From Mobula hypostoma (taxonomy: Eukaryota), in the NCBI RefSeq assembly GCF_963921235.1, contig NC_086097.1, positions 162,380,001-162,444,000 of the forward strand: a stretch of 64,000 bases of DNA, given 5' to 3'. Numbering within the stretch: the first letter of the stretch is position 1; each line of letters opens with the position of its first letter. The position numbers and the translations under genes are program-made. Below the pieces are notes generated by a model. The model did no database searches. It was given only the letters and a program-made list of their open reading frames with translations, and was not told where the DNA came from. Below are positions 1 to 64,000 of this stretch, one piece after another.

Positions 1-259
1 CATCTCATTGTTTAGTACACCTGACTCCAAATATCTTTTGTCGAAGGCATTACTCCAGAGGTTTACATACTTTTTCAAACCTAGACTGTGATTGTTTAAA
101 TGGTATGCTCAGTATTGATGAGAAGTAGTACAATTGTTTGTGAGTTATTAGTTTAGGCAGATTGTGTTTGTCTACTATTGTGACTTGGATGAAGATCAGA
201 CCATATTTTATGAGTAATTCAGGAAACCAGCTAACTGCAAAGGGTTCACAACTGTTCTT

Positions 260-1270
260 TTGCAACTATATATGTTTTGTCACTTCCTCAAATAATTCAG
301 TCAAACTTATGAGGCATGTCCTGCTCCTCACAAAGCCACGTTGAAGATCCGTAATCAGTCTCTTTTTCCAAATGCTCATAAATCCTGCCTCTAAAAATCC
401 TCTCCAGTACCTGCCCACCACTGACATCCCTAATACCTTTCTTGAACAAAGCAATCTCTTCCCTCATTTTTCACAGTAACAATGTATATCCTGTCCAGTC
501 CCAGGGACTTAACTATTCAAATGTACCGGCATATGCTCTTAATGTCAATATGTTCTGGCATATCAACCGGCTCTACGCTGCCCTCGTGTTTGTCAGGATC
601 CCTTTCACTGGTGAAAACTGAAGCAAAGTACTCATTATGGATCTCTCCCATCTCCTCTGACTCCAGGCACATTTATCCTTGATTAGTCCTACCTTTATTC
701 CTGTTCTTCACATTTGTGTAGAACGCCTGGGGCTTTCCTTAAGCCTACCCACCAAAGTCTCTTCTAGCTTATGTCTTCTTCTCACTCTCCTAAATCTATT
801 CTTAGGCTCCTCCCTGGCTACTTTGTTACTCCCAACAACCCTGTCTAATTCTTCCTTCCTTGCTGCTTGCTTTCTTTTTTTCTTGACTCGATGTTCTACA
901 TCCCTTGAATCTCTTGAATCATGCTTCCTTCACCCTACCATCCTTACTTCAATGGAACAAATCTATCCAGAATCCTAGGAAACCTCATTTTGGTTGTGAA
1001 TTTCCGTAAAGTTCATTAGCTGTCAATTGCTGCTCTGAGATTCCTGCCTAATAGCATCATAATTCACTCTTGCCCGTAAATATTTTCTCATACCACCTGC
1101 TCCTGTCTCTGTTCACGGCTGTGGTAAAGGTCAATAAGTTGTGGTCACTATCTCTGAAATGCTCACACACCTGATTAAGTTCATGCCTAGTACCAGATCC
1201 AGTTTGGCCTGTCCATTGAAACCGTTTGCACTGAGGTGTCAATCAATATTAGGGACGTTGAAGTCACCCC
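260..1270 (-). mobile_element. Decayed CR1 LINE fragment
   Basis: QRGFVRSRTCLISLTELFEEVTK; EHFRDSDHNLLTF (endonuclease end). Confidence 0.65.
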
Positions 1271-2627
1271 TGATAACAACCCTGTTTAGTTTATTTTCCC
1301 AATTTTAAAAACAGCTAGAGTTGATGTTTTAATCCCATTAATGGTGAAAAATAAGAATCATGTTTGTTGCATGTGTTAATAACATAGATAAAAATATTTT
1401 CCATTTTGCCCAGTGTGTTCTGGTAAGCCAAGGACTGCTTGTGGTTATAGCCAATTTTTCACTGATTGCACTTAATTTGTGTGGATTCCTTAGTGAGAAT
1501 TCTGTTCCTGAGAATCTACCTGATGACTGAAGCATGAGATCATCCTGACAGCACAGCAGTCATGTAGAGCATGGAGGAGCGAAACAAACCCCTTTAAATT
1601 AAATGGTTTGTAGGTGGAAATGAACCTGATGCGTTTGATAACCATACTCTTAGTCTTCAGACCTGTCAAAAATAGGTAGGAGAATGCAAGGTATTGAAGT
1701 TTGCCGATGACATTAAAAGGGTCACAAGGGAATGTTGTGCTGACAGTATTGCAGCTCAGCAATGAATTGAAGATGCATTGATTAAATGGGTGAGAACTTG
1801 ACAAATGGAGTTTAATGTGGTAATGTTTGAGATCATGACCTTCAGTAAGAGGTAGCAGAAGGCAGATTACTCTGAATGGAGACTGCTTGGTGTATTGTGC
1901 CAGTGCAGCCAGTAGTTAAGGCAATTTGCATATTGGACTTTGTTGCAAGCGGGTTACAGTTTAGAAGTGGGCAAGTTTTGTTACAAATGTACAGTTTGTT
2001 GGTGAGGCCATTACCTGGAGCACTCTGCACAGTTTTAGTACCATTACTTAAGAAAAGATGTAGCGTTGGAGTCCATCCAATGTAAATTCACCTGCCTAAT
2101 TCCTGGGATGATAATTAAAAGAGGCTTAATGTGTTGGTTATGTATTCCAGGAAATTTAGAATGAGGGATGATCTTACTGAAATGCAGAAGGTCCTGATGT
2201 GTTATGGTAGGGTCAATATTGCTAAGCTTCCCCTAGTGGGAGAGTCTTAATGAGGGGACATGGGTACCAATCAATTAAAACCAACATGATTACTGATTTC
2301 CCTAAACAGATACAGGTGTTCCCCGATTTTCAAACGTTGGCTTTACGAAACCTCGCTGTTACAAAAGACCTACATTGTTACCTGTTTTTGCTAACAGAAG
2401 GTGTTTTCACTGTTACAAAAAAAGGCAGCGCGCACCCCGAGCAGCCAAGCTCCTCGTCCGGAACTGCATTCTCGCCGGCATTGCTTAAACACGTGCCTTT
2501 GAGCAGCCGTTAGCAAGATGAGCTCTAAGGTATCGGAAAAGCCTAAAAGAGCTCGTAAGGGTGTTACACTTAGTGTAAAACTAGACATAATTAAGCATTT
2601 CGATCGTGGTGAACGAAGTAAGGACAA

Positions 2628-4496
2628 GCAACACACATCAAAGTTGCTGGTGAACGCAGCAGGCCAGGCAGCATCTCTAGGAAGAGGCGCAGTCGCCATT
2701 TCAGGCCGAGACCTTTCATCAGGACGAACTGAAGGAAGAGTGAGTAAGGGATTTGAAAGTTGGAGGGGGAGATCCAAAATGATAGGAGAAGACAGGAGGG
2801 GGAGGGATGGAGCCAAGAGCTGGACAGGTGATAGGCAAAAGGGATACGAGAGGATCATGGGACAGGAGGTCCGGGAAGAAAGACGGGGGGGGGGGGAACC
2901 AGAGGATGGGCAAGGGGTATATTCAGAGGGACAGAGGGAGAAAAAGGAGAGTGAGAGAAAGAATGTGTGTATAAAAATAAGTAACAGATGGGGTACAAGG
3001 GGGCGGTGGGGCATTAGCGGAAGTTAGAGAAGTCAATGTTCATGCCATCAGGTTGGAGGCTAGCCAGACGGAATATAAGGTGTTGTTCCTCCAACCCGAG
3101 TGTGGCTTCATCTTTACAGTAGAGGAGGCCGTGGATAGACATGTCAGAATGGGAATGGGATGTGGAATTAAAATGTGTGGCCACTGGGAGATCCTGCTTT
3201 CTCTGGCGGACAGAGTGTAGATGTTCAGCAAAGCAGTCTCCCAGTCTGCGTCGGGTCTCGCCAATATATAAAAGGCCACATTGGGAGCACCGGACGCAGT
3301 ATATCACCCCGGTCGACTCACAGGTGAAGTGTTGCCTCACCTGGAAGGACTGTTTGGGGCCCTGAATGGTGGTAAGGGAAGAAGTGTAAGGGCATGTGTA
3401 GCACTTGTTCCGCTTACATGGATAAGTGCCAGGAGGGAGATCAGTGGGGAGGGATGGGGGGGACGAATGGACAAGGGAGTCGCGTAGGGAGCGATCCCTG
3501 CGGAATGCAGAGAGAGGGGGGGAGGGAAAGATGTGCTTAGTGGTGGGGTCCCGTTGGAGGTGGCGGAAGTCACGGAAGTCAAGCACATCTTTCCCCCCCC
3601 CCCGCATTCCGCAGTGATCGCTCCCTACGCGACTCCCTTGTCCATTCATCCCCCCCATCCTTCCCCACTGATCTCCCTCCTGGCACTTATCCGTGTAAGC
3701 GAAACAAGTGCTACTCATGCCCTTACACTGCCTCCCTTACCACCATTCAGGGCTTCCAAACAGTCCTTCCAGGTGAGGCAACACTTCACCTGTGAGTTGG
3801 CTGGGGTGATATACTGTGTCCGGTGCTCCCGATGTGGCCTTTTATATATTGGCGAGACCCGACGTAGACTGGGAGACCGCTTTGCTGAACACCTACGCTC
3901 TGTCCGCCAGAGAAAGCAGGATCTCCCAGTGGCCACACATTTTAATTCCACCTCCCATTCCCATTCTGACATGTCTATCCACGGCCTCCTCTACTGTAAA
4001 GATGGAGCCACACTCAGGTTGGAGGAACAACACCTTATATTCCGTCTGGGTAGCCTCCAACCTGATGGCATGAACATCGACTTCTCTAACTTCCGCTAAT
4101 GCCCCACCTCCCCCTCGTACCCCATCTGTTACTTATTTTTATACACACATTCTTTCTCTCACTCTCCTTTTTCTCCCTTTGTCCCTCTGAATATACCCCT
4201 TGCCCATCCTCTGGTTTCCCCCCCCCCTGTCTTTCTTCCCGGACCTCCTTTCCCATGATCCTCTCATATCCCTTGGCTCCATCCCTCCCCCTCCTGTCTT
4301 CTCCTATCATTTTGGATCTCCCTCTCCCCCTCCAAATCCCTTACTCACTCTTCCTTCAGTTAGTCCTGACGAAGGGTCTCGGCCTGAAACGGCGACTGCG
4401 CCTCTTCCTAGAGACGCTGCCTGGCCTGCTGCGTTCACCAGCAACTTTGATGTGTGTTGCTTGAATTTCCAGCATCTGCAGAATTCCTGTTGTTTG
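2628..4496. mobile_element. Penelope-like element 3' ends, inverted double (left arm -, right arm +)
   Basis: GIY-YIG ORF remnants (VIYCVRCSRCGLLYIGET...NIDFSNFR*) on both strands; 14-bp TSD CGAAGTAAGGACAA at 2614-2627 and 4497-4510. Confidence 0.9.
4362..4397 (+). ncRNA. Hammerhead motif with mutated cleavage triplet (GGC)
   Basis: AGTC-CTGACGA-AGGGTCTCGGCCT-GAAAC-GGC-GACT; the mirror copy at 2691-2726 (-) also has GGC. Confidence 0.6.
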
Positions 4497-4984
4497 CGAA
4501 GTAAGGACAAAGTGAGTTTGGCTTGTGGAAGTTGACGAAGATGATGTTGAAGAGGTTTTGGCAGCCCACGACCAAGAACAGATAGATGAAGAGCTGATGC
4601 AATTGGAAGAGGAAAGGATAACAATCGAAACCGAATGCAGTAGCGAACGGACCAAAAGTGAAGTCGTCCAGGAACTGAACGTGAAGCAATTGCATGAGAT
4701 TTTCGCTGCAGTGATTGCAGAAAAGTACGACTTTAATTTTGAAAGGGTACGTAGGTTTAGGGCATATTTGCATGATGGTTTGGGTGCTTACAAAGAACTG
4801 TATGGTAGAAAAATGCGCGAGGCTAAGCAATCAAGCATACTGTCGTTTTTCAAGCCTTCCACATCAGCCACAGCAGATGATGAACTTCGACCTTTGACAT
4901 CGAGGCAGGCAGACATAGAAGAAGATGACCTGCTTGCCCTGATGGAATCAAACAACGACGAGATGACACCCCAGCGTCCCACCA

Positions 4985-5319
4985 CTCCAACCTCCAGGCT
5001 GCGGACTGATACATTGCTGCGGAGAATGCAGCGGTAGCTGGGACGCACCCAACACACCTTTAAGAGAAAAGCCAAAATAAACAAGCTAATTAATTAGGTG
5101 CCGCCTGGCACGTAAATGTCGGCCCAGATCAGAGGCGATTGCCAATTGCATCGCCTCTGATCTGGGCTGACATTTACGTGCTGGGCGGCACCTAATTAAT
5201 TAGCTTGTTTATTTTGGCCTTTTTCTTAAAGATGTGCTGCGTGCGTCCCGGCTACCGCTGCACCACTGTATGCTTCGCGGATCGGTATCGGTTGGCGGCC
5301 TGGAGGTTGGGGACCACTG
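4985..5319. mobile_element. Palindromic MITE (hAT-like end) nested in the Tigger
   Basis: Near-perfect inverted repeat 5027-5262 centred near 5144; right end reads CAGTGGTCCCCAACC on the - strand. Confidence 0.6.
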
Positions 5320-6425
5320 CACCACCCCAACCTCCAATGACTCAGCCTAACACACCATCATCAATGTGCTCGGTGCTGTCTTCCCAAATCCAGTAAGTGA
5401 TACTACACCGTACATACATTATTTCTACTTTATATAGGCTGTGTATTTTTATGTGTTATTTGGTATGATTTGGCAGCTTCATAGCTTAAAGGTTACTGGA
5501 GAGAGTGTTTCTGCTGAGAGCGCTTGCGTGAGATTTTCGCTACGGAGAATAGTGTGGCACTGATTGTAGAAAAGTATTTCTACTTTATATAGGCTGTGTA
5601 TTTATCATATCATTCCTGCTTTTACTATTTTTTGCTTTTATTTTAGGTTTTCTGTGTTATTTGGCATGTTTTGGTAGGTTTTTTTTGGGTCTGCGAACGC
5701 TCACAAATTTTTGCCATATAAATAAATGGTAATTGCTTCTTCAGTTTACGACATTCTGGTTTATGAACCGTTTCGTAGGAACGCTCTACCTTTGGATGGC
5801 GGAAGAAACCTGTACCACATTAGTAGAGCCTCTGGATTCCCCTACTGCAGAAGTTTGTGGAGATAAGATGATTAGATGTATTTAAAACAGTGGCAGGTAA
5901 ATTTTGAAAAATTGAGACTCTGAGTACTTGGGGCTGTGGCACAGAAGTGGAGTTGAAGCCTGGAGTAGTTCACTGATTGAATAGCAGGAAAGTCTTGAGG
6001 GGCTAGGTGGCCTGTCCTTTTTTCTTGTGTTTACAATCTAGGAACCCAAACAATTCTTCAAGGTGAAGCAGTGATCACTTGTACATTTTTCCAATCTAGT
6101 GTACTGTATTTGCTGTCATTATTTAGGTAGATTTGCTTTGCAGAAATCAAGTGTGGATTGAACTCTACTCAGCATTATTCTGGGAAGGATAACACTAGTA
6201 GGACTGGAGTTGTTTGAGAAGATGGGTAATTGCCATCACTTGAGGGAATTAGAATAGACAATAAATGCTTTCTTTCCAGCAATACCTACTACTCATGAAT
6301 ATTAACATTCCATTTATATAACAATTAAGTTTTTATTGATTAGTCCTTTGGCAGGCCTAAGATATTTCTAACTTTACGTTTAAAACATTTTGCACACTCC
6401 TTTCCAATATTATTTTTCCTTTTAG

Positions 6426-6548
6426 ATGAAAAGTGCTAGCTTTAATGCTGATCCATATGTTCGGGAATTTGGAATAGGAGTGAGAGATGACATGACGGAT
6501 GTTCCAGGTCGAGTTCTTCAGGCACCTTCCTTGTTGTATGGTGGTCGG
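6426..6548 (+). CDS. AGO2: Argonaute-2 internal coding exon (L2 linker; equivalent to human exon 10)
   Basis: tttag|ATG...CGG|gtatgg; 123 nt; [41 protein letters not shown]. Upstream exons lie outside the window. Confidence 0.95.
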
Positions 6549-7174
6549 GTATGGACTTCTATATTGTTAAATTAGCTTGTTTTCTCTCGTAACTTTGAAA
6601 ATAAGATATTAATCTTGAAGCAATATATTCAGTTCAGTACATGTGTGATATGAATGTGCCAGCTTTTGTAACAAAGCTTCCTTCTGTGTCCTTGGAAAAT
6701 GTCTTCCTGGTATGACTTCCCTATATTTTCACTCACACTTTGTGTTAAAGGTATAAGGAATGAGAGAGAATGTTATATAATAAGTGTTAATGGTATAATG
6801 CACCAGAGAGAATGTTATAATGCTAAGCAGTTTTGCCAGAAAATAATTTGTGATCAATTTCATAAATCATTAACCTGCATGTATATAACAATTGTTTAGA
6901 GATTAGTTATGAAATCATCTAGATCACAAAAATTAGCTGCTGGAATAATAATTATATGTTGTATACATTGCTGTCAAGTTGAACTTCTATTCTTTGCCTG
7001 TTTTGTAAATTTGTTTTTAATTGAAATTAATTACTTGTATTTTGTATTTGAACCTTCCCAGTTAAAAGGTTGAGAACAAAAACGCTCATGGTTGCAATTC
7101 CTTAAAATAATGTATACCATTGCTTTGAAATAATCCTGATTTTTATATTGCTTTCTAATTTTTATTTGTTGCAG

Positions 7175-7308
7175 AACAAGACAATTGCTACTCCCATTCA
7201 AGGTGTATGGGATATGCGAGGTAAACAATTTCATACAGGCATTGAAGTCAAAGTTTGGGCCATTGCCTGTTTCGCTCCACAGAGGCAGTGCAGAGAAGAC
7301 ACACTCAA
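7175..7308 (+). CDS. AGO2: Argonaute-2 exon (L2/MID)
   Basis: gcag|AAC...CTCAA|gtaag; 134 nt; [45 protein letters not shown]. Confidence 0.95.
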
Positions 7309-7524
7309 GTAAGAAATATTGTTAATCCACAGCATTTGTAACTTAAATGCATAAAGTTAAACAGAACAGCAATATGGACACTTGAATGTTGTTACACATC
7401 TTTCTATGAGATTAATGAATACAAGGTGAGAATCCATCTGAGGCTAGGTGGTGGAGAGAGCTTCCACCTAAATGTTGAAGTAGGTTATATGTAATTGGTA
7501 AAGAGTTATACATATTTTATACAA

Positions 7525-8015
7525 GTTCTGCAGTTCTGGTCACCTAACTATAGGAAGGATATCAGTAAGATTGAAAGTGTGCAGAGAAGATTTACTAGGA
7601 TGTTGCCGGGTCTTGAGGCGTTGAGTTACAGGGAAAGATTGAACAGGTGAGGACTTTTTTCCTTGGAGTGTAGAAGAATGAGGGGAGATTTGATAGAGGT
7701 TTACAAAATAATGAGGGGTATAGACAGAGTCACGAGAGGACATGGCTTTAGGGTGAAAGGGGAAAGATGTAGGGGTAACATTAGGGGGAACAACTTCACT
7801 CAGAGTGGTGGGAGTGTGGAATGAGCTGCCATCTGACGTGGTAAATGCAGGCTCACTCTTAAGTTTTAAGAACAAATTGGATAGATACATGGATGGGAGA
7901 GGTCTGGAGGGTTATGGACTGGGTGCGGGTCAATGGGACTAGCGGAATAAAGTTTCGGCACAGACTAGGAGGGCTGAATGGCCTGTTTTTCTGTGCTGTA
8001 GTGTTCTGTGGTTCT
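7525..8015 (+). mobile_element. CR1 LINE 3' fragment
   Basis: cagttctggtcacc...ESVQRRFTRMLPGL...RMRGDLIEVYKIMRG; terminal gttctgtggttct. Confidence 0.8.
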
Positions 8016-8109
8016 AAGTAAAACTTGTAATTTCTGAGGCATACACTACGTACAGCAAAGGAGAGATTGGATTTGGGAGCTGGGGTTCAAACTTTGTACC
8101 CTGACTTAA

Positions 8110-8528
8110 TCCAGTTATGTTATATGGCTCAGAATGTTGGGACAATATCTAGTAACATGAAACGAATTGTAGCAGCAGAGATGTGGTTTTTGAAGAGGAT
8201 GCAAAGAATATCATGGACGAAACGAATATCTAATGAATGCATGTCATGAACAGAGCAAACACAAAAAGAGAAATAATGCATGAGATCATGAAAAGGCAAC
8301 ATAACTTCATTGGGCATGTGATTAGGAAAGAGGAGTTAAAATGCAAGGTAATTATGGGAAAGATTGGAGGGAAGAAAGCAAGAGGAAGACAAAGACAAAT
8401 GATGATGGAGACAGCAACCAGAGAACTGGAAATGAATACCAGTGAATTGATCCACTTGACCCAAAACAGGAGTGCATGGGCCATGGCAGTCAAAGCTGAA
8501 ACTGGGCATGGCACCTGATGATGATGAT
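8110..8528 (+). mobile_element. RTE-clade LINE 3' end
   Basis: AAEMWFLKRMQRISWT, FIGHVIRK, GKIGGKKARGRQR; (TGA)n tail; 10-bp TSD CCTGACTTAA at 8100-8109 and 8529-8538. Confidence 0.82.
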
Positions 8529-8925
8529 CCTGACTTAAGCAAGCTTTCAGACAAGGTGTTTGCTCTTAATTGTGTCCTAATGGCCCATGTTGCAACTGTT
8601 GCATAGATATGAGGCAAGGACATAATTGCAGTCACTAGGCAACAAAATTAGAAGCTTTAAGAGAGATGGAAGGAGAATTTAAGACTTTTTGAAATTAATA
8701 TGCCCTTCATTCCATCTATTTCTGCCAAACCAACTCTTCCCCTCTTTTTTTGTAATATAAAGTACTTATGTGGTATACAGTGACAGTATGCAGTCAGGAA
8801 TTAGCCCAAGAGCTTAGTCAGTGAAGCATGCCAAATCTTCTTGCTCTGGTGTTAATATCTCTTCTGTGCAGGACTGCAGCAAAATCAAAGTATTTAAGAT
8901 CAAATATGCTGACTTGGTGTTCTAA

Positions 8926-9426
<501 letters not shown>

Positions 9427-10761
9427 TAATTTAGACCATTGTGTCTGTGAAAGTTTGCTGAATTGTTAAAACCTTAGTTGAAGGGCTGCCCAATGTAATC
9501 TATCTTGATGTCTTAAATCCAGCAGAAGATCGAAGGATTTGCATTTTGTTGATTTTATTTCCTACATTGAGTTATAGCTGTATGATATGTGGTCAAACTT
9601 GTTTTTGTATTGCCTTGTGACTTTAAATTTTATAGATAATCAGATACCTGCTGTTCTAAGAAACCCTGTTCTTTGAAAATTTGACATCTTATTTTATAAC
9701 TATGAATTTTTGTGACAAAACTGGGTTTAAATTCTAGAAAGAAGCTGAGTGGTGGATTGTTAACATGGTCTTTCGCCTTTTGGATCAGATCCATATCCAG
9801 TCTAAACTGCGTTAATGCAGATTTTCTCTGTGAAGTAGGCTTAGCCAGTTTAAGTCCCACTTAGAGCAGGTTTGGGCAGTAATGTGAAATTGTTCTGGCT
9901 GTATATAGAGCCAATGTGCAGTTTTGCATAACACTCAAGGTGAAAGATATTGTGTGTTTTTTTTTTGGGAAATCTTGGGCTGAATCTTGCACCCTTTGTC
10001 TGAAACTGTTGTTCATGGTCAACCCCTGTCTATCCTTACTGTCTTGCTGGTCAAATAAGTTTTAGACTGCATCAGCATGAATTGAGTGGAAGCGTAGCCT
10101 TTAATGCTATCATGGGGTGGTCCTCCTCCCACCATCTCTGTGGAAAGTAGTAAAGAATTTTATTAGTTTTAAAATGTCTTTTTAAGTTCAGTGACATCTC
10201 AAAACTATTCAAAGTTAATTTAAATTTAGGAACAGTTCTGAATTAGTTAGCTAAACACTTCAATATTTACAATATACTCAGAAGAATTTTTTGAAATAAA
10301 GTAATTTAGTTCTTCACTTTGTTACTGCTGCCCTAAAATCCCCTTTGAACTCAGTGAGGTAGAAAAACTGAAAAGCTTCCTCTCCCCCCCCCCTCCCCCC
10401 CCATTTCATCCATGTTATGAATTTGGGATATCTTGGTGGGATAGGGTTCCATTTCTTGTTTCCCAAGAGTGTATAATGGCAGATGCATTGTTGCTACATT
10501 TCTAAGTTCAGGGCTTGTGCATTTGACAACTTGCCATGGTATGTTGTCAACTGAACTATTAAATGCTTGTGATTCAAGATGGGTCAATAAAGTGTGGTAA
10601 ATGAAATTGAGGTACTGATTAACCATGTTCTAATTAAATGACAGAACACCCACAGTGGTTGAATGTATTGCTTCATGTTGCCTGACTGAATCAATTTTGA
10701 TTTATGTAAGACTGATCCAAAATTGAATTCTTTGTTAACAATCAAAATTTTCTACCAACAG

Positions 10762-10921
10762 CGGAGGTTAAGCGTGTGGGTGATACATTACTCGGCATGG
10801 CAACTCAATGCGTGCAGGTTAAAAATGTGCTGAAAACCTCTCCGCAAACACTTTCCAACCTTTGCCTGAAGATCAATGTAAAGCTGGGAGGTGTCAATAA
10901 CATATTGGTGCCACAAGGAAG
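10762..10921 (+). CDS. AGO2: Argonaute-2 exon (MID)
   Basis: acag|CG GAG...GGA AG|gttggt; 160 nt; [54 protein letters not shown]. Confidence 0.96.
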
Positions 10922-12469
10922 GTTGGTAATTAAGGAGTTTTTCTACAATTTCAACTATGTTAGTAAAATGGGGCATGTTTCTATACAACACTTTTCTTCC
11001 TTTTCACTGGTCTTTAGGGCTGATATAACTAAACTGTTATTGAGGGAACCCATTGAAACTTGCATCCTGCTCAATCTGACCACTGCAACTGCATCGTACA
11101 ATCCCTCTATGATTTGAAAGTTAATGACTTTTTTATTGGTACACTGACACAGCAATTTCAGTCTTTCAGGCCTGTTCCTTTTGTTACTTTAATAATTCAG
11201 TGTGCTTCTTTATAAATTGTAACTATCACATTTTAATATATAGCACTGTAACACTTTTTATTGAATTGACTTTATTGCTTACATCCTTCATATACATGAG
11301 TAAAAAAATCATTATATGTCATGTCTCTGTCTAAATGTGCAATTTATAGTAATATATAATAAATAGTATGTACAACAATATAACATAGAAATACAGTTGT
11401 GTCAGTTTGAATTAATCAGTCTGATGTCCTGGTGGAAGTAACTGTCCTGGAGCCTGTTGGCCCTGGTTTTTATCTGCGATAAACTTCTGGCCCCTACTTT
11501 GGACTTTGATTTTTGGGCTTAAAAGCTGACACCTATGTTGAGCGGACTTGATGAAGTGCTTTTACATGGCATCTTTGAGGACTCCAGTTTTGTTTCACAC
11601 ATTTTTGACGCTTTAGTAATGTAACATTTCATCACAATCAGGTTCTCAAAATAGCAATGAGGAACATAACTGAATTTTTGTTGTTGCAACAACAGGACAG
11701 CAGAATATATCTCTAAGATCCTTAAAATAATACTGAGGGATTACTTGTCTGTAATCAAGTAGTCAAAACTAATGATGTAAAATTTCACCTGAAAGAGGGT
11801 ATCTTCAATGCTGCTACATTTCCTTGGTAGTCAATTGAAATGTCATACTGGTTCATGGTTTGCTATTAAATGTTTTATTGGGTTCTGTGGAAAAATGCTA
11901 TAACTGAATGAAAATCTGCTGACCAGATAGTTTGAATAAGGAGGGTGCACCCAGATGTTTTCCTAGTATTTGCATTATTTAGGGGATATAACTGTAAAGA
12001 GGAAATTCTGAAGGTAAATGTTTTCAGTTGTACCATTAGAATTTGCATGCATTTAGTACCTAAAAATATCTCACCTTGATGATTTACCTAGAATCGAGGC
12101 TTTAAGCAATGATTTAGTTCTATTGATGTAAGGATATTGTGGTCTTGTATGGCTACTGGCATAAAAAGAAAGTTCTTTGGCTGTCCTGAATATAATACAA
12201 TATTTGGCAATTTTTATACTGAAAATGAAACTATGATATTGTATAAATATCTAATGTCCATACTGTTAAAACAGGGTGCCAAAGGTGTGGGCTTAGGAAA
12301 TGGAAATCTTAAGAAATTTAGGAGTGATTTTGACGTTGGAATAGATTGGAAATTTAGTACAAATTGTGCCAAAGATGTAGCTGTTTGAAAAGTTACCTAA
12401 CCTCATTTCTGCTCATTCTGGCCCAGGTAACTTGTGTACCTTTAGGTCTTACAGCACCCTGTCTCTCAG

Positions 12470-13095
12470 ACCCAACTTGGAGTACTGTTTTCAGTTCTGG
12501 TCATCTCACTACAGGAAGGATATGGATACTCTAGAGTGAGTGCAGAGAAGATTTACAAGGATGTTGTCTGGATTGGACAGCGTGCCTTACGAGAATAGGT
12601 TGAGTGAACTTGGCGTTTTCTCCTTGGAACGATGGAGGATGAGAGGTGATCTGGTAGAGGTGTATAAGATGATGAAAGGCAATGATCGTGTGGATAGCCG
12701 GAGGCTTTTTCCCAGGGCTGAAATGGCTCACATGAAGGGGCATAGTTTTAAGGTGCTTGGAAGTAGGTACAAGGGGGATGTTGGAGGTAAGTTTTTCCAC
12801 ACAGAGAGAGGTGGGTGCATGGAATGCACTGCCAGTGAAGGTGATAGAGGCAGATACAATAGGGTCCCTGTGACCATATCGGTTTGCCCTGGATGCAGCA
12901 GTTAGTTTCCTCATCCCAAAGACCTGCTGTTGGGAGGTTAGTTGACCACTGTAAATTGCCCATTGTGTGTAGGTAAGTGGCAGAATCTTTTAATACGAAT
13001 GTGGAGAGAGTAAGGTATCGGATTGATTACTATTAGTATAATTGGGTGTTTGAAAATCAGTATGGGCTATGGGCAGAATGGTCTCTGTCTGTGCT
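12470..13095 (+). mobile_element. CR1 LINE fragment followed by SINE-like sequence
   Basis: VQRRFTRMLSGL...RMRGDLVEVYKMMKG. Confidence 0.75.
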
Positions 13096-13142
13096 ATATG
13101 TCCCTGTTTCTGTCAGTTTTATATTTTTATTTGCTGTTCCAG

Positions 13143-13233
13143 GCCAGCAGTATTTCAGCAGCCGGTTATATTTTTGGGTGCAGATGTAACACACCCACCA
13201 GCTGGTGATGGGAAGAAGCCTTCTATTGCTGCG
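13143..13233 (+). CDS. AGO2: Argonaute-2 exon (PIWI start, first catalytic Asp)
   Basis: ccag|G CCA...GCG|gtaggt; 91 nt; [30 protein letters not shown]. Confidence 0.96.
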
Positions 13234-13647
13234 GTAGGTTCTTTACTTTTAAAAAAAAATCACACACACACAACAAAATGGTGAGGATGCTAGATGTCGG
13301 GAATAGAAAATTGCTGGAAATACCAAGCAGGTAAATTATCAATACGGGAGAAAGTCAGTATTTGTTTCAAACAAAATTTAATTTCTTATGAAAGGTCATC
13401 ACTGAAAAATTGACTATTTCTCTCCTGCTAATTTTGCATGACCAGAATATGTCTAGTATATATCTGTTCTTGTCTTATATTTTCAGTTCAGTTTATGTTA
13501 GAGTGTTAAATCATTTTCTTGGAAAAAGTAACAAGTTATTTAGTATTGCAAACAACAGGAATTCTGCAGATGCTGGAAATTCAAGCAACACACATCAAAG
13601 TTGCTGGTGAATGCAGCAGGCCAGGCAGCATCTCTAGGAAGAGGTAC

Positions 13648-13683
13648 AGTCGACGTTTCAGGCCGAGACCCTTCATCAGGACT
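13648..13683 (-). ncRNA. Minimal type I hammerhead ribozyme motif (PLE-borne)
   Basis: Reverse complement AGTC-CTGATGA-AGGGTCTCGGCCT-GAAAC-GTC-GACT. Confidence 0.72.
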
Positions 13684-14875
13684 AACTGAAAGAAGAGTTG
13701 GTTAGAGATTTGAAAGTGGGAGGGGGAGATCCAAAATGATAGGAGAAGACAGGAGGGGGAGGGATGGAGCCAAGAGCTGGACAGGTGATTGGCAAAGGGG
13801 ATATGAGAGGATCATGGGACAGGAGGCCCAGGGAGAAGGAAAAAGTGGGGGGGGGAACCCAGAGGATGGGCAAGGGGTATAGTCAGAGGGACAGAGGGAG
13901 AAAAAGGAGAGTGAGAGAAAGAATGTGTGTATAAAAATAAATAACGGATGGGGTACGAGGGGGAGGTGGGGCATTAGCGGAAGTTAGAGAAGTCGATGTT
14001 CATGCCATCAGGTTGGAGGCTACCCAGACGGAATATAAGGTGTTGTTCCTCCAACCCGAGTGTGGCTTCATCTTTACAGTAGAGGAGGCCGTGGATAGAC
14101 ATGTCAGAATGGGAATGGGAGGTGGAATTAAAATGTGTGGCCACTGGGAGATCCTGCTTTCTCTGGCGGACAGAGCGTAGGTGTTCAGCAAAGCAGTCTC
14201 CCAATCTGCGTCGGGTCTCGCCAATATATAGAAGGCCACATCAGGAGCACCGGATGCAGTATATCACCCCAGCCGACTCACAGGTGAAGTGTCGCCTCAC
14301 CTGGAAGGACTAATGTGGCCTTCTATGTATTGGCGAGACCTGACGCAGACTGGGAGACCTCTTTGCTGAACACCTACGCTCTGTCCGCCAGAGAAAGCAG
14401 GATCTCCCAGTGGCCACACATTTTAATTCCACCTCCCATTCCCATTCTGACATGTCTATCCACGGCCTCCTCTACTGTAAAGATGAAGCCACACTCGGGT
14501 TGGAGGAACAACACCTTATATTCCGTCTGGGTAGCCTCCAACCTGATGGCATGAACATCGACTTCTCTAACTTCCGCTAATGCCCCACCTCCCCCTCGTA
14601 CCCCATCCGTTATTTATTTTTATACACACATTCTTTCTCTCACTCTCCTTTTTCTCCCTCTATCCCTCTGACTGTACCCCTTGCCCATCCTCTGGGTTCC
14701 CCCCTCCCCACTTTTTCCTTCTCCCTGGGCCTCCTGTCCCATGATCCTCTCATATCCCCTTTGCCAATCACCTGTCCAGCTCTTGGCTCCATCCCTCCCC
14801 CTCCTGTCTTCTATCATCTTGGATCTCCCCCTCCCCATCCCACTTTCAAATCTCTTACTAACTTTTCCTTCAGTT

Positions 14876-14911
14876 AGTCCTGAGGAAGGGTCTCGGCCTG
14901 AAACGTCGACT
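14876..14911 (+). ncRNA. Minimal type I hammerhead ribozyme motif (PLE-borne)
   Basis: AGTC-CTGAGGA-AGGGTCTCGGCCT-GAAAC-GTC-GACT: helix I AGTC/GACT, core CUGANGA and GAAA, GUC cleavage triplet. Confidence 0.7.
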
Positions 14912-15182
14912 GCACCTCTTCCTAGAGATGCTGCCTGGCCTGTTGCATTCACTGGCAACTTTGATGTGTGTTGCAAGTCATTTAGTATGAACATTAGGTG
15001 AATATATTGGACTTTGCAGTCAGTTCTGTAATCAAAGGCTAATATTAAACCCGTACACCCATTTCATTCTACCGTCCTCCCCATGTTCAAAAGCATCCTA
15101 AAACTTATTTCTTCAGTTTCACATCTTGGGATCAACATGTCAGGTCATTACATATTTTTTTTTAATAATTCATAGAATTCTC

Positions 15183-16415
15183 AATGGCTTTCCACGTGGC
15201 TTTAGACCACCTGGATAACACAAACACCTACATCAGGATGCTGTTCATAGATTATAGTTCAGCATTTAATACCATTATTCCCTCAATCCTGATTGAGAAG
15301 TTGCAGAACCTGGGCCTCCCTCTGCAATTAGATTCTCGACTTCCTAACCGGAAGACCACAATCTGTGCGGATTGGTGATAACATATCCTCCTCATTGACA
15401 ATCAACACTGGTGCATCTCAGGTGTGTACTTAGCCCACTGCTCTACTCTCTATGTACCCATGACTGTGTGGCTAGGCATAGTTCCAATACTATCCATAAG
15501 TTTGCTGATGATACAACCATTGTTGGTAGAATGTCAGGTGGTGAGGAGAGGGCATACAGGAGTCAGATATGCCAACTAGTGGAGTGGTGCCACAGCAATA
15601 AGCTGACACTGAACGTCAGTAAGACGAAAGAGCTGATTGTGGATTTCAGGAAAGGTAAAATGAAGGAACACATACCAATCCTCATAGAGGGATCAGAAGT
15701 GGAGAGAGTGAGCAGTTTCAAGTTCCTGGGTGTCAAGATCTCTAAGGATCTAACCTGGTCCCAACTTATTGATGCAGTTGTAAAGAGGGCAAGACAGCAG
15801 CTATACTTTAATAGGAGTTTGAAGAGATTTGGTATGTCACCAAATACACTCAAAAACTTCTATAGATGTACCTTGGAGAGCATTCTGATTCTGACAGGCT
15901 GCATCACTGTCTGGTGCGGGGGTGCGGTGGGTGGCTGCTGCACAGGACCAAAAGAAGCTGCAAAGGGTTGTAAATTTATTCAGCTCCATCTTGGGTACTA
16001 GCCTACAAAGTACCCAGGGCATCTTCAAGGAACGGTGTCTCAGAAAGGCAGTGTCCATTATTAAGGACTTCCAGCACCCAGGGCGTGCCCTTTTCTCACT
16101 GTTACCATCAAGTAGGAGGTAAGAAGCCTGAAGGCACACACTCAGCGATTCAGGGACAGGTTCTTCCCCCCCCTGCCATCCGATTTTTAAAAGGACATTG
16201 AACCCTTGGACCCTACCTCACTTTTTAAAATATATATTATTTCTGATTTTTTGCATGATTTTTAATCGATTCAATATACAGGTACTGTATGAAGTATACT
16301 GAATAGGATTTATTTCTTATTGTTTTTTTCTTCTATATTATGTATTGCATTGAACTGCTACAACTAAGTTAACAGATTTCATATCACATGCCAATGATAA
16401 TAAATCTGATTCTGA
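15183..16415 (+). mobile_element. Rex/Babar-like LINE 3' fragment
   Basis: [30 protein letters not shown]; tail AATAAATCTGATTCTGAT. Confidence 0.82.
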
Positions 16416-18064
16416 TAGCTCAGTAAAAGCCCTCCTACCCATGATATTGTCTTTTAACCTACTCTAAGATCAGTCTAATTCTTCCTTTCCACATAGCCTT
16501 ACATTTTTTTGTCTATATGTCTTACCTTTAGAATCTCCTAAATGTCCCCAATGTATCTATCTCCATCACCACCTTTGGCAGATACAGTACTCCAAGTGAG
16601 TTTTACAGAGCTGCAACATTACCTCCCAGCTCTTGAATTAAATCCCCTATTAATAAAAGCTAACACACCACGTGTTTCTCAACTGCTCATTAATTTGCCC
16701 TGCAACTTTGAAGGATCAGTGGATATGGACCTCAAGAGCCCTCTATTCCTTCATATTGTCATCCTGCCACTGACCGTGTATTCTGCCTTCAAGTTCAGCT
16801 TTCCATAGTGAACTTTCCTGGATTGAATTCCATCTGCCACTTCTCAGCCCAGGTCTCTGCAAACTCTCAACATCCTGTGAACTTCTGCACAATCCACCAT
16901 ACCACCAACTCTCGTGTCAAATGCAGACTTGCTAACCGTGCTCAATCAAGTCATTTATAAAAATTATAAAGAGCAGGGGATCCAAATAGATCCCTATGGA
17001 GCACCACTGGATTCAGACAGCATACATTCATGCTGAATTTGTTTTCTTATTCAAGAATAGGTATTTTGTTTCCTACAAAAAAGGAAAAAGAAATCTAATT
17101 ACACCAGATATATCTATTGTTAATTATCAATTTATAAGCATTAGGTTTACCTCAACGGGAAAAATCAAATTTTCTTTCTACTGGTGGTGGTGCTGTCATT
17201 TGAATGCATTACTTGTACAAAATTTTTAAAAAAAGTTCCGATTAATATTACCATTTTTGGTAGCTAAAAAAAATAAGTAAATTCTCAAATTATGAGGAGA
17301 ACAGGGAGGAGTCAGAGACTGAATGAGTTTGAAACATGAGGCTTGCATTTGTATAGGGACTTTCATAGCCTAGAAATGTTCCCAAGTGCTTTACAGCTGA
17401 GGAGGTATTTTATAAATGTAGTTTCATCTAAATAACAGTGCCCCCCCATAGTAAACCACTTGGTGTTGTATTTGAGTGATGGGAAAGAGTTTAGTTGTAA
17501 AAGGCTAAACTTACTTTGAAAAGAATCAGAAATAGTGTTTGAATCGTATTTTTGTATGCATTATTTATATATAATCTGGATTAAATTAGAAATTAAATAC
17601 AGACTATATAATAATGTTTTCAAAAATGTGAGCTCTGATTTTAATATTCCGTGAAATCTGCTGCCCCAACAGCACCCCCTCACCACCCTCGACCCCTTAA
17701 AAATACACGGACATGACTGTTAAAACTCAAAGATGTCCTTAGGAAACATCCCTGTATCCAATGTGCTGATGAAACTACTTTCCCTTGTATTCATTTGCAA
17801 AGTACTCAAGTTGCATATTCCAGGATTCTTAAAATTACAAATAAAACCTAAATGAGATCATATATTCAAAATTTAAGAATAAACTACTGTGGAATCTAAT
17901 TAGAGATATTCAATTAAACTGTGCTTGCAATTGTATATCAGGCATAACATGCACATTATATGATATTGTTTTTAAATTAGAAACAATAATAAGCTTTCAA
18001 AGAATATTCAATGCTGCAGCAGATTTGCTAATAATCATACATTTAAGTTGCAACTTAAACACCT

Positions 18065-18930
18065 CCCTACGCAACTCCCTTGTCCATTCGTCCCCCCCAT
18101 CCCTCCCCACTGATCTCCCTCCTGGCACATAACCGTGTAAGCGGAACAAGTGCTACACATGCCCTTACACTTCCTCCCTTACCACCATTCAGGGCCCCAA
18201 ACAGTCCTTCCAGGTGAGGCAACACTTCACCTGTGAGTCGGCTAGGGTGATATACTGCGTCCGGTGCTCCCGATGTGACCTTTTATATATTGGCGAGACC
18301 CGACACAGACTGGTCGACCGCTTTGCTGAACACCTACGCTCTGTCCGCCAGAGAAAGCAGGATCTCCCAGTGGCCACACATTTTAATTCCACATCCCATT
18401 CCCATTCTGGCATGTCTATCCACGGCCTCCTCTACTGTAAAGATGAAGCCACACTCGGGTTGGAGGAACAACACCTTATATTCTGTCTGGGTAGCCTCCA
18501 ACCTGATGGCATGAACATTGACTTCTCTAACTTCCGCTAATGCCTCACCTCCCACTCGTACCCCATCTGTTACTTATTTTTATACACGCATTCTTTCTCT
18601 CACTCCCTTTTTTCTCCCTCTGTCCCTCTGAATATACCCCTTGCCCATCCTCTGCGTCCCCCCCCCCCGTCTTTCTTCCCGGACCTCCTGTCCCATGATC
18701 CTCTTGTATCCCTTTTGCCAATCACCTGTCCAGCTCTTGGCTCCATCCTTCCCCCTCCTGTCTTCTCCTAGCATTTTGGATCTCCCCCTCCCCCTCCAAC
18801 TTTCAAATCCCTTACTCATTCTTCCTTCAGTTAGTCCTGACGAAGGGTCTCGTCCGGAAACGTCGACTGCACCTCTTCCTGGAGATGCTGCCTGGCCTGC
18901 TGCGTTCACCAGCAACTTTTATGTGTGTTG
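18065..18930 (+). mobile_element. 5'-truncated Penelope-like element (GIY-YIG plus 3' region)
   Basis: GIY-YIG ORF 18214-18540; 11-bp TSD CTTAAACACCT at 18054-18064 and 18931-18941. Confidence 0.9.
18833..18868 (+). ncRNA. Minimal type I hammerhead ribozyme motif (PLE-borne)
   Basis: AGTC-CTGACGA-AGGGTCTCGTCCG-GAAAC-GTC-GACT; helix II partly eroded. Confidence 0.68.
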
Positions 18931-19333
18931 CTTAAACACCTGTTATTGAGTTTCATAAGCATTATATACAGTGGGTTCAAAGTGACAATTTTGGGCAAAT
19001 CTTCAGTGTAATGACCTCTGTCAATTGTGTGGTATATTAGTAGCACAGAATTAGCACCCTTCTAATTCGCCCACACTGGTTTCTCAAGGACTTCTTGTTT
19101 TATCTTGTAGTGTGGTGAGCTAAAAACATCTTCAAGGGCACTAAATTTGAAAACTAATTTCCTGTCCTCATTAAAAGGAAATGCTTTACTGATAAGTTTT
19201 GCTGCTTCACGTGGTTTCAATTTTTTTTTAAATGTTGATAACAACATTCAGTGTTCTTCAGTATCATATTCTGGTTGTACAATGAAGTGTGCTCTAAGGT
19301 TATTTTCTCATGTGTTCTTTTTTTTTAACATAG

Positions 19334-19528
19334 GTTGTAGGTAGCATGGATGCTCATCCAAGTCGCTATTGTGCCACAGTACGTGTTCAACAACATCGAC
19401 AGGAGATTATACAGGACCTTGCTATCATGGTCAGAGAACTCCTCATTCAGTTTTACAAATCTACCCGTTTCAAGCCTACGCGTATCATATTTTACAGAGA
19501 TGGTGTTTCAGAAGGGCAGTTTCAGCAG
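19334..19528 (+). CDS. AGO2: Argonaute-2 exon (PIWI, catalytic Glu and second Asp)
   Basis: atag|GTT...CAG|gtaatg; 195 nt; [65 protein letters not shown]. Confidence 0.96.
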
Positions 19529-20075
19529 GTAATGTACAACTCACACTTAAGTCACTGCGGTATAAATTTTACTCCTTAGCTGTTTACTTAATGAATGCAA
19601 TGACTTGGTTTTATGATAAATTTTTAAAGTTTCTTGTAACTAAAGGTCTAATGTTAGCTGCTTGAATTAGTCATAGGTATAGCATATAGCTTTGGCCCGT
19701 TGAGTCACTGCTAGCCATCAATACCCCACTTTACATTCATCTTAACCCATTTTATTCTTAGACATTCCAAAAATACCCTCTCCACATATTCTACCATTCA
19801 TCTGAACACTAGAGATAATTTAAGTTTTCTAAGCAACTTGCCAGTGTGCATTTTCATGATGGAAACTGGAATACCTAGAAGAAACCCTTGCAGTCGTAGG
19901 GAGAGCATGCATACTCTACATAGGTAGCACTGGATTTCCAGATTGAGTGCAGGTTGTTTGAATTGTGTGGCAGCATTTCTACTAGTTGTGACATGGTTCC
20001 ATACAAACAAAAAAAATCTTTGAAATTGACCTGCCTGACCTTCTGAGTTCTTCCAGCATTTTGTATGTTTCTTTA

Positions 20076-21041
20076 CATAAGAACATAAGAAATAGGAGCA
20101 GCAGTAGGCAATCTGGGCTGTCGAGCCTGCTCTGCCATTGGATAAGATCGTGGCTGATCTGGCCACGGACTCATCTCCACATACCTGCCTTTTCCACATA
20201 ACCTTTAATTCCCCTACTCTGCAAAAATCTATCCAACCTTGTCTTAAATATATTTACTGAGGTCGCCTCCACTGCTTCATTAGGCAGAGAATTCCACATA
20301 TTTACCTCTCATCTCATCCTAAATCTACTCCCCCGAATCTTGAGGCTATGTTCTGGTCTCGCCTACCAGTGGAAACAATTGTCCTGTCTCTATCTTATCT
20401 ATTCCTTTCATAATTTTGTTTCTATAAGATCTCTCATTCTTCTGAATTCTGACGAGTACAGTCCCAGGTGACTCAATCTCTCCTCATAGTCTAAACCCCT
20501 CATCTCTAGAGTCAACCTGGTGAACCACCTCTGTACTGCCTCCAAAGCCAGTATACCCTTCTTCAAGTAATGAGACCAGAACTGCACACAGTACTCCAGG
20601 TGCGGCCTTACCAGTACCCTGTACAGTTGCAGCATAACCTCCCTGCTCCTAAATTTAATCCCTTTAGCAATGAAGGGCAACATTTCATTTGCCTTCATGA
20701 TGGCCTGCTGCACCTGCAAACCAACGTTTTGTGTTTCATTCAAAAGCACTCCCAAGTCTCTCTGCAGAGCAGCATGCTGCAAATTTTTTACCATTTGCAT
20801 AATAATTTGCTCTTTCATTTTTCTTTCCAAAATGGATGACCTCGCATTTACCAACGTTGTATTCCATCTGCCAGACCCTTGCCCACTCACTTGACCTATC
20901 TATATCTGTCTGCAGAGTCTCCGTATCTTCTGCACAATTTGCTTTTCCGCTCAATTTGGTATCATCAGCAAACTTAGATACACTACACTTGGTCCCTTCT
21001 TCCCGATCATTAATGTATATTGTGAACAGTTGTGGACCCAA
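20076..21041 (-). mobile_element. CR1 LINE 3' fragment
   Basis: LGPQLFTIYIND, KFADDTKL, LVRPHLEYCVQFWS; CATAAGAA tandem tail on +. Confidence 0.85.
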
Positions 21042-22692
21042 CGTCGACTTCACTGATTGCCAACCAAGTAGCATTACCTGCTACTTACCTGTGCCTCCTC
21101 ACAGATGCCTCTTGAGTCAAAGCCTCAAGTTCACACTCCTATTGTGATCCACACACACAATGGCTGCTCTGCTTTGATCATGCTTTGCTTTTATTTGCTA
21201 CTGCTAATGAACTTCAAATTGATTGGTGCACTGCTAATGTGCGAAGCCCTGCGAAACACCCCTTTTTTTAAAAAAATCTTCTCCCTGACCTGTGCGAAGC
21301 TCGCTCTCTCTGAATCGATAACCGCTAATCCCTTCATACTTGACTTGGCAAGATTATCATAACAAGTGTGATTCGATGTGAAATTGGAATATGACATAAT
21401 GCTCGTGCATAAATGAAGGAATTATTTAATGATTTAAATAAATAATCATTTAATGATTTTCAACAAGTTAACAGACCTGTAAAAAACTCTTTAATTTGAT
21501 GGCTAGTATTATTGACAAAATCTTTTGGGAAGGGGGGCCCAAGCTGATGCAGTCTTTCATTGTTTATATTATGCTTATTATTCTATTATGGGTTTATTGA
21601 GTATTCCTGCATGAAAATTAATCTTAAGGTTGTATATAGTGCTATATACTTTGATAATAAATTTACTTTGAATGCTCTTTATTGTGTTATGGATCATTTT
21701 AATGAAGAACTCTACTTGAAGAATGAAACACACTTGATTTGCTTTCAAATTTATATTATGCTGACTTTATCCAAGTGCAGATTCTGTGCATGTTAATAAA
21801 CATAATACCTCAAGTGTACGTCTGTTTTTATGCACTAACTTGAAACATATTCGAATGGTGCCATGTTTCCCAAATGCATTATCACGTGGCTTTTCATTTT
21901 ATCATTTCACTTTGTGTAGGATCTTGTGGCCACTTTATTAAATGCCTTTAGATACCTATATGAGGCTGGAAAACAACAGGTAACATTTTCTTGGACAAGT
22001 AGAATTCCAGTAGACCTCCTGTAACTTGATGGAATCCATGATAAAGACCATTGGATTGCATCACCTTCTCTTCCACCCCCACCCTCCCAAATCCACTACT
22101 CACTTACTGCCTCTACCCTTTGACCTGTTTGGCCTCTTAACCCTACCGAGAGCCAAAGCACAAGACCCTGACCTCGGCCAACATAGCTCTCCAGGTCATT
22201 GAGGCACACAAGCCTCCGTATCTCTACGACAAGGTTGTGGTCTTCTTAGGGGTCACATCCACTGCACTAATAATTTAATTCCTTCATCTGCAGCAGTGGC
22301 TGTAGGGTGCACCATTTTAAAAACAACTGGCTTTGAGGCTCTTTTGACAACATTTCCAAAATATTCGACCTTCATGGATTGCAAAACCATTAAGTGCAAG
22401 GGAATGTCATTGGTAAGGTTCCTTATGTCATTCACATAATTTTAACTTGGATTTTTATCATTTTTGTTACATTGCCACTTCGTCAATACCTTGAACTTTT
22501 CCAAACAGCACCATTGTTCAAGATGGTAGTTCGCTTCTGATAAGTAGGAATGCTGACCATTCCAGCAATGCACGAAATATAACAACAGATCTAATTTTAA
22601 TTAACTTGTATGCTTGGATTTTTGTTCCATTTTTTAAAATTTCACATCAGTACTTACAGTTAAAGTAACATTGTTGTAAATTACTTTCTTAG

Positions 22693-22827
22693 GTGCTTCA
22701 CCATGAGTTGCTAGCCATTCGTGAAGCATGTATAAAGCTGGAAAAGGACTACCAGCCTGGCATTACTTTCATTGTGGTTCAGAAACGACATCATACCAGA
22801 CTGTTCTGTACTGACAAGAATGAAAGG
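22693..22827 (+). CDS. AGO2: Argonaute-2 exon (PIWI)
   Basis: ttag|GTG...AGG|gtaagt; 135 nt; [45 protein letters not shown]. Confidence 0.96.
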
Positions 22828-24080
22828 GTAAGTGGTTTTCATTCTAGAGAAATGTCTTCTGCTGTTTTTGTCAGTAGGATTCTTACTAGATGTAACTTAA
22901 ATAAATGCCAAGCAAATCCAGGTTGTATTGACTCTGCCTCCTATTTCTTGTATACACTGTCACCTTTTAAAAAAGGATCTTATATAGTCCAAATTACCCC
23001 CTATATCACAAGCATGTAATAGAAATATAAAATTTGTGTGATTTCTCAAATTTCAAGGTATAAAGCAAATGCATTTCTATATTTTCTCTAATCCTCTGTA
23101 GCTTAAGGAGTGATGACATAGGATTGGAGAGCTGCCAACATTGTCATCGTAATCATCACAGACACATTCAGACTTTAGAAACTGTAGATTATATACACTT
23201 GTTCTAACCTTTGCTATACTTGAAGATGGACTTTCTATGCCAATAAATTTCACGACACATCAAGTCAGGTCTTAAAATTAATTTCCTCCTATAGATGGTC
23301 ATAGTCAATCTGAGTTTTCCCTCTCCAGGGCTCAAGCCTTGGCATGGGAACATGGAAACCCTGTATCACTAGGTTCTAGAGGGGAAGTATGTACCAATGC
23401 TGTTTGATATGAGCTCAGCTACTGGAGTTGAAAAATATTATTGAGACTCCATTCCTGATTTTGCATCTCTCCCAAGATTTCCCATAAGACCGTAGAGTTT
23501 TAGATTAAAGTTTGTGTTTCAGGTTTTTTACTTCTAAATATGCATGGAAAAGATTGAATTACATAATAGAGAACCTGGTAACATTTTCTAAAGATAAGAC
23601 ATTTTTCCTGTTGCTTTAATACTTAGTTATCATTCATTTACCACCCAAGCTGTCACATTGCTTAAAGCATTAGGTTTGAAGGTACCTCGCCTTTGTATTG
23701 ATCAGTAATAATGTCTGTGTTACATAAAAGCCAGGGAGAGATGTGACTTTCAGATTGAGACACTTGCCTTTGGGCATTTCATGGAACTTATTCTCACTAC
23801 CAGCTCAACAAAATGCTCTTGAGAGGAATTGCTAATTTTATTCCACTACTAAAAATGGGAGGGAAGGGATAGGCTATGTAATTAAAGCCAGTTCTAATGA
23901 AGCATAACTAACTCAGTTTTTCTCTCTCTACCTAAGTTGTCTGCTATTGTTTACTTCCATTACTTTACTTAAATTTCAAATTTGTAACGTTTTCATTTAA
24001 AAAATTTTAAATTTCAGGGCTTTAGTCCAAACACTAAGCATATCAGGCAGCAGTTGTGGAAATAGGACTTTTAGATTCTA

Positions 24081-25248
24081 CCAGACAACGGGGTGACCCG
24101 TTGGGGCACCCTTTGAGAGAAGGGTAGTGCAGTCTGATGTGACCAAAATGAACATTAAATTTTTCTGAATGATATTGGTATCGCTTTGCTTTGGAAATTG
24201 AAGAAGAAAACCTCAGTTTACTAAAGAAGAACGATGTGTAGCAAGGCAAATATAGCTCCTCTTCATTTAACGAAGGACACTTTTGATGGCATCATTTCTG
24301 GTTGATCTGCCACCCTTGTGCCTGTCGTTGTCATTCTGGAGACGTGCAGTCCTTTCATCTGCAGTCTCTTCATGTCTTCTGCTGTTTGTTCTTTGTCTCT
24401 GATCCTGGAGACGTGCATTTCTCAGCTCCTTTGTCTCTTCATCTCTCCTCCTTCTATGCCAGTTGTCATTTTTGAGACGTGCATGCCTCTCCTCCTCTGT
24501 CTCTTCTTCTCTCATCTTCCTTGTCCTGACTCTTTGATCCTGGAGTCGTGCGGCCCTGGCCTCATCTGATTCTTGTTCTGTCCCTCTCCTTGCCGCTTCC
24601 CAACGACGTTTGGCGTCATCTCTTGACCATAATGTCCCCCTTCTCTTTCCACGCAGCATAATTAGGCTGACCATATTTTCTTTACCCTAATGCTGGGATA
24701 GTAACACCACAGCCTCCAGGATGCTGATTATTCCTGATGATGTTGTTGGTGCTCTCCTAAATGGACACGATATAGTCACCGCTGTCCTTTGACTGCAGCA
24801 AAGGGTTTGATGGGTGTCTCGAAGTACGTCATTACAATAAGATTTAATTATCTCTTATTGATGGGTGACAGTTACATCTGTCCCAATCCTGCACATGTTG
24901 ATGGCGATTAGCAGAATGTGATTGCTCGATAAAGCTGCCCTGCCTTTTGTTCCGGTTGGTGTCATTGCTGTGAGTATCGTGAGTCGCTGCTGAGGCTGGC
25001 CGTGTGCATGCATCGGGCTGTCGCGTCCCGATTTCCATGATGGCGGGTCGGCTGTCGGGTTAAAAGGGAGCCTGTTGATTTTTGCCGAATGTTATATGAA
25101 TATATAACCCTGAACTTTGCCTGCATTGTGTACGTTAGCGCATTTTAATTTGATTTAGCCAAAAAGAGTGCTGCTGTAATGCACCATGTGTGCTAATTGG
25201 CGGTCACAAACAGACAGACAGAGCATGAGAGTTTTAGTAGTATATAGA
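24081..25248 (-). mobile_element. Non-autonomous Helitron (1168 bp) in an AGO2 intron
   Basis: On -: A|TCTATATACTAC... hairpin CAACGGG-TCAC-CCCGTTG ...CTGG|T; no TSD; homologous to both ends of the 52570-59434 element. Confidence 0.9.
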
Positions 25249-26484
25249 TTAAAATAAATTCTGTAAAATCATGTAAGATCCAAGTATGATCATGTTGGCC
25301 TAATTTACTTTTTTTTGAAGAGATAACAAGGCATTGGAATTGGTTCATTATTGTCACATGCACATGGGCTTGTAGCTGAGTGGACTGCAGCAAGACTTTT
25401 AAAATCCTACATGTTCAAAGTGATAGCACATGGGATCTGTGGAAAATGTCAAATTGGATCCAAAATTGGCTTTGTAGTTGGAACTAAGTAATGATTGATG
25501 GGTGTTTCTGTTGGGTTTCCTTGTTAGGATTCAATATTTGCTTCGTTTTTGTATTAATATCATAATGATATGGATTAAAATGGAGAATGCATGATAAAGA
25601 AGTGGGTGAATATTACAGAACCAGACCCCGTGATTGACTAATACATTTGGGGAAACCCACTGAGCAAGGGAATATGCAAGAAATAAGTTACCAGCGGGTT
25701 TGGTGGATCAAACGAACCATGGACTGTCTGTCTTTGGGTTGTTAAGAGTGGTGAATTGGATTGAAAGGACAGCTAATTCACTTCATCAGCTGAAGCAGTG
25801 AATAATAGAATAGGGGGGTTATGTAAATAACACTTGTTAGACTACATCATGAATTTAGTGTGCTGTTTTGGTCACCACATAATAGCGAAGATGTTAGCAC
25901 AGGAGAATGTGGTAAAGACTTGCAGGGATGTTACAAGAACATTTTGTGTGTGAAGAAATAATTGATTTTGTAGGGATGTCTTCTTTGTAATAGAGGAAGC
26001 TGAAGGAAGAATTAATTATGTTTAAAACTGTGAAACTTCAAGTAAATTGGCAAGAACATATTCTATGTGCAAAGGAGTCAGGTATTGCTTTAAAGGAACT
26101 GACAGAGGTTATGAGGAAACACTTTTACCTAAAGGAAGGCAGGGGACTGGAATTCACTGCCTGACAGGGTGGTAAAGACATTGTCACATTAAAAAAAAGC
26201 ACTTGAATATTCACTTGAAAGGTACTAATTTGCTAGATTATAGATTTTAAACTGGATTAATCCTGGTAGCATCCCTTTGATTGTAATGGACACAGTGGGA
26301 CCACTGCTTGAATGGCCTTTCTAAAGTAGAACACCGTTTTGCTTCACCTTATGTCACTAGTATAGACATTTTACTAGAAAAGAATATTCTGGGAACAGGA
26401 TTCACTTTAAATCCTTAATCTATTTAAAAGTGTTTTTTATTGTTTGGACCTTGATCTAAAATCTATTGATCTTTTATTTTGCAG

Positions 26485-26586
26485 GTTGGTAAAAGTGGCA
26501 ATATTCCAGCAGGCACAACAGTGGACACAAAGATAACGCATCCTTCAGAATTTGACTTTTACCTGTGTAGTCATGCTGGTATTCAG
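26485..26586 (+). CDS. AGO2: Argonaute-2 exon (PIWI)
   Basis: gcag|GTT...CAG|gtgggt; 102 nt; [34 protein letters not shown] (too short for the ORF track). Confidence 0.96.
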
Positions 26587-26849
26587 GTGGGTTTTTAAAA
26601 AATATATATTAATGTATCATTTAAGAAGAACACTAGTACAGAGTGATTTCTCTTCAATCCGTTTTCTTCCTTCTAAGAGAATATTTTCATGATTGACATT
26701 GTAAACTCTGTCCTTCCAGGCTTATCTAAACTTTTGTTGCCTATTAAGAAAAACAGAAAGATGTATTGGGTATCTGAATAAAAGTGATTGCAGAAGTGGA
26801 CTTCATTAGAAGCTGATTTATGGAGAAAATTTCAATGCTTTGGGTCAAG

Positions 26850-28585
26850 CCAGCTATCTCTTGTGGACAAAGACAGCTCCAATGCCATATTCAAGTTTGC
26901 TATTGGCACCACTGTTGAAAGCAAAATCAAAGATGGTAGTGAATCAGCATAAAGGAGGGAGATTAAAGATCTGGCTAAGTGGTGTCATAACAACAACCTC
27001 TTACTCAATATCAACAAGATCAAGGAGCTGGTTATAGACTTCAGGAGAAGGAAACTAAAGGTCTATGAGCAGACCTCAGAGGATTAGAGATGGGTTAGCA
27101 ACTTTAAATTCCTAGCTTTTGTTATTACGGAGGACTTAGCTTGGGTGCAGCACAATTACAAAAAAAATTCACGGTAGTGCCTCTGCTTCCTTAGGAGTTT
27201 GTGGAGATTCAGCATTACATCTAAAACTTTGACAAACTTCTATAGGATGTGGAGTGGATAGTACATTGACTGGCTGTATCACAGTCTGGTACAGAAACAT
27301 CAGAATCAGGTTTATTATCACCAGCATGTGTTGTGAAATTTGTTAACTTAGCAGCAGTAGTTCAATGCAGTACATAATATAGAAGAAGAAAAAATAACAA
27401 TGACAATAAATAAGTAAATCAATTACAGTATATGTATATCAAATAGATTAAAAATCGTGCAAAAAATAAGAAATAGTATATATTTTAAAAAGTGAGGTGG
27501 TATTCACAGGTTCAATGTCCATTTAGGAATCAGATAGCAGAGAGAAAGAAGCTGTTCCTGAATTGCTGAGTGTGTGCCTTCAGGCTTCTGTTCCTCCTAC
27601 TTGATGGTAACAGTGAGAAAAGGGCATGCCCTGAGTGCTGGAGGTTCTTAATAATGGATGCTGCCTTTCTGAGACACCACTCCTTGAAGATGTCCTGGGT
27701 ACTTTGCAGGCTAGTACCCAGATGGAGCCGACTAACTTTACAACCTTCTGCAAGTTTTTTCGGTCCTGTGCCCACCCACCCCCTTACCAGACAGTGGTGC
27801 AGCCTGTTAGAGTGCTCTCCATGGTACATCTATAAAAGTTTTTGATTGTGTTTGTTGACATACCAATTCTCTTTAAACTCTTAATGAAGTATAGTCACTG
27901 TCTTGCCTTCTTTATAACTGCATCAATAAGTTAGAACCAGGTTAGGTTCTCAGAGATCTTGACACCCAAGAGCTTGAAACTGCTTACTCTTTCCACTTCT
28001 GATCCCTCTGTGGATTAGTATGTGTTCCTTCGTCTTGCCCTTCCTGAAGTCCACAATCAGCTCTTATATGGAGAATTCTGCAAAAAGTAGTGGACATGGC
28101 CATCATGGGTAAAGCCCTCCCCACCATTGAGCACATCTGCATTAAACACTTCTGCAAGAAAGCAGCTTTCATCATCAGGAACCCCCACCACCCAGGACAT
28201 GCTTCTTTCTCCCTGCTGCCATCAGAATGAAGATATAGGAGCCACAGGTCACACACTAGCAGTTTCAGGAACAGTTACTACACCTCAACCATCAGACTCT
28301 TGAACCAAAAGGGATAACTTCACTTACCCATTCACTGAAATGTTCCCACAACCAATGGATTAATTTTCAAGGACTCTTTGTCTCACATTCTTTATTGCTT
28401 ATTTATTATTATTTATTCTTTTTATATTTACACAATTGTCTTCTGCACTCTCGTTGTACAACCTAGTTGGGCAGTCATTCATTGATTCTGTTAGCGTTAT
28501 CATTCTGTAGATTTATTCAGTATGGCCGCAAGAAAATGAATCTCAGTTGTATATGGTGACATGTATATACTTTGATAATAACATT
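26850..28585. mobile_element. Nested Rex/Babar-like LINE fragments (+ copy interrupted by a - copy at ~27300-28060)
   Basis: Clear similarity to 15183-16415 in both orientations. Confidence 0.7.
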
Positions 28586-29783
28586 TGCTTTTTTCACTGT
28601 ACCTTAGTAAGTGCGATAATTTACCAACTTGTGCTTCCCACGAACCTAAGCAGTCTTTCCAGATAACACAGCAATTCCCTTGCATTTCCAACCTAGAGTA
28701 CTACACTTAGTGTTCACATTGTGGTCTTCATTAGAGAAGCAATGTGTAGACTGGGTGAGCTGCATTCATCTTTTTGTTCCCTTGAGAGTGGGGAACATGC
28801 CTTACTTGAACATGTTCCTGCTCTGTATTTTGCAACTCCTACATTCTTTTGAATGTTATGTGTTCTCACTGTTCTCATTCATTCACTGACCAGATAAACT
28901 TTGTTTACAATGTATTCTTATGGTCACACTTGTTTTACCCTTTCATAGATACCCTCTCTCCCTGCAGCTTAGCTAGCTTTTTGTTTCCTTCCCAAGTTCT
29001 GATGAAGAGACTTCAACCTTCAACTTCGTTCTCTTCCTTGAGATGGTCTGCCTTGCTGTATATTTCTAGCTTTCCTGCTTTTATTAAGAATTAAATATGC
29101 ACAACTTTCCTAATCCTTTTTTTTTAACCAACTGAAAGAAAGTAGACATCTCCAATACCTGTTAATGTGATGTATGTGATCGCAAGCTTCCATGCAAAAC
29201 TTCCAAGGTAGTTTTGTGTACTTTGAGAAATTGTTAAACTGGTATCTATCTGAAATGCCAGTTTTGTTTCAGATAGCCGACCAATTAAACAAAATAATCT
29301 AGCAAAATAGAAGATACAATGCCCCAGCAGATTATATTTTCCATATGTTGTAGGTGATTTCGGAGAGAGCAGAGGTATGACGGATATGCTGGAATCAGTG
29401 CTGCTTTGGGGACTAGCCCCTTCAGTTCGTTCTGCTCTCTAGTGTTTGCACCTGTGATAACAAGCTGGATTGCGTTCAGCTGCACTTGTGCGTGATGAGG
29501 AACTGCTGCCTGCTTGTTCTTGCAGAAATGTGGCTCCAAAGCAACGTCAACCTTCAGGCCAAGCCACTTGGGGACTTGGTCTACACATTTTTTGTGACTG
29601 AATGTATTTCCGCTATCGTACTGTGTTTTGCAACTTGGCCCCAAAGGAACACTGTTTCCTTTACCTGTATGCATGTGTATAGTTGAATGAAAATTCAATT
29701 TGAATTTGAACTTGTATGTTGAGTAAGAATAGAGAAATAATTTTAGTTAAAATGTGAGGTTAATAATTAAACTTGCCTTTCAG

Positions 29784-29983
29784 GGAACCAGCCGACCATC
29801 TCACTACCACGTACTATGGGATGATAATCGTTTCAATGCTGATGAACTTCAAATTCTTACATATCAACTTTGCCACACATATGTGCGATGCACACGGTCA
29901 GTTTCTATCCCAGCACCAGCCTATTATGCTCATTTGGTTGCTTTTCGTGCCAGGTATCATTTGGTGGACAAGGAACATGATAG
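29784..29983 (+). CDS. AGO2: Argonaute-2 exon (PIWI, catalytic His)
   Basis: tcag|GGA...GAT AG|gtgagt; 200 nt; [66 protein letters not shown]. Confidence 0.96.
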
Positions 29984-31776
29984 GTGAGTAAAATTTACTT
30001 TTTTGGTTGTTCTCTAAGTTGTATGCTCAGTAAGATGAAGACTGACAACATTATTAACATCAAGTGTTTTCAGCTGAGAAAGAAAAACAACATAGTTAGA
30101 AGAGGAATGTCACCAAGCATCAAAAACATGTTTTAGCAAAAGGCAGAAAGACAAAAGTGTCTGCTCAATTTTGACTCTTTGATTCAAAATTTCACAAACC
30201 CATGCTAATTTAATGTCTAAAATTCAGATCGTTAATTGGCTGCTTGTAATTAATGAAAGGAAAACTGAATTGCAGTGGATGGGTAAAATTTAATGAGTGG
30301 CTGCACTTATCTGATTCAAATTAAGTAAAATTTCATTGTGAAAATGTTCATATTTGGGAGTTGGGAAAATGAAGTAAAAATTTACTTAGGATACTTGACA
30401 GTATCGACTTAAAGACATTATCTGAACTGGCTGAGCCCTAAAGGTGCAATTGTTTGATGGGTATATAATGGGTAGTAAGTAAAACACTTAGTTACAATGG
30501 CAATGGTTCAGAGGAGTGTAGACTCATTCAGCGACATCACAAGCATAAATCTCTTCACAACAGAGGACACCTTCAGAAGCCAGTACCTCAAAAGGCAGTA
30601 TCCATCATTAAGGACCCTCACCAACCGGGACATGCCCTTCTCTCATTAATATCATCAGGGAGGAGGTACAGGAGCCTGAAGACATTCAACGTTAAGAATA
30701 GCTGCTTCCTCTCTACCATCAAATTTTTGAATGGTCCTTGAACAGCACCTTGCTATTCCTCTTTTGCACTACCTCCTGTACCTAATAAAGTGGCCCATGA
30801 GTATATCTTCCCTTCTTTAACAAGGTGTTTTAGCCCACAGAACTGCCGCAAATTGGATGCTTTTGTTTTTCACACCATTCTCTGTAAACTCTAGAGAGTG
30901 TTATGCATGAAAATCAAAGCTTGGTACTCCTCCCTTCTCTACTTGGTAGTCGAATAAACAAGTAATGGGAGGAGATGGCTGTCTTGGTCCCAGTATTTGA
31001 GTGTCAAAGTAAAGGATGAAGCATTTGCAACAATATTTATCCAGAAGTGCCAAATAAATGAGCCATTTGCTTTTTCTGAAATTCTCACCCCAAAAAAAAA
31101 TTCAGTTGCTTTAATTCCACATAAAATAGCTGAGAGCACGGAACACCACAAAGTTTTGGGATCAAATAATATTCCATTTTGTAGTATGGAATATTTGTAC
31201 TTCAGATATTACTGTACTTTTAGCAAAAACTGTTTCAGCACAGTTATCTACATAACAATGTCAAATATTACCCAGTTATAAAGTTATTACTACAAAGAGA
31301 ACCAAAAAAAGACCACGGCTCTTTTCTGTTAGGGAAAGAACCAGCGATGATCTAATAAAGAGGTTCAAAATTATGCATGGTTTTGTTGAATTGGATGTTG
31401 CCATTATGGAGAATCCAAAGCTGAATTATAAACGTGGTTATTACTATGGTAATTTGGAGAAAACTCTTAACTCAGGAGTGGTTAAAGTGCTGAACATTAC
31501 CAAATTATGTGGTTAAGGTACATTGAGATTAAGGCAAGTTAGTCAAGGATAAAAGGTTAGCAGAATATGAATTTAGAGTTGAACAATTAATAATGGCTTT
31601 GCCAGTTATTCCCAGGTCCTAAAGAAATGAATAAATTGCAAACATCAAGCAAATGTTGAGATTTTGTGTGGACCTGCCATAAACAATTTGTGTGAAAAAT
31701 TTCTGTGATATTAGTTCAATGCAATTCATTAGTTTATTCATTCTCAACTAATGTTGTATTTCCTTTTGCTTTTCAG

Positions 31777-31885
31777 TGCTGAAGGAAGTCACACGTCTGG
31801 TCAGAGTAATGGTAGAGATCAGCAAGCTCTAGCTAAAGCTGTGCAGGTTCACCAGGACACACTGCGCACTATGTATTTTGCTTGA
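31777..31885 (+). CDS. AGO2: Argonaute-2 last coding exon
   Basis: ttcag|T GCT...[42 protein letters not shown]; the HTSG and [11 protein letters not shown] motifs are AGO2-type. Confidence 0.96.
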
Positions 31886-34800
31886 CAGGTGTCTTTGGTT
31901 GGAATTTCTGAAGAGTTGGGCAAAGACAAGACTAGCTGCACTTCACCAGCAACGTAGTGAAGAATGATTTGCTATTTATGTTGCTGTGTACAATGCCATA
32001 CTCTTGCAACCTCCTTCAATTATGAGGTTCTGTGTTACACAGTAGTGTGTATATCACACCACCTGTAATGTTTTCCTTCTGAAGAGCAAAAGCATGAATA
32101 TTTGGAGGTTTGTGATAATCATATCAGCACATATCTCCACTAATGCAATCTAATTATATGCAGCCTATTGGACTTGAACCTGGTAAAAAACTTTTTGAAG
32201 GAAATGCTTCTGGATGCATCAAAGTCTGCATTAGTAACTGCATATTTGATTGAGATTTGTTTCAAGTGATGTAAGAGTTTAGAGGATGGTGTGACTCTCT
32301 AAAGACATATCCCATTTGTTGGCTTCAAATGGCAGAATTTTGAGTTTCAAAATTGTACATTAATGGCATTCCTTTTATTAGACCTGGAGTTTTATCCAGT
32401 CGATTCAGATAAGACTACTGTAATACAGTACTGTGAAATATGGCAATCTTGCGTCAGAATGGGGGAAAAGGTCTTTTAACACTGAAAATAAATTTATGAA
32501 CAGTGAGGTTTTTTTTTTCATTTTAGCACAAACAGTATATTGTGTAGCTCTGACTTTCTCAACAGATTGCCACCAGAAGGCATGCAGACTTTTTAAGGTG
32601 TGTTCAGTAGAAAATATTGTGTATTTGAAGCAATTAATCTTTGGAGACAATCTATAAAACATTAACTAGACCAGATGGGCACTATTTTATATATTGAGCT
32701 AAAGTCTCTTGATATTTTTGTAGGATGCTGCAGTTAATCAGTTCTCAACTCTTGATACAGTAATGCTTATGATACAAATTGAGTATTTTTATGCTATGGT
32801 TGGTTTGCCATGACTGTGGCCTGCTGCCAAATTGGACATAGGGATTGCCATGCCAATTGCTTCACCTATTTCAGTTCAATGGTTACAGGGCATATGAGAA
32901 CTATTAAAAATGTAAACGTTGAGAATGAAGTAAATTTCTGAACTACCTCGCGGTTGCCCTCATGTCAGCAAAAACAGAATGTGCACACACCACAGTCATA
33001 TTAGAAAAGCAGCTCTAAGATGGTGCTAGGTTTTTGCTAAGAGACATTTCTTTTAATGGTGGTCATCTAATTTAAGCAAACTATTTCATGGATAAACTTT
33101 GTCACAGATTGAAGCCAAACATTTCTGACTGATTTTCTGATATCTTTTTGATGGCCTATATGCACTTGTTAAGTGGCTAAAAAATTTTTTAAACATACCT
33201 CAACTCTTCAGCAAATTTTAAATATCATATGTGACTAGCATAAATTTCAGTGTTAGCAACCTATTTATATGGCCATAAGTGAAAACTATATTGCACAATG
33301 ATCTCATTTGGGCAAAATATTTTCTTTTTGAAGTTAGTGTAACAAGTGTAGATAGAAGCAACTGTGTTGTAAAAGAGTTTTAGTAAGCTTTTCGTATTTC
33401 TAAACAGTATATGACAATGGTACTCTGTAGAGATGTCACAAGGCTGCAGTTCATTACAACACTGGGAATATTTTTGCCAAGTATTTTGAGGCAAAGAATT
33501 TTCAAAATTCTTCCATTATTGAAATATATTTCTTGATGGACTGATAAAATGTCCTTAGTAATTCTGAAAAGATTAGAGATAATAAAAGAACCCAGTAAAT
33601 GTTAAAGCGTTTATTTTTAAAGTAGTGAGACTGCAGAGTAATTATGAAAATCTGAGCACGTTCAGATTTATGTTTATGATATTTCCTTAGTCCTGACACT
33701 AAAGCATTCAAGTTATAGCTTGGAAGACTCAAGTTCAAGCCCGAGTTCTTACTGACCTTTCCACTTCGATTTCCTGTATTATGCAGGTTTTGACAGTTCC
33801 AGAGGGAATGTTTTTTGGGAGTGGAAACTTGCCAGAAAGCTCAGATATATTCATCTATTGTGTTAGCCAGGAAGAGGTTTATCAGTGTATTTTCAAATGT
33901 ATGGGGTTAATAATCTCAAAATTAAGATATAAAAATGTGACTAATGAATAGCAACAGCATAGCGAATTCTCAGGGCTTTAAATACACTACATATTTTACA
34001 GTAAGATAGACTATTTCAAATTTTAAAAAAACATTGGTCAAACTAAATTATAGAAATGCAACATTTCACTGGAATTGGGGCATGCATGAATGGCTAAATT
34101 TTAGAAATACTTTAGCATAATATATGACAGTATGTAAACATTTTGCATTTGTTTTATTTTAAGGATATAGTATAATCTCAGACTTGAGGCCCTCAGCAGT
34201 TCTTACCAAAGGTATATCTTAGTTATTTGAACTGCTTGGGTTTTTTTTTATAATTGAGCTACCACAAGAAGGTAAAATTTGAAGAGATCTGTAATAACAA
34301 AGTTCCATTTTATTTAGAAATGCAATCATTACATTCAGCGCTGTTTTCTTTTAGGGCATGTTACACAGCACTTATTGAAACTAGTTATTTCTGATCAAAC
34401 TCAGTTGTTTTAAGTAAAATAAATTCAAAATAAAATTGGTAAACGGATGTGTACAGCTTTAGAGATTTTGGAAGATATATTGCCATAAAGTTTTTTTTTC
34501 CTATTCTTGCAGTAGCCATTGACTATGATAGGCTATTGTTTTGGAACTGGACAATCCTGAGATCTGTAACTCTGTTCCTGTTTCCAGGACAGATTTTAGT
34601 TATTAAAGTGTCCTTAGCTATAAAGCAATCTCTAACCAGCACTATTGAAAAGTTTACATCTTGCTTCAAAGTTATGGGTGCTACTGTGAACTGGCCCCTG
34701 CATTCTGTTTATGCATTGCATACTGACAGTGATATTTATAGTAAATCAAAGAAAACAGATCATTATTAGAATGCAGATGTTATGATCTGTGCAAACAACA

Positions 34801-37800
34801 GCTCTTTGAGAATTTATTGCAGTCACTGCCATTTGAGAAACAATTGATGCTGCAATTGGGTGATGTAATCTGCCTTATAAATTACTGCCATTGGTGGCCA
34901 ACATTAATTTTTGGGATAGTTATTCTAATCTATAAAATTGTAGATAAAGAGCTAGATTGTAAAATTGTTTAGAATTTTAAGCATGTAGCAGAATTCAACA
35001 TTGAATGATTAGCATTTTCTATTGTAAATGTTATTGTGTGTAATTAAAATATTAGTGCTTATAATTTTGTAACCTTCAATGTAAACAATTTGTGTAAAAT
35101 TTAAAGGACAACAAAAGTTTGTTTTTAGCTGAGACTTGCTTAAATTGTTTTGCCATATCTTTGCAGTGGCATTTAAAAATCATATTGACATGAGGTGTAT
35201 AAAATGGGTTTCTGAAAATTAAGTTGCAATCTTTGTAAGCATAAAATACTGTTTCCTTTTTTTGAGAGTCTTTGTATTAAAGACTATCTAGCCTATGTGG
35301 CCTTTACATGTAAAAAAAAATCAGATCACATAAAACCTGGCCAGATATGTATGTTGAAACTATTTTTTAAAAATTTCAATTCTAACTTAATGGCTCCACT
35401 TAATGGCATTAATACAACTTGCAGCACGGATCAAGCAATGTGTAATACATAATCGTGCACTTTCTACAAACCTTTCTATTGGTCAGCGGTGCTAAAAATA
35501 AGCTGGGTCTTGTATAGTTTTGATTTTTTTAAATTTTTATCTACCAAAAGAACATGTGCTAATATCTTAAAGAAGTGCATAAAGATGGAAGCAAGTAGAT
35601 GTCCCCTTCCTCTACATAAAACGTCAGTTACTTATGACCAAAACACAGTGATCACTGACAAGGCGTTAGAAATTCAAGTCTGCTATTTAAACAAATTTAT
35701 TTTTTGCAGTTTTAGATTATAGTCCTTGGGTTAATAAATAGTAACCTGGAGATTTTATCTAAAATTATGTTTGCATTTTAACTTTCTAAGTGGTGGAATA
35801 GCAATTAAATTGTATTTGTAGCAATTTGTCTTACCCAAACTTCATGACTCTGATCCAGTATTGGACTTGATGCTTCAGTGAAGAATTATTCAATGCACAT
35901 TTCATTATATTAATATAAACACATTTACTGTCATCCATGCCTAAATGACCTCCAGTAATAATTTGGGCTCAACTTAAATCATATTATGCTTTGGAATGAT
36001 AAGAAATTATTCAGTAAATGTAGGGAGATGCAGGAACCCCACTGATTGGATCTTGGGACACATTTCATAGTCCCAAGGCTCTGTTGTGCAAAATGTATAG
36101 ATCTGTATGTTAATAATTATAATTAATAGTAGGACTGTCATTTGATATTGCTGCCATTTGTATTATGATGGATTGTTTTATTGTATTCTCGCCCTCCTTC
36201 ATCTCCATTGCCATTTGAGAAGTTCGTGGTCTTGCAGAAAGGTCCTGATCTTGCCCTTTCTGCTTTGTTCAGAACTGTGGTGCTGCCAATTATTTTCATT
36301 TGAGAGTTTTAATATTAGATTTATTGACCGATTATTTCCACCTTAAAGCTTTGATCATACGTTGATGCAAGACAGATCAGATTGTAGTAGCAGAGTTGTC
36401 AGCTGAAACCTGATTCTTGAAAAATATTCAGTGTTTTTTAAATTGAGCAGACAAACTGTATTAAGCAGCTTATGTGTCATTTGGCACTTTAAAAAAATAA
36501 TGCAACAAGCAAATCTTCCATCATGCTGTCATACAAAATGTAAAAGGTGCTTTGGAAATGTCAGTCAGATTATTTCTAAAATTCAGTTGTGTCATCTGTT
36601 TGCCTCTGATCAGAATAAACTCAATGGAAAACAACTGTAAGGCCACCTAAGAAACTGATGATTCACAGACCTTTTCATTTGCTTCAGAGATTACTTAGAG
36701 TTGAAGTGTAATTGTTGATTTTTTTTTAGAAATATTTCTTGTGGGAGGTCATGGTGAATTGGTGCCACGATGGCTGTTCAACCTTTTGTGTGGGTTGAGA
36801 GAACATCCTTTTATTTGGCCTGTATTTTTTCCAGAAATGTGAATCCAAACTCTATTTAATATTTGGTAAATGGCTTTAATATTAGTTTGTTTTAACACTG
36901 CACAAGAAGGGAACAAAAAAGAACTTGCATTTTTTTGTCCATTGTTAAAGCTGCTGTGCCTTTTCCTTTTGCTCCAATATCAGAGAAGCCTTTTCCAGCC
37001 AAACATTTTATTGCTATGTGGTGATAATCCGTATTTTGGAGAAAAAGGCACAGGATCTGTCAGCTTGCTAAAACTCAACCTTTGCTTTTTTCCTTTTGTT
37101 CCCCTTCACCACATTTTCCCACTCTCAGAAAAGTCTGGACCTACCTCAATATCTCTGCTGCATCCATAATTATGAAATGTATATCCCTGGTTCAAACTAT
37201 TACAAACCAAAATGAAAACTTTTAGTTATAAAAATTAATTTTGATTTGATACAAAGTTAGGCAAACAGTTCTTTTTTCCTTCAAGTTTATTAATAGTGCT
37301 TTATTTTGTTCTTTGTGCCTTGTGTAATCATCCCATTGCGTGTCAAAATCTGCTGAAGGGGTTAAATAGCAGTGTATGACGTGTACATAAACTGCTTAAG
37401 TGAACAAAATACATTGAAAACTTAATATATTTTGAGAAATTGTAAAACATCGTTATTTATGCTGCATTGAATGATCAGTATTGTTGCACTTTCTCAGCAG
37501 TCACTTATGCCATATGACAGCTGTTAACAATATATTGCGGATAAACGAGGTGATCCTGGACAATGACTTTAGAGGAAAGAATGCTACTTGTAAATCCTTA
37601 AGGCAAAAGAGGATTTAAAATATTATCGAGTACCTCAAAAGCCTGACATATGCTGCATTGATAAAATTTTGAGTATTCTTTTTTTTTTGCTGTTTTATTT
37701 GAATTGCACAAACTCATCTACCTTCTGTAACTACTGCAATTTAAGGTGTTGGCTTATTTTTTAGGGCACTGGTAGAATTGGGCACAAAGTGGACTTCCAA

Positions 37801-38200
37801 TTTTTTTCCCTTCATGCTTTTATGTTTTAGAATAGGATATGTTAGATCATAATTGAAAATTGTTTTCCAGATCTTTTAACCAGCACAACTAAGGTTTGTT
37901 ACTTAATCTAGTGTTTGTGGTCCATTTGCGCTTGAATGAGCAGTTTACACTCCTATAGCAATGAAGATTTGCATTGCTTGCAGTTTGTTTTTACTAATGT
38001 TCTGTAAATACTTTAGGTTAAAATTGTCCATTCCTTTTTGGTCAATATTTTTAATGAGCTGAATAACTATGCTGTAAACTGTTGACAAGATATGATGTAC
38101 AAGTATCATTATATATGAATTTGTGAATATAAAATATTAAATTTTTGACTAGCAGTATGGTATGAACATTTTAATAAATCTGTATCTTAAACCATTGTGT
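31886..38200 (+). other. Putative long AGO2 3'UTR
   Basis: AT-rich; no TE recognised by eye; many TGTA motifs; ATTAAA at 38136 and AATAAA at 38173 followed by TG/T-rich sequence. The end point is inferred. Confidence 0.55.
38173..38178 (+). terminator. Candidate AGO2 polyadenylation signal
   Basis: AATAAA followed by ttgtgttt/tgtcttgtgt; TE fragments resume shortly downstream. Confidence 0.5.
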
Positions 38201-38849
38201 TTAATTTGAATGTCTTGTGTTCTCAAAGTTACCCCTCATCTCTAAAATTTGGCCATTATTGCTGTTACGTGATCACTGTTATGATTGCCTCTTATGAAAA
38301 TTCTATAATTGCATAAATATAATTAAATATGGTATTTCAATACTACCACAATTTTAAGTACTGAAATGTATGTTACTGATGTCATCTTAAGATTTTAAGA
38401 CACTATTATAACTATCCCAGTATCAACTCATTGTAACCAAAATATAAACAATCCATCCGCTTGAAAACCCATTTAGTTTGTCTCTCCTAGCTCTTTAAGA
38501 GCAGTCCACATTAGTTCCACCTGCTTTTGACTATCACCCAATTCCAATTCCTCCAGTATCTATTTAAACTCCCTTTTAAGAGTGAAGACAACTTTGAAAG
38601 GGAGGAAGAACAAGATCTTTCTCACTCATCTCCCCCCTCAGATTCCACTACATCTGATAAAACAGTGATAATAAACCTTTTGCTACTGGTGTTAAATCTG
38701 CAGTTATTGGCTTAATTGCTCAATAGTTTTTCTCCTCTATTAGAACCTTGAAAACCTGTTCGGGCTCTCCATTCTAAGAATGTTCACGTCCTTTCCAAAC
38801 TCCTTACTAGTTCCTGTTTCATTTCAACTGTGGTGAACTGTTAGAAGTA

Positions 38850-39060
38850 AAAGAAAATCTGCAAATATTGGAAATCCGAGCAACTACCAAAAGTTGGAGA
38901 AATCTGTGTTCAACCCATCAGGTTGGAGGAATACAAGGTGTTTCTCCTCTGACTTGAGTGTGGCCTCATTGTGACAGTGGAGGAGGCCATGGACTGACAC
39001 GTGGGAATGGGAAGTGGAATTAAAATGGGTGGCCACTGGGAGATTCTGCTTTCTCTGTGA
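38850..39060 (-). mobile_element. Old Penelope-like GIY-YIG fragment
   Basis: QRKQNLPVATHFNSTSHS...QPDGLNTDFSNF. Confidence 0.75.
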
Positions 39061-41914
39061 ACTCTGTAACCTTTCTAATGCCATCTGATTACATGTACTC
39101 TAAACGTAACAAATGAATTAAAAGGTTCCACAAAGTAGTATGGATTTGTGTAAGTGCATCAGGACATTCTCTAGTCAGCTATACTTTATACTTTATTGTC
39201 GCCAAACAATTGATACTAGAACGTACAATCATCATAGCGATTCTGCGCTTCCCGCTCCCTGGATTACAAATCGATAGTAAATATTAAAAATTTTAAATAT
39301 AAATCATAAATAGAAAATATAAAAATGGAAAGTAAGGTAGTGCAAAAAAACTGAGATGCAGGTCCGGATATTTGGAGGGTATGGCCCAGATAGTTTCATA
39401 TTTTTTAAAATGATATTTACAGAATGCAACCTTTCCATATTCTCAAAGTGTTTCATCTGCAAAATGTCTACCCATTGGATCATCCTGAAATCTATGATAG
39501 TTAAGCAGCAGGCTATTTGTTATAACAATGAACTTAAACTTAACCCACTTGCACCTCCTAACCCCATGGTTCCTGCCACCAAGGGCACTATATACAAGGG
39601 AACATCACTCAGATTGAACTACAAGTTGCAATATGCATTGCTATTACTTTAGTTTCATTGGATCTATGTCCTGGGACATATTTACAATTTGGGAGTACAG
39701 TCACCAGAAAGAGTTCAAAAATTCAAGGATAATGGGGAATGGGAAGTGAATGCTAGCCTTTCCAATGATACCCATGTAGCAAAAACTAAATAAATCACAA
39801 ACCAGACTATTGTGGAGCACCATTATAAGCCACTTCCATCCAAAAAAGTGTTTACCTCTGTTCATCGTGCACGTCCATGTTTGTTTCTCCACCACTTAAG
39901 TGTGCAGCCTGCCGTCAAGTTGGAAAAATATAAAAAAAAATTGGAGCATACTGTTCATGCTGACAAAAACACAATATAAAATAATTTTAATGTTTGCTCA
40001 GGAAAATATTGATGTGAGCCTATTGTGCACTTGGAATATTCCCTAAAAGCCAAACTATATCTCAACTGCATTACTTTTATTGGTCTTCTGTTACAAAGGG
40101 TGAACCAGGAAGTTGCAGAGGAACTTTTGAAATGCTGAAAGGGAAAGGAGGTAGGTTTCTGGTGGTGGAATCTTGGTGCTGGCTGAAATTGGAAGGGATG
40201 ATCTGTTGATAAACACAGTAAGAAATGGAACTTTGTTCTTTCTCTGTCTGGGAGGTGATGGACTTGCTTACCATTCATTGTTTTTTCCCCCTTTTCCTTT
40301 GCATGGTCTGGTCTGCTGAACATGTCCCTGAAGTTCACATAATAAACTACACAGGCAGAGTAGATAAAATCAGACTATTTCATCCTGTCAGAGCTCCAAT
40401 AATGTCCCCTACCCCAAACCTCTGTTTCATGAATTACTTTTTTCTCTTTCCCAATTCTGATGAAGAGACTTAGAGAAACTTGCATTTTAAGTCTTTCAGC
40501 CAATGCTGCATAACCTGCTGAGTTTTCCAGCAGTTTGTTTTTATCCAGCAATCCCTACTGTGAATGAATATGATGTCGTAACTTCTACAGCCCTCTCGAG
40601 TTAAAGGTTCACCACCATAATTGTTTCTAATTTATGTAAACAATTTGGATGTGAATGTACAAAACATTTTAGTAAGTCTGTGGATGGCACTAAAATAGAG
40701 GGTGTTGTAGACAATGGATAATATGAAACATCTTGATCAGTATGTGGGCAAATTGGCAAATGACTTTCAATCCAGATAAATACAAGGTATTGCATTTTGG
40801 GAAAAAGTGTTAAAATGCAGTCTTTTTCCAAGAGAAGGGAAATTAAGTGATATTAGGGGCAGCTTCATGCAGAAGATGATGCATTTTTGGAATGGACCAA
40901 ATATAGGTAGATAGAACTAGTTCACTGGGCAACAGAATTGGCATGGATGAGTTCGGCCAAAGGCCCTGTTTCCATGCTATATGACACTATGACCCGTGAA
41001 GGAATTTCCCTTCAGTAACCCCTCATTCTGAGACTGCGGCTCTTGTTCTTTGAGTCTTCAGCCAAAGGAAGCAACATCTCTGTATGCCTGTTCTAAATTC
41101 TTACGTTTTACTGAGAGCACTGCTAAACCAACTTGTATCTGTAACCAGTCCTATGAATCTTCATTGTATTTCACTTGTTGTCTCATCTAACTTCTTTAAG
41201 ATTGCAAAATATTAGCTGCCTTGCACAAACTGTCATCCAGTGGCTTGTCCCTTTGAAAATCAACATTTGACAGATAGTCTATTTATTCTGTTATTTTATT
41301 TGGAGGTACGATACAGAAACAGGCTCTTCTGACCCCTCAAGCCCATGTTGTCCAATTACACCCATGTGACCAATTAACCTTCTAACCTGTAAGTTTTTGG
41401 AATGTGGGAGCAAACAGGAGTACCAGGAGGAAACCCTGCAGCCATGAAGCCAACATACAACCTCCTTCAGTCAGTGCAGGAATTGAACCTAGGTTGCTAT
41501 AATAGCATTATGCAATCTGCTATGCCAGACCGTATATACTCTAAATCTGGAAAGGTTCACATTTTTATATTATTTCATCTGTCATATACTTGTTGACTCA
41601 TTTAGCATAACTGCAACCCTATGAGTTTCCACATCCTTTGTACTCACAATGCCACCTAATTTAGTTTTGTCAAAACACTTGGAAATATGTAATTTGGTTC
41701 TTTTCGGCCAAAATGCGGAGAAAAATCGTGAAAATTTGGGAGCTTGGTGCCCGACTCTGTGGCATCCCAGCAAGTTGCAGTTTACTGACCTGAGAAGGAT
41801 CTGTATTTTATCGCTATGCTTTTAATCCAATAACCATTTCTTAACCTGGGCCCAATTAACTCCACGTGTTCTGACATTATTGACCAACCTCCTGTATGGA
41901 AGCATATTATGGAA

Positions 41915-41987
41915 ACTTGGCTAGCTCAGCCAGTACAGCATGTGACTCTTAATCACAGGGTTGTGGTTTCAAGCCTCACTTTGGGTG
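41915..41987 (+). pseudogene. tRNA-Lys(CTT) pseudogene
   Basis: 73-nt colinear match to vertebrate tRNA-Lys-CTT (GGCTAGCTCAG...CTCTTAAT...GGTTTCAAGCC); CpG decay, weak acceptor stem, altered B box. Confidence 0.8.
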
Positions 41988-42419
41988 ATGGTGTTTCATC
42001 AGGCTCCTGGATTAGTGTGGATGGTGGCTTCACTTGCCTCACTGCTGAACTAACTTATACAGACTTCCAGGGACTCTACCTTTGTTATGCCTGTTTTTAG
42101 ACTGCCATGGTAGTGGAGCGATTGCATGATGCTATTACAGCTCGGGGCATTAGAATTCAAAGTTTAATTCCTGCTTCCTCTGTAAGAAAGCTTATACATA
42201 CTTCCCATGTGTGTGGGTTTCCTTGAGGTTATTGTCATTGTAAGTTGTCTTGTGATGTGTTGGAAGGGCTGTGCCATAGCTTGAAATAAAAATAATATAA
42301 ATAAACCTGCCTTCTCTATCACTTATAAACAGCTATATCATGCTCCTACAAATAGGTCATATGTTAGGGAAAAAAACAAGGAAAATGAAGGTCTATGAAA
42401 CGTGATTGTCACAGTGCAC

Positions 42420-43700
42420 AAACAACCATCCATTGTTGTTCATCATTTTATATTAATGATTTAGATCAGGGCTTCCCAACCAGGGGTACACAGATCCCTT
42501 GCTTAATGGTATTCGTCCATGGAATAAAAAAGGCTGCTGGGAACTCCAGATTTAGATAATGTGGTAAACTGGATCAGCAAATATGTGGATGACACTAAGA
42601 CTGAGGCTGAGTGGATAGTGAAGAAGGCTACAAAGCCTGCAGTGGAGTCTGGATCAGCTGGAAAAAAAATGGATTGCAAAATGACAGATGGAATTTAATG
42701 CAGACAAGTGTGAGGTGTTGCACTTTGGGAGGACAAATCAGGGTAGGTCTTAGACCATGAATGGTAGAACACGAAGGAGTGCTAAAGTAGGATTTGGAAA
42801 TAGAGATCCATAATTGCTTGTTTGTGGCATCACAGGATAGGATCTAAAGAAAGCTTTTTAGCATTTTGGCTTTCATAAATTAAAGTATTGAGTTCAGGAG
42901 TTGGGATGTTATGTTGCAGTTGTATAATGTTGGCAAGGCCTAATCTGGAGTATGCTGGTCACGTACTTCCAGGAAAGATATCAATAAGATTTTAAAAAAA
43001 TACAGTGAACACCTACAAGAATGTTGTCAGGACTTGAGGACCTCAGTTAGAGGGAAAGGTTGAATAGGTTCGGACTTTATTCCTTGGAACGTAGGAGAAG
43101 GAAGGGACATTTGATAGAGGTAGTCAAAATTATCAGGGGTATAGATAGGGTAAATGAAGGAAGGCTTTTTGCTCCGAGGTTAGGTCAGACTAGAACTAGT
43201 GGTCATGTGTTAAGAGAGAAAGGTGAAATATTTAAGAGATGCCTGAGGGGGAATTTCACTGAAGATGGTGAGAATGTGGAACCAACTGCCAGCAGAAGTG
43301 GTGGATATGGGTTCAATTTCACCATTTAAAAGAAATTTGAACAAGTATATGGATGGGAGAGGTACAGAGGGCCAGGGTCCCGGTGTGGGTTGATGGGAAT
43401 AACTAAGCAGAATAACAGTTCAACATGGACTAAATGGGCCAAAGGGGCTGTTTCTGGGTTATACCTCTCTATGACTCCAAAGGTGAAATTTTTAAGGGTA
43501 TTTTGAGGGGAAACTTGTGAGTGTGGAAAGAGCTACCAGTGGAAGTGGCAGATAAGTATTCAGTTGTAACTTGTAAGAGTTTAAATAGTACATGGATATA
43601 AGGGGTATGGAGGGCTCTGGATTGGTGTGGATGGGACTAGGCAAAAGACCAGGTCAGTGAAACAAGATGGACTGATGGATTGTAGTAATCTGAGACTCTA
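42420..43700 (+). mobile_element. Decayed CR1 LINE fragment(s)
   Basis: gtggatgacactaaga (ADDTK-like); LNRFGLYSLERRRRKGHLIEVVKIIRG. Confidence 0.75.
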
Positions 43701-44364
43701 CCTTACTTTTCAAACAACAGCATACTACTGTACTCATTCTTTAGCACCACTCCTGTAGCTAAGGGAGATTTTTGTCGTCAGTCTTTCTGTGATTTCTCCC
43801 CTTACTTTTGACAACATGCATTAGGGTACATTTCATTTGTGTGTGGTGAATTAATCATTGAATACTTTTGCTATTTATCTAATTCAGTACTTTGCATTCT
43901 TAACCACATCAATACATTTTGACTTTGTTAATCCTGCCTCTGAATAAAACAGCTTGTGCAACCATGTTCTTGGTAACGATCAAACACCCCAACCTATTAC
44001 TAATCTCACTGACAGTACTTGGTCTATAGCTTTGTAAGCCTTGGCAATTCAGTGCTTGTCTCAAAACTCAAATATTGTGAACGCTACCTTCACCAAACTT
44101 CAGACCACACATCCCAGATACTAACCAGTCTCTGGGTGAAAAATTCTTCCCTGGATCAGGACAAGTGCTGCTCTGTGCTTCAAGCATCAACATTACGCTA
44201 GCCTAAAACATCTGCTTGGTCCTATAATAGAAGAAATAGAAGAAGCTCAAAAGAAAACATTAAGAACATTACAACTAGGGGTTAAAAAGCATAAATCACT
44301 GATGGTGTAAGAAAAAAGCATCGAAGGAGTCAAGCAGATCAGACATTTGTGCAGCGTGAGGGGA

Positions 44365-46560
44365 CATAGAACAGTACAGCACAGGAACAGGCACTTCGAC
44401 CCACAATGTTATGCCAGACCAACTAAATTAGTAATCAAATAGCTAACTAAACTAATCCCCTCTGCATACCCAAAGTTCATATCCTTCAATTTCCCTCACA
44501 TTCATGTGCCTATCTAAACTCACTTAAACGTACCTTATGTATCACCATCCAAGACAGCGCATCCCAGGCACCCACCATGCTTTGTATAAAAAGAACACCC
44601 CTCATATCACCTTTGAAATTACCCCCTCACCTTAAAGTCATACCCTCTGGTATTAGACATTTCAACCCTGTGAAAAAGATGCTGTCTGTCTACTTTATCT
44701 ATGCCTCTCATAATCTTATAAACCTCAATCAGATCTCCCCTTAGCCTCTGCTGCTCCAGAGTAAACAACCCACTTGTCCAATCTCTCATCATAGCCTATG
44801 CCCTCTAATCCAGGCAGCATCCTAGTAAACCTCTCTGCACCTGTGACCAGAACTGTATATAATACCCCAGATGCGGTGGACCAACTGGAGTTTTATACAG
44901 ATGCAATATAACTTCCTGACTTTTGAACCCAATGCCCTGACTAAAAGGCAAATATGCCATATGCCTTCTAAACCACTTTATACTGTATATCCACTTTCAG
45001 GGAGCTACAAACTTAGGCCCAAGATCCCTCTGTTCAACACCACCATTAAAGGTCTTGCCCTGAATATTGTAATGTTTCTTTACATTTGACTGAATGGTGA
45101 GAAGGTTCAAACATCTGAGGTGCAGAGGGACTTAAGGCTGATTTATACTTCTGCATCAACTCGATGCTGTAACCTACGTGTGTTGTATTTATACTTGTGC
45201 ATTGGTGTGTCTGTGTCGCTCTGCAATTTGTGCATGTCATGCATGCACACACACCTACCCGTGCAAGGCTTCATGGTCATGGTAGTCTCATCGGGGTAAA
45301 CAAGAAGTGAGCGTCTCTTTCTGTAAAAGCGAAATGTGTCCTCCATAATTTCAGAGGTCTGTAAAGCTTTATGGAAAGCATTGCAGCCAGAGTTCCTTCC
45401 CTGCCCTTCAGTCACCCAGTGGTAAGCTATTGCAGCGTAGGAGGAAAAGTGATGCTACCAAGCAGACCAATCACTGTTGTTGCGGTCTGTGTTGCCGCGA
45501 TGCGTAGTTACATTGTGGGAGAGGTGCGCGTCAGGCTACGGCGTTAGGGATCCACGTAGGGTTTGCGGCTACGCCATCGAGTTGACACAGAAGTATAAAT
45601 TAGCCTTTAGGAGTCCTCATGCAAGACTCCCAGACGGTTAATTTACAGGTTGGGTCTGTAGCAAAGAAGGAAAATGCAGTATTAGCACTTATGTCAAGGG
45701 AATAGAAAATAAAATTAAGGAAATAATGCTAAAGCTTTATAAGACACCAAGTCAGGCTGCACTTGAAGTAATGTCAACAGTTTTGGGCCCCATAATTCAG
45801 AAAGCATATGTTGTCTTTGGAGATTCTGGAAGAGCTTCATGAAGATGATTCTGGGAATCAAGAGGTTAACATATGAGGAGCATTTGGCTGCTTTAGGCCT
45901 GTACTCACTGGAATTTACATGAATGTGGGGAGGGCAGGGGGGAAGAATCTTAGTGAAACGTACTGAATGTTGAAAGGACTAGATCGGGTGGATGTGGAGA
46001 CAATGTTTCTAATGGTTTGGGTATCCAGAACTAGAGGGCACAGCCTCAAAACTGAGGGGTGCCCTTTTAGAAGAGGTAAGGAGGAATTCTTTTTAGCCAG
46101 AGTAGTGAACCTGTAGAATGTTCTGCCACAGACTGTGGTGGAAGTCAAATCTGTGGGAATACTTAAGGCGTAAGTTGATAGTTTCCTGATCGATCAGGGC
46201 ATCATATGGTGAGAAGGCAGGTGTATGGGGTTGAGTGGGATCTGAGATCAGCCATGATAGAATGGCAGAGCAGACTTGATGGGCTTAATAGCCATGCTCC
46301 CATGTCGTATGGACCTACAAAAGTGCAACACTTCACATGTCGCTGGGCGAAATTTGGCTCTGCCCATATCTGCAACTGATCAATATTCCACTGTATTGTT
46401 TGCCAGTCTTCTACGCTAGCCATAAAACCATCAATCTTCGTATCATTTGCAAACTTATTAACCCATCCACCTACATTTTCAGCCAGATCATTTATATACA
46501 GCAGGAGTCCCTGCACAGATCCCTGTGAACACCACTAAACACAGACCTCCCCAACTCCCA
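44365..46560. mobile_element. Cluster of CR1 fragments in both orientations
   Basis: CATAGAACAGTACAGCAC tail (- copy); + copy ~45090-46315; - copy with NKFANDTKI. Confidence 0.7.
45135..45606. mobile_element. PIF/Harbinger-type MITE inserted into CR1
   Basis: TIRs AGGCTGATTTATACTTCTG / CAGAAGTATAAATTAGCCT; 3-bp TSD TTA at 45132-45134 and 45607-45609. Confidence 0.82.
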
Positions 46561-46925
46561 TCGACCACTGCCCTGTCTTCTATGTAAGAAGTTCTGAAGG
46601 CAAATGGCCATTTCATTATGGGCAATTGAAAGTTTTAGGTTGAGACCATGTATCTGAACAGATACAAGTTCCAGACCAAAAAAGTCAACTATCTGTGTGC
46701 CTCCAGCATCTGCAGTCTCGTGTTTTCAGACACTGATAGTAATGACATTGCCAAAAATACAAAATATACACCACCCTGTATCCTCACGCTACAAATGCAC
46801 ATGCACTAAGAATGCAACTACAAATGTAAAATATCAAAATTTATAACATTCCTTCAATAAATAGTATGCACTCTATTGTACCTATTTTGAATGGTAAATA
46901 AGCAGATTCTGTTGAGTAATGCTTT

Positions 46926-46931
46926 TTTATT
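46926..46931 (-). terminator. Candidate CHRAC1 polyadenylation signal
   Basis: TTTATT on + (AATAAA on -), ~320 nt past the stop codon. Confidence 0.55.
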
Positions 46932-47249
46932 TCAAATATACAAAAGTATATATCACATATATACATTTTATATCAAGTATGCCATTTAATCAATATAAAC
47001 AGGGGAAAAATTCTTCAAAAGAAAAATAAAGACATCTTCCCTTTCATAAACTGAAGGAACTGTTAACACCAACCCAGACTTTCTATCTGACTTCAGCTCT
47101 TCACAGTGGCTCATTAAATAGAATTTTGAAGTTATGGACATGTAAACTTGTGCTGAGTAATCCTAAACACACAACAATATTGTTTTAAAAATTTCCTCTT
47201 GCTCTGTACACACTTCCATGAGAAATTGTCAAGGTGAGAAAGATACTCT

Positions 47250-47392
47250 TTAGGACTCATTTTCTTCATCCTCTTCCTCATCATCTTCAACATTTTCATT
47301 TCCTCCATCCCCTTCAGCGCCACCAATTCCCTCTTTCTCCTCTTCAAGCATCTTTAGATAGTCACTTGCCAAGATCTTTTTCGGCAGAATAT
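47250..47392 (-). CDS. CHRAC1: CHRAC1 exon 3 (acidic tail)
   Basis: cag|AT ATT...TCC TAA; DILPKKILASDYLKMLEEEKEGIGGAEGDGGNENVEDDEEEDEENES*; total protein 143 aa. Confidence 0.92.
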
Positions 47393-48513
47393 CTGTAACA
47401 AAGATATTTTGATGTATCAAATACACTTTACAGGGTAAATTTTCAATTTACTTCTTTATTAAATTGCAGATTCTTCATGAATCAGTCAGTGGTCCTTTTA
47501 AGTATCAATCCCCTCATCAATTCCAAATATCAGGAAAGTCAAAGAATGCAGTTTTACCAACATCAACTGCATCCTGGAAAACAACTATTGGAGTTCTGAA
47601 CTCAGTATGATGATCTGACAACTACCTCTCCCCATTCATCAAGCTCTAACATCAACTTTCAAGTATTAATTATCCACTTGTATCGGAAAGTTGGTAACTA
47701 AGTCATTCTTTAAATAAGATTAAACAAATTATTAGCTTGTTCTGTGATTGTAAGGCCCTCTAATAATCTAATGGCACTCTTCATGGAGGAGGACAATTCA
47801 ACTATCCTGCTAATAATGACAAGATTAGTTAATAATTGAACTAAACCCACGTGTAAAATAATTGTTGTATGTGAAGCATTTGAGACAGTTAATGCGATGG
47901 AAAACATTTTACTTTCACTAAAATCTTCATTGGTCGTTGTTACAACATACATTAAACATCTAACAAGTATTTTATTTGATTAAAAATGTATAATTTAGTA
48001 ATGAAAATTAAGTTTGTATGGATGAAAGGTTTACCAGAATTAAAATTGCGGAATAAAGACTTGAAAATGAATCAAACACACAAGATCAGCTAAATGATAT
48101 AACTGAGCAACACAAAACAGAGCTGAAAGATCATACACTCAAGGAATGACTTTAAAAAGTGTGATAACTATCTTAACATTAAATATACTTTGAGGATAGC
48201 TGGAAATTGTTCCAGCTATTGATAATCAGCAAGTAGGTTCAGAAATGTTGAAAATACATACAAATAATTTACCGAACAAGAGATTCCTATGGGACTGGCG
48301 AGGCTACTAAGGAAGGGCAAGATCAGTGAAACAAAATAGCACAGGAGAAATAGAATAAACATTTGTGATGCACCTTGTCCAATTCTTTTTGGAAATCTAA
48401 GCAAGGGATGTCAATACTTTAACCACACTGAAGACCACCCTTCAATCATGTTATCCAATAAAAAGGATTAATTCTCTTTTTCACTTGTTTAATGGTTATT
48501 GAAATATACAGAC

Positions 48514-48637
48514 CAGCTAAAAACTGGAATGTTTCAGAGTTCTCCACACAGTCAGCCAGGTCATTGTAAGAGAGTTCCTTTTTTTCTGAATTGTTGCTTT
48601 TGTATGCATATGTGGCAAGATGTTGCACAAATAATTC
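48514..48637 (-). CDS. CHRAC1: CHRAC1 exon 2
   Basis: cag|GAA...GCT G|gtctgt; ELFVQHLATYAYKSNNSEKKELSYNDLADCVENSETFQFLA. Confidence 0.92.
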
Positions 48638-50270
48638 CTGAAATACAGTAAAAACAGTTAAGATCAACAAATAGGAAGATCAACAAATGCAATTAATAAG
48701 GAACAAATACATTGCTGGTTGTGTTCTACAATGTCAGAATGAGCTAGCAAATATGCAGGAACATTTAATCAGGAAAACAAATGTACAGTAACAGTAGGGA
48801 ATTTTGACTAAATGACATTAGTGGGAACAATAACACAAGGATAGAAGCAACAATACACCCAGAATTCTTGACATGCATTAAGAAGGCAGCTTTTTAAGAT
48901 CAATTTATTGCAAACCCAGCACTTGAAGGTATGATCCTCACTTTTGCTGGTGTCTGATTCAGGAAGCGCTAACCAGTATCAGTTACTTGAAGAGAAGTCA
49001 CTGTCAATGGCAGGCATTCAGAAATAGTATGGACTTGGACAATTACGTTCCTTCTAAATGAACGGGTGAAATTCTTGGGATGTCAAGGAGTATATTGGAA
49101 AGCTAGAAGATACCAAGAATTCAATATTGTGAAAACATTGAAAACGCACGGATGAAATTAAAAAAGGAAAATAGGTACACAAAAATAATGTATAAAGGAA
49201 AAAGTAAGAGACATAAAAAGAAGAAATATTATGAAAGAAGCATTAGAAAGCAGGAATGCAGTATGGCTCTAAACAACAAATTTGTACCTGCTTTTACTTT
49301 ACAGTGGTACAACATCAAAACTTGCTAACAATGTTGCATTATTTAAGAAACAGAGCAAAGGGACAGAATGAATGTTTAATGTTAGCCTAACTCTAGTGGT
49401 AGGCAAATTGTAGGGGAAAAATCTAAGCGATTACACAAATCACCTTTTACATACACTCATTAAGGAAAACCAGTAAGGATTTAGTATGAAAAGGTCATGT
49501 GTTATTAATGAATAGCTTTGACAAAAATAGTACTGTATATTTGAAGTAGTATACAGGAATCATAATAAAATAAGAATCTGGATTTCAGAGTACTATTTCA
49601 ATGCTATGCACAAGAAAATCTATTGCACCCTCTCCATTACATCTTTCCTATTATAGGGTGAACAGAACTGCATGCAATTATTCAGTTTTGTCTGACTGAA
49701 GTCTTATGTAGCCACTGCTTAACTTCCTTACTCTTACTCAACATTCCTACCAACAAAGGCAAACATGCCATAAGCCTTCTTTACCATATGATCCACTTGC
49801 ATAGCTGCTTTCAGTGAATTATCAACCTGATAACCAAGATTTCTCTGGACCTCAATTACATTAAAAGGTGATTAACTGTGTACTTTCACTTTGCAAAGTG
49901 CAACACTTCACAATTGTCTGGATTAAACTCCATCTGCCACTCTCAGCCCAAACCTGCACTGATCTAGATCCTCCTCTATTCTTAGGCAGTCCACAGTTCC
50001 ACTGATCTTGGCATCATCTGCAAACTGACCAATCCACCCATCTACATTTCAAATCCAAATCATTATTTTATATCACAAACGACAATGGTTATTTGTGATT
50101 TTTGTGGAACACCACCAGCTATCGACTTCCAGCTGAGGCGTATGGGGTGGGGAAGTGTGACTGACAGACCCAGGCACAAGGAGTGGGGCAGTGGGAAACA
50201 CGGGAATGAGAGGGGTGGGGTCCAGAGGCAAGGGAAAGGTGGGGGGGGGGGTCCAGGGACGAGAGGAAGG

Positions 50271-50789
50271 TAAACAACAGGAATTCTGCAGATGCTGGAA
50301 ATTCAAGCAACATACATCAAAGTTGCTGGTGAACACAGCAGGCCAAGCAGCATCTATAGGAAGAGGCGCAGTCGACGTTTCAGGCCGAGACCCTTCGTCA
50401 GGACTAACTGAAGGAAGAGTGAGTAAGGGATTTGAAAGCTGGAGGGGGAGGGGGAGTTGCAAAATGATAGGAGAAGACAGGAGGGGGAGGGATAGAGCCG
50501 AGAGCTGGACAGGTGATAGGCAAAAGGGGATACGAGAGGATCATGGGACAGGAGGTCCGGGAAGAAAGACGGGGGGAGGGGGACCCAGAGGATGGGCAAG
50601 AGGTATATTCAGAGGGACAGAGGGAGAAAAAGGAGAGTGAGAGAAAGAATGTGTGTGCATAAAAATGAGTAACAGATGGGGTACGAGGGGGAGGTGGGGC
50701 CTAGCGGAAGTTAGAGAAGTCAATGTTCATGCCATCAGGTTGGAGGCTACCCAGACGGAATATATGGTGTTGTTCCTCCAACCTGAGTG
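50271..50789 (-). mobile_element. Penelope-like 3' fragment in CHRAC1 intron 1
   Basis: Same family sequence, from LRLEEQH...NFR* to the terminus GAATTCCTGTTGTTT; no clear TSD. Confidence 0.88.
50370..50405 (-). ncRNA. Minimal type I hammerhead ribozyme motif (PLE-borne), sense to CHRAC1
   Basis: Reverse complement AGTC-CTGACGA-AGGGTCTCGGCCT-GAAAC-GTC-GACT. Confidence 0.72.
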
Positions 50790-50799
50790 AGGACGGTGA

Positions 50800-51290
50800 T
50801 GGGGGAATAGGAACACAGACCGACAGCCGTGGAGGCAAGGACCCGGGGACGACCAGGTGACGGGGTTGGCGGCGGGGATGACAGGAAGGCCGGGTGGGGA
50901 ACGGGGGAGCTAGGATGGCAGGACTGGGACACGGGAAGGTAGGTGTTGGGGGGAGAGGGTGGAGGACTGGGGAAGGTGGATCTCCGCCCGCGCCCCCACC
51001 CCCGGTTCCCGGGGACGATACGTTGGTTGAACGGGAGGACCGCAGCGCCGCACTCACAGTGGCTTTGGCGGTGAGGAAGAGCGCGTCCTGGTTGATGCTC
51101 GACACGTCGGGGCAGCTCTTCATGATGAGCTTGACGCGGGAGAGCGGCAGCGCCAGCACGGCGGGCGGGGGGCTGCGGCGCGCGGGGAACCGCAGACCCT
51201 CGCGCCGCTTCACCTCCGCCATCTTGTCGGGCCGCGGCCACCGAGCCCGCCGGGGAAAGAAGTGGTGGGGAAGATCCGAGCACCTCGAGG
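50800..51290 (-). promoter_or_regulatory. CpG-rich CHRAC1 5' region with YY1-type motif
   Basis: High GC and CpG density in an otherwise CpG-poor window; CCGCCATCTT (51216-51225) overlaps the start codon. Confidence 0.65.
51058..51222 (-). CDS. CHRAC1: Chromatin accessibility complex protein 1, exon 1 (histone fold)
   Basis: aagATGGCG start in CpG-rich DNA; MAEVKRREGLRFPARRSPPPAVLALPLSRVKLIMKSCPDVSSINQDALFLTAKAT|gtgagt. Confidence 0.92.
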
Positions 51291-51740
51291 TTTATAGCAA
51301 CCTATTCTCATCAAACACAAAGAAAATAGTTAAAACAATGCAAATAAAGCATAATCCTTTAAAAAAATCTAATCTCCAACTAAAATACACAACAGATCCA
51401 TTTAAAAACACTCTTGTTATCCCTATCGCAGAGAAGCAGTTGGTATCGCCCTTACTATCAGATTGTACCACTCATGGAGATTTTAGGGGAGGAAAGAACT
51501 TATTTATATATTTTTAAACACAGCTTCTTTACTAGTTAATTACAATCTGGACAGAACACTCGTTTTTACATAAGTACACAATAACTCTACTTCTTAAATT
51601 ATTAATTATTTGGATAGAAACTGAATTGTTGTAAGCGTTGGTGTTGGCATCCCTCTCGTAATCGGGACTGAGCACGTGGAGCTCATTGTTACTGAGAGGT
51701 AAGGGGTCGCTGTGTACGGAGTCTGGTCACGGGAGATGGG

Positions 51741-52078
51741 CGGCACTCGGGTGCGGTGCGCGGCGTGGAGCCGGCACTCGGGTGCGGTGCGCGGCGTGGA
51801 GCCGGCACTCGGGTGCGGTGCGGTGCGTGGCGTGGAGCCGGGCGCTGCAGCGGGGCCGGTACTCGGGTGCGGTGCGCGGCGTGGAGCCGGCACTCGGGTG
51901 CGGTGCGGTGCGTGGCGTGGAGCCGGGCGCTGCAGCGGGGCCGATACTCGGGTGCGGTGCGCGGCGTGGAGCCGGCACTCGGGTGCGGTGCGTGGCGTGG
52001 AGCCGGGCGCTGCAGCGGGGCCGGTACTCGGGTGCGGTGCGCGGCGTGGAGCCGGGCGCTGCAGCGGGGCCGGCACTC
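51741..52078. repeat. GC-rich compound minisatellite
   Basis: Tandem units GGCACTCGGGTGCGGTGCGCGGCGTGGAGCC (31 bp), variably extended by an extra GGTGC and by GGGCGCTGCAGCGGGGCC. Confidence 0.95.
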
Positions 52079-52174
52079 TGGTGCTGCCAGACAACAAGTT
52101 CTTCCACGTTTTATTTTGTTCCAAATTCTAGTACCTCCAATCTCTGACTCTAGCCATTGGGCTTCTGAATTAGG

Positions 52175-52366
52175 GCAACACACACAAAACACTGGAGGGA
52201 CGCAGCAGACCAGGCAACATCTATGGAAAAGAGTAAACAGTTGAAAGGTGTCGGCGTAACGCGGACTGTGTACTCTTTTCCATGGATGCTGCCTGGCCTG
52301 CTGAGTTCCTCCAGCGTTTTGAGTGTGCTGCTTGGATTTCCAACATCTGCAGATTTTCTCTTGTTT
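52175..52366. mobile_element. Miniature inverted double of a related Penelope-like 3' terminus
   Basis: Arms 52175-52245 (-) and 52264-52366 (+) are mutual reverse complements; degenerate flanking repeat TGGG(CT/TC)TCTGAATT. Confidence 0.7.
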
Positions 52367-54389
52367 GGGTCTCTGAATTTTTTTAAAGCTAATTTTTCAT
52401 GTTTCATATACACCCTTGGCAAACCAGCATTTCTGTTATGACCCACTGAATCTGTGCTGACCATCGAGCAAGCGTTTATAGGATGAGAGTCAGATTCACT
52501 GTCACTGATAGTAATCGTGAAATTTGTTGTTTCGTGGCAGCAGTGCAGTACAGGTAAAACAAATTACTATCTATATACTACTAAAATTCTCATGGTCTGT
52601 TTGTTTGTTTGTGACCTCCAATTAGCCCAAATGGTGCATGACAACGGCACTTTTTTCGACTAAATCAACTCAAAATGTGCTAACTTACAGAATGCATGCA
52701 AAGTTTAGGGTTATATATTCATATAAAATCGCTCACTCGTCAATCAACAGGCCCCACTTTCCACAACCCGAGCCGATTCCAGCTTTAATGGAAACCGCGA
52801 CACGACACCATGGCGCATGCGCATGGCCAGCCTCAGCAGCGCCTCACGATGCTCACAGCAGCGACACCAAACGCAGCAAAAGGGCAAGACTATCACGTCC
52901 ATTTAGGAGCGGGCCAACCACATCATCAAGAAAAATCAGCTTCCTGGAGGCATTGGTGTTACTGCTTCGTATCTTCTATCAAGCATTAGGGTAAAAAAAA
53001 TGGACAGCTTAATTATGCCGCTTGGAAAAAGAAGGGGGACATTATGGTCAAGAGATGACGCCAAACGTCGTCGGGAAGTGGCAAGGAGAGGGAGAGAACG
53101 AGAATCAGATTAGGCCAGGATCAAAGGGTCAGGACAAAAATGATGAGAGAAGAAGAGACAGAGGAGGAGAGGCATGCATGTCTCCAAAATGACAATAATG
53201 GGCACAGAAGGAGGAGAGAACAAGAATCGATCAGGCCAGGGCTGCACGACTCCAGAATCAGAGAGAAAGAACAAATGGTAGAAGAGATGAAGAGACGAAG
53301 GATGAAAGGGCTGCGGGTCTCCAGAATAACAAAAAAAGGCAGAGACTGAGGAAAGAGGAAGAGACAGAGGAGAAAAGGAAAGATCAACTTAAAAATATGC
53401 AGTAAAGACTACCCTATTGAATAATGAGCAAAGAGAAGTATATGAATATGTGTGTGACTGCTTGGAAAGGAATCTCTCTTAAATGATTTTCATTGATGCA
53501 CCAGGAGGAACGGGCAAGATATTTATCATCAACTTGATCCTCGCTGAAGTTAGGGGAGATGGAGGTGTTGCTATTGCTGTAGCATCATCAGGTATTGCAG
53601 CAACATTGATGCCTGGTGGTAGGACAGCGCATTCAAGATTCAAAATACCCCTCAAAGTCAATGAAGATGCCCTTTGTAACATCGATAAAAACACCAATAC
53701 TGCAAATGTACTCCAAAATGCGAGGCTTATTGTCTGGGATGAGTGCTCCATGATTAGGAGGGAGAGCTTCGAAGCCGTGGACCGGACTTTTAGTGATGTA
53801 TGCAGCAGGAATGAGGCCTTCAGAGATATTTTAACCATTTGCTGTGGTGATTTCCGTCAGCTTCCAGCAGATGTGAAACGAGGAAATGATGCTGATGTGG
53901 AGAATTCTTGCATAAAAAAATCCTACTTATGGAGAAGCTTCTTCAAGTTTCAATTGAAGAGAAACCTGCAATTGAGTGAGGGAGAAGGACTATATGCTGA
54001 GTTCTTATTGGATGTTGGAGAAGACAAGATTGAGAAAAATGAAAAGGATGAAATTGAATTACCTGAAGATATGATTCTGCCAGCAAAAAGTATGGAAGAA
54101 TGTGTTGATTTCATCTACCTGACATTTGACAATCCTGCAGAACTGTTCTGGAGGAATTCTATTTTGGTTCCTCTCAATGAAATGATGCGAAAAATAAACT
54201 CCACATGCATTAGACGCTTCCCTGGTATCGTGAAAGAATACTGTTCCTTCAATACCGCAGGTGAAGGAGCTAACGCCACTCATTTTACAACAGAATTCCT
54301 TGATTTGGTTGAACTCTGGATTGCCACCACATAAACTGGAATTGAAGAGGGGATCTCCCATCATTTCAATGAGTAACTTGGATCCACCA

Positions 54390-57300
54390 TCTTCTAACAT
54401 TGATTTATTTAAACAAGGGGTTGAACTCCAATCACAATATAATTTACTATTAACTTTTCCTATTGAAAGAAATTTGCTTAAATTGAAAAGTCAATTTTAT
54501 GTGTTTGGAGGTAAAAATAATAAGCTATTAGCATCTCAATTAAAAGCAGCCAGAGCCAAAAGACAAATTTTAAAAATTCATAAGGGAGACGGTAGTTTAC
54601 CTTGTAATTATGAAGACATTAATAAAATTTCAAGACTTTTATGTTGAACTTTATAAATCTCAGTTTCCAGCTGATCCCTCTAAAATGAATGCCTTTTCAC
54701 GAAAGATTGATTTTCCTTGAATTTCTGTTGAAGATCAACAAACTCTAGATACTCCTATTACTAAAAACAAAATTCAGAAAGCTATTCTTTCAGTGCAATC
54801 TGGTAAAGCTCCTGGATTGGATGGTTATTCTGTAGGATTTTATAAAAAAATTGAAAAATTGCTTTCTCCATATATGTTGGAAATGCTTAAAGATTCTATT
54901 TTGATAGGAGAGTTACCTCCCACATTTTATGAAGCTTCTATTTCTTTAATTCTTAAGAAAGGTGAAGACCCTGCTGACTGCTTCTTACAGACCTATTTCA
55001 TTATTAAATATGGATGCTAAAATTCTTTCAAAAATCGACTGGAGAATATTCTAGCTAAAATTATCTCTCAGGACCAAACAGGTTTTGTAAAGGGCCGTTA
55101 TTCCTTCTCTAATACTTGGAGACTGTTAAATGTTACATACTCATCCTTTTCTAAGACTCCCCATTGTGTTCTTTCTCTTGATGCTGAAAAGGCATTTGAC
55201 AGAGTTGAAATGAAATACTTATTTAACGTTTTAGAGAAATTAGACTTTGGTATTAATTTTAATAAGTGGATTAGAATGATATATAAAAGCCCTATTGCTG
55301 CTGTTATTACTAATAATTGCAAATCTCCTTCTTCTCGACTCTCACAGGGTATGAGACAAGGATGTCCGTTAAGTCCCTTATTATTTAATTTGGTGTTGGA
55401 ACCCTTGGCCATTGCACTTCGTGAAGCTAAAGATATCCATGGATTTTTCATAAATAGGGCTATTCATAAGATCTCCCTTTACGCTGACGATCTCTTAGTT
55501 TATGTTTCGAATCCTGAAGAATCCATTCCTAGTTTATTGAAATTATTAAATGAATTTGGAAAGTATTTGGGAATTTGGAATATAAACTGAACCTTCATAA
55601 AAGTGAATTATTTCCCCTAAATGATTCTACTTCTATATATGATGACATTCCTTTTAGAGTTATGGACTCTTTTAAATATTTAGGTATTATTATCACTAAA
55701 AATCATAGTCATAGTCATACTTTATTGATCCTGGGGAAAATTGGTTTTCGTTACAGTTGCACCATAAATAATAAATAGTAATAGAATCATAAATAGTTAA
55801 ATAGTAATATGTAAATTATGCCAGTAAATTATGAAATAAGTCCAGGACCAGCCTATTGGCTCAGGGTGTCTGACCCTCCAAGGGAGGAGTTGTAAAGTTT
55901 GATGGCCACAGGAAGGAATGACTTCCTATGACGCTCTGTGCTGCTTCTCGTTGGAATGATTCTCTGGCTGAATGTACTCCTGTGCCCACCCAGTACGTTA
56001 TGTAGTGGATGGGAGTCATTGACCAAGATGGCATACAACTTAGACAGCATCCTCTTTTCAGACACCACCGTGAGAGAGTCCAGTTCCATCCCCACAACAT
56101 CACTGGCCTTACGAATGAGCTTGTTGATTCTGTTGGTGTCTGCTACCCTCAGCCTGCTGCCCCAGCACACAACAGCAAACATGATAGCACTGGCCACCAC
56201 AGACTCGTAGAACATCCTCAGCATCGTCCGGCAGATGTTAAAGGACCTCACTCTCCTCAGGAAGTAGAGATGTCTCTGACCCTTGTAGACAGCCTCAGTG
56301 TTCTTTGACCAGTCCAGCTTATTGTCAATTCGTATCCCCAGGTATTTGTAATCCTCCACCATGTCCACACTGACCCCCTGGATGGAAACAGGGGTCACCG
56401 GTATCTTAGCTCTCCTCAGGTCTACCATCAGCTCCGTAGTCTTTTTCACATTAAGCTGCAGATAATTCCGCTCACACCATGTGACAAAGTTTCCTACCGT
56501 AGCCCTGTACTCAGCCTCATCTCCCTTGCTGATGCAGCTAACTATGGCAGAGTCATCTGAAAACTTCTGAAGATGACAAGACTGCAGTAGTTGAAGTCCG
56601 AGGTGTAAATGGTGAAGAGAAAGGGAGACAAGACATAGACCAAAGATAGAGACCTTTATAGAGCTAATTTGATTCCTTTAGTGGATTTTATGAAGTAATT
56701 ATTTTGTAGATGGAATCCATTTACACTTTCGTTAGCCGGCCAAGTTCATGCAGTTAAAATGATGATTTTACCAAAATTTTTATATGTATTTCAAAATATC
56801 CCTTTTTTTTAAACTAAGAAGTTTTTTGATCAGATTGATTCTATTATTTTATCTTTTGTTTGGAATAATAAAAGACCAAGAATTGGAAAATATCATTTAC
56901 AAAAATTAAAAAAGGATGGAGGTCTTGCCCTGCCTAATTTAAGAATGTACTATTGGGCTGTTAATGTATGTTATATGTGTTCTTGCTTATATTGGACTGA
57001 TAAAAATGAACGACCACCTTGGGCTGATTTGGAATTGAAAGCTGAGAAACAGTTTCACTTAACCTCGTTGTTAGGAGCTTCTTTATTTGTACAACTGGCC
57101 AAAATCGCTAATCTAAATTTATATCCTATGATTAAGCAGTCATTACGAATTTGGTACCAGTTCGTAATATTTTTAATCTCAAAAAATTTAACCTGAGTTT
57201 AATTTATTGTAATTATTTATTTAAACCTTCATTAAGTGATCCTCCCTTTCTTCTTTGAAGGAATAAAGGAGTTTATTCCTTCATGGATCTGTTCCAAGAA

Positions 57301-58485
57301 GGCCGATCGATGTCTTTTAAGGAATTAGTAACTAAATACTCTCTCTCGTACTCACATTTCTTGCAAAATCTTCAGGTCAGACATTTCTTACAAGAACATT
57401 TAAGTAACTTTCCGTTTATACAGGATTCTGACTTGTTAGATATTATTTAAAAAATGAACCCTTTAGTGAAAGGTTTTATTGGGAAAATTTATAATTCACT
57501 GTTACAACAGCACAATTACCCTTCACTTAAGATTAAGCAAGATTGGGAAAGAGAGCTTAACAGGACCTTGATAACAGAGGATTGGTGGCAAATTTTGAGG
57601 TTGGTTAATTCTTCTTTGATCTGTGCCAGTCACTCTTTAATTCAATTTAAAATTGTACATCCTTACTATTTGACAAAGGAGAGACTGTCTAAAATGTTTC
57701 CTAATGTTGATAGTCAGTGTGATAGATGTAAAACCGAGATAGCTATATTAACACATATGTTTTGGTCATGTTCTGTATTAAAACATTTTTGGAAATCTAT
57801 TTTCCCTACTATTTCAAAAGTTTAAAAAATTAATTTACAACCTAATAAACTGACAGTTTTGTTCGGTATGATCCCTCAATATATTGACGGTATTTCTATA
57901 TCAGACCAACATGTAATTGCATTTTTCACATTATTGGCCAGAAGGGCTATTTTACTGAAATGGAAAGATGCCTCTGCTCCCACTTTGATACAATGGTTCG
58001 CCCAGGTGATTTTATGTCTTAGTTTGGAGAAAATCAGAAGTCGAACTTTTGATCCTCAATTTGATTTTGAGAAAAGGTGGGGTTCATTTGCCCGCTACTA
58101 TCATCTGATTTGAGTTAATTAAGATGGTTTCCTTCTGAATTTGGTTTAAATGGATTTGAGTTGGCGGATTGATGTTTTTCTTTTAGGAAGCTTGTATGGC
58201 ATATAGCTATGGGGTTGTGCTCCCAGTGGGGTTTTTTTTTGTTAGTAGGGGTTTTTTTGTTTTAGTTAGTAGGGGTTCTTTTTTTCCCTTTTTTTTCTTT
58301 AAAAAAATATTCTTAACACTTTATTTTTTCTTCTTATTATTAATATATTTTTTAGCTTTGTTAATCAGTTATTTGGTAATTTAATTCTTCATTGTACATA
58401 TTGACATGTTGACTTGATTACCTTAATGTGTTTTTTTGGTTGATCTTTAATAATAATTAATAAAAAAGATTTTAAAATGAAAATT
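54390..58485 (+). mobile_element. Decayed 5'-truncated L1-clade LINE ORF2 and 3'UTR
   Basis: KAPGLDGY, DAEKAFDRVE, GMRQGCPLSPLLF, LYADD, GGLALPN, C-terminal CDRC...HMFWSC; T-rich UTR; AATAAA at ~58459. Confidence 0.9.
55704..56633 (-). mobile_element. Rex/Babar-like LINE 3' end nested in the L1
   Basis: ORF KTTELMVDLRR...YKYLGIRIDNKLDW...FLPVAIKLYN; short tandem tail CATAGT on +. Confidence 0.8.
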
Positions 58486-60104
58486 AAGTTTCAATTGAAG
58501 AAAATCCGATTGAGTGAGGGAGAAGGACTATATTCTGAGTTCTTATTGGATGTTGGAGAAGACAAGATTGAGAAAAATGAAAATGATGAAATCGAATTAC
58601 CTGAAGATACGATTCTGCCGGCAAAAACTATGGAAAAATGCATTGATTTCATTTACCCGACATTCGACAATTCTGCAGAATTGTTCTTGAGGAATTCTAT
58701 CTTGGGTCCTCTCAATGAAATGATGCGAAAAATAAACTTCACATGCATTAGAGGCTTTTCTGGTATCATGAAAGAATACTGTTCCTTCAATGCCGTAAGT
58801 GAAGGAGCTAATGCCACTCATTTTCCAACAGAATTCCTTGATTCGGTCGAACTCTCTGGATTACCAACACAAACTGGAATTGAAGAGGGGATCTCCCATC
58901 ATTTCACTGAAGAACTTGGATCCACCAAAGCTTTGCAGTGGAACGCAAATGATGGTGGAAGAACTGCACGACAATCTCATCGTAGCAAAGATAAACATTG
59001 GTGTGTTCAAAAGTGACGTTGTCATGATCCCAAGAATTACTCTCAATTTATCAGAAGGGGAAGATGTCCCTCCTGAGCGGAGCCAGTTCTGGATACAGTC
59101 ATGCTTTGCTATGACTATACATAAGGCGCAAGGCATGGAGAATGTGTTGATTTATTTGGAGAAACTGCTCTTCCAGCATGGTCAGCTGTATGTAGCTTTA
59201 AACTGGGGAAAAAGAAATGAAAACCTTAGAGTATTTTTGAAGAGTGGCAGATCAACCAGAAATATTGTCATCAAAGGTGTCCTTCGTTAAGCAAGGAGGA
59301 GCTATATTTGTCTTGCTACGCGTCTTTCTTCTTTACTAAACTGAGTTTTTCCTCTTTAATTTCCAAAGCACATCACATCAGACTGCACTACCTTTCTGTC
59401 AAAGGGTGCCCCGATGGGTCACCCGGTTGTCTCGTTAGCTGCAATAATGAGAAGGTACCATAAACAAAGAATAGTGAGGTGGTGCCCATGTTTACGGACA
59501 TTCAAAAATCTGATGGCACATGGTAAGAACCTGTTGCTAAAATGTCGAGTGTGGGCCTTCAGTCTCTCGTGCTTTCTCCCCGATGGTAGTAATGAGAAGA
59601 GGTAATGATCTCACTTAATTCTCCCCATATTCCCACCGACTCTTAGATTCTCTTATTCGCCTACACACTAATAAAACATTTACAATTACCATTCAATCTA
59701 TCAACCTGCAAATCCTTGGCAGGTGGGAGGAGCCCATAGGGAGAATATGCAAACTTGGAAGTTAGTATTAAACTTTGCTCACTGGAACTTGAAGCAGCAG
59801 CTCCACTAGCTGAGTCATTGTGCTAGTGTTTTTGTAGTTTCTTTCCTTTTTTTATTCTTCCTGCAAGCTAGATAAATTCACATTTTCCTATCTCAAATTT
59901 CATCTGCAGAATTTGTGACATCCTTAATCTCTGTATTTCCCTAGATGAAGTCTTTAAATTCCCCCTTACAACTTGCTTTCCCACTTACCTTGTAACATCA
60001 GCAAATTTGGACACAATCCGCCTTGAAGTTTGGTCATCAAAGTAATTGATGCAAAACATGAAAACTTCCAAGAGGGGATAAATACTTTTTATAGGCACTG
60101 TATA

Positions 60105-60900
60105 AGTATTTGAATAGACAGGGACTGATTACGGATAATCAACATGGCCTTGTGCATGATAAGTCATGTCTAACCAATCTTAAAGACTTTTTCAATGAAG
60201 TTACCAGGAAAGTTGATGAAGGCAAGACAGTGGATGGTGTGTACGTGGACTTTAGCAAGGCCTTTGACAAGGTCTCACATGGGAGGCAGGTATTGTTGTT
60301 GACGCAGTTGTTGTTTGTCATCTAAATCAAACTGGATGATAATGTAGTAAACTAGATCAGCAAATCTGTGGATGACACCAAGACTGGGGGCATAGTGGAC
60401 AGTGAGGAAGACTATCAAAGCTTGCAGCGGGATCTGGGCCAGTTGGGAAAAATGGACTGAAGAATGGCAGATGGAATTTAATGCAGACAAGTGTGATGTG
60501 TTTCACTTTGGGAGGACCGAGCGGTGTAGGGGTCTTACACAGTGAGCAGTAGGGCACTGAGGAGTGTAGTAGGACAGGGAGATCTGGGAATTTTGATCTC
60601 CAGTTCTTTGATTATGGCATCACAGGTAGATAGGGTTGTAAAGAAAGCACATTGGCCTTCATAAATCAATGTATTGCATACAGGAGATGGAATGTTTTGT
60701 TGAAATTATATAGATGTTGGTGATGTGGATGCAAGGTTGATTTCAACTTTTAAGAGAAATTTGGATAGGAACATGGATGGGAGGAGTATGGAGGGCTGTG
60801 ATCAAGGTGCTGGTCAGTGGGACGAGGCAGATTAATGGTTTGGGATGGGCTGAAGGGTATGTTTCTGTTTTGTAATGTCTATAACTCCATGACTCTATTT
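60105..60900 (+). mobile_element. Decayed CR1 LINE fragment
   Basis: NQHGLVHDKSCLTNL...YVDFSKAFDKVSH. Confidence 0.8.
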
Positions 60901-63119
60901 AAAAAAAATAGAGATTCAATGTATTGTGACCATCAATTAATGATTTAAGGTGATTGATAGAAGGATGAGAAGGAAACTAGAGTTTAGTTTCATTGAAGAT
61001 ACTCTGGAAACTGGAAGTCATTGTAACAGGATGGAGCATAAATGAGAAGATAGTGTTGGCATACATCGGTGACTCTCTGCGGGCTGCAGAAAATTGTACC
61101 AGTTTTCCTCTTAAATATACTCCTTTTGAAAAAAAATCTCAGGGTTGTATGTAGGGACAGGTATGCACTCTGATTATAAATTGAACTTTGAACTCATCAA
61201 ATTTAGAAGTGCTTGGATCATAATTTGTTGAAAGCGAAAGTGGGAATAAGTGGGTCTCGGAGATGCCTTTTGTGCAATACATTTCTCTGATTCCATGACA
61301 TTTTCCATAATTACCCCCATTTGAGAATTAGGTGTTTCTTGTACATTTCTTATTGGCTTTGTACTTGAAGTAAAAACATGGCCAGTTCAGATGTGTACTC
61401 AGCTGTTTCTGGGATTCCCACTGGAGCTAAATTAAATTCAGGTCTAGGCAATCTGGGAGTGTTGATTTATGCTCCCATTTGCTCTGAGGTAATGAGAAAA
61501 GCTGCAAGGTGTTATTTGTCAATGTGTAAACCAATTGGTAACTGGTTAAGGCCAACCCTGGAGTAGAGGGAATGGCTTCTAACATGAGTTCATCACTTTT
61601 ATAATATTCAAATAATGCCATAAATATGGCCTCATTCTGCCGCACCCTTGAATTTCTCATGATAATGAACGCAAAGCCATGTTTGGAAAATTCCTGAACA
61701 GTTTAATAAACCTACGTTAAACTTTGTTTAAATCTGTTCAGAAAAAGCTGCCTGTCCATTTATCTTGCATGTGAAAATAATAGGGTATTCAGGTAGTTGT
61801 GAGAGGTCCTTGAAATATCCCTGGAGACCTATATGGACAGGCCCTTGTTTGATTTGGTCAGAGGAAGTTAAAGATAGCAATATAACTTGCATCATCCAGA
61901 TTCATCACAATCTGAACAGGAACTAATTACAAAACATTGGGAATTGTGGGTTCAAAAATGCTCTGAGCTTAGTAACCACTTTTTGACCCCAAACCATTTT
62001 CCATTTATATTTCTTGCTAAGTGTTCTTGTTCGAATTTAGAGGACTTGGAACTTTGGAAGGACAGAAAGCAAGCAAAGAGGTGCAACAGGTAATTTGGAA
62101 GACTGGATTTATCTCAATAGGGCAGAATATAGAAGTAGGGAAGTCATATTACAACAGTAGTGAGACTATATCTACAGTTTTGGTACCTTTATTTAAGGGA
62201 TATCAGTGTAGAATGTTTTAAAGAGAAGATTCACTGGAATGATCTCAGAGTGTTGTAGTTCACTTCAATTGATTGCATGATTTGTTTTGTTTTTCCTTCC
62301 TCTTGTGGGTTGGGCATTTTTCTTTAATTGGGTTCTTTTGGGTTTCTTGCTTTATGGCTGCCTGCAAGCAAACAATTCTCAAGGTTGTATAATTTAAACA
62401 TTCTTTGATAATAAATGCACTTTGAATCTATGAATCTTTGAATGATCTCCATGTAGCAAAACCAAAACTCTGGTCATTGAGTTTTGGAATTCGGTGGGTG
62501 CTGCCCCCGCCCCCGCCCCCGCCCCCGGGTGCTGAGGTAGAAATGGTTAAAAGTTCCCAGGTGTAAACGTCATCAATAACTTACCCTGATCCAACCACAT
62601 TAATGTTATAGCTAAGAAAGCAGATGAGCACCTCTTCTTCCTCGTTGATTAGTAATATGCTTTTTCAGGGTTACTGGTTTAATTTTAAACTCATATAGAT
62701 CATGCTGGGAAGGCAAAGAAAGAATAGTACTTTTTCCTGGTGAAGCAGTGTAAACCATCTGTGTATTAAGAAAGAAGTTTAAGTCTTATTTATTATTATT
62801 ATTTTATTTTTGGATCATATGTAATTTTTTTGTTCATAATTCTGGCATCTTTAGTCAACTTCTTTGCCTGTCATACCATCTGAAACCATTAATTTGTAAC
62901 ATTACTAAAAATTGAACAGAAAATTCTTGATACTGCAGTTTAGCTTATTGTTACGTTAATATGATATGCGAGGATTTTAGAAGTATGCTTTGCTAAATTC
63001 TGGCTTAAACTAAAGCTGCCTAATAAATTACTAAGCAGCATTTGATCACTCAATGGATGCAATCTGTATGCACAGTTACAAAATCACTGATTTTTAATTT
63101 TTAAAACGATTTCTTTATA

Positions 63120-64000
63120 GAGTAGTAGAACACTGCAACACAGTAAAAGGTCCTTTGGCCCATCTAGTCCATATCTGCTTAGTCCCGTTGACCTGCACCG
63201 AGACCATAGCCCTCCCATCCATGTACCTCCCCATGTACCTACCCAATTTTCTCCTAAATGTTGAAATTGAGCCCACATCCATCACTTCCACTGGCAGTTT
63301 GCTCCACACTCTCACTGCTGTCTGAGTGAAGAAGTTCCTGCTCATGATCCCCTTAAACATTTCAACTTTGGCCCTTAACCCATGATCTCTAATTCTAGTC
63401 TCATCCAAACTCAGTGGAAAAAACATCCAAGCATTTACCCTGTCTCTACCCCTCATAATATTCTACATCTCCATCAAATCTCCCCTCAATCTTCTACATT
63501 CTGGGGAATAAAGACTGAACCTATTCAACCTTCCCTGATATCTTAGGTCCTCAAGTCCCAGCAATATCCTTGTAAATTTTCTCTGCACTCTTTCAATCTT
63601 TTTTACGTTTTTTTCCCTGTAGGTAAGTGACCAAAACTGACGCAATACTCCAAATTAGGCCTCACCAATTTCTTATATAATTTCAACATAACATTCTACC
63701 TTCTGTACTCAATACACTGATTTTTGAAGGCCAATGTGCTTTCTTTTTGACCCTATCTACTTGTGAGAACAGTTTTGAGGAATTATGGATCTATATTTCC
63801 AAATCATTCTGTTCTGCCACACTCCTCAGTGCCCTTCCACTCACAGTGTAAGACCTACCCTGGTTGGTCCTCCCAAAGTGCAATACCTCACACTTGTCTG
63901 CATTAAATTCCACCTACCATTTTTCAGCCCATTTTACTAGCTGCTCCAGATCCCGCTGCAAGCTTTGGTAGCCTTCCTCGCTGTCTAATGCACCTTCAAT
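63120..64000 (-). mobile_element. CR1 LINE 3' fragment running off the window
   Basis: IERVQRKFTRILLGL...RLRGDL; NFFTQTAVRVWSKLP. Confidence 0.82.

Follow-up and report, generated by a model that had tools for sequence, protein, structure and literature searches.

A pair of transposon copies, arranged head-to-head, lies close to AGO2 exons in the ray Mobula hypostoma. The question raised by this locus is whether the resulting inverted repeat has a special relationship with AGO2 or is simply a standard transposon insertion. Note that, throughout, "the window" refers to the whole 64-kb stretch of DNA that was analysed, and a "double" refers to two oppositely oriented element copies that form one unit. 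The initial annotation described the focal unit as a near-perfect hairpin derived from a Penelope-like element (PLE). Self-comparison of the window bore out the head-to-head arms, at 2628-~3570 and 3581-4496, between two exact 14-bp duplications. The duplicated sequence, CGAAGTAAGGACAA, is a direct repeat at 2614-2627 and 4497-4510 with 14/14 positions identical. Searching both strands of the 64-kb window, we found it nowhere else. Pairing extends inwards as far as 3538 on the left and 3581 on the right, leaving a 42-nt loop (3539-3580), in good agreement with the ~40 unpaired nt first estimated. Coordinates of this unit, and of related features, are listed in Table 1.

Table 1. Features of the focal PLE unit, its surroundings, and other PLE copies in the window.
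Feature	Position	Strand	Comment
Host DNA transposon, pogo/Tigger-like (presumed), internally deleted	2313-5812	+	TA-flanked, CAGGT ends; interrupted by PLE unit
Left target-site duplication	2614-2627	+	14-bp; uninterrupted transposon contigs pass 2627 into 4511-onward sequence
Left arm, 5'-truncated PLE	2628-3570	-	Tail-less 3' end at 2628
Degenerate minimal hammerhead motif, left pLTR	2689-2728	-	GAAATGGC in place of GAAACGTC
PLE ORF, C-terminal end	3014-3570	-	Open in left arm; CX4CXXC linker, VIY-CXXC-YIG endonuclease, stop 3014-3016
Inversion junction	3571-3580		4-10 nt filler completing CGGAAGTCA repeat
Right arm, 5'-truncated PLE, frameshifted	3581-4496	+	24-nt and 7-nt gaps versus left arm
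Degenerate minimal hammerhead motif, right pLTR	4360-4399	+	GAAACGGC
36-nt PLE "tail"	4461-4496	+	Right arm only
Right target-site duplication	4497-4510	+	14-bp
AGO2 (assigned by similarity), last ten coding exons	6426-31885	+	Residues 389-865; all AG/GT sites; ends in stop
Second double, another AGO2 intron	13547-14974		Left arm tailed, right arm without tail; duplication 14/15
Single tail-less copy	18063-18930	+	11-bp duplication; AGO2 intron shared with second double
Single tailed copy outside AGO2	50272-50792	-	Possible 9-bp duplication, 8/9
Third double, miniature, older, outside AGO2	52175-52367		~190 bp; tail-less left end, tailed right; duplication 13/15

The term "near-perfect" proved to be an overstatement. 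In a six-copy alignment, 38 of 873 columns differ between the focal arms (4.35%), which are also offset by gaps of 24 and 7 nt. The longest uninterrupted Watson-Crick run in the unit is 62 bp, and 17 runs are at least 21 bp long. A pairwise alignment of the arms gives 42 differences in 886. Of the 38 differences, 15 are at CpG; 19 changes are assigned to the left arm and 17 to the right, with 2 unassigned. In the same six-copy alignment, the focal arms differ by 5.2-6.8% from the window's four remaining young copies. The two arms are hardly closer to each other than to copies at other loci.

The ends of the unit are also unequal, a point overlooked previously. At its 3' end, the left arm has 3 bases in common with the target (2625-2627). 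It also has 32-38 extra 5' bases, while a 36-nt tail is present on the right arm only. Hence, neither arm contains the other, and so neither can simply be a DNA copy of its partner. At the junction, the initial annotation recognised a small duplication, and CGGAAGTCA is indeed present twice (3564-3572 and 3573-3581). However, this is partly the element's own sequence. Past 3570, other copies of the element read on as TGCGGAGGATAATG in contigs from sequencing runs X5 and X17. Similarly, homologous proteins contain ILRNFRHLQ, while the window reads DFRDFRHLQ at the junction. Together, the TGCGGAGGATAATG continuation and the homologous proteins indicate that most of the first CGGAAGTCA, and part of the second, are native, so that only ~4-10 nt were added. 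Native left-arm sequence may reach about 3576.

The PLE unit interrupts a DNA transposon, which the initial annotation did not notice and which we take to be pogo/Tigger-like. A weak CENP-B_N match at 2515-2625 (E 0.0027) falls short of the Pfam cut-off, and the depth of read contigs jumps at 2292-2363. In run X17, four contigs cross from 2627 directly to what lies beyond the right copy of the duplication. These contigs show the uninterrupted transposon, and need not be from the orthologous site. Since the transposon is exactly restored when the unit and one copy of the duplication are taken away, we conclude that there was a single insertion and that the duplication is a true one. This sustains the earlier view of one event bracketed by one 14-bp target-site duplication. 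Run X5 covers the orthologous flank, where 16 substitutions occur in about 760 bases, together with the left edge of the host transposon, present at single-copy depth. A contig of single-copy depth stops matching at 2627 and has 2 further letters; with 5 differences in 92 letters, it is perhaps from another copy of the transposon. In run X9, which we guess to be RNA but may be DNA, a 217-nt contig is identical to the unique flank at 1885-2101; we give this match no weight. The host transposon also has an internal inverted repeat of its own (4987-5310), with 113-nt arms that match at 92%, a 10-nt loop, and outer 49-nt arms. This is a second hairpin in the intron that carries the PLE unit.

Could the inverted structure be an assembly or library artefact, namely a fold-back chimera, or else the product of two independent, adjacent insertions? 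Such structures trouble short-read assemblies (PMC8557442), and the central junction is bridged by no contig among the 32 pieces listed (there are 305,770 further pieces). Note that the contig comparison took in the left arm plus 60 bases of its partner, and that the list of contig variants includes 18 places within the arm, with 40 of 128 places shown in all. However, a fold-back chimera should not have arms that are 4.4% apart and gapped. Furthermore, both arms lie within one exact duplication, removal of the unit and one duplication copy restores the host transposon to the base, and the unequal ends obey the known rule for this type of element. We consider both possibilities extremely improbable.

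Judged by their motifs, both arms derive from the 3' part of an endonuclease-bearing (EN+) PLE. The product of the left-arm open reading frame, P0005, contains VIYCVRCSQCGLLYIG with downstream histidines, as in EN+ PLE endonucleases, and ends at a stop codon. Among 12 longer proteins compared, the best match to P0005 is a Mobula hypostoma protein (91%), followed by Hypanus and shark proteins. P0005 is also 48% identical to P0015, a reverse transcriptase-bearing protein with RVT_1 upstream. Pfam matches to GIY-YIG are all weak, and below the cut-off, with E-values of 0.077 for P0005 and 0.0005 for its homologues. EN+ PLEs encode a telomerase-related reverse transcriptase ahead of the endonuclease in one ORF; no reverse transcriptase was found in the truncated arms or elsewhere in the 64-kb window. 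That the left-arm frame is still open was considered as a sign of function and rejected; it stays open in 73% of 5000 random-substitution trials, as chance alone would give.

The linker CKRNKCYTC precedes the C-terminal VIY-CXXC-YIG endonuclease and has the form CX2-5CxxC. In PMC8557442, such a linker upstream of GIY-YIG is a mark of the Neptune clade that is common to Nematis. The focal element shares this linker with Neptune-clade PLEs and differs in that its arms have no reverse transcriptase. It would thus be Neptune-like, and a member of the Neptune or Nematis clade, going by the linker rather than by a reverse transcriptase tree. The family is plainly very abundant in the genome. In run X5, the contigs covering the arm sum to a depth ~100,000x that of single-copy flank, a ratio that is not a copy number. 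Among the literature matches listed, nothing was relevant to PLEs of elasmobranchs, although published work may exist.

Hammerhead ribozyme motifs were sought with a minimal descriptor, as in PMC4209133. The four non-focal young copies have the arrangement TAGTC-CTGANGA-stem-GAAACGTC-GACTG, as expected of a hammerhead, with a changed core in one copy. The pLTRs of the focal arms carry degenerate versions. In both, a T-to-G change (2696 and 4392) has converted the GTC triplet, which we take to be the cleavage triplet, to GGC; the four other young copies have GTC. Rfam, at gathering score, detects no hammerhead, and no microRNA family, in the 64 kb. Its sole match, at 41915, is weak and tRNA-like (41915-41987, + strand, 30.4 bits) and is probably the head of a SINE. 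Taken together, the endonuclease motif, homologous proteins, hammerhead motif, and tail uphold the original identification of the element as a PLE.

That PLEs can form inverted-repeat insertions was also part of the initial annotation, and this is the typical published structure. In PMC3846280, Penelope elements typically have an adjacent inverted 5'-truncated copy, an optional 31-bp tail at one end, and one duplication. The head-to-head arrangement is the most frequent, and the structure is also seen in flies and fish. PMC8557442 describes the same insertion structure, with a 30-40-bp tail that is often at only one end. The focal unit has each of these properties: an inverted 5'-truncated copy, a tail of 30-40 bp at one end, and a duplication round the whole. 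Hence, its layout is that of the usual PLE insertion, and the architecture is already known. The closest match is the canonical EN+ unit exemplified by Pen2a_Av, from Adineta vaga (PMC3846280; PMC8557442, fig. 2). The two units share the head-to-head arms, a tail at one end, a single duplication, and a hammerhead motif in the terminal repeats. Conversely, both focal arms are truncated to ~0.9 kb, and the unit lacks a reverse transcriptase as well as a tandem direct repeat. The focal duplication is 14 bp, compared with 8-10 bp in the rotifer examples (PMC3846280/PMC8557442), and the focal unit is most likely in the intron of a vertebrate gene.

How, then, was the unit made? We are confident that it represents one insertion of two oppositely oriented 5'-truncated PLE pieces, likely primed from both staggered nicks, and that it is likely a neutral passenger in an AGO2 intron. 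Briefly, the element's protein would nick both strands of the target, 14 bp apart. Target-primed reverse transcription would then proceed from each nick, starting before the tail in one case and after it in the other. Both cDNAs would halt ~0.9 kb in, and the two would be joined with a few filler bases. Biochemical precedent comes from Anolis Poseidon (PAc). In PMC11167929, the purified protein is shown in vitro to cut and extend the two DNA strands, starting at two sites that bound the tail. The focal unit similarly has two discrete 3' end positions that bound the tail and, with one 3' end on either side, agrees with the PAc scheme, in which both strands are nicked and extended. Note that PAc belongs to a different clade, and that its start sites are not homologous to the cut DNA, whereas 1-3 bases can be read as common to the target and the focal ends. 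The joining of two cDNAs goes beyond what PMC11167929 showed and is something that we infer for the focal unit.

Alternatively, a single cDNA might have folded back and primed its own copying. The second arm would then be a DNA copy of the first, with a small deletion at the junction later obscuring this. Self-priming has been proposed for such junctions (PMC3846280), and both focal arms stop within ~35 nt of the same position in the element. The hammerhead T-to-G change, common to both arms, is also as expected from self-priming. Furthermore, the second double in the window fits this scheme, with a left arm that contains the right. However, because neither focal arm contains the other, an extra deletion, or a template switch, would be needed. 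Sequence differences between the arms also count against self-priming. At 3221 and 3313, neither of which is a CpG, the left-arm letter makes up between about a third and a half of the summed contig depth in runs X5 and X9, and little of it in X17. At both positions the right arm has the other letter, so that alleles shared with the wider pool are missing from it, although these depth fractions are rough. On the same rough fractions, the two alleles suggest that there were two related templates. Conversely, the shared hammerhead change suggests either one source or later conversion. The arms may have differed from the birth of the insertion. We regard self-priming as unlikely, though worth keeping in mind, and prefer priming from both nicks. 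Units in which neither arm contains the other constrain the unsettled last steps of PLE integration.

Two more doubles of the focal layout, both overlooked previously, are present in the window. In the second double (13547-14974), the arms are 3.05% apart and include one perfect run of 301 bp. Here, 11 variants are common to both arms and absent from the four other copies. This double begins 313 nt below the donor at 13233 and makes a better duplex than the focal unit. In 3/3 doubles in the window, the tail-less end and the tailed end are at the same two element positions, while the single copies at 18063 and 50272 use one end position each. Two of the three doubles are in the AGO2 half of the window, which is no enrichment (binomial p 0.62), in a test of very low power. 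An old PLE fragment, 77% identical, is located outside AGO2 at 38849-39057 (- strand).

We next consider the gene. Translated, the ten exons in the window are identical to shark AGO2 (P0002, residues 389-865) at 476 of 477 positions. When compared with solved AGO1-4, P0002 scores 1872 bits against AGO2, versus 1717, 1638, and 1626 against AGO1, 3, and 4. Being closest to AGO2 among AGO1-4, and having a spliceable open frame, the host gene can be assigned, by sequence, as AGO2. Its exons keep the four motifs that hold the AGO2 catalytic residues, and these motifs have a catalytic role in the protein. Residues 1-388 have no match in the window better than E 4.7. The PLE unit is 1.9 kb upstream of an internal AGO2 acceptor (residue 389). 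The presumed intron, whose upstream exon lies beyond the window, is 6.4 kb or longer. Since ten AGO2 exons, from residue 389 on, are downstream, and residues 1-388 are not in the window, the site would be intronic if the gene is intact. Hence, the unit is most likely in an AGO2 intron, provided that the upstream part of the gene, beyond the window, is intact too. The initial placement upstream of the internal exon at 6426 is correct in itself, and it is the intronic status that depends on an exon beyond the window. The term "AGO2 intron" has 0 occurrences among the literature matches listed, which is not to say that nothing is in print.

Nine inverted pairs, each 80 nt or longer, occur across the AGO2 span. 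In a separate observation, LINE-like fragments at 15628-16416 and 27299-28065, in two AGO2 introns, also form an inverted pair (83% over 793 nt).

Logically, if the intron is transcribed, a duplex forms, by virtue of sequence. The nascent AGO2 transcript would fold into a duplex of ~870 bp with 4-5% mismatches. The central 751 nt have a predicted folding energy of -696.5 kcal/mol (z -41.5), a value trivially expected for any such repeat. To this extent, the earlier proposal that AGO2 pre-mRNA would fold into a long duplex follows from the sequence. Intronic inverted repeats are commonly edited by ADAR, and intronic duplexes are nuclear and short-lived. The AGO2 duplex would probably be edited as a bystander and discarded with the intron, as would many similar repeats in the genome. 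Note that arm contigs of this very high-copy repeat give no guide to editing: their A>G and T>C counts come together with G>A and C>T contributed by other copies.

We looked for signs that pairing has been kept. On the sense transcript, mismatches between the focal arms comprise 15 G·U, 15 A·C, and 8 others (p 1.0), and the second double has 9 G·U versus 7 A·C. The focal substitutions thus have no bias towards keeping pairing, at 30 informative sites, where weak selection would be missed. As G·U and A·C pairs are equally split, no selection for pairing is seen, and the pattern is as under neutral decay.

These data bear on whether the hairpin has been exapted. On that account, the AGO2 duplex would be cut by Drosha/Dicer into anti-PLE siRNAs, or cutting would tune AGO2, and the insertion would have been kept as a result. 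Given transcription of the intron, the duplex, with its 17 Watson-Crick runs of at least 21 bp, is thermodynamically certain, and AGO2 keeps all four of its catalytic-residue motifs. Two long doubles are also found within the 31.9 kb of AGO2. However, gaps of 24 and 7 nt have been tolerated, there is no pairing bias, doubles occur both in and outside AGO2, and an intronic duplex would be expected to remain nuclear and to be short-lived.

The nearest experimental system gives similarly mixed guidance. In transgenic Drosophila melanogaster, inverted regions of rearranged Penelope copies are matched by siRNAs of 21-22 nt (PMC3681739), and so long PLE inverted repeats are a possible source of siRNAs, as here. 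However, the same paper reports that these siRNAs silenced Penelope inefficiently. The Drosophila repeats are also young and near-identical, whereas the ray unit is most likely in a vertebrate intron and has arms 4.4% apart. Furthermore, mammalian Dicer is adapted to microRNAs and not to long dsRNA (PMC11239679), though rays may differ from mammals. Overall, we think it very unlikely that the hairpin has been exapted. An equally slim prospect is that the two long ray AGO2 doubles act as sensors, with their transcription yielding anti-Penelope siRNAs, or co-transcriptional cutting, and so coupling AGO2 dose to silencing of a retroelement that is among the most abundant in the genome.

We conclude that the special status first given to the AGO2 locus is not borne out. 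The layout is typical, a second and better-paired double is also in AGO2, a third is outside, and there is no pairing bias. Similarly, the suggested feedback loop, specific to AGO2, finds no support, because nothing marks this locus out from very many similar duplexes. By a rough estimate, given the abundance of the family, one locus would add little to a pool of anti-PLE small RNAs. Our preferred reading remains a single insertion, primed from both nicks, that is carried passively.

Other features of the window lie beyond AGO2. The first exon of a histone-fold gene is at 51058-51222 (- strand; Pfam CBFD_NFYB_HMF, E 7e-5). The gene is likely CHRAC1, which, we assume, adjoins AGO2 in other vertebrates. 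A GC-rich tandem array (51745-52084) is upstream of this exon. At 52570-54390 is a repeat with a stretch that, by eye, is helicase-like. It is possibly a piece of a Helitron, and partial copies are at 24080-25250 and 58486-58927.

The focal locus itself matters little; it is one more standard PLE insertion, in an eye-catching gene. It would matter more only if AGO2 were enriched for, or dependent on, such hairpins. As a class, however, doubles would provide many intron-containing transcripts with ready-made long RNA duplexes. Such a genome would be well suited to studying the treatment of long duplexes by ADAR and Dicer.

Follow-up and report, generated by a model that had tools for sequence, protein, structure and literature searches.

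Minimal hammerhead motifs of Penelope-like insertions in an AGO2 intron of the ray Mobula hypostoma are probably inert passengers

Two copies of a hammerhead ribozyme motif lie in the sense orientation within one intron of AGO2 in Mobula hypostoma, in a stretch of 64,000 nucleotides analyzed here as a whole (the window; NC_086097.1, positions 162,380,001 to 162,444,000). Do they cut the pre-mRNA? The initial annotation had proposed that the two copies dimerize and cleave the intron cotranscriptionally; if true, a core RNAi gene would be regulated by a transposon ribozyme, a highly surprising outcome. We judge instead, with a probability of roughly 85%, that the AGO2-intron hammerheads are inert passengers that cause no meaningful cutting of AGO2 pre-mRNA. 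This reading is based on two insertions flanked by target-site duplications, the copy number of the family, a broken stem II in one of the two copies, the lack of a shortage of intact sense copies in genes, and splicing of the intron.

The host gene was identified as AGO2, on the plus strand, by tblastn with shark AGO2 (P0015), by Pfam, and by PDB match. A coding exon at the MID/PIWI boundary (13143..13233, +), found in the tblastn search, has AG/GT ends and is covered by spliced contigs. The GT..AG intron that follows (13234..19333, +) holds two insertions (13547..14973 and 18065..18930), and the exon beyond it (19334..19528, +) encodes PIWI-domain sequence (Pfam Piwi, E 3e-21) with AGO2 as its best PDB match (127.5 bits, versus 120 for AGO3, 112 for AGO1, and 101 for AGO4). 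The intron was joined out in RNA-like contigs from 4/4 runs (X1, X2, X5, and X9); these contigs report neither RNA ends nor a cleavage rate, and their source animals may not carry both insertions. Splicing persists in introns that slow hammerheads cut, as reported in PMC2995048.

A search with a 25-nt core matched six sites in the window, versus 0 expected from 100 shuffles: 4362, 14876, and 18833 on the plus strand and 2691, 13648, and 50370 on the minus strand, all as first placed. The distance from the GIY-YIG stop codon to the motif, first given as about 290 nt, was 296, 293, and 263 nt for the three plus-strand copies. As had also been noted, the copies at 4362 and 2691 carry GGC in place of the GUC triplet. 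The catalytic core (CUGANGA, GAAA, and UH) is present in the other 4/6: 13648..13683 (−), 14876..14911 (+; predicted cut after 14907), 18833..18868 (+; predicted site after 18864), and 50370..50405 (−). All four of these have a helix I of 4 to 5 bp and a palindromic 15.2-16.2 without loop 3. In the copies at 13648, 14876, and 50370, which are fold intact, helix II is 4 bp and the 10.1-11.1 pair, which follows one extra nucleotide, is G-U, not G-C; across 93 copies of the family this pair is G-U in 59 and G-C in 33.

The description of the four copies as core intact therefore holds for the core letters in all of them but fails for the fold at 18833, where stem II is changed. Counted from the base of the helix (our own rule), stem II of this copy has 0 pairs in either register, versus 4 bp in the family; the 10.1-11.1 pair is gone and two inner pairs are left. 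A rival hairpin is predicted to absorb the CUGANGA box (P 0.37 with 60-nt flanks; also in the minimum free energy [MFE] structure). By this rule and these predictions, the 18833 copy is not a fold-intact hammerhead. The hammerhead model search suggested by the initial annotation, run with Rfam at E up to 1, matched no hammerhead family in the window, so identification here relies on the core and stem rules; the proposed class, the minimal type I hammerhead of Penelope elements whose helix III is palindromic, is supported by published work (PMC4209133). Rfam also returned miRNA matches at 3445-3667, the center of an inverted insertion.

The six motifs trace to four insertions, with 2691/4362 and 13648/14876 forming arm pairs of single inverted insertions. 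One inverted Penelope insertion (13547..14973, about 1.4 kb), which bears the 14876 copy on one of its arms, has a 93% self-inverted match and a 15-bp target-site duplication at 13532 and 14974; its antisense arm runs to 14311 with a long tail end, and its sense arm starts at 14313 with a short end. The other (2628..4496), in an upstream AGO2 intron, has a 14-bp target-site duplication, and the GGC change is common to its two arms. The 18833 copy arrived in a solo, 5′-truncated insertion (18065..18930, +) flanked by an 11-bp target-site duplication at 18054 and 18931, in which a GIY-YIG remnant, a pyrimidine-rich spacer, the hammerhead, and the short end follow one another. One contig from a relative (X23; depth 3.9) joins 18053 to 18931, an empty site, so this insertion is not conserved at the orthologous position across species. 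The 50370 copy belongs to another solo insertion (about 50272-50792), 18,485 nt beyond the AGO2 stop codon and thus outside the coding-region introns; searches for TRAPPC9 and for histone folds gave no usable gene near the window to host it. Placement of the motifs in AGO2 introns is accordingly right for 14876 and 18833 and wrong for 50370.

The motif sits in the 3′ repeat of the Penelope-like element (PLE), downstream of the GIY-YIG open reading frame. The C-terminal endonuclease remnant of the solo insertion (18133..18540, +) matches PF01541 at E 7.5e-4, below the curated cutoff, and is preceded by a CX4CxxC linker of the Neptune type. A reverse transcriptase followed by GIY-YIG was seen only in a 64% identical relative (P0126). 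No full-length element was recovered, so the tentative assignment to Neptune is made from the linker only. Nematis also has a similar linker (PMC8557442).

The family is very numerous. The exact 34-nt motif occurs at least 45,476 times in the genome, one per 76 kb; young copies number 60 in 1.2 Mb of gene-oriented DNA, about one per 20 kb. The same 1.2 Mb held 9 sense and 8 antisense exact motifs (7.85 expected per strand), and 16 sense and 10 antisense copies passed the fold rule among 76 core matches. Copies in genes were intact in 11/22 sense and 8/18 antisense cases among young copies, and in 5/12 and 4/9 among solo copies. Sense copies thus showed no depletion in this gene-oriented DNA, a sample of 120 stretches (80 of them only probably intragenic) that can exclude only strong depletion, of about twofold or more. 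Under independence, a given 6.1-kb stretch would seldom hold two sense copies (0.1 to 0.4%); another gene (L147) holds two fold-intact sense copies 6.5 kb apart.

How would the AGO2 intron fold? The duplex between the arms of insertion 13547..14973 was predicted at −1359 kcal/mol, and in its MFE structure 14876 pairs with 13683 and 14911 with 13648, a local duplex of −70.5 kcal/mol, versus −8.1 kcal/mol for a 14876/18833 double hammerhead. The antisense arm, being transcribed first, would capture the nascent 14876 copy in a duplex of about 660 bp, which is the sequestration that the initial annotation had offered as an alternative. A single antisense arm was predicted to bind the 18833 copy as well as its own arm (−1401 versus −1359 kcal/mol). 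It could therefore take either copy, leaving at most one free at a time. Stem II of 18833 is predicted to form with a probability of at most 0.01; local folding gave 0.00 for the 14876 copy, which is intact, so the energy models do not favor the hammerhead fold even for intact copies. Monomer folding z-scores of four copies (−0.05 to 0.52) are uninformative for this motif.

These predictions bear directly on the proposal that 14876 and 18833 pair through their ACGU palindromes into a double hammerhead that cuts the intron cotranscriptionally and tunes AGO2 output. In its favor, the two copies share one intron and the sense orientation and keep their core letters and GUC triplets, a dimer is the cleavage mode described in PMC4209133 and PMC6765202, and an intronic ribozyme can affect mRNA maturation, as reported for CPEB3 (PMC10919898). 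Nor would the broken stem II of 18833 be fatal by itself, since the intact 14876 core would be the one to cut the 18864 site. However, one antisense arm could sequester either copy, the MFE dimer of the two is another fold (−25.1 kcal/mol) that lies 17 kcal/mol below the double hammerhead, sense copies are not depleted, spliced mRNA is present, and the 18833 insertion is missing from one relative's contig. A working dimer in AGO2 pre-mRNA is thus very improbable. Even more far-fetched is a variant in which expression of the Penelope protein, as might happen in the germ line, turns the intronic copies into an active double hammerhead by refolding them; AGO2 pre-mRNA and thousands of other introns with intact sense copies would then be cut, and host silencing would drop as the element moves.

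Occasional cutting in trans, in which a free sense copy meets another family transcript or the element protein at a low level that leaves AGO2 mRNA unaffected, is somewhat easier to entertain but still quite unlikely. Family sequence is abundant in the RNA-like contigs, protein-assisted cleavage has been shown for another PLE (PMC11167929), and, since the partner in a heterodimer supplies the core, an intact partner could cut the 18864 site; against this, activity in vitro is low even in tandem constructs (PMC4209133). The genome gives no clear trace of such cutting. Only 4/150 copies start at +27 to +30, the cut-site region, and although genome matches with a start or a deletion between +24 and +35 number 946, with the GAAA box missing in register, 16 of the 29 inspected were fold-back junctions, several formed via short repeats of stem I or helix III. 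Copies starting at the cut site were for this reason rejected as a fossil of cleavage in vivo. Any effect on AGO2 might instead be noncatalytic, arising from the 660-bp duplex, a likely ADAR or Dicer substrate, together with branchpoint-like and CAG acceptor-like sequence carried by every sense copy immediately ahead of helix I. The arms are 93% identical, the acceptor-like sequences end at 14873 and 18830, and in Drosophila Penelope an intron terminates where helix I begins (PMC4209133). Yet no joint into either acceptor-like site was found among the 15 joints listed (516 more exist), in multi-mapping contigs A>G and T>C changes did not exceed C>T and G>A in frequency, and the paired arrangement is common (19/40 young copies in genes lie in inverted pairs and 21/40 do not). 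We consider such an effect unlikely, though the least so of the alternatives to inert passengers.

If the motifs are inert passengers, they would be minimal hammerheads of Penelope-like end repeats brought into the intron by two 5′-truncated insertions, and their ribozyme would have been kept by selection on source elements, where its partners are likely a second copy and the protein that the element encodes. Published minimal hammerheads do not cleave as monomers and cleave weakly as dimers (PMC4209133), and a lizard PLE hammerhead was cut only with PLE protein, with no RNA-Seq ends at its site (PMC11167929). Conservation of the family core counts to some degree against the inert-passenger reading. 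In a gapped count on long copies, 6/698 non-CpG core cells were changed versus 107/5441 in the flanks (P = 0.036), so that the core is modestly better conserved than its flanks, as the initial annotation expected of a ribozyme. An ungapped count gave a stronger contrast (P = 0.0016, or 0.00015 with a polymorphic column kept); the gapped count is preferred because junctions inflate the upstream flank in the ungapped one. Genome-wide, variation was +4.7% in the non-CpG core versus +8.3% in the flanks. CpG core sites were changed in 34/386 cells versus the 6/698 for non-CpG core sites, and decay after insertion would have been mostly at CpG sites. Selection on source elements is the likely cause of core conservation, and part of it may have arisen after insertion.

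The ray motif belongs to the minimal type I hammerheads already described from the pLTRs of Penelope-like elements (Cervera and De la Peña 2014, PMC4209133), one more example from a ray, with a helix II of 4 bp versus 7 to 8 bp in the Schistosoma families. That study gave about 4,000 copies in coelacanth and 9,000 in Xenopus, versus 45,476 exact copies here, although the counting methods differ. The PAc element of Anolis (PMC11167929) likewise carries its hammerhead ahead of both 3′ ends, the short one and the tailed one, and makes insertions from uncut RNA; it is a Poseidon element, while the ray linker is of the Neptune type and ray hammerhead activity is putative. EN+ PLE insertions (Craig et al. 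2021, PMC8557442) share with the ray family, in which 5′ truncation, inverted copies, and an optional tail all occur, their 5′ truncation, an inverted truncated copy, and a tail of 30 to 40 bp at one end only (35/36 ray inverted pairs), and Neptune there has a CX2-5CxxC linker. The HDV-like ribozyme of CPEB3 (PMC10919898) and the human RECK and C10orf118 hammerheads (named in PMC10761166) are also sense motifs in introns of protein-coding genes; their activity has been shown, and the latter two are described as ultraconserved in the title of the paper devoted to them. The ray pair, in contrast, is two of tens of thousands, one broken stemmed and absent in a relative. For AGO2 itself the insertions matter little as found. 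With more than 45,000 exact copies, sense and antisense insertions could be compared across the whole annotation to ask if host pre-mRNAs are ever harmed by minimal hammerheads; PMC4209133 left this question open.

A non-LTR retrozyme, which consists of tandem units each with a type I hammerhead and no protein (10.64898/2026.07.22.740005), was rejected as an identity for the ray copies, which are dispersed or inverted and come with GIY-YIG remnants. The 5′ ends of copies pile up at the 5′ edge of the ribozyme. The idea that copies share a spliced leader upstream of helix I was rejected, since flanks are unrelated among the copies that start at −6 to −1; the pileup may mark the start of element transcription or a stall of reverse transcriptase at the fold.

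A scan of the window with a 25-nt core pattern, allowing up to 3 mismatches, returned six matches, compared with zero across 100 shuffles, and these bear out the six positions given in the initial annotation (4362, 14876, and 18833 on the + strand; 2691, 13648, and 50370 on the − strand). Each copy runs in the order helix I arm, CUGANGA, an extra A, a 4-bp helix II, GAAA, the palindrome CG, UC, and helix I arm. The GIY-YIG stop codon precedes the motif by 296, 293, and 263 nt in the three + copies, in line with the ~290 nt described earlier, and GUC is replaced by GGC in the 4362 and 2691 copies, as had been called. The 18833 copy, described as core-intact, does keep its core letters, but its helix II differs at two positions of the 3′ strand and has no basal pair in either register. 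An Rfam scan of the window gave no model scoring the hammerhead motif. The motif is real and of a known kind, and this Penelope family is a new member.

Mapping with a shark AGO2 protein placed ten AGO2 exons on the + strand between 6426 and the stop codon at 31883-31885, confirming AGO2 as the host of the 14876 and 18833 copies. The intron holding them (13234-19333) is real. The next exon (+), starting at 19334, gave a profile match to the PIWI domain and scored best as AGO2 (127.5 bits; AGO3, 120; AGO1, 112; AGO4, 101). The 50370 copy, previously placed among the AGO2 intron motifs, lies 18.5 kb beyond the stop codon. A tyrosine kinase exon on the + strand ~246 kb upstream of the window (contig positions 162134170-162134373) is consistent with the PTK2-AGO2 gene order of other vertebrates.

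Contigs of runs presumed to be RNA served as transcript evidence. In 4/4 runs, a single contig joins the exon ending at ~10921 to that at 19334 with 92 letters between them, which fit the 91-nt exon 13143-13233 if junction-ambiguous bases are allowed. Contig sets X1 and X2 had zero differences in the exon pieces listed, and X1 had zero in four unique intron pieces. The intron is thus spliced out in the ray's own species or a very near relative, in animals that may or may not carry the insertions. One contig of a relative (X23; depth, 3.9) joins 18053 to 18931, an empty site; pieces of set X24 end on either side of the 18833 insertion site, with no join among those listed.

The six motifs come from four insertions. 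Two are single inverted insertions with two arms each (13547-14973 and 2628-4496, with 15-bp and 14-bp target-site duplications, respectively), and 18065-18930 (+) is a solo, single-arm insertion with an 11-bp duplication. In the endonuclease remnant, a CX4CxxC linker precedes GIY-YIG, a Neptune-type feature according to excerpts of PMC8557442. Its nearest named relatives, at 93% and 85% identity, come from myliobatiform rays, and a relative 64% identical to it has RT and then GIY-YIG. Across the 3.48-Gb genome, the 34-nt motif is matched exactly 45,476 times and a 28-nt downstream flank 55,619 times. Since the dead GGC triplet is common to both arms of the 2628-4496 insertion, either the template ribozyme was already inactive or the arms were later homogenized. 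Among inverted pairs in the window and at loci sampled elsewhere (L001-L266), 35/36 combine a tailed 3′ end with a short one, as expected if the two strands were primed from the two start sites. Decayed older copies of related Penelope families, lacking an intact core, lie at 38891-39057 and 52242-52367, and in older families elsewhere (L061-L180; e.g., L064 and L151) the core is the same but is surrounded by variant sequences of helices I and II.

The initial annotation proposed that 14876 and 18833 form both halves of one dimer in AGO2 pre-mRNA or, alternatively, that 14876 is sequestered by its antisense arm. Sequestration is what folding predicts: in the minimum free energy (MFE) structure of 13548-14990, 14876-14911 pairs with 13683-13648 (local motif duplex, −70.5 kcal/mol; whole arms, −1359). 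Transcription reaches the antisense arm (13548-14311) ahead of both sense copies, and the arm's predicted pairing with the 18203-18936 copy is −1401 kcal/mol. One antisense arm facing two sense copies would leave at most one free, which argues against the dimer. In 18833, a rival hairpin is predicted to take up the core box (P 0.37), and the 14876/18833 double hammerhead reaches −8.1 kcal/mol versus −25.1 for the MFE dimer. In a heterodimer, cleavage at 18864 would be carried out by the intact core of 14876, so the main obstacle is sequestration and not the broken stem. Helix II probability is near zero even for the intact copy, so the energy models are a weak guide to the hammerhead fold. In excerpts of PMC4209133, a minimal hammerhead did not cleave as a monomer, and its dimers and trimers cleaved at a low level. 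Splicing persists in introns cut by slower hammerheads (excerpts of PMC2995048, partly citing Dye 2006 and Fong 2009), so a rare cut likely would not abolish AGO2 mRNA. Regulation of AGO2 by these hammerheads is unlikely.

The core is modestly better kept than its flanks. Freeing four core A/U sites raised the genome count from 52,990 to 55,493 (+4.7%), versus 57,383 (+8.3%) for four flank A/T sites. In 78 long copies picked via the downstream flank, with six polymorphic columns and the anchor excluded, 6/698 non-CpG core cells differed versus 107/5441 in the flanks (p 0.036; upstream flank alone, 42/2883). This is as expected if source elements need the ribozyme. Inserted copies decay at CpGs (34/386 core cells and 77/544 other CpG cells differing), and 46/93 in-register copies are fold-intact.

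Orientation was sampled in 120 10-kb stretches for which the gene strand is known. Of these, 40 lie mainly between kinase-domain exons of single genes; the other 80 adjoin such exons or lie upstream of the window and are only probably intragenic. Counts of the exact motif were 9 (sense) and 8 (antisense), against 7.85 expected per strand, giving a sense ratio with a 95% range of ~0.5-2.2 by our own arithmetic on these counts. Fold-intact copies numbered 16 sense and 10 antisense among 76 core matches (p 0.33) and 3 of each in the 40 surer stretches. Among 40 young copies spanning the motif, 11/22 sense and 8/18 antisense copies were intact (solo copies, 5/12 and 4/9). Against reading such copies as passengers counts the depletion of tandem retrozymes in Xenopus introns, reported in excerpts of 10.64898/2026.07.22.740005 that do not mention orientation. 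Two same-strand copies are uncommon by chance in a given 6.1 kb (0.1-0.4%) but not in 100 kb (14-47%); in one other gene, at L147, two fold-intact copies lie in sense with 6.5 kb between them.

The 5′ ends of 37/151 copies anchored downstream (L031-L236) fall within −10 to +4 of hammerhead C3, at 6.3 times the rate for −100 to −11, and 18/37 have non-inverted flanks. TCAGTT occupies −10 to −5, which we take to be initiator-like. The pile-up, perhaps undescribed as far as excerpts of the literature go, may reflect run-off from a transcript starting at the ribozyme or a stall at the fold. Run-off would agree with the internal Penelope promoter described in part of PMC2377424. Reverse transcription likely begins at two sites, which lie ~70 and ~105 nt beyond the point of cleavage, and would read through the uncut ribozyme, leaving 5′-truncated solo or inverted copies. 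Such read-through matches excerpts of PMC11167929, in which unprocessed RNA is the main template, the hammerhead required PLE protein, and RNA-seq ends at its site were not found.

Branchpoint-like sequence, pyrimidines, and a CAG ending two bases 5′ of helix I make 14846-14873 and 18803-18830 candidate cryptic acceptors in AGO2 sense. In the AGO2 pre-mRNA, the two long inverted insertions (13548-14974 and 2625-4497) would fold into double-stranded RNA of ~660 and ~850 bp, candidate substrates for editing or dicing. Stingray isoforms annotated as mucin-2 and DIPK1C (database proteins P0123 and P0125) include the GIY-YIG region of this element, through either exonization or annotation error. 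The upstream inverted insertion splits a DNA transposon-like remnant (2503-2625 and 4516-5310) with no Pfam match, presumably of Tigger/pogo type, and 4987-5310 holds another inverted repeat. A LINE-type reverse transcriptase remnant (RVT_1; 15399-16416) separates the two sense copies, with an inverted, 83% identical copy in a later intron (27299-28065). A weak tRNA-like match at 41915-41987 (30.4 bits) is probably a SINE head.
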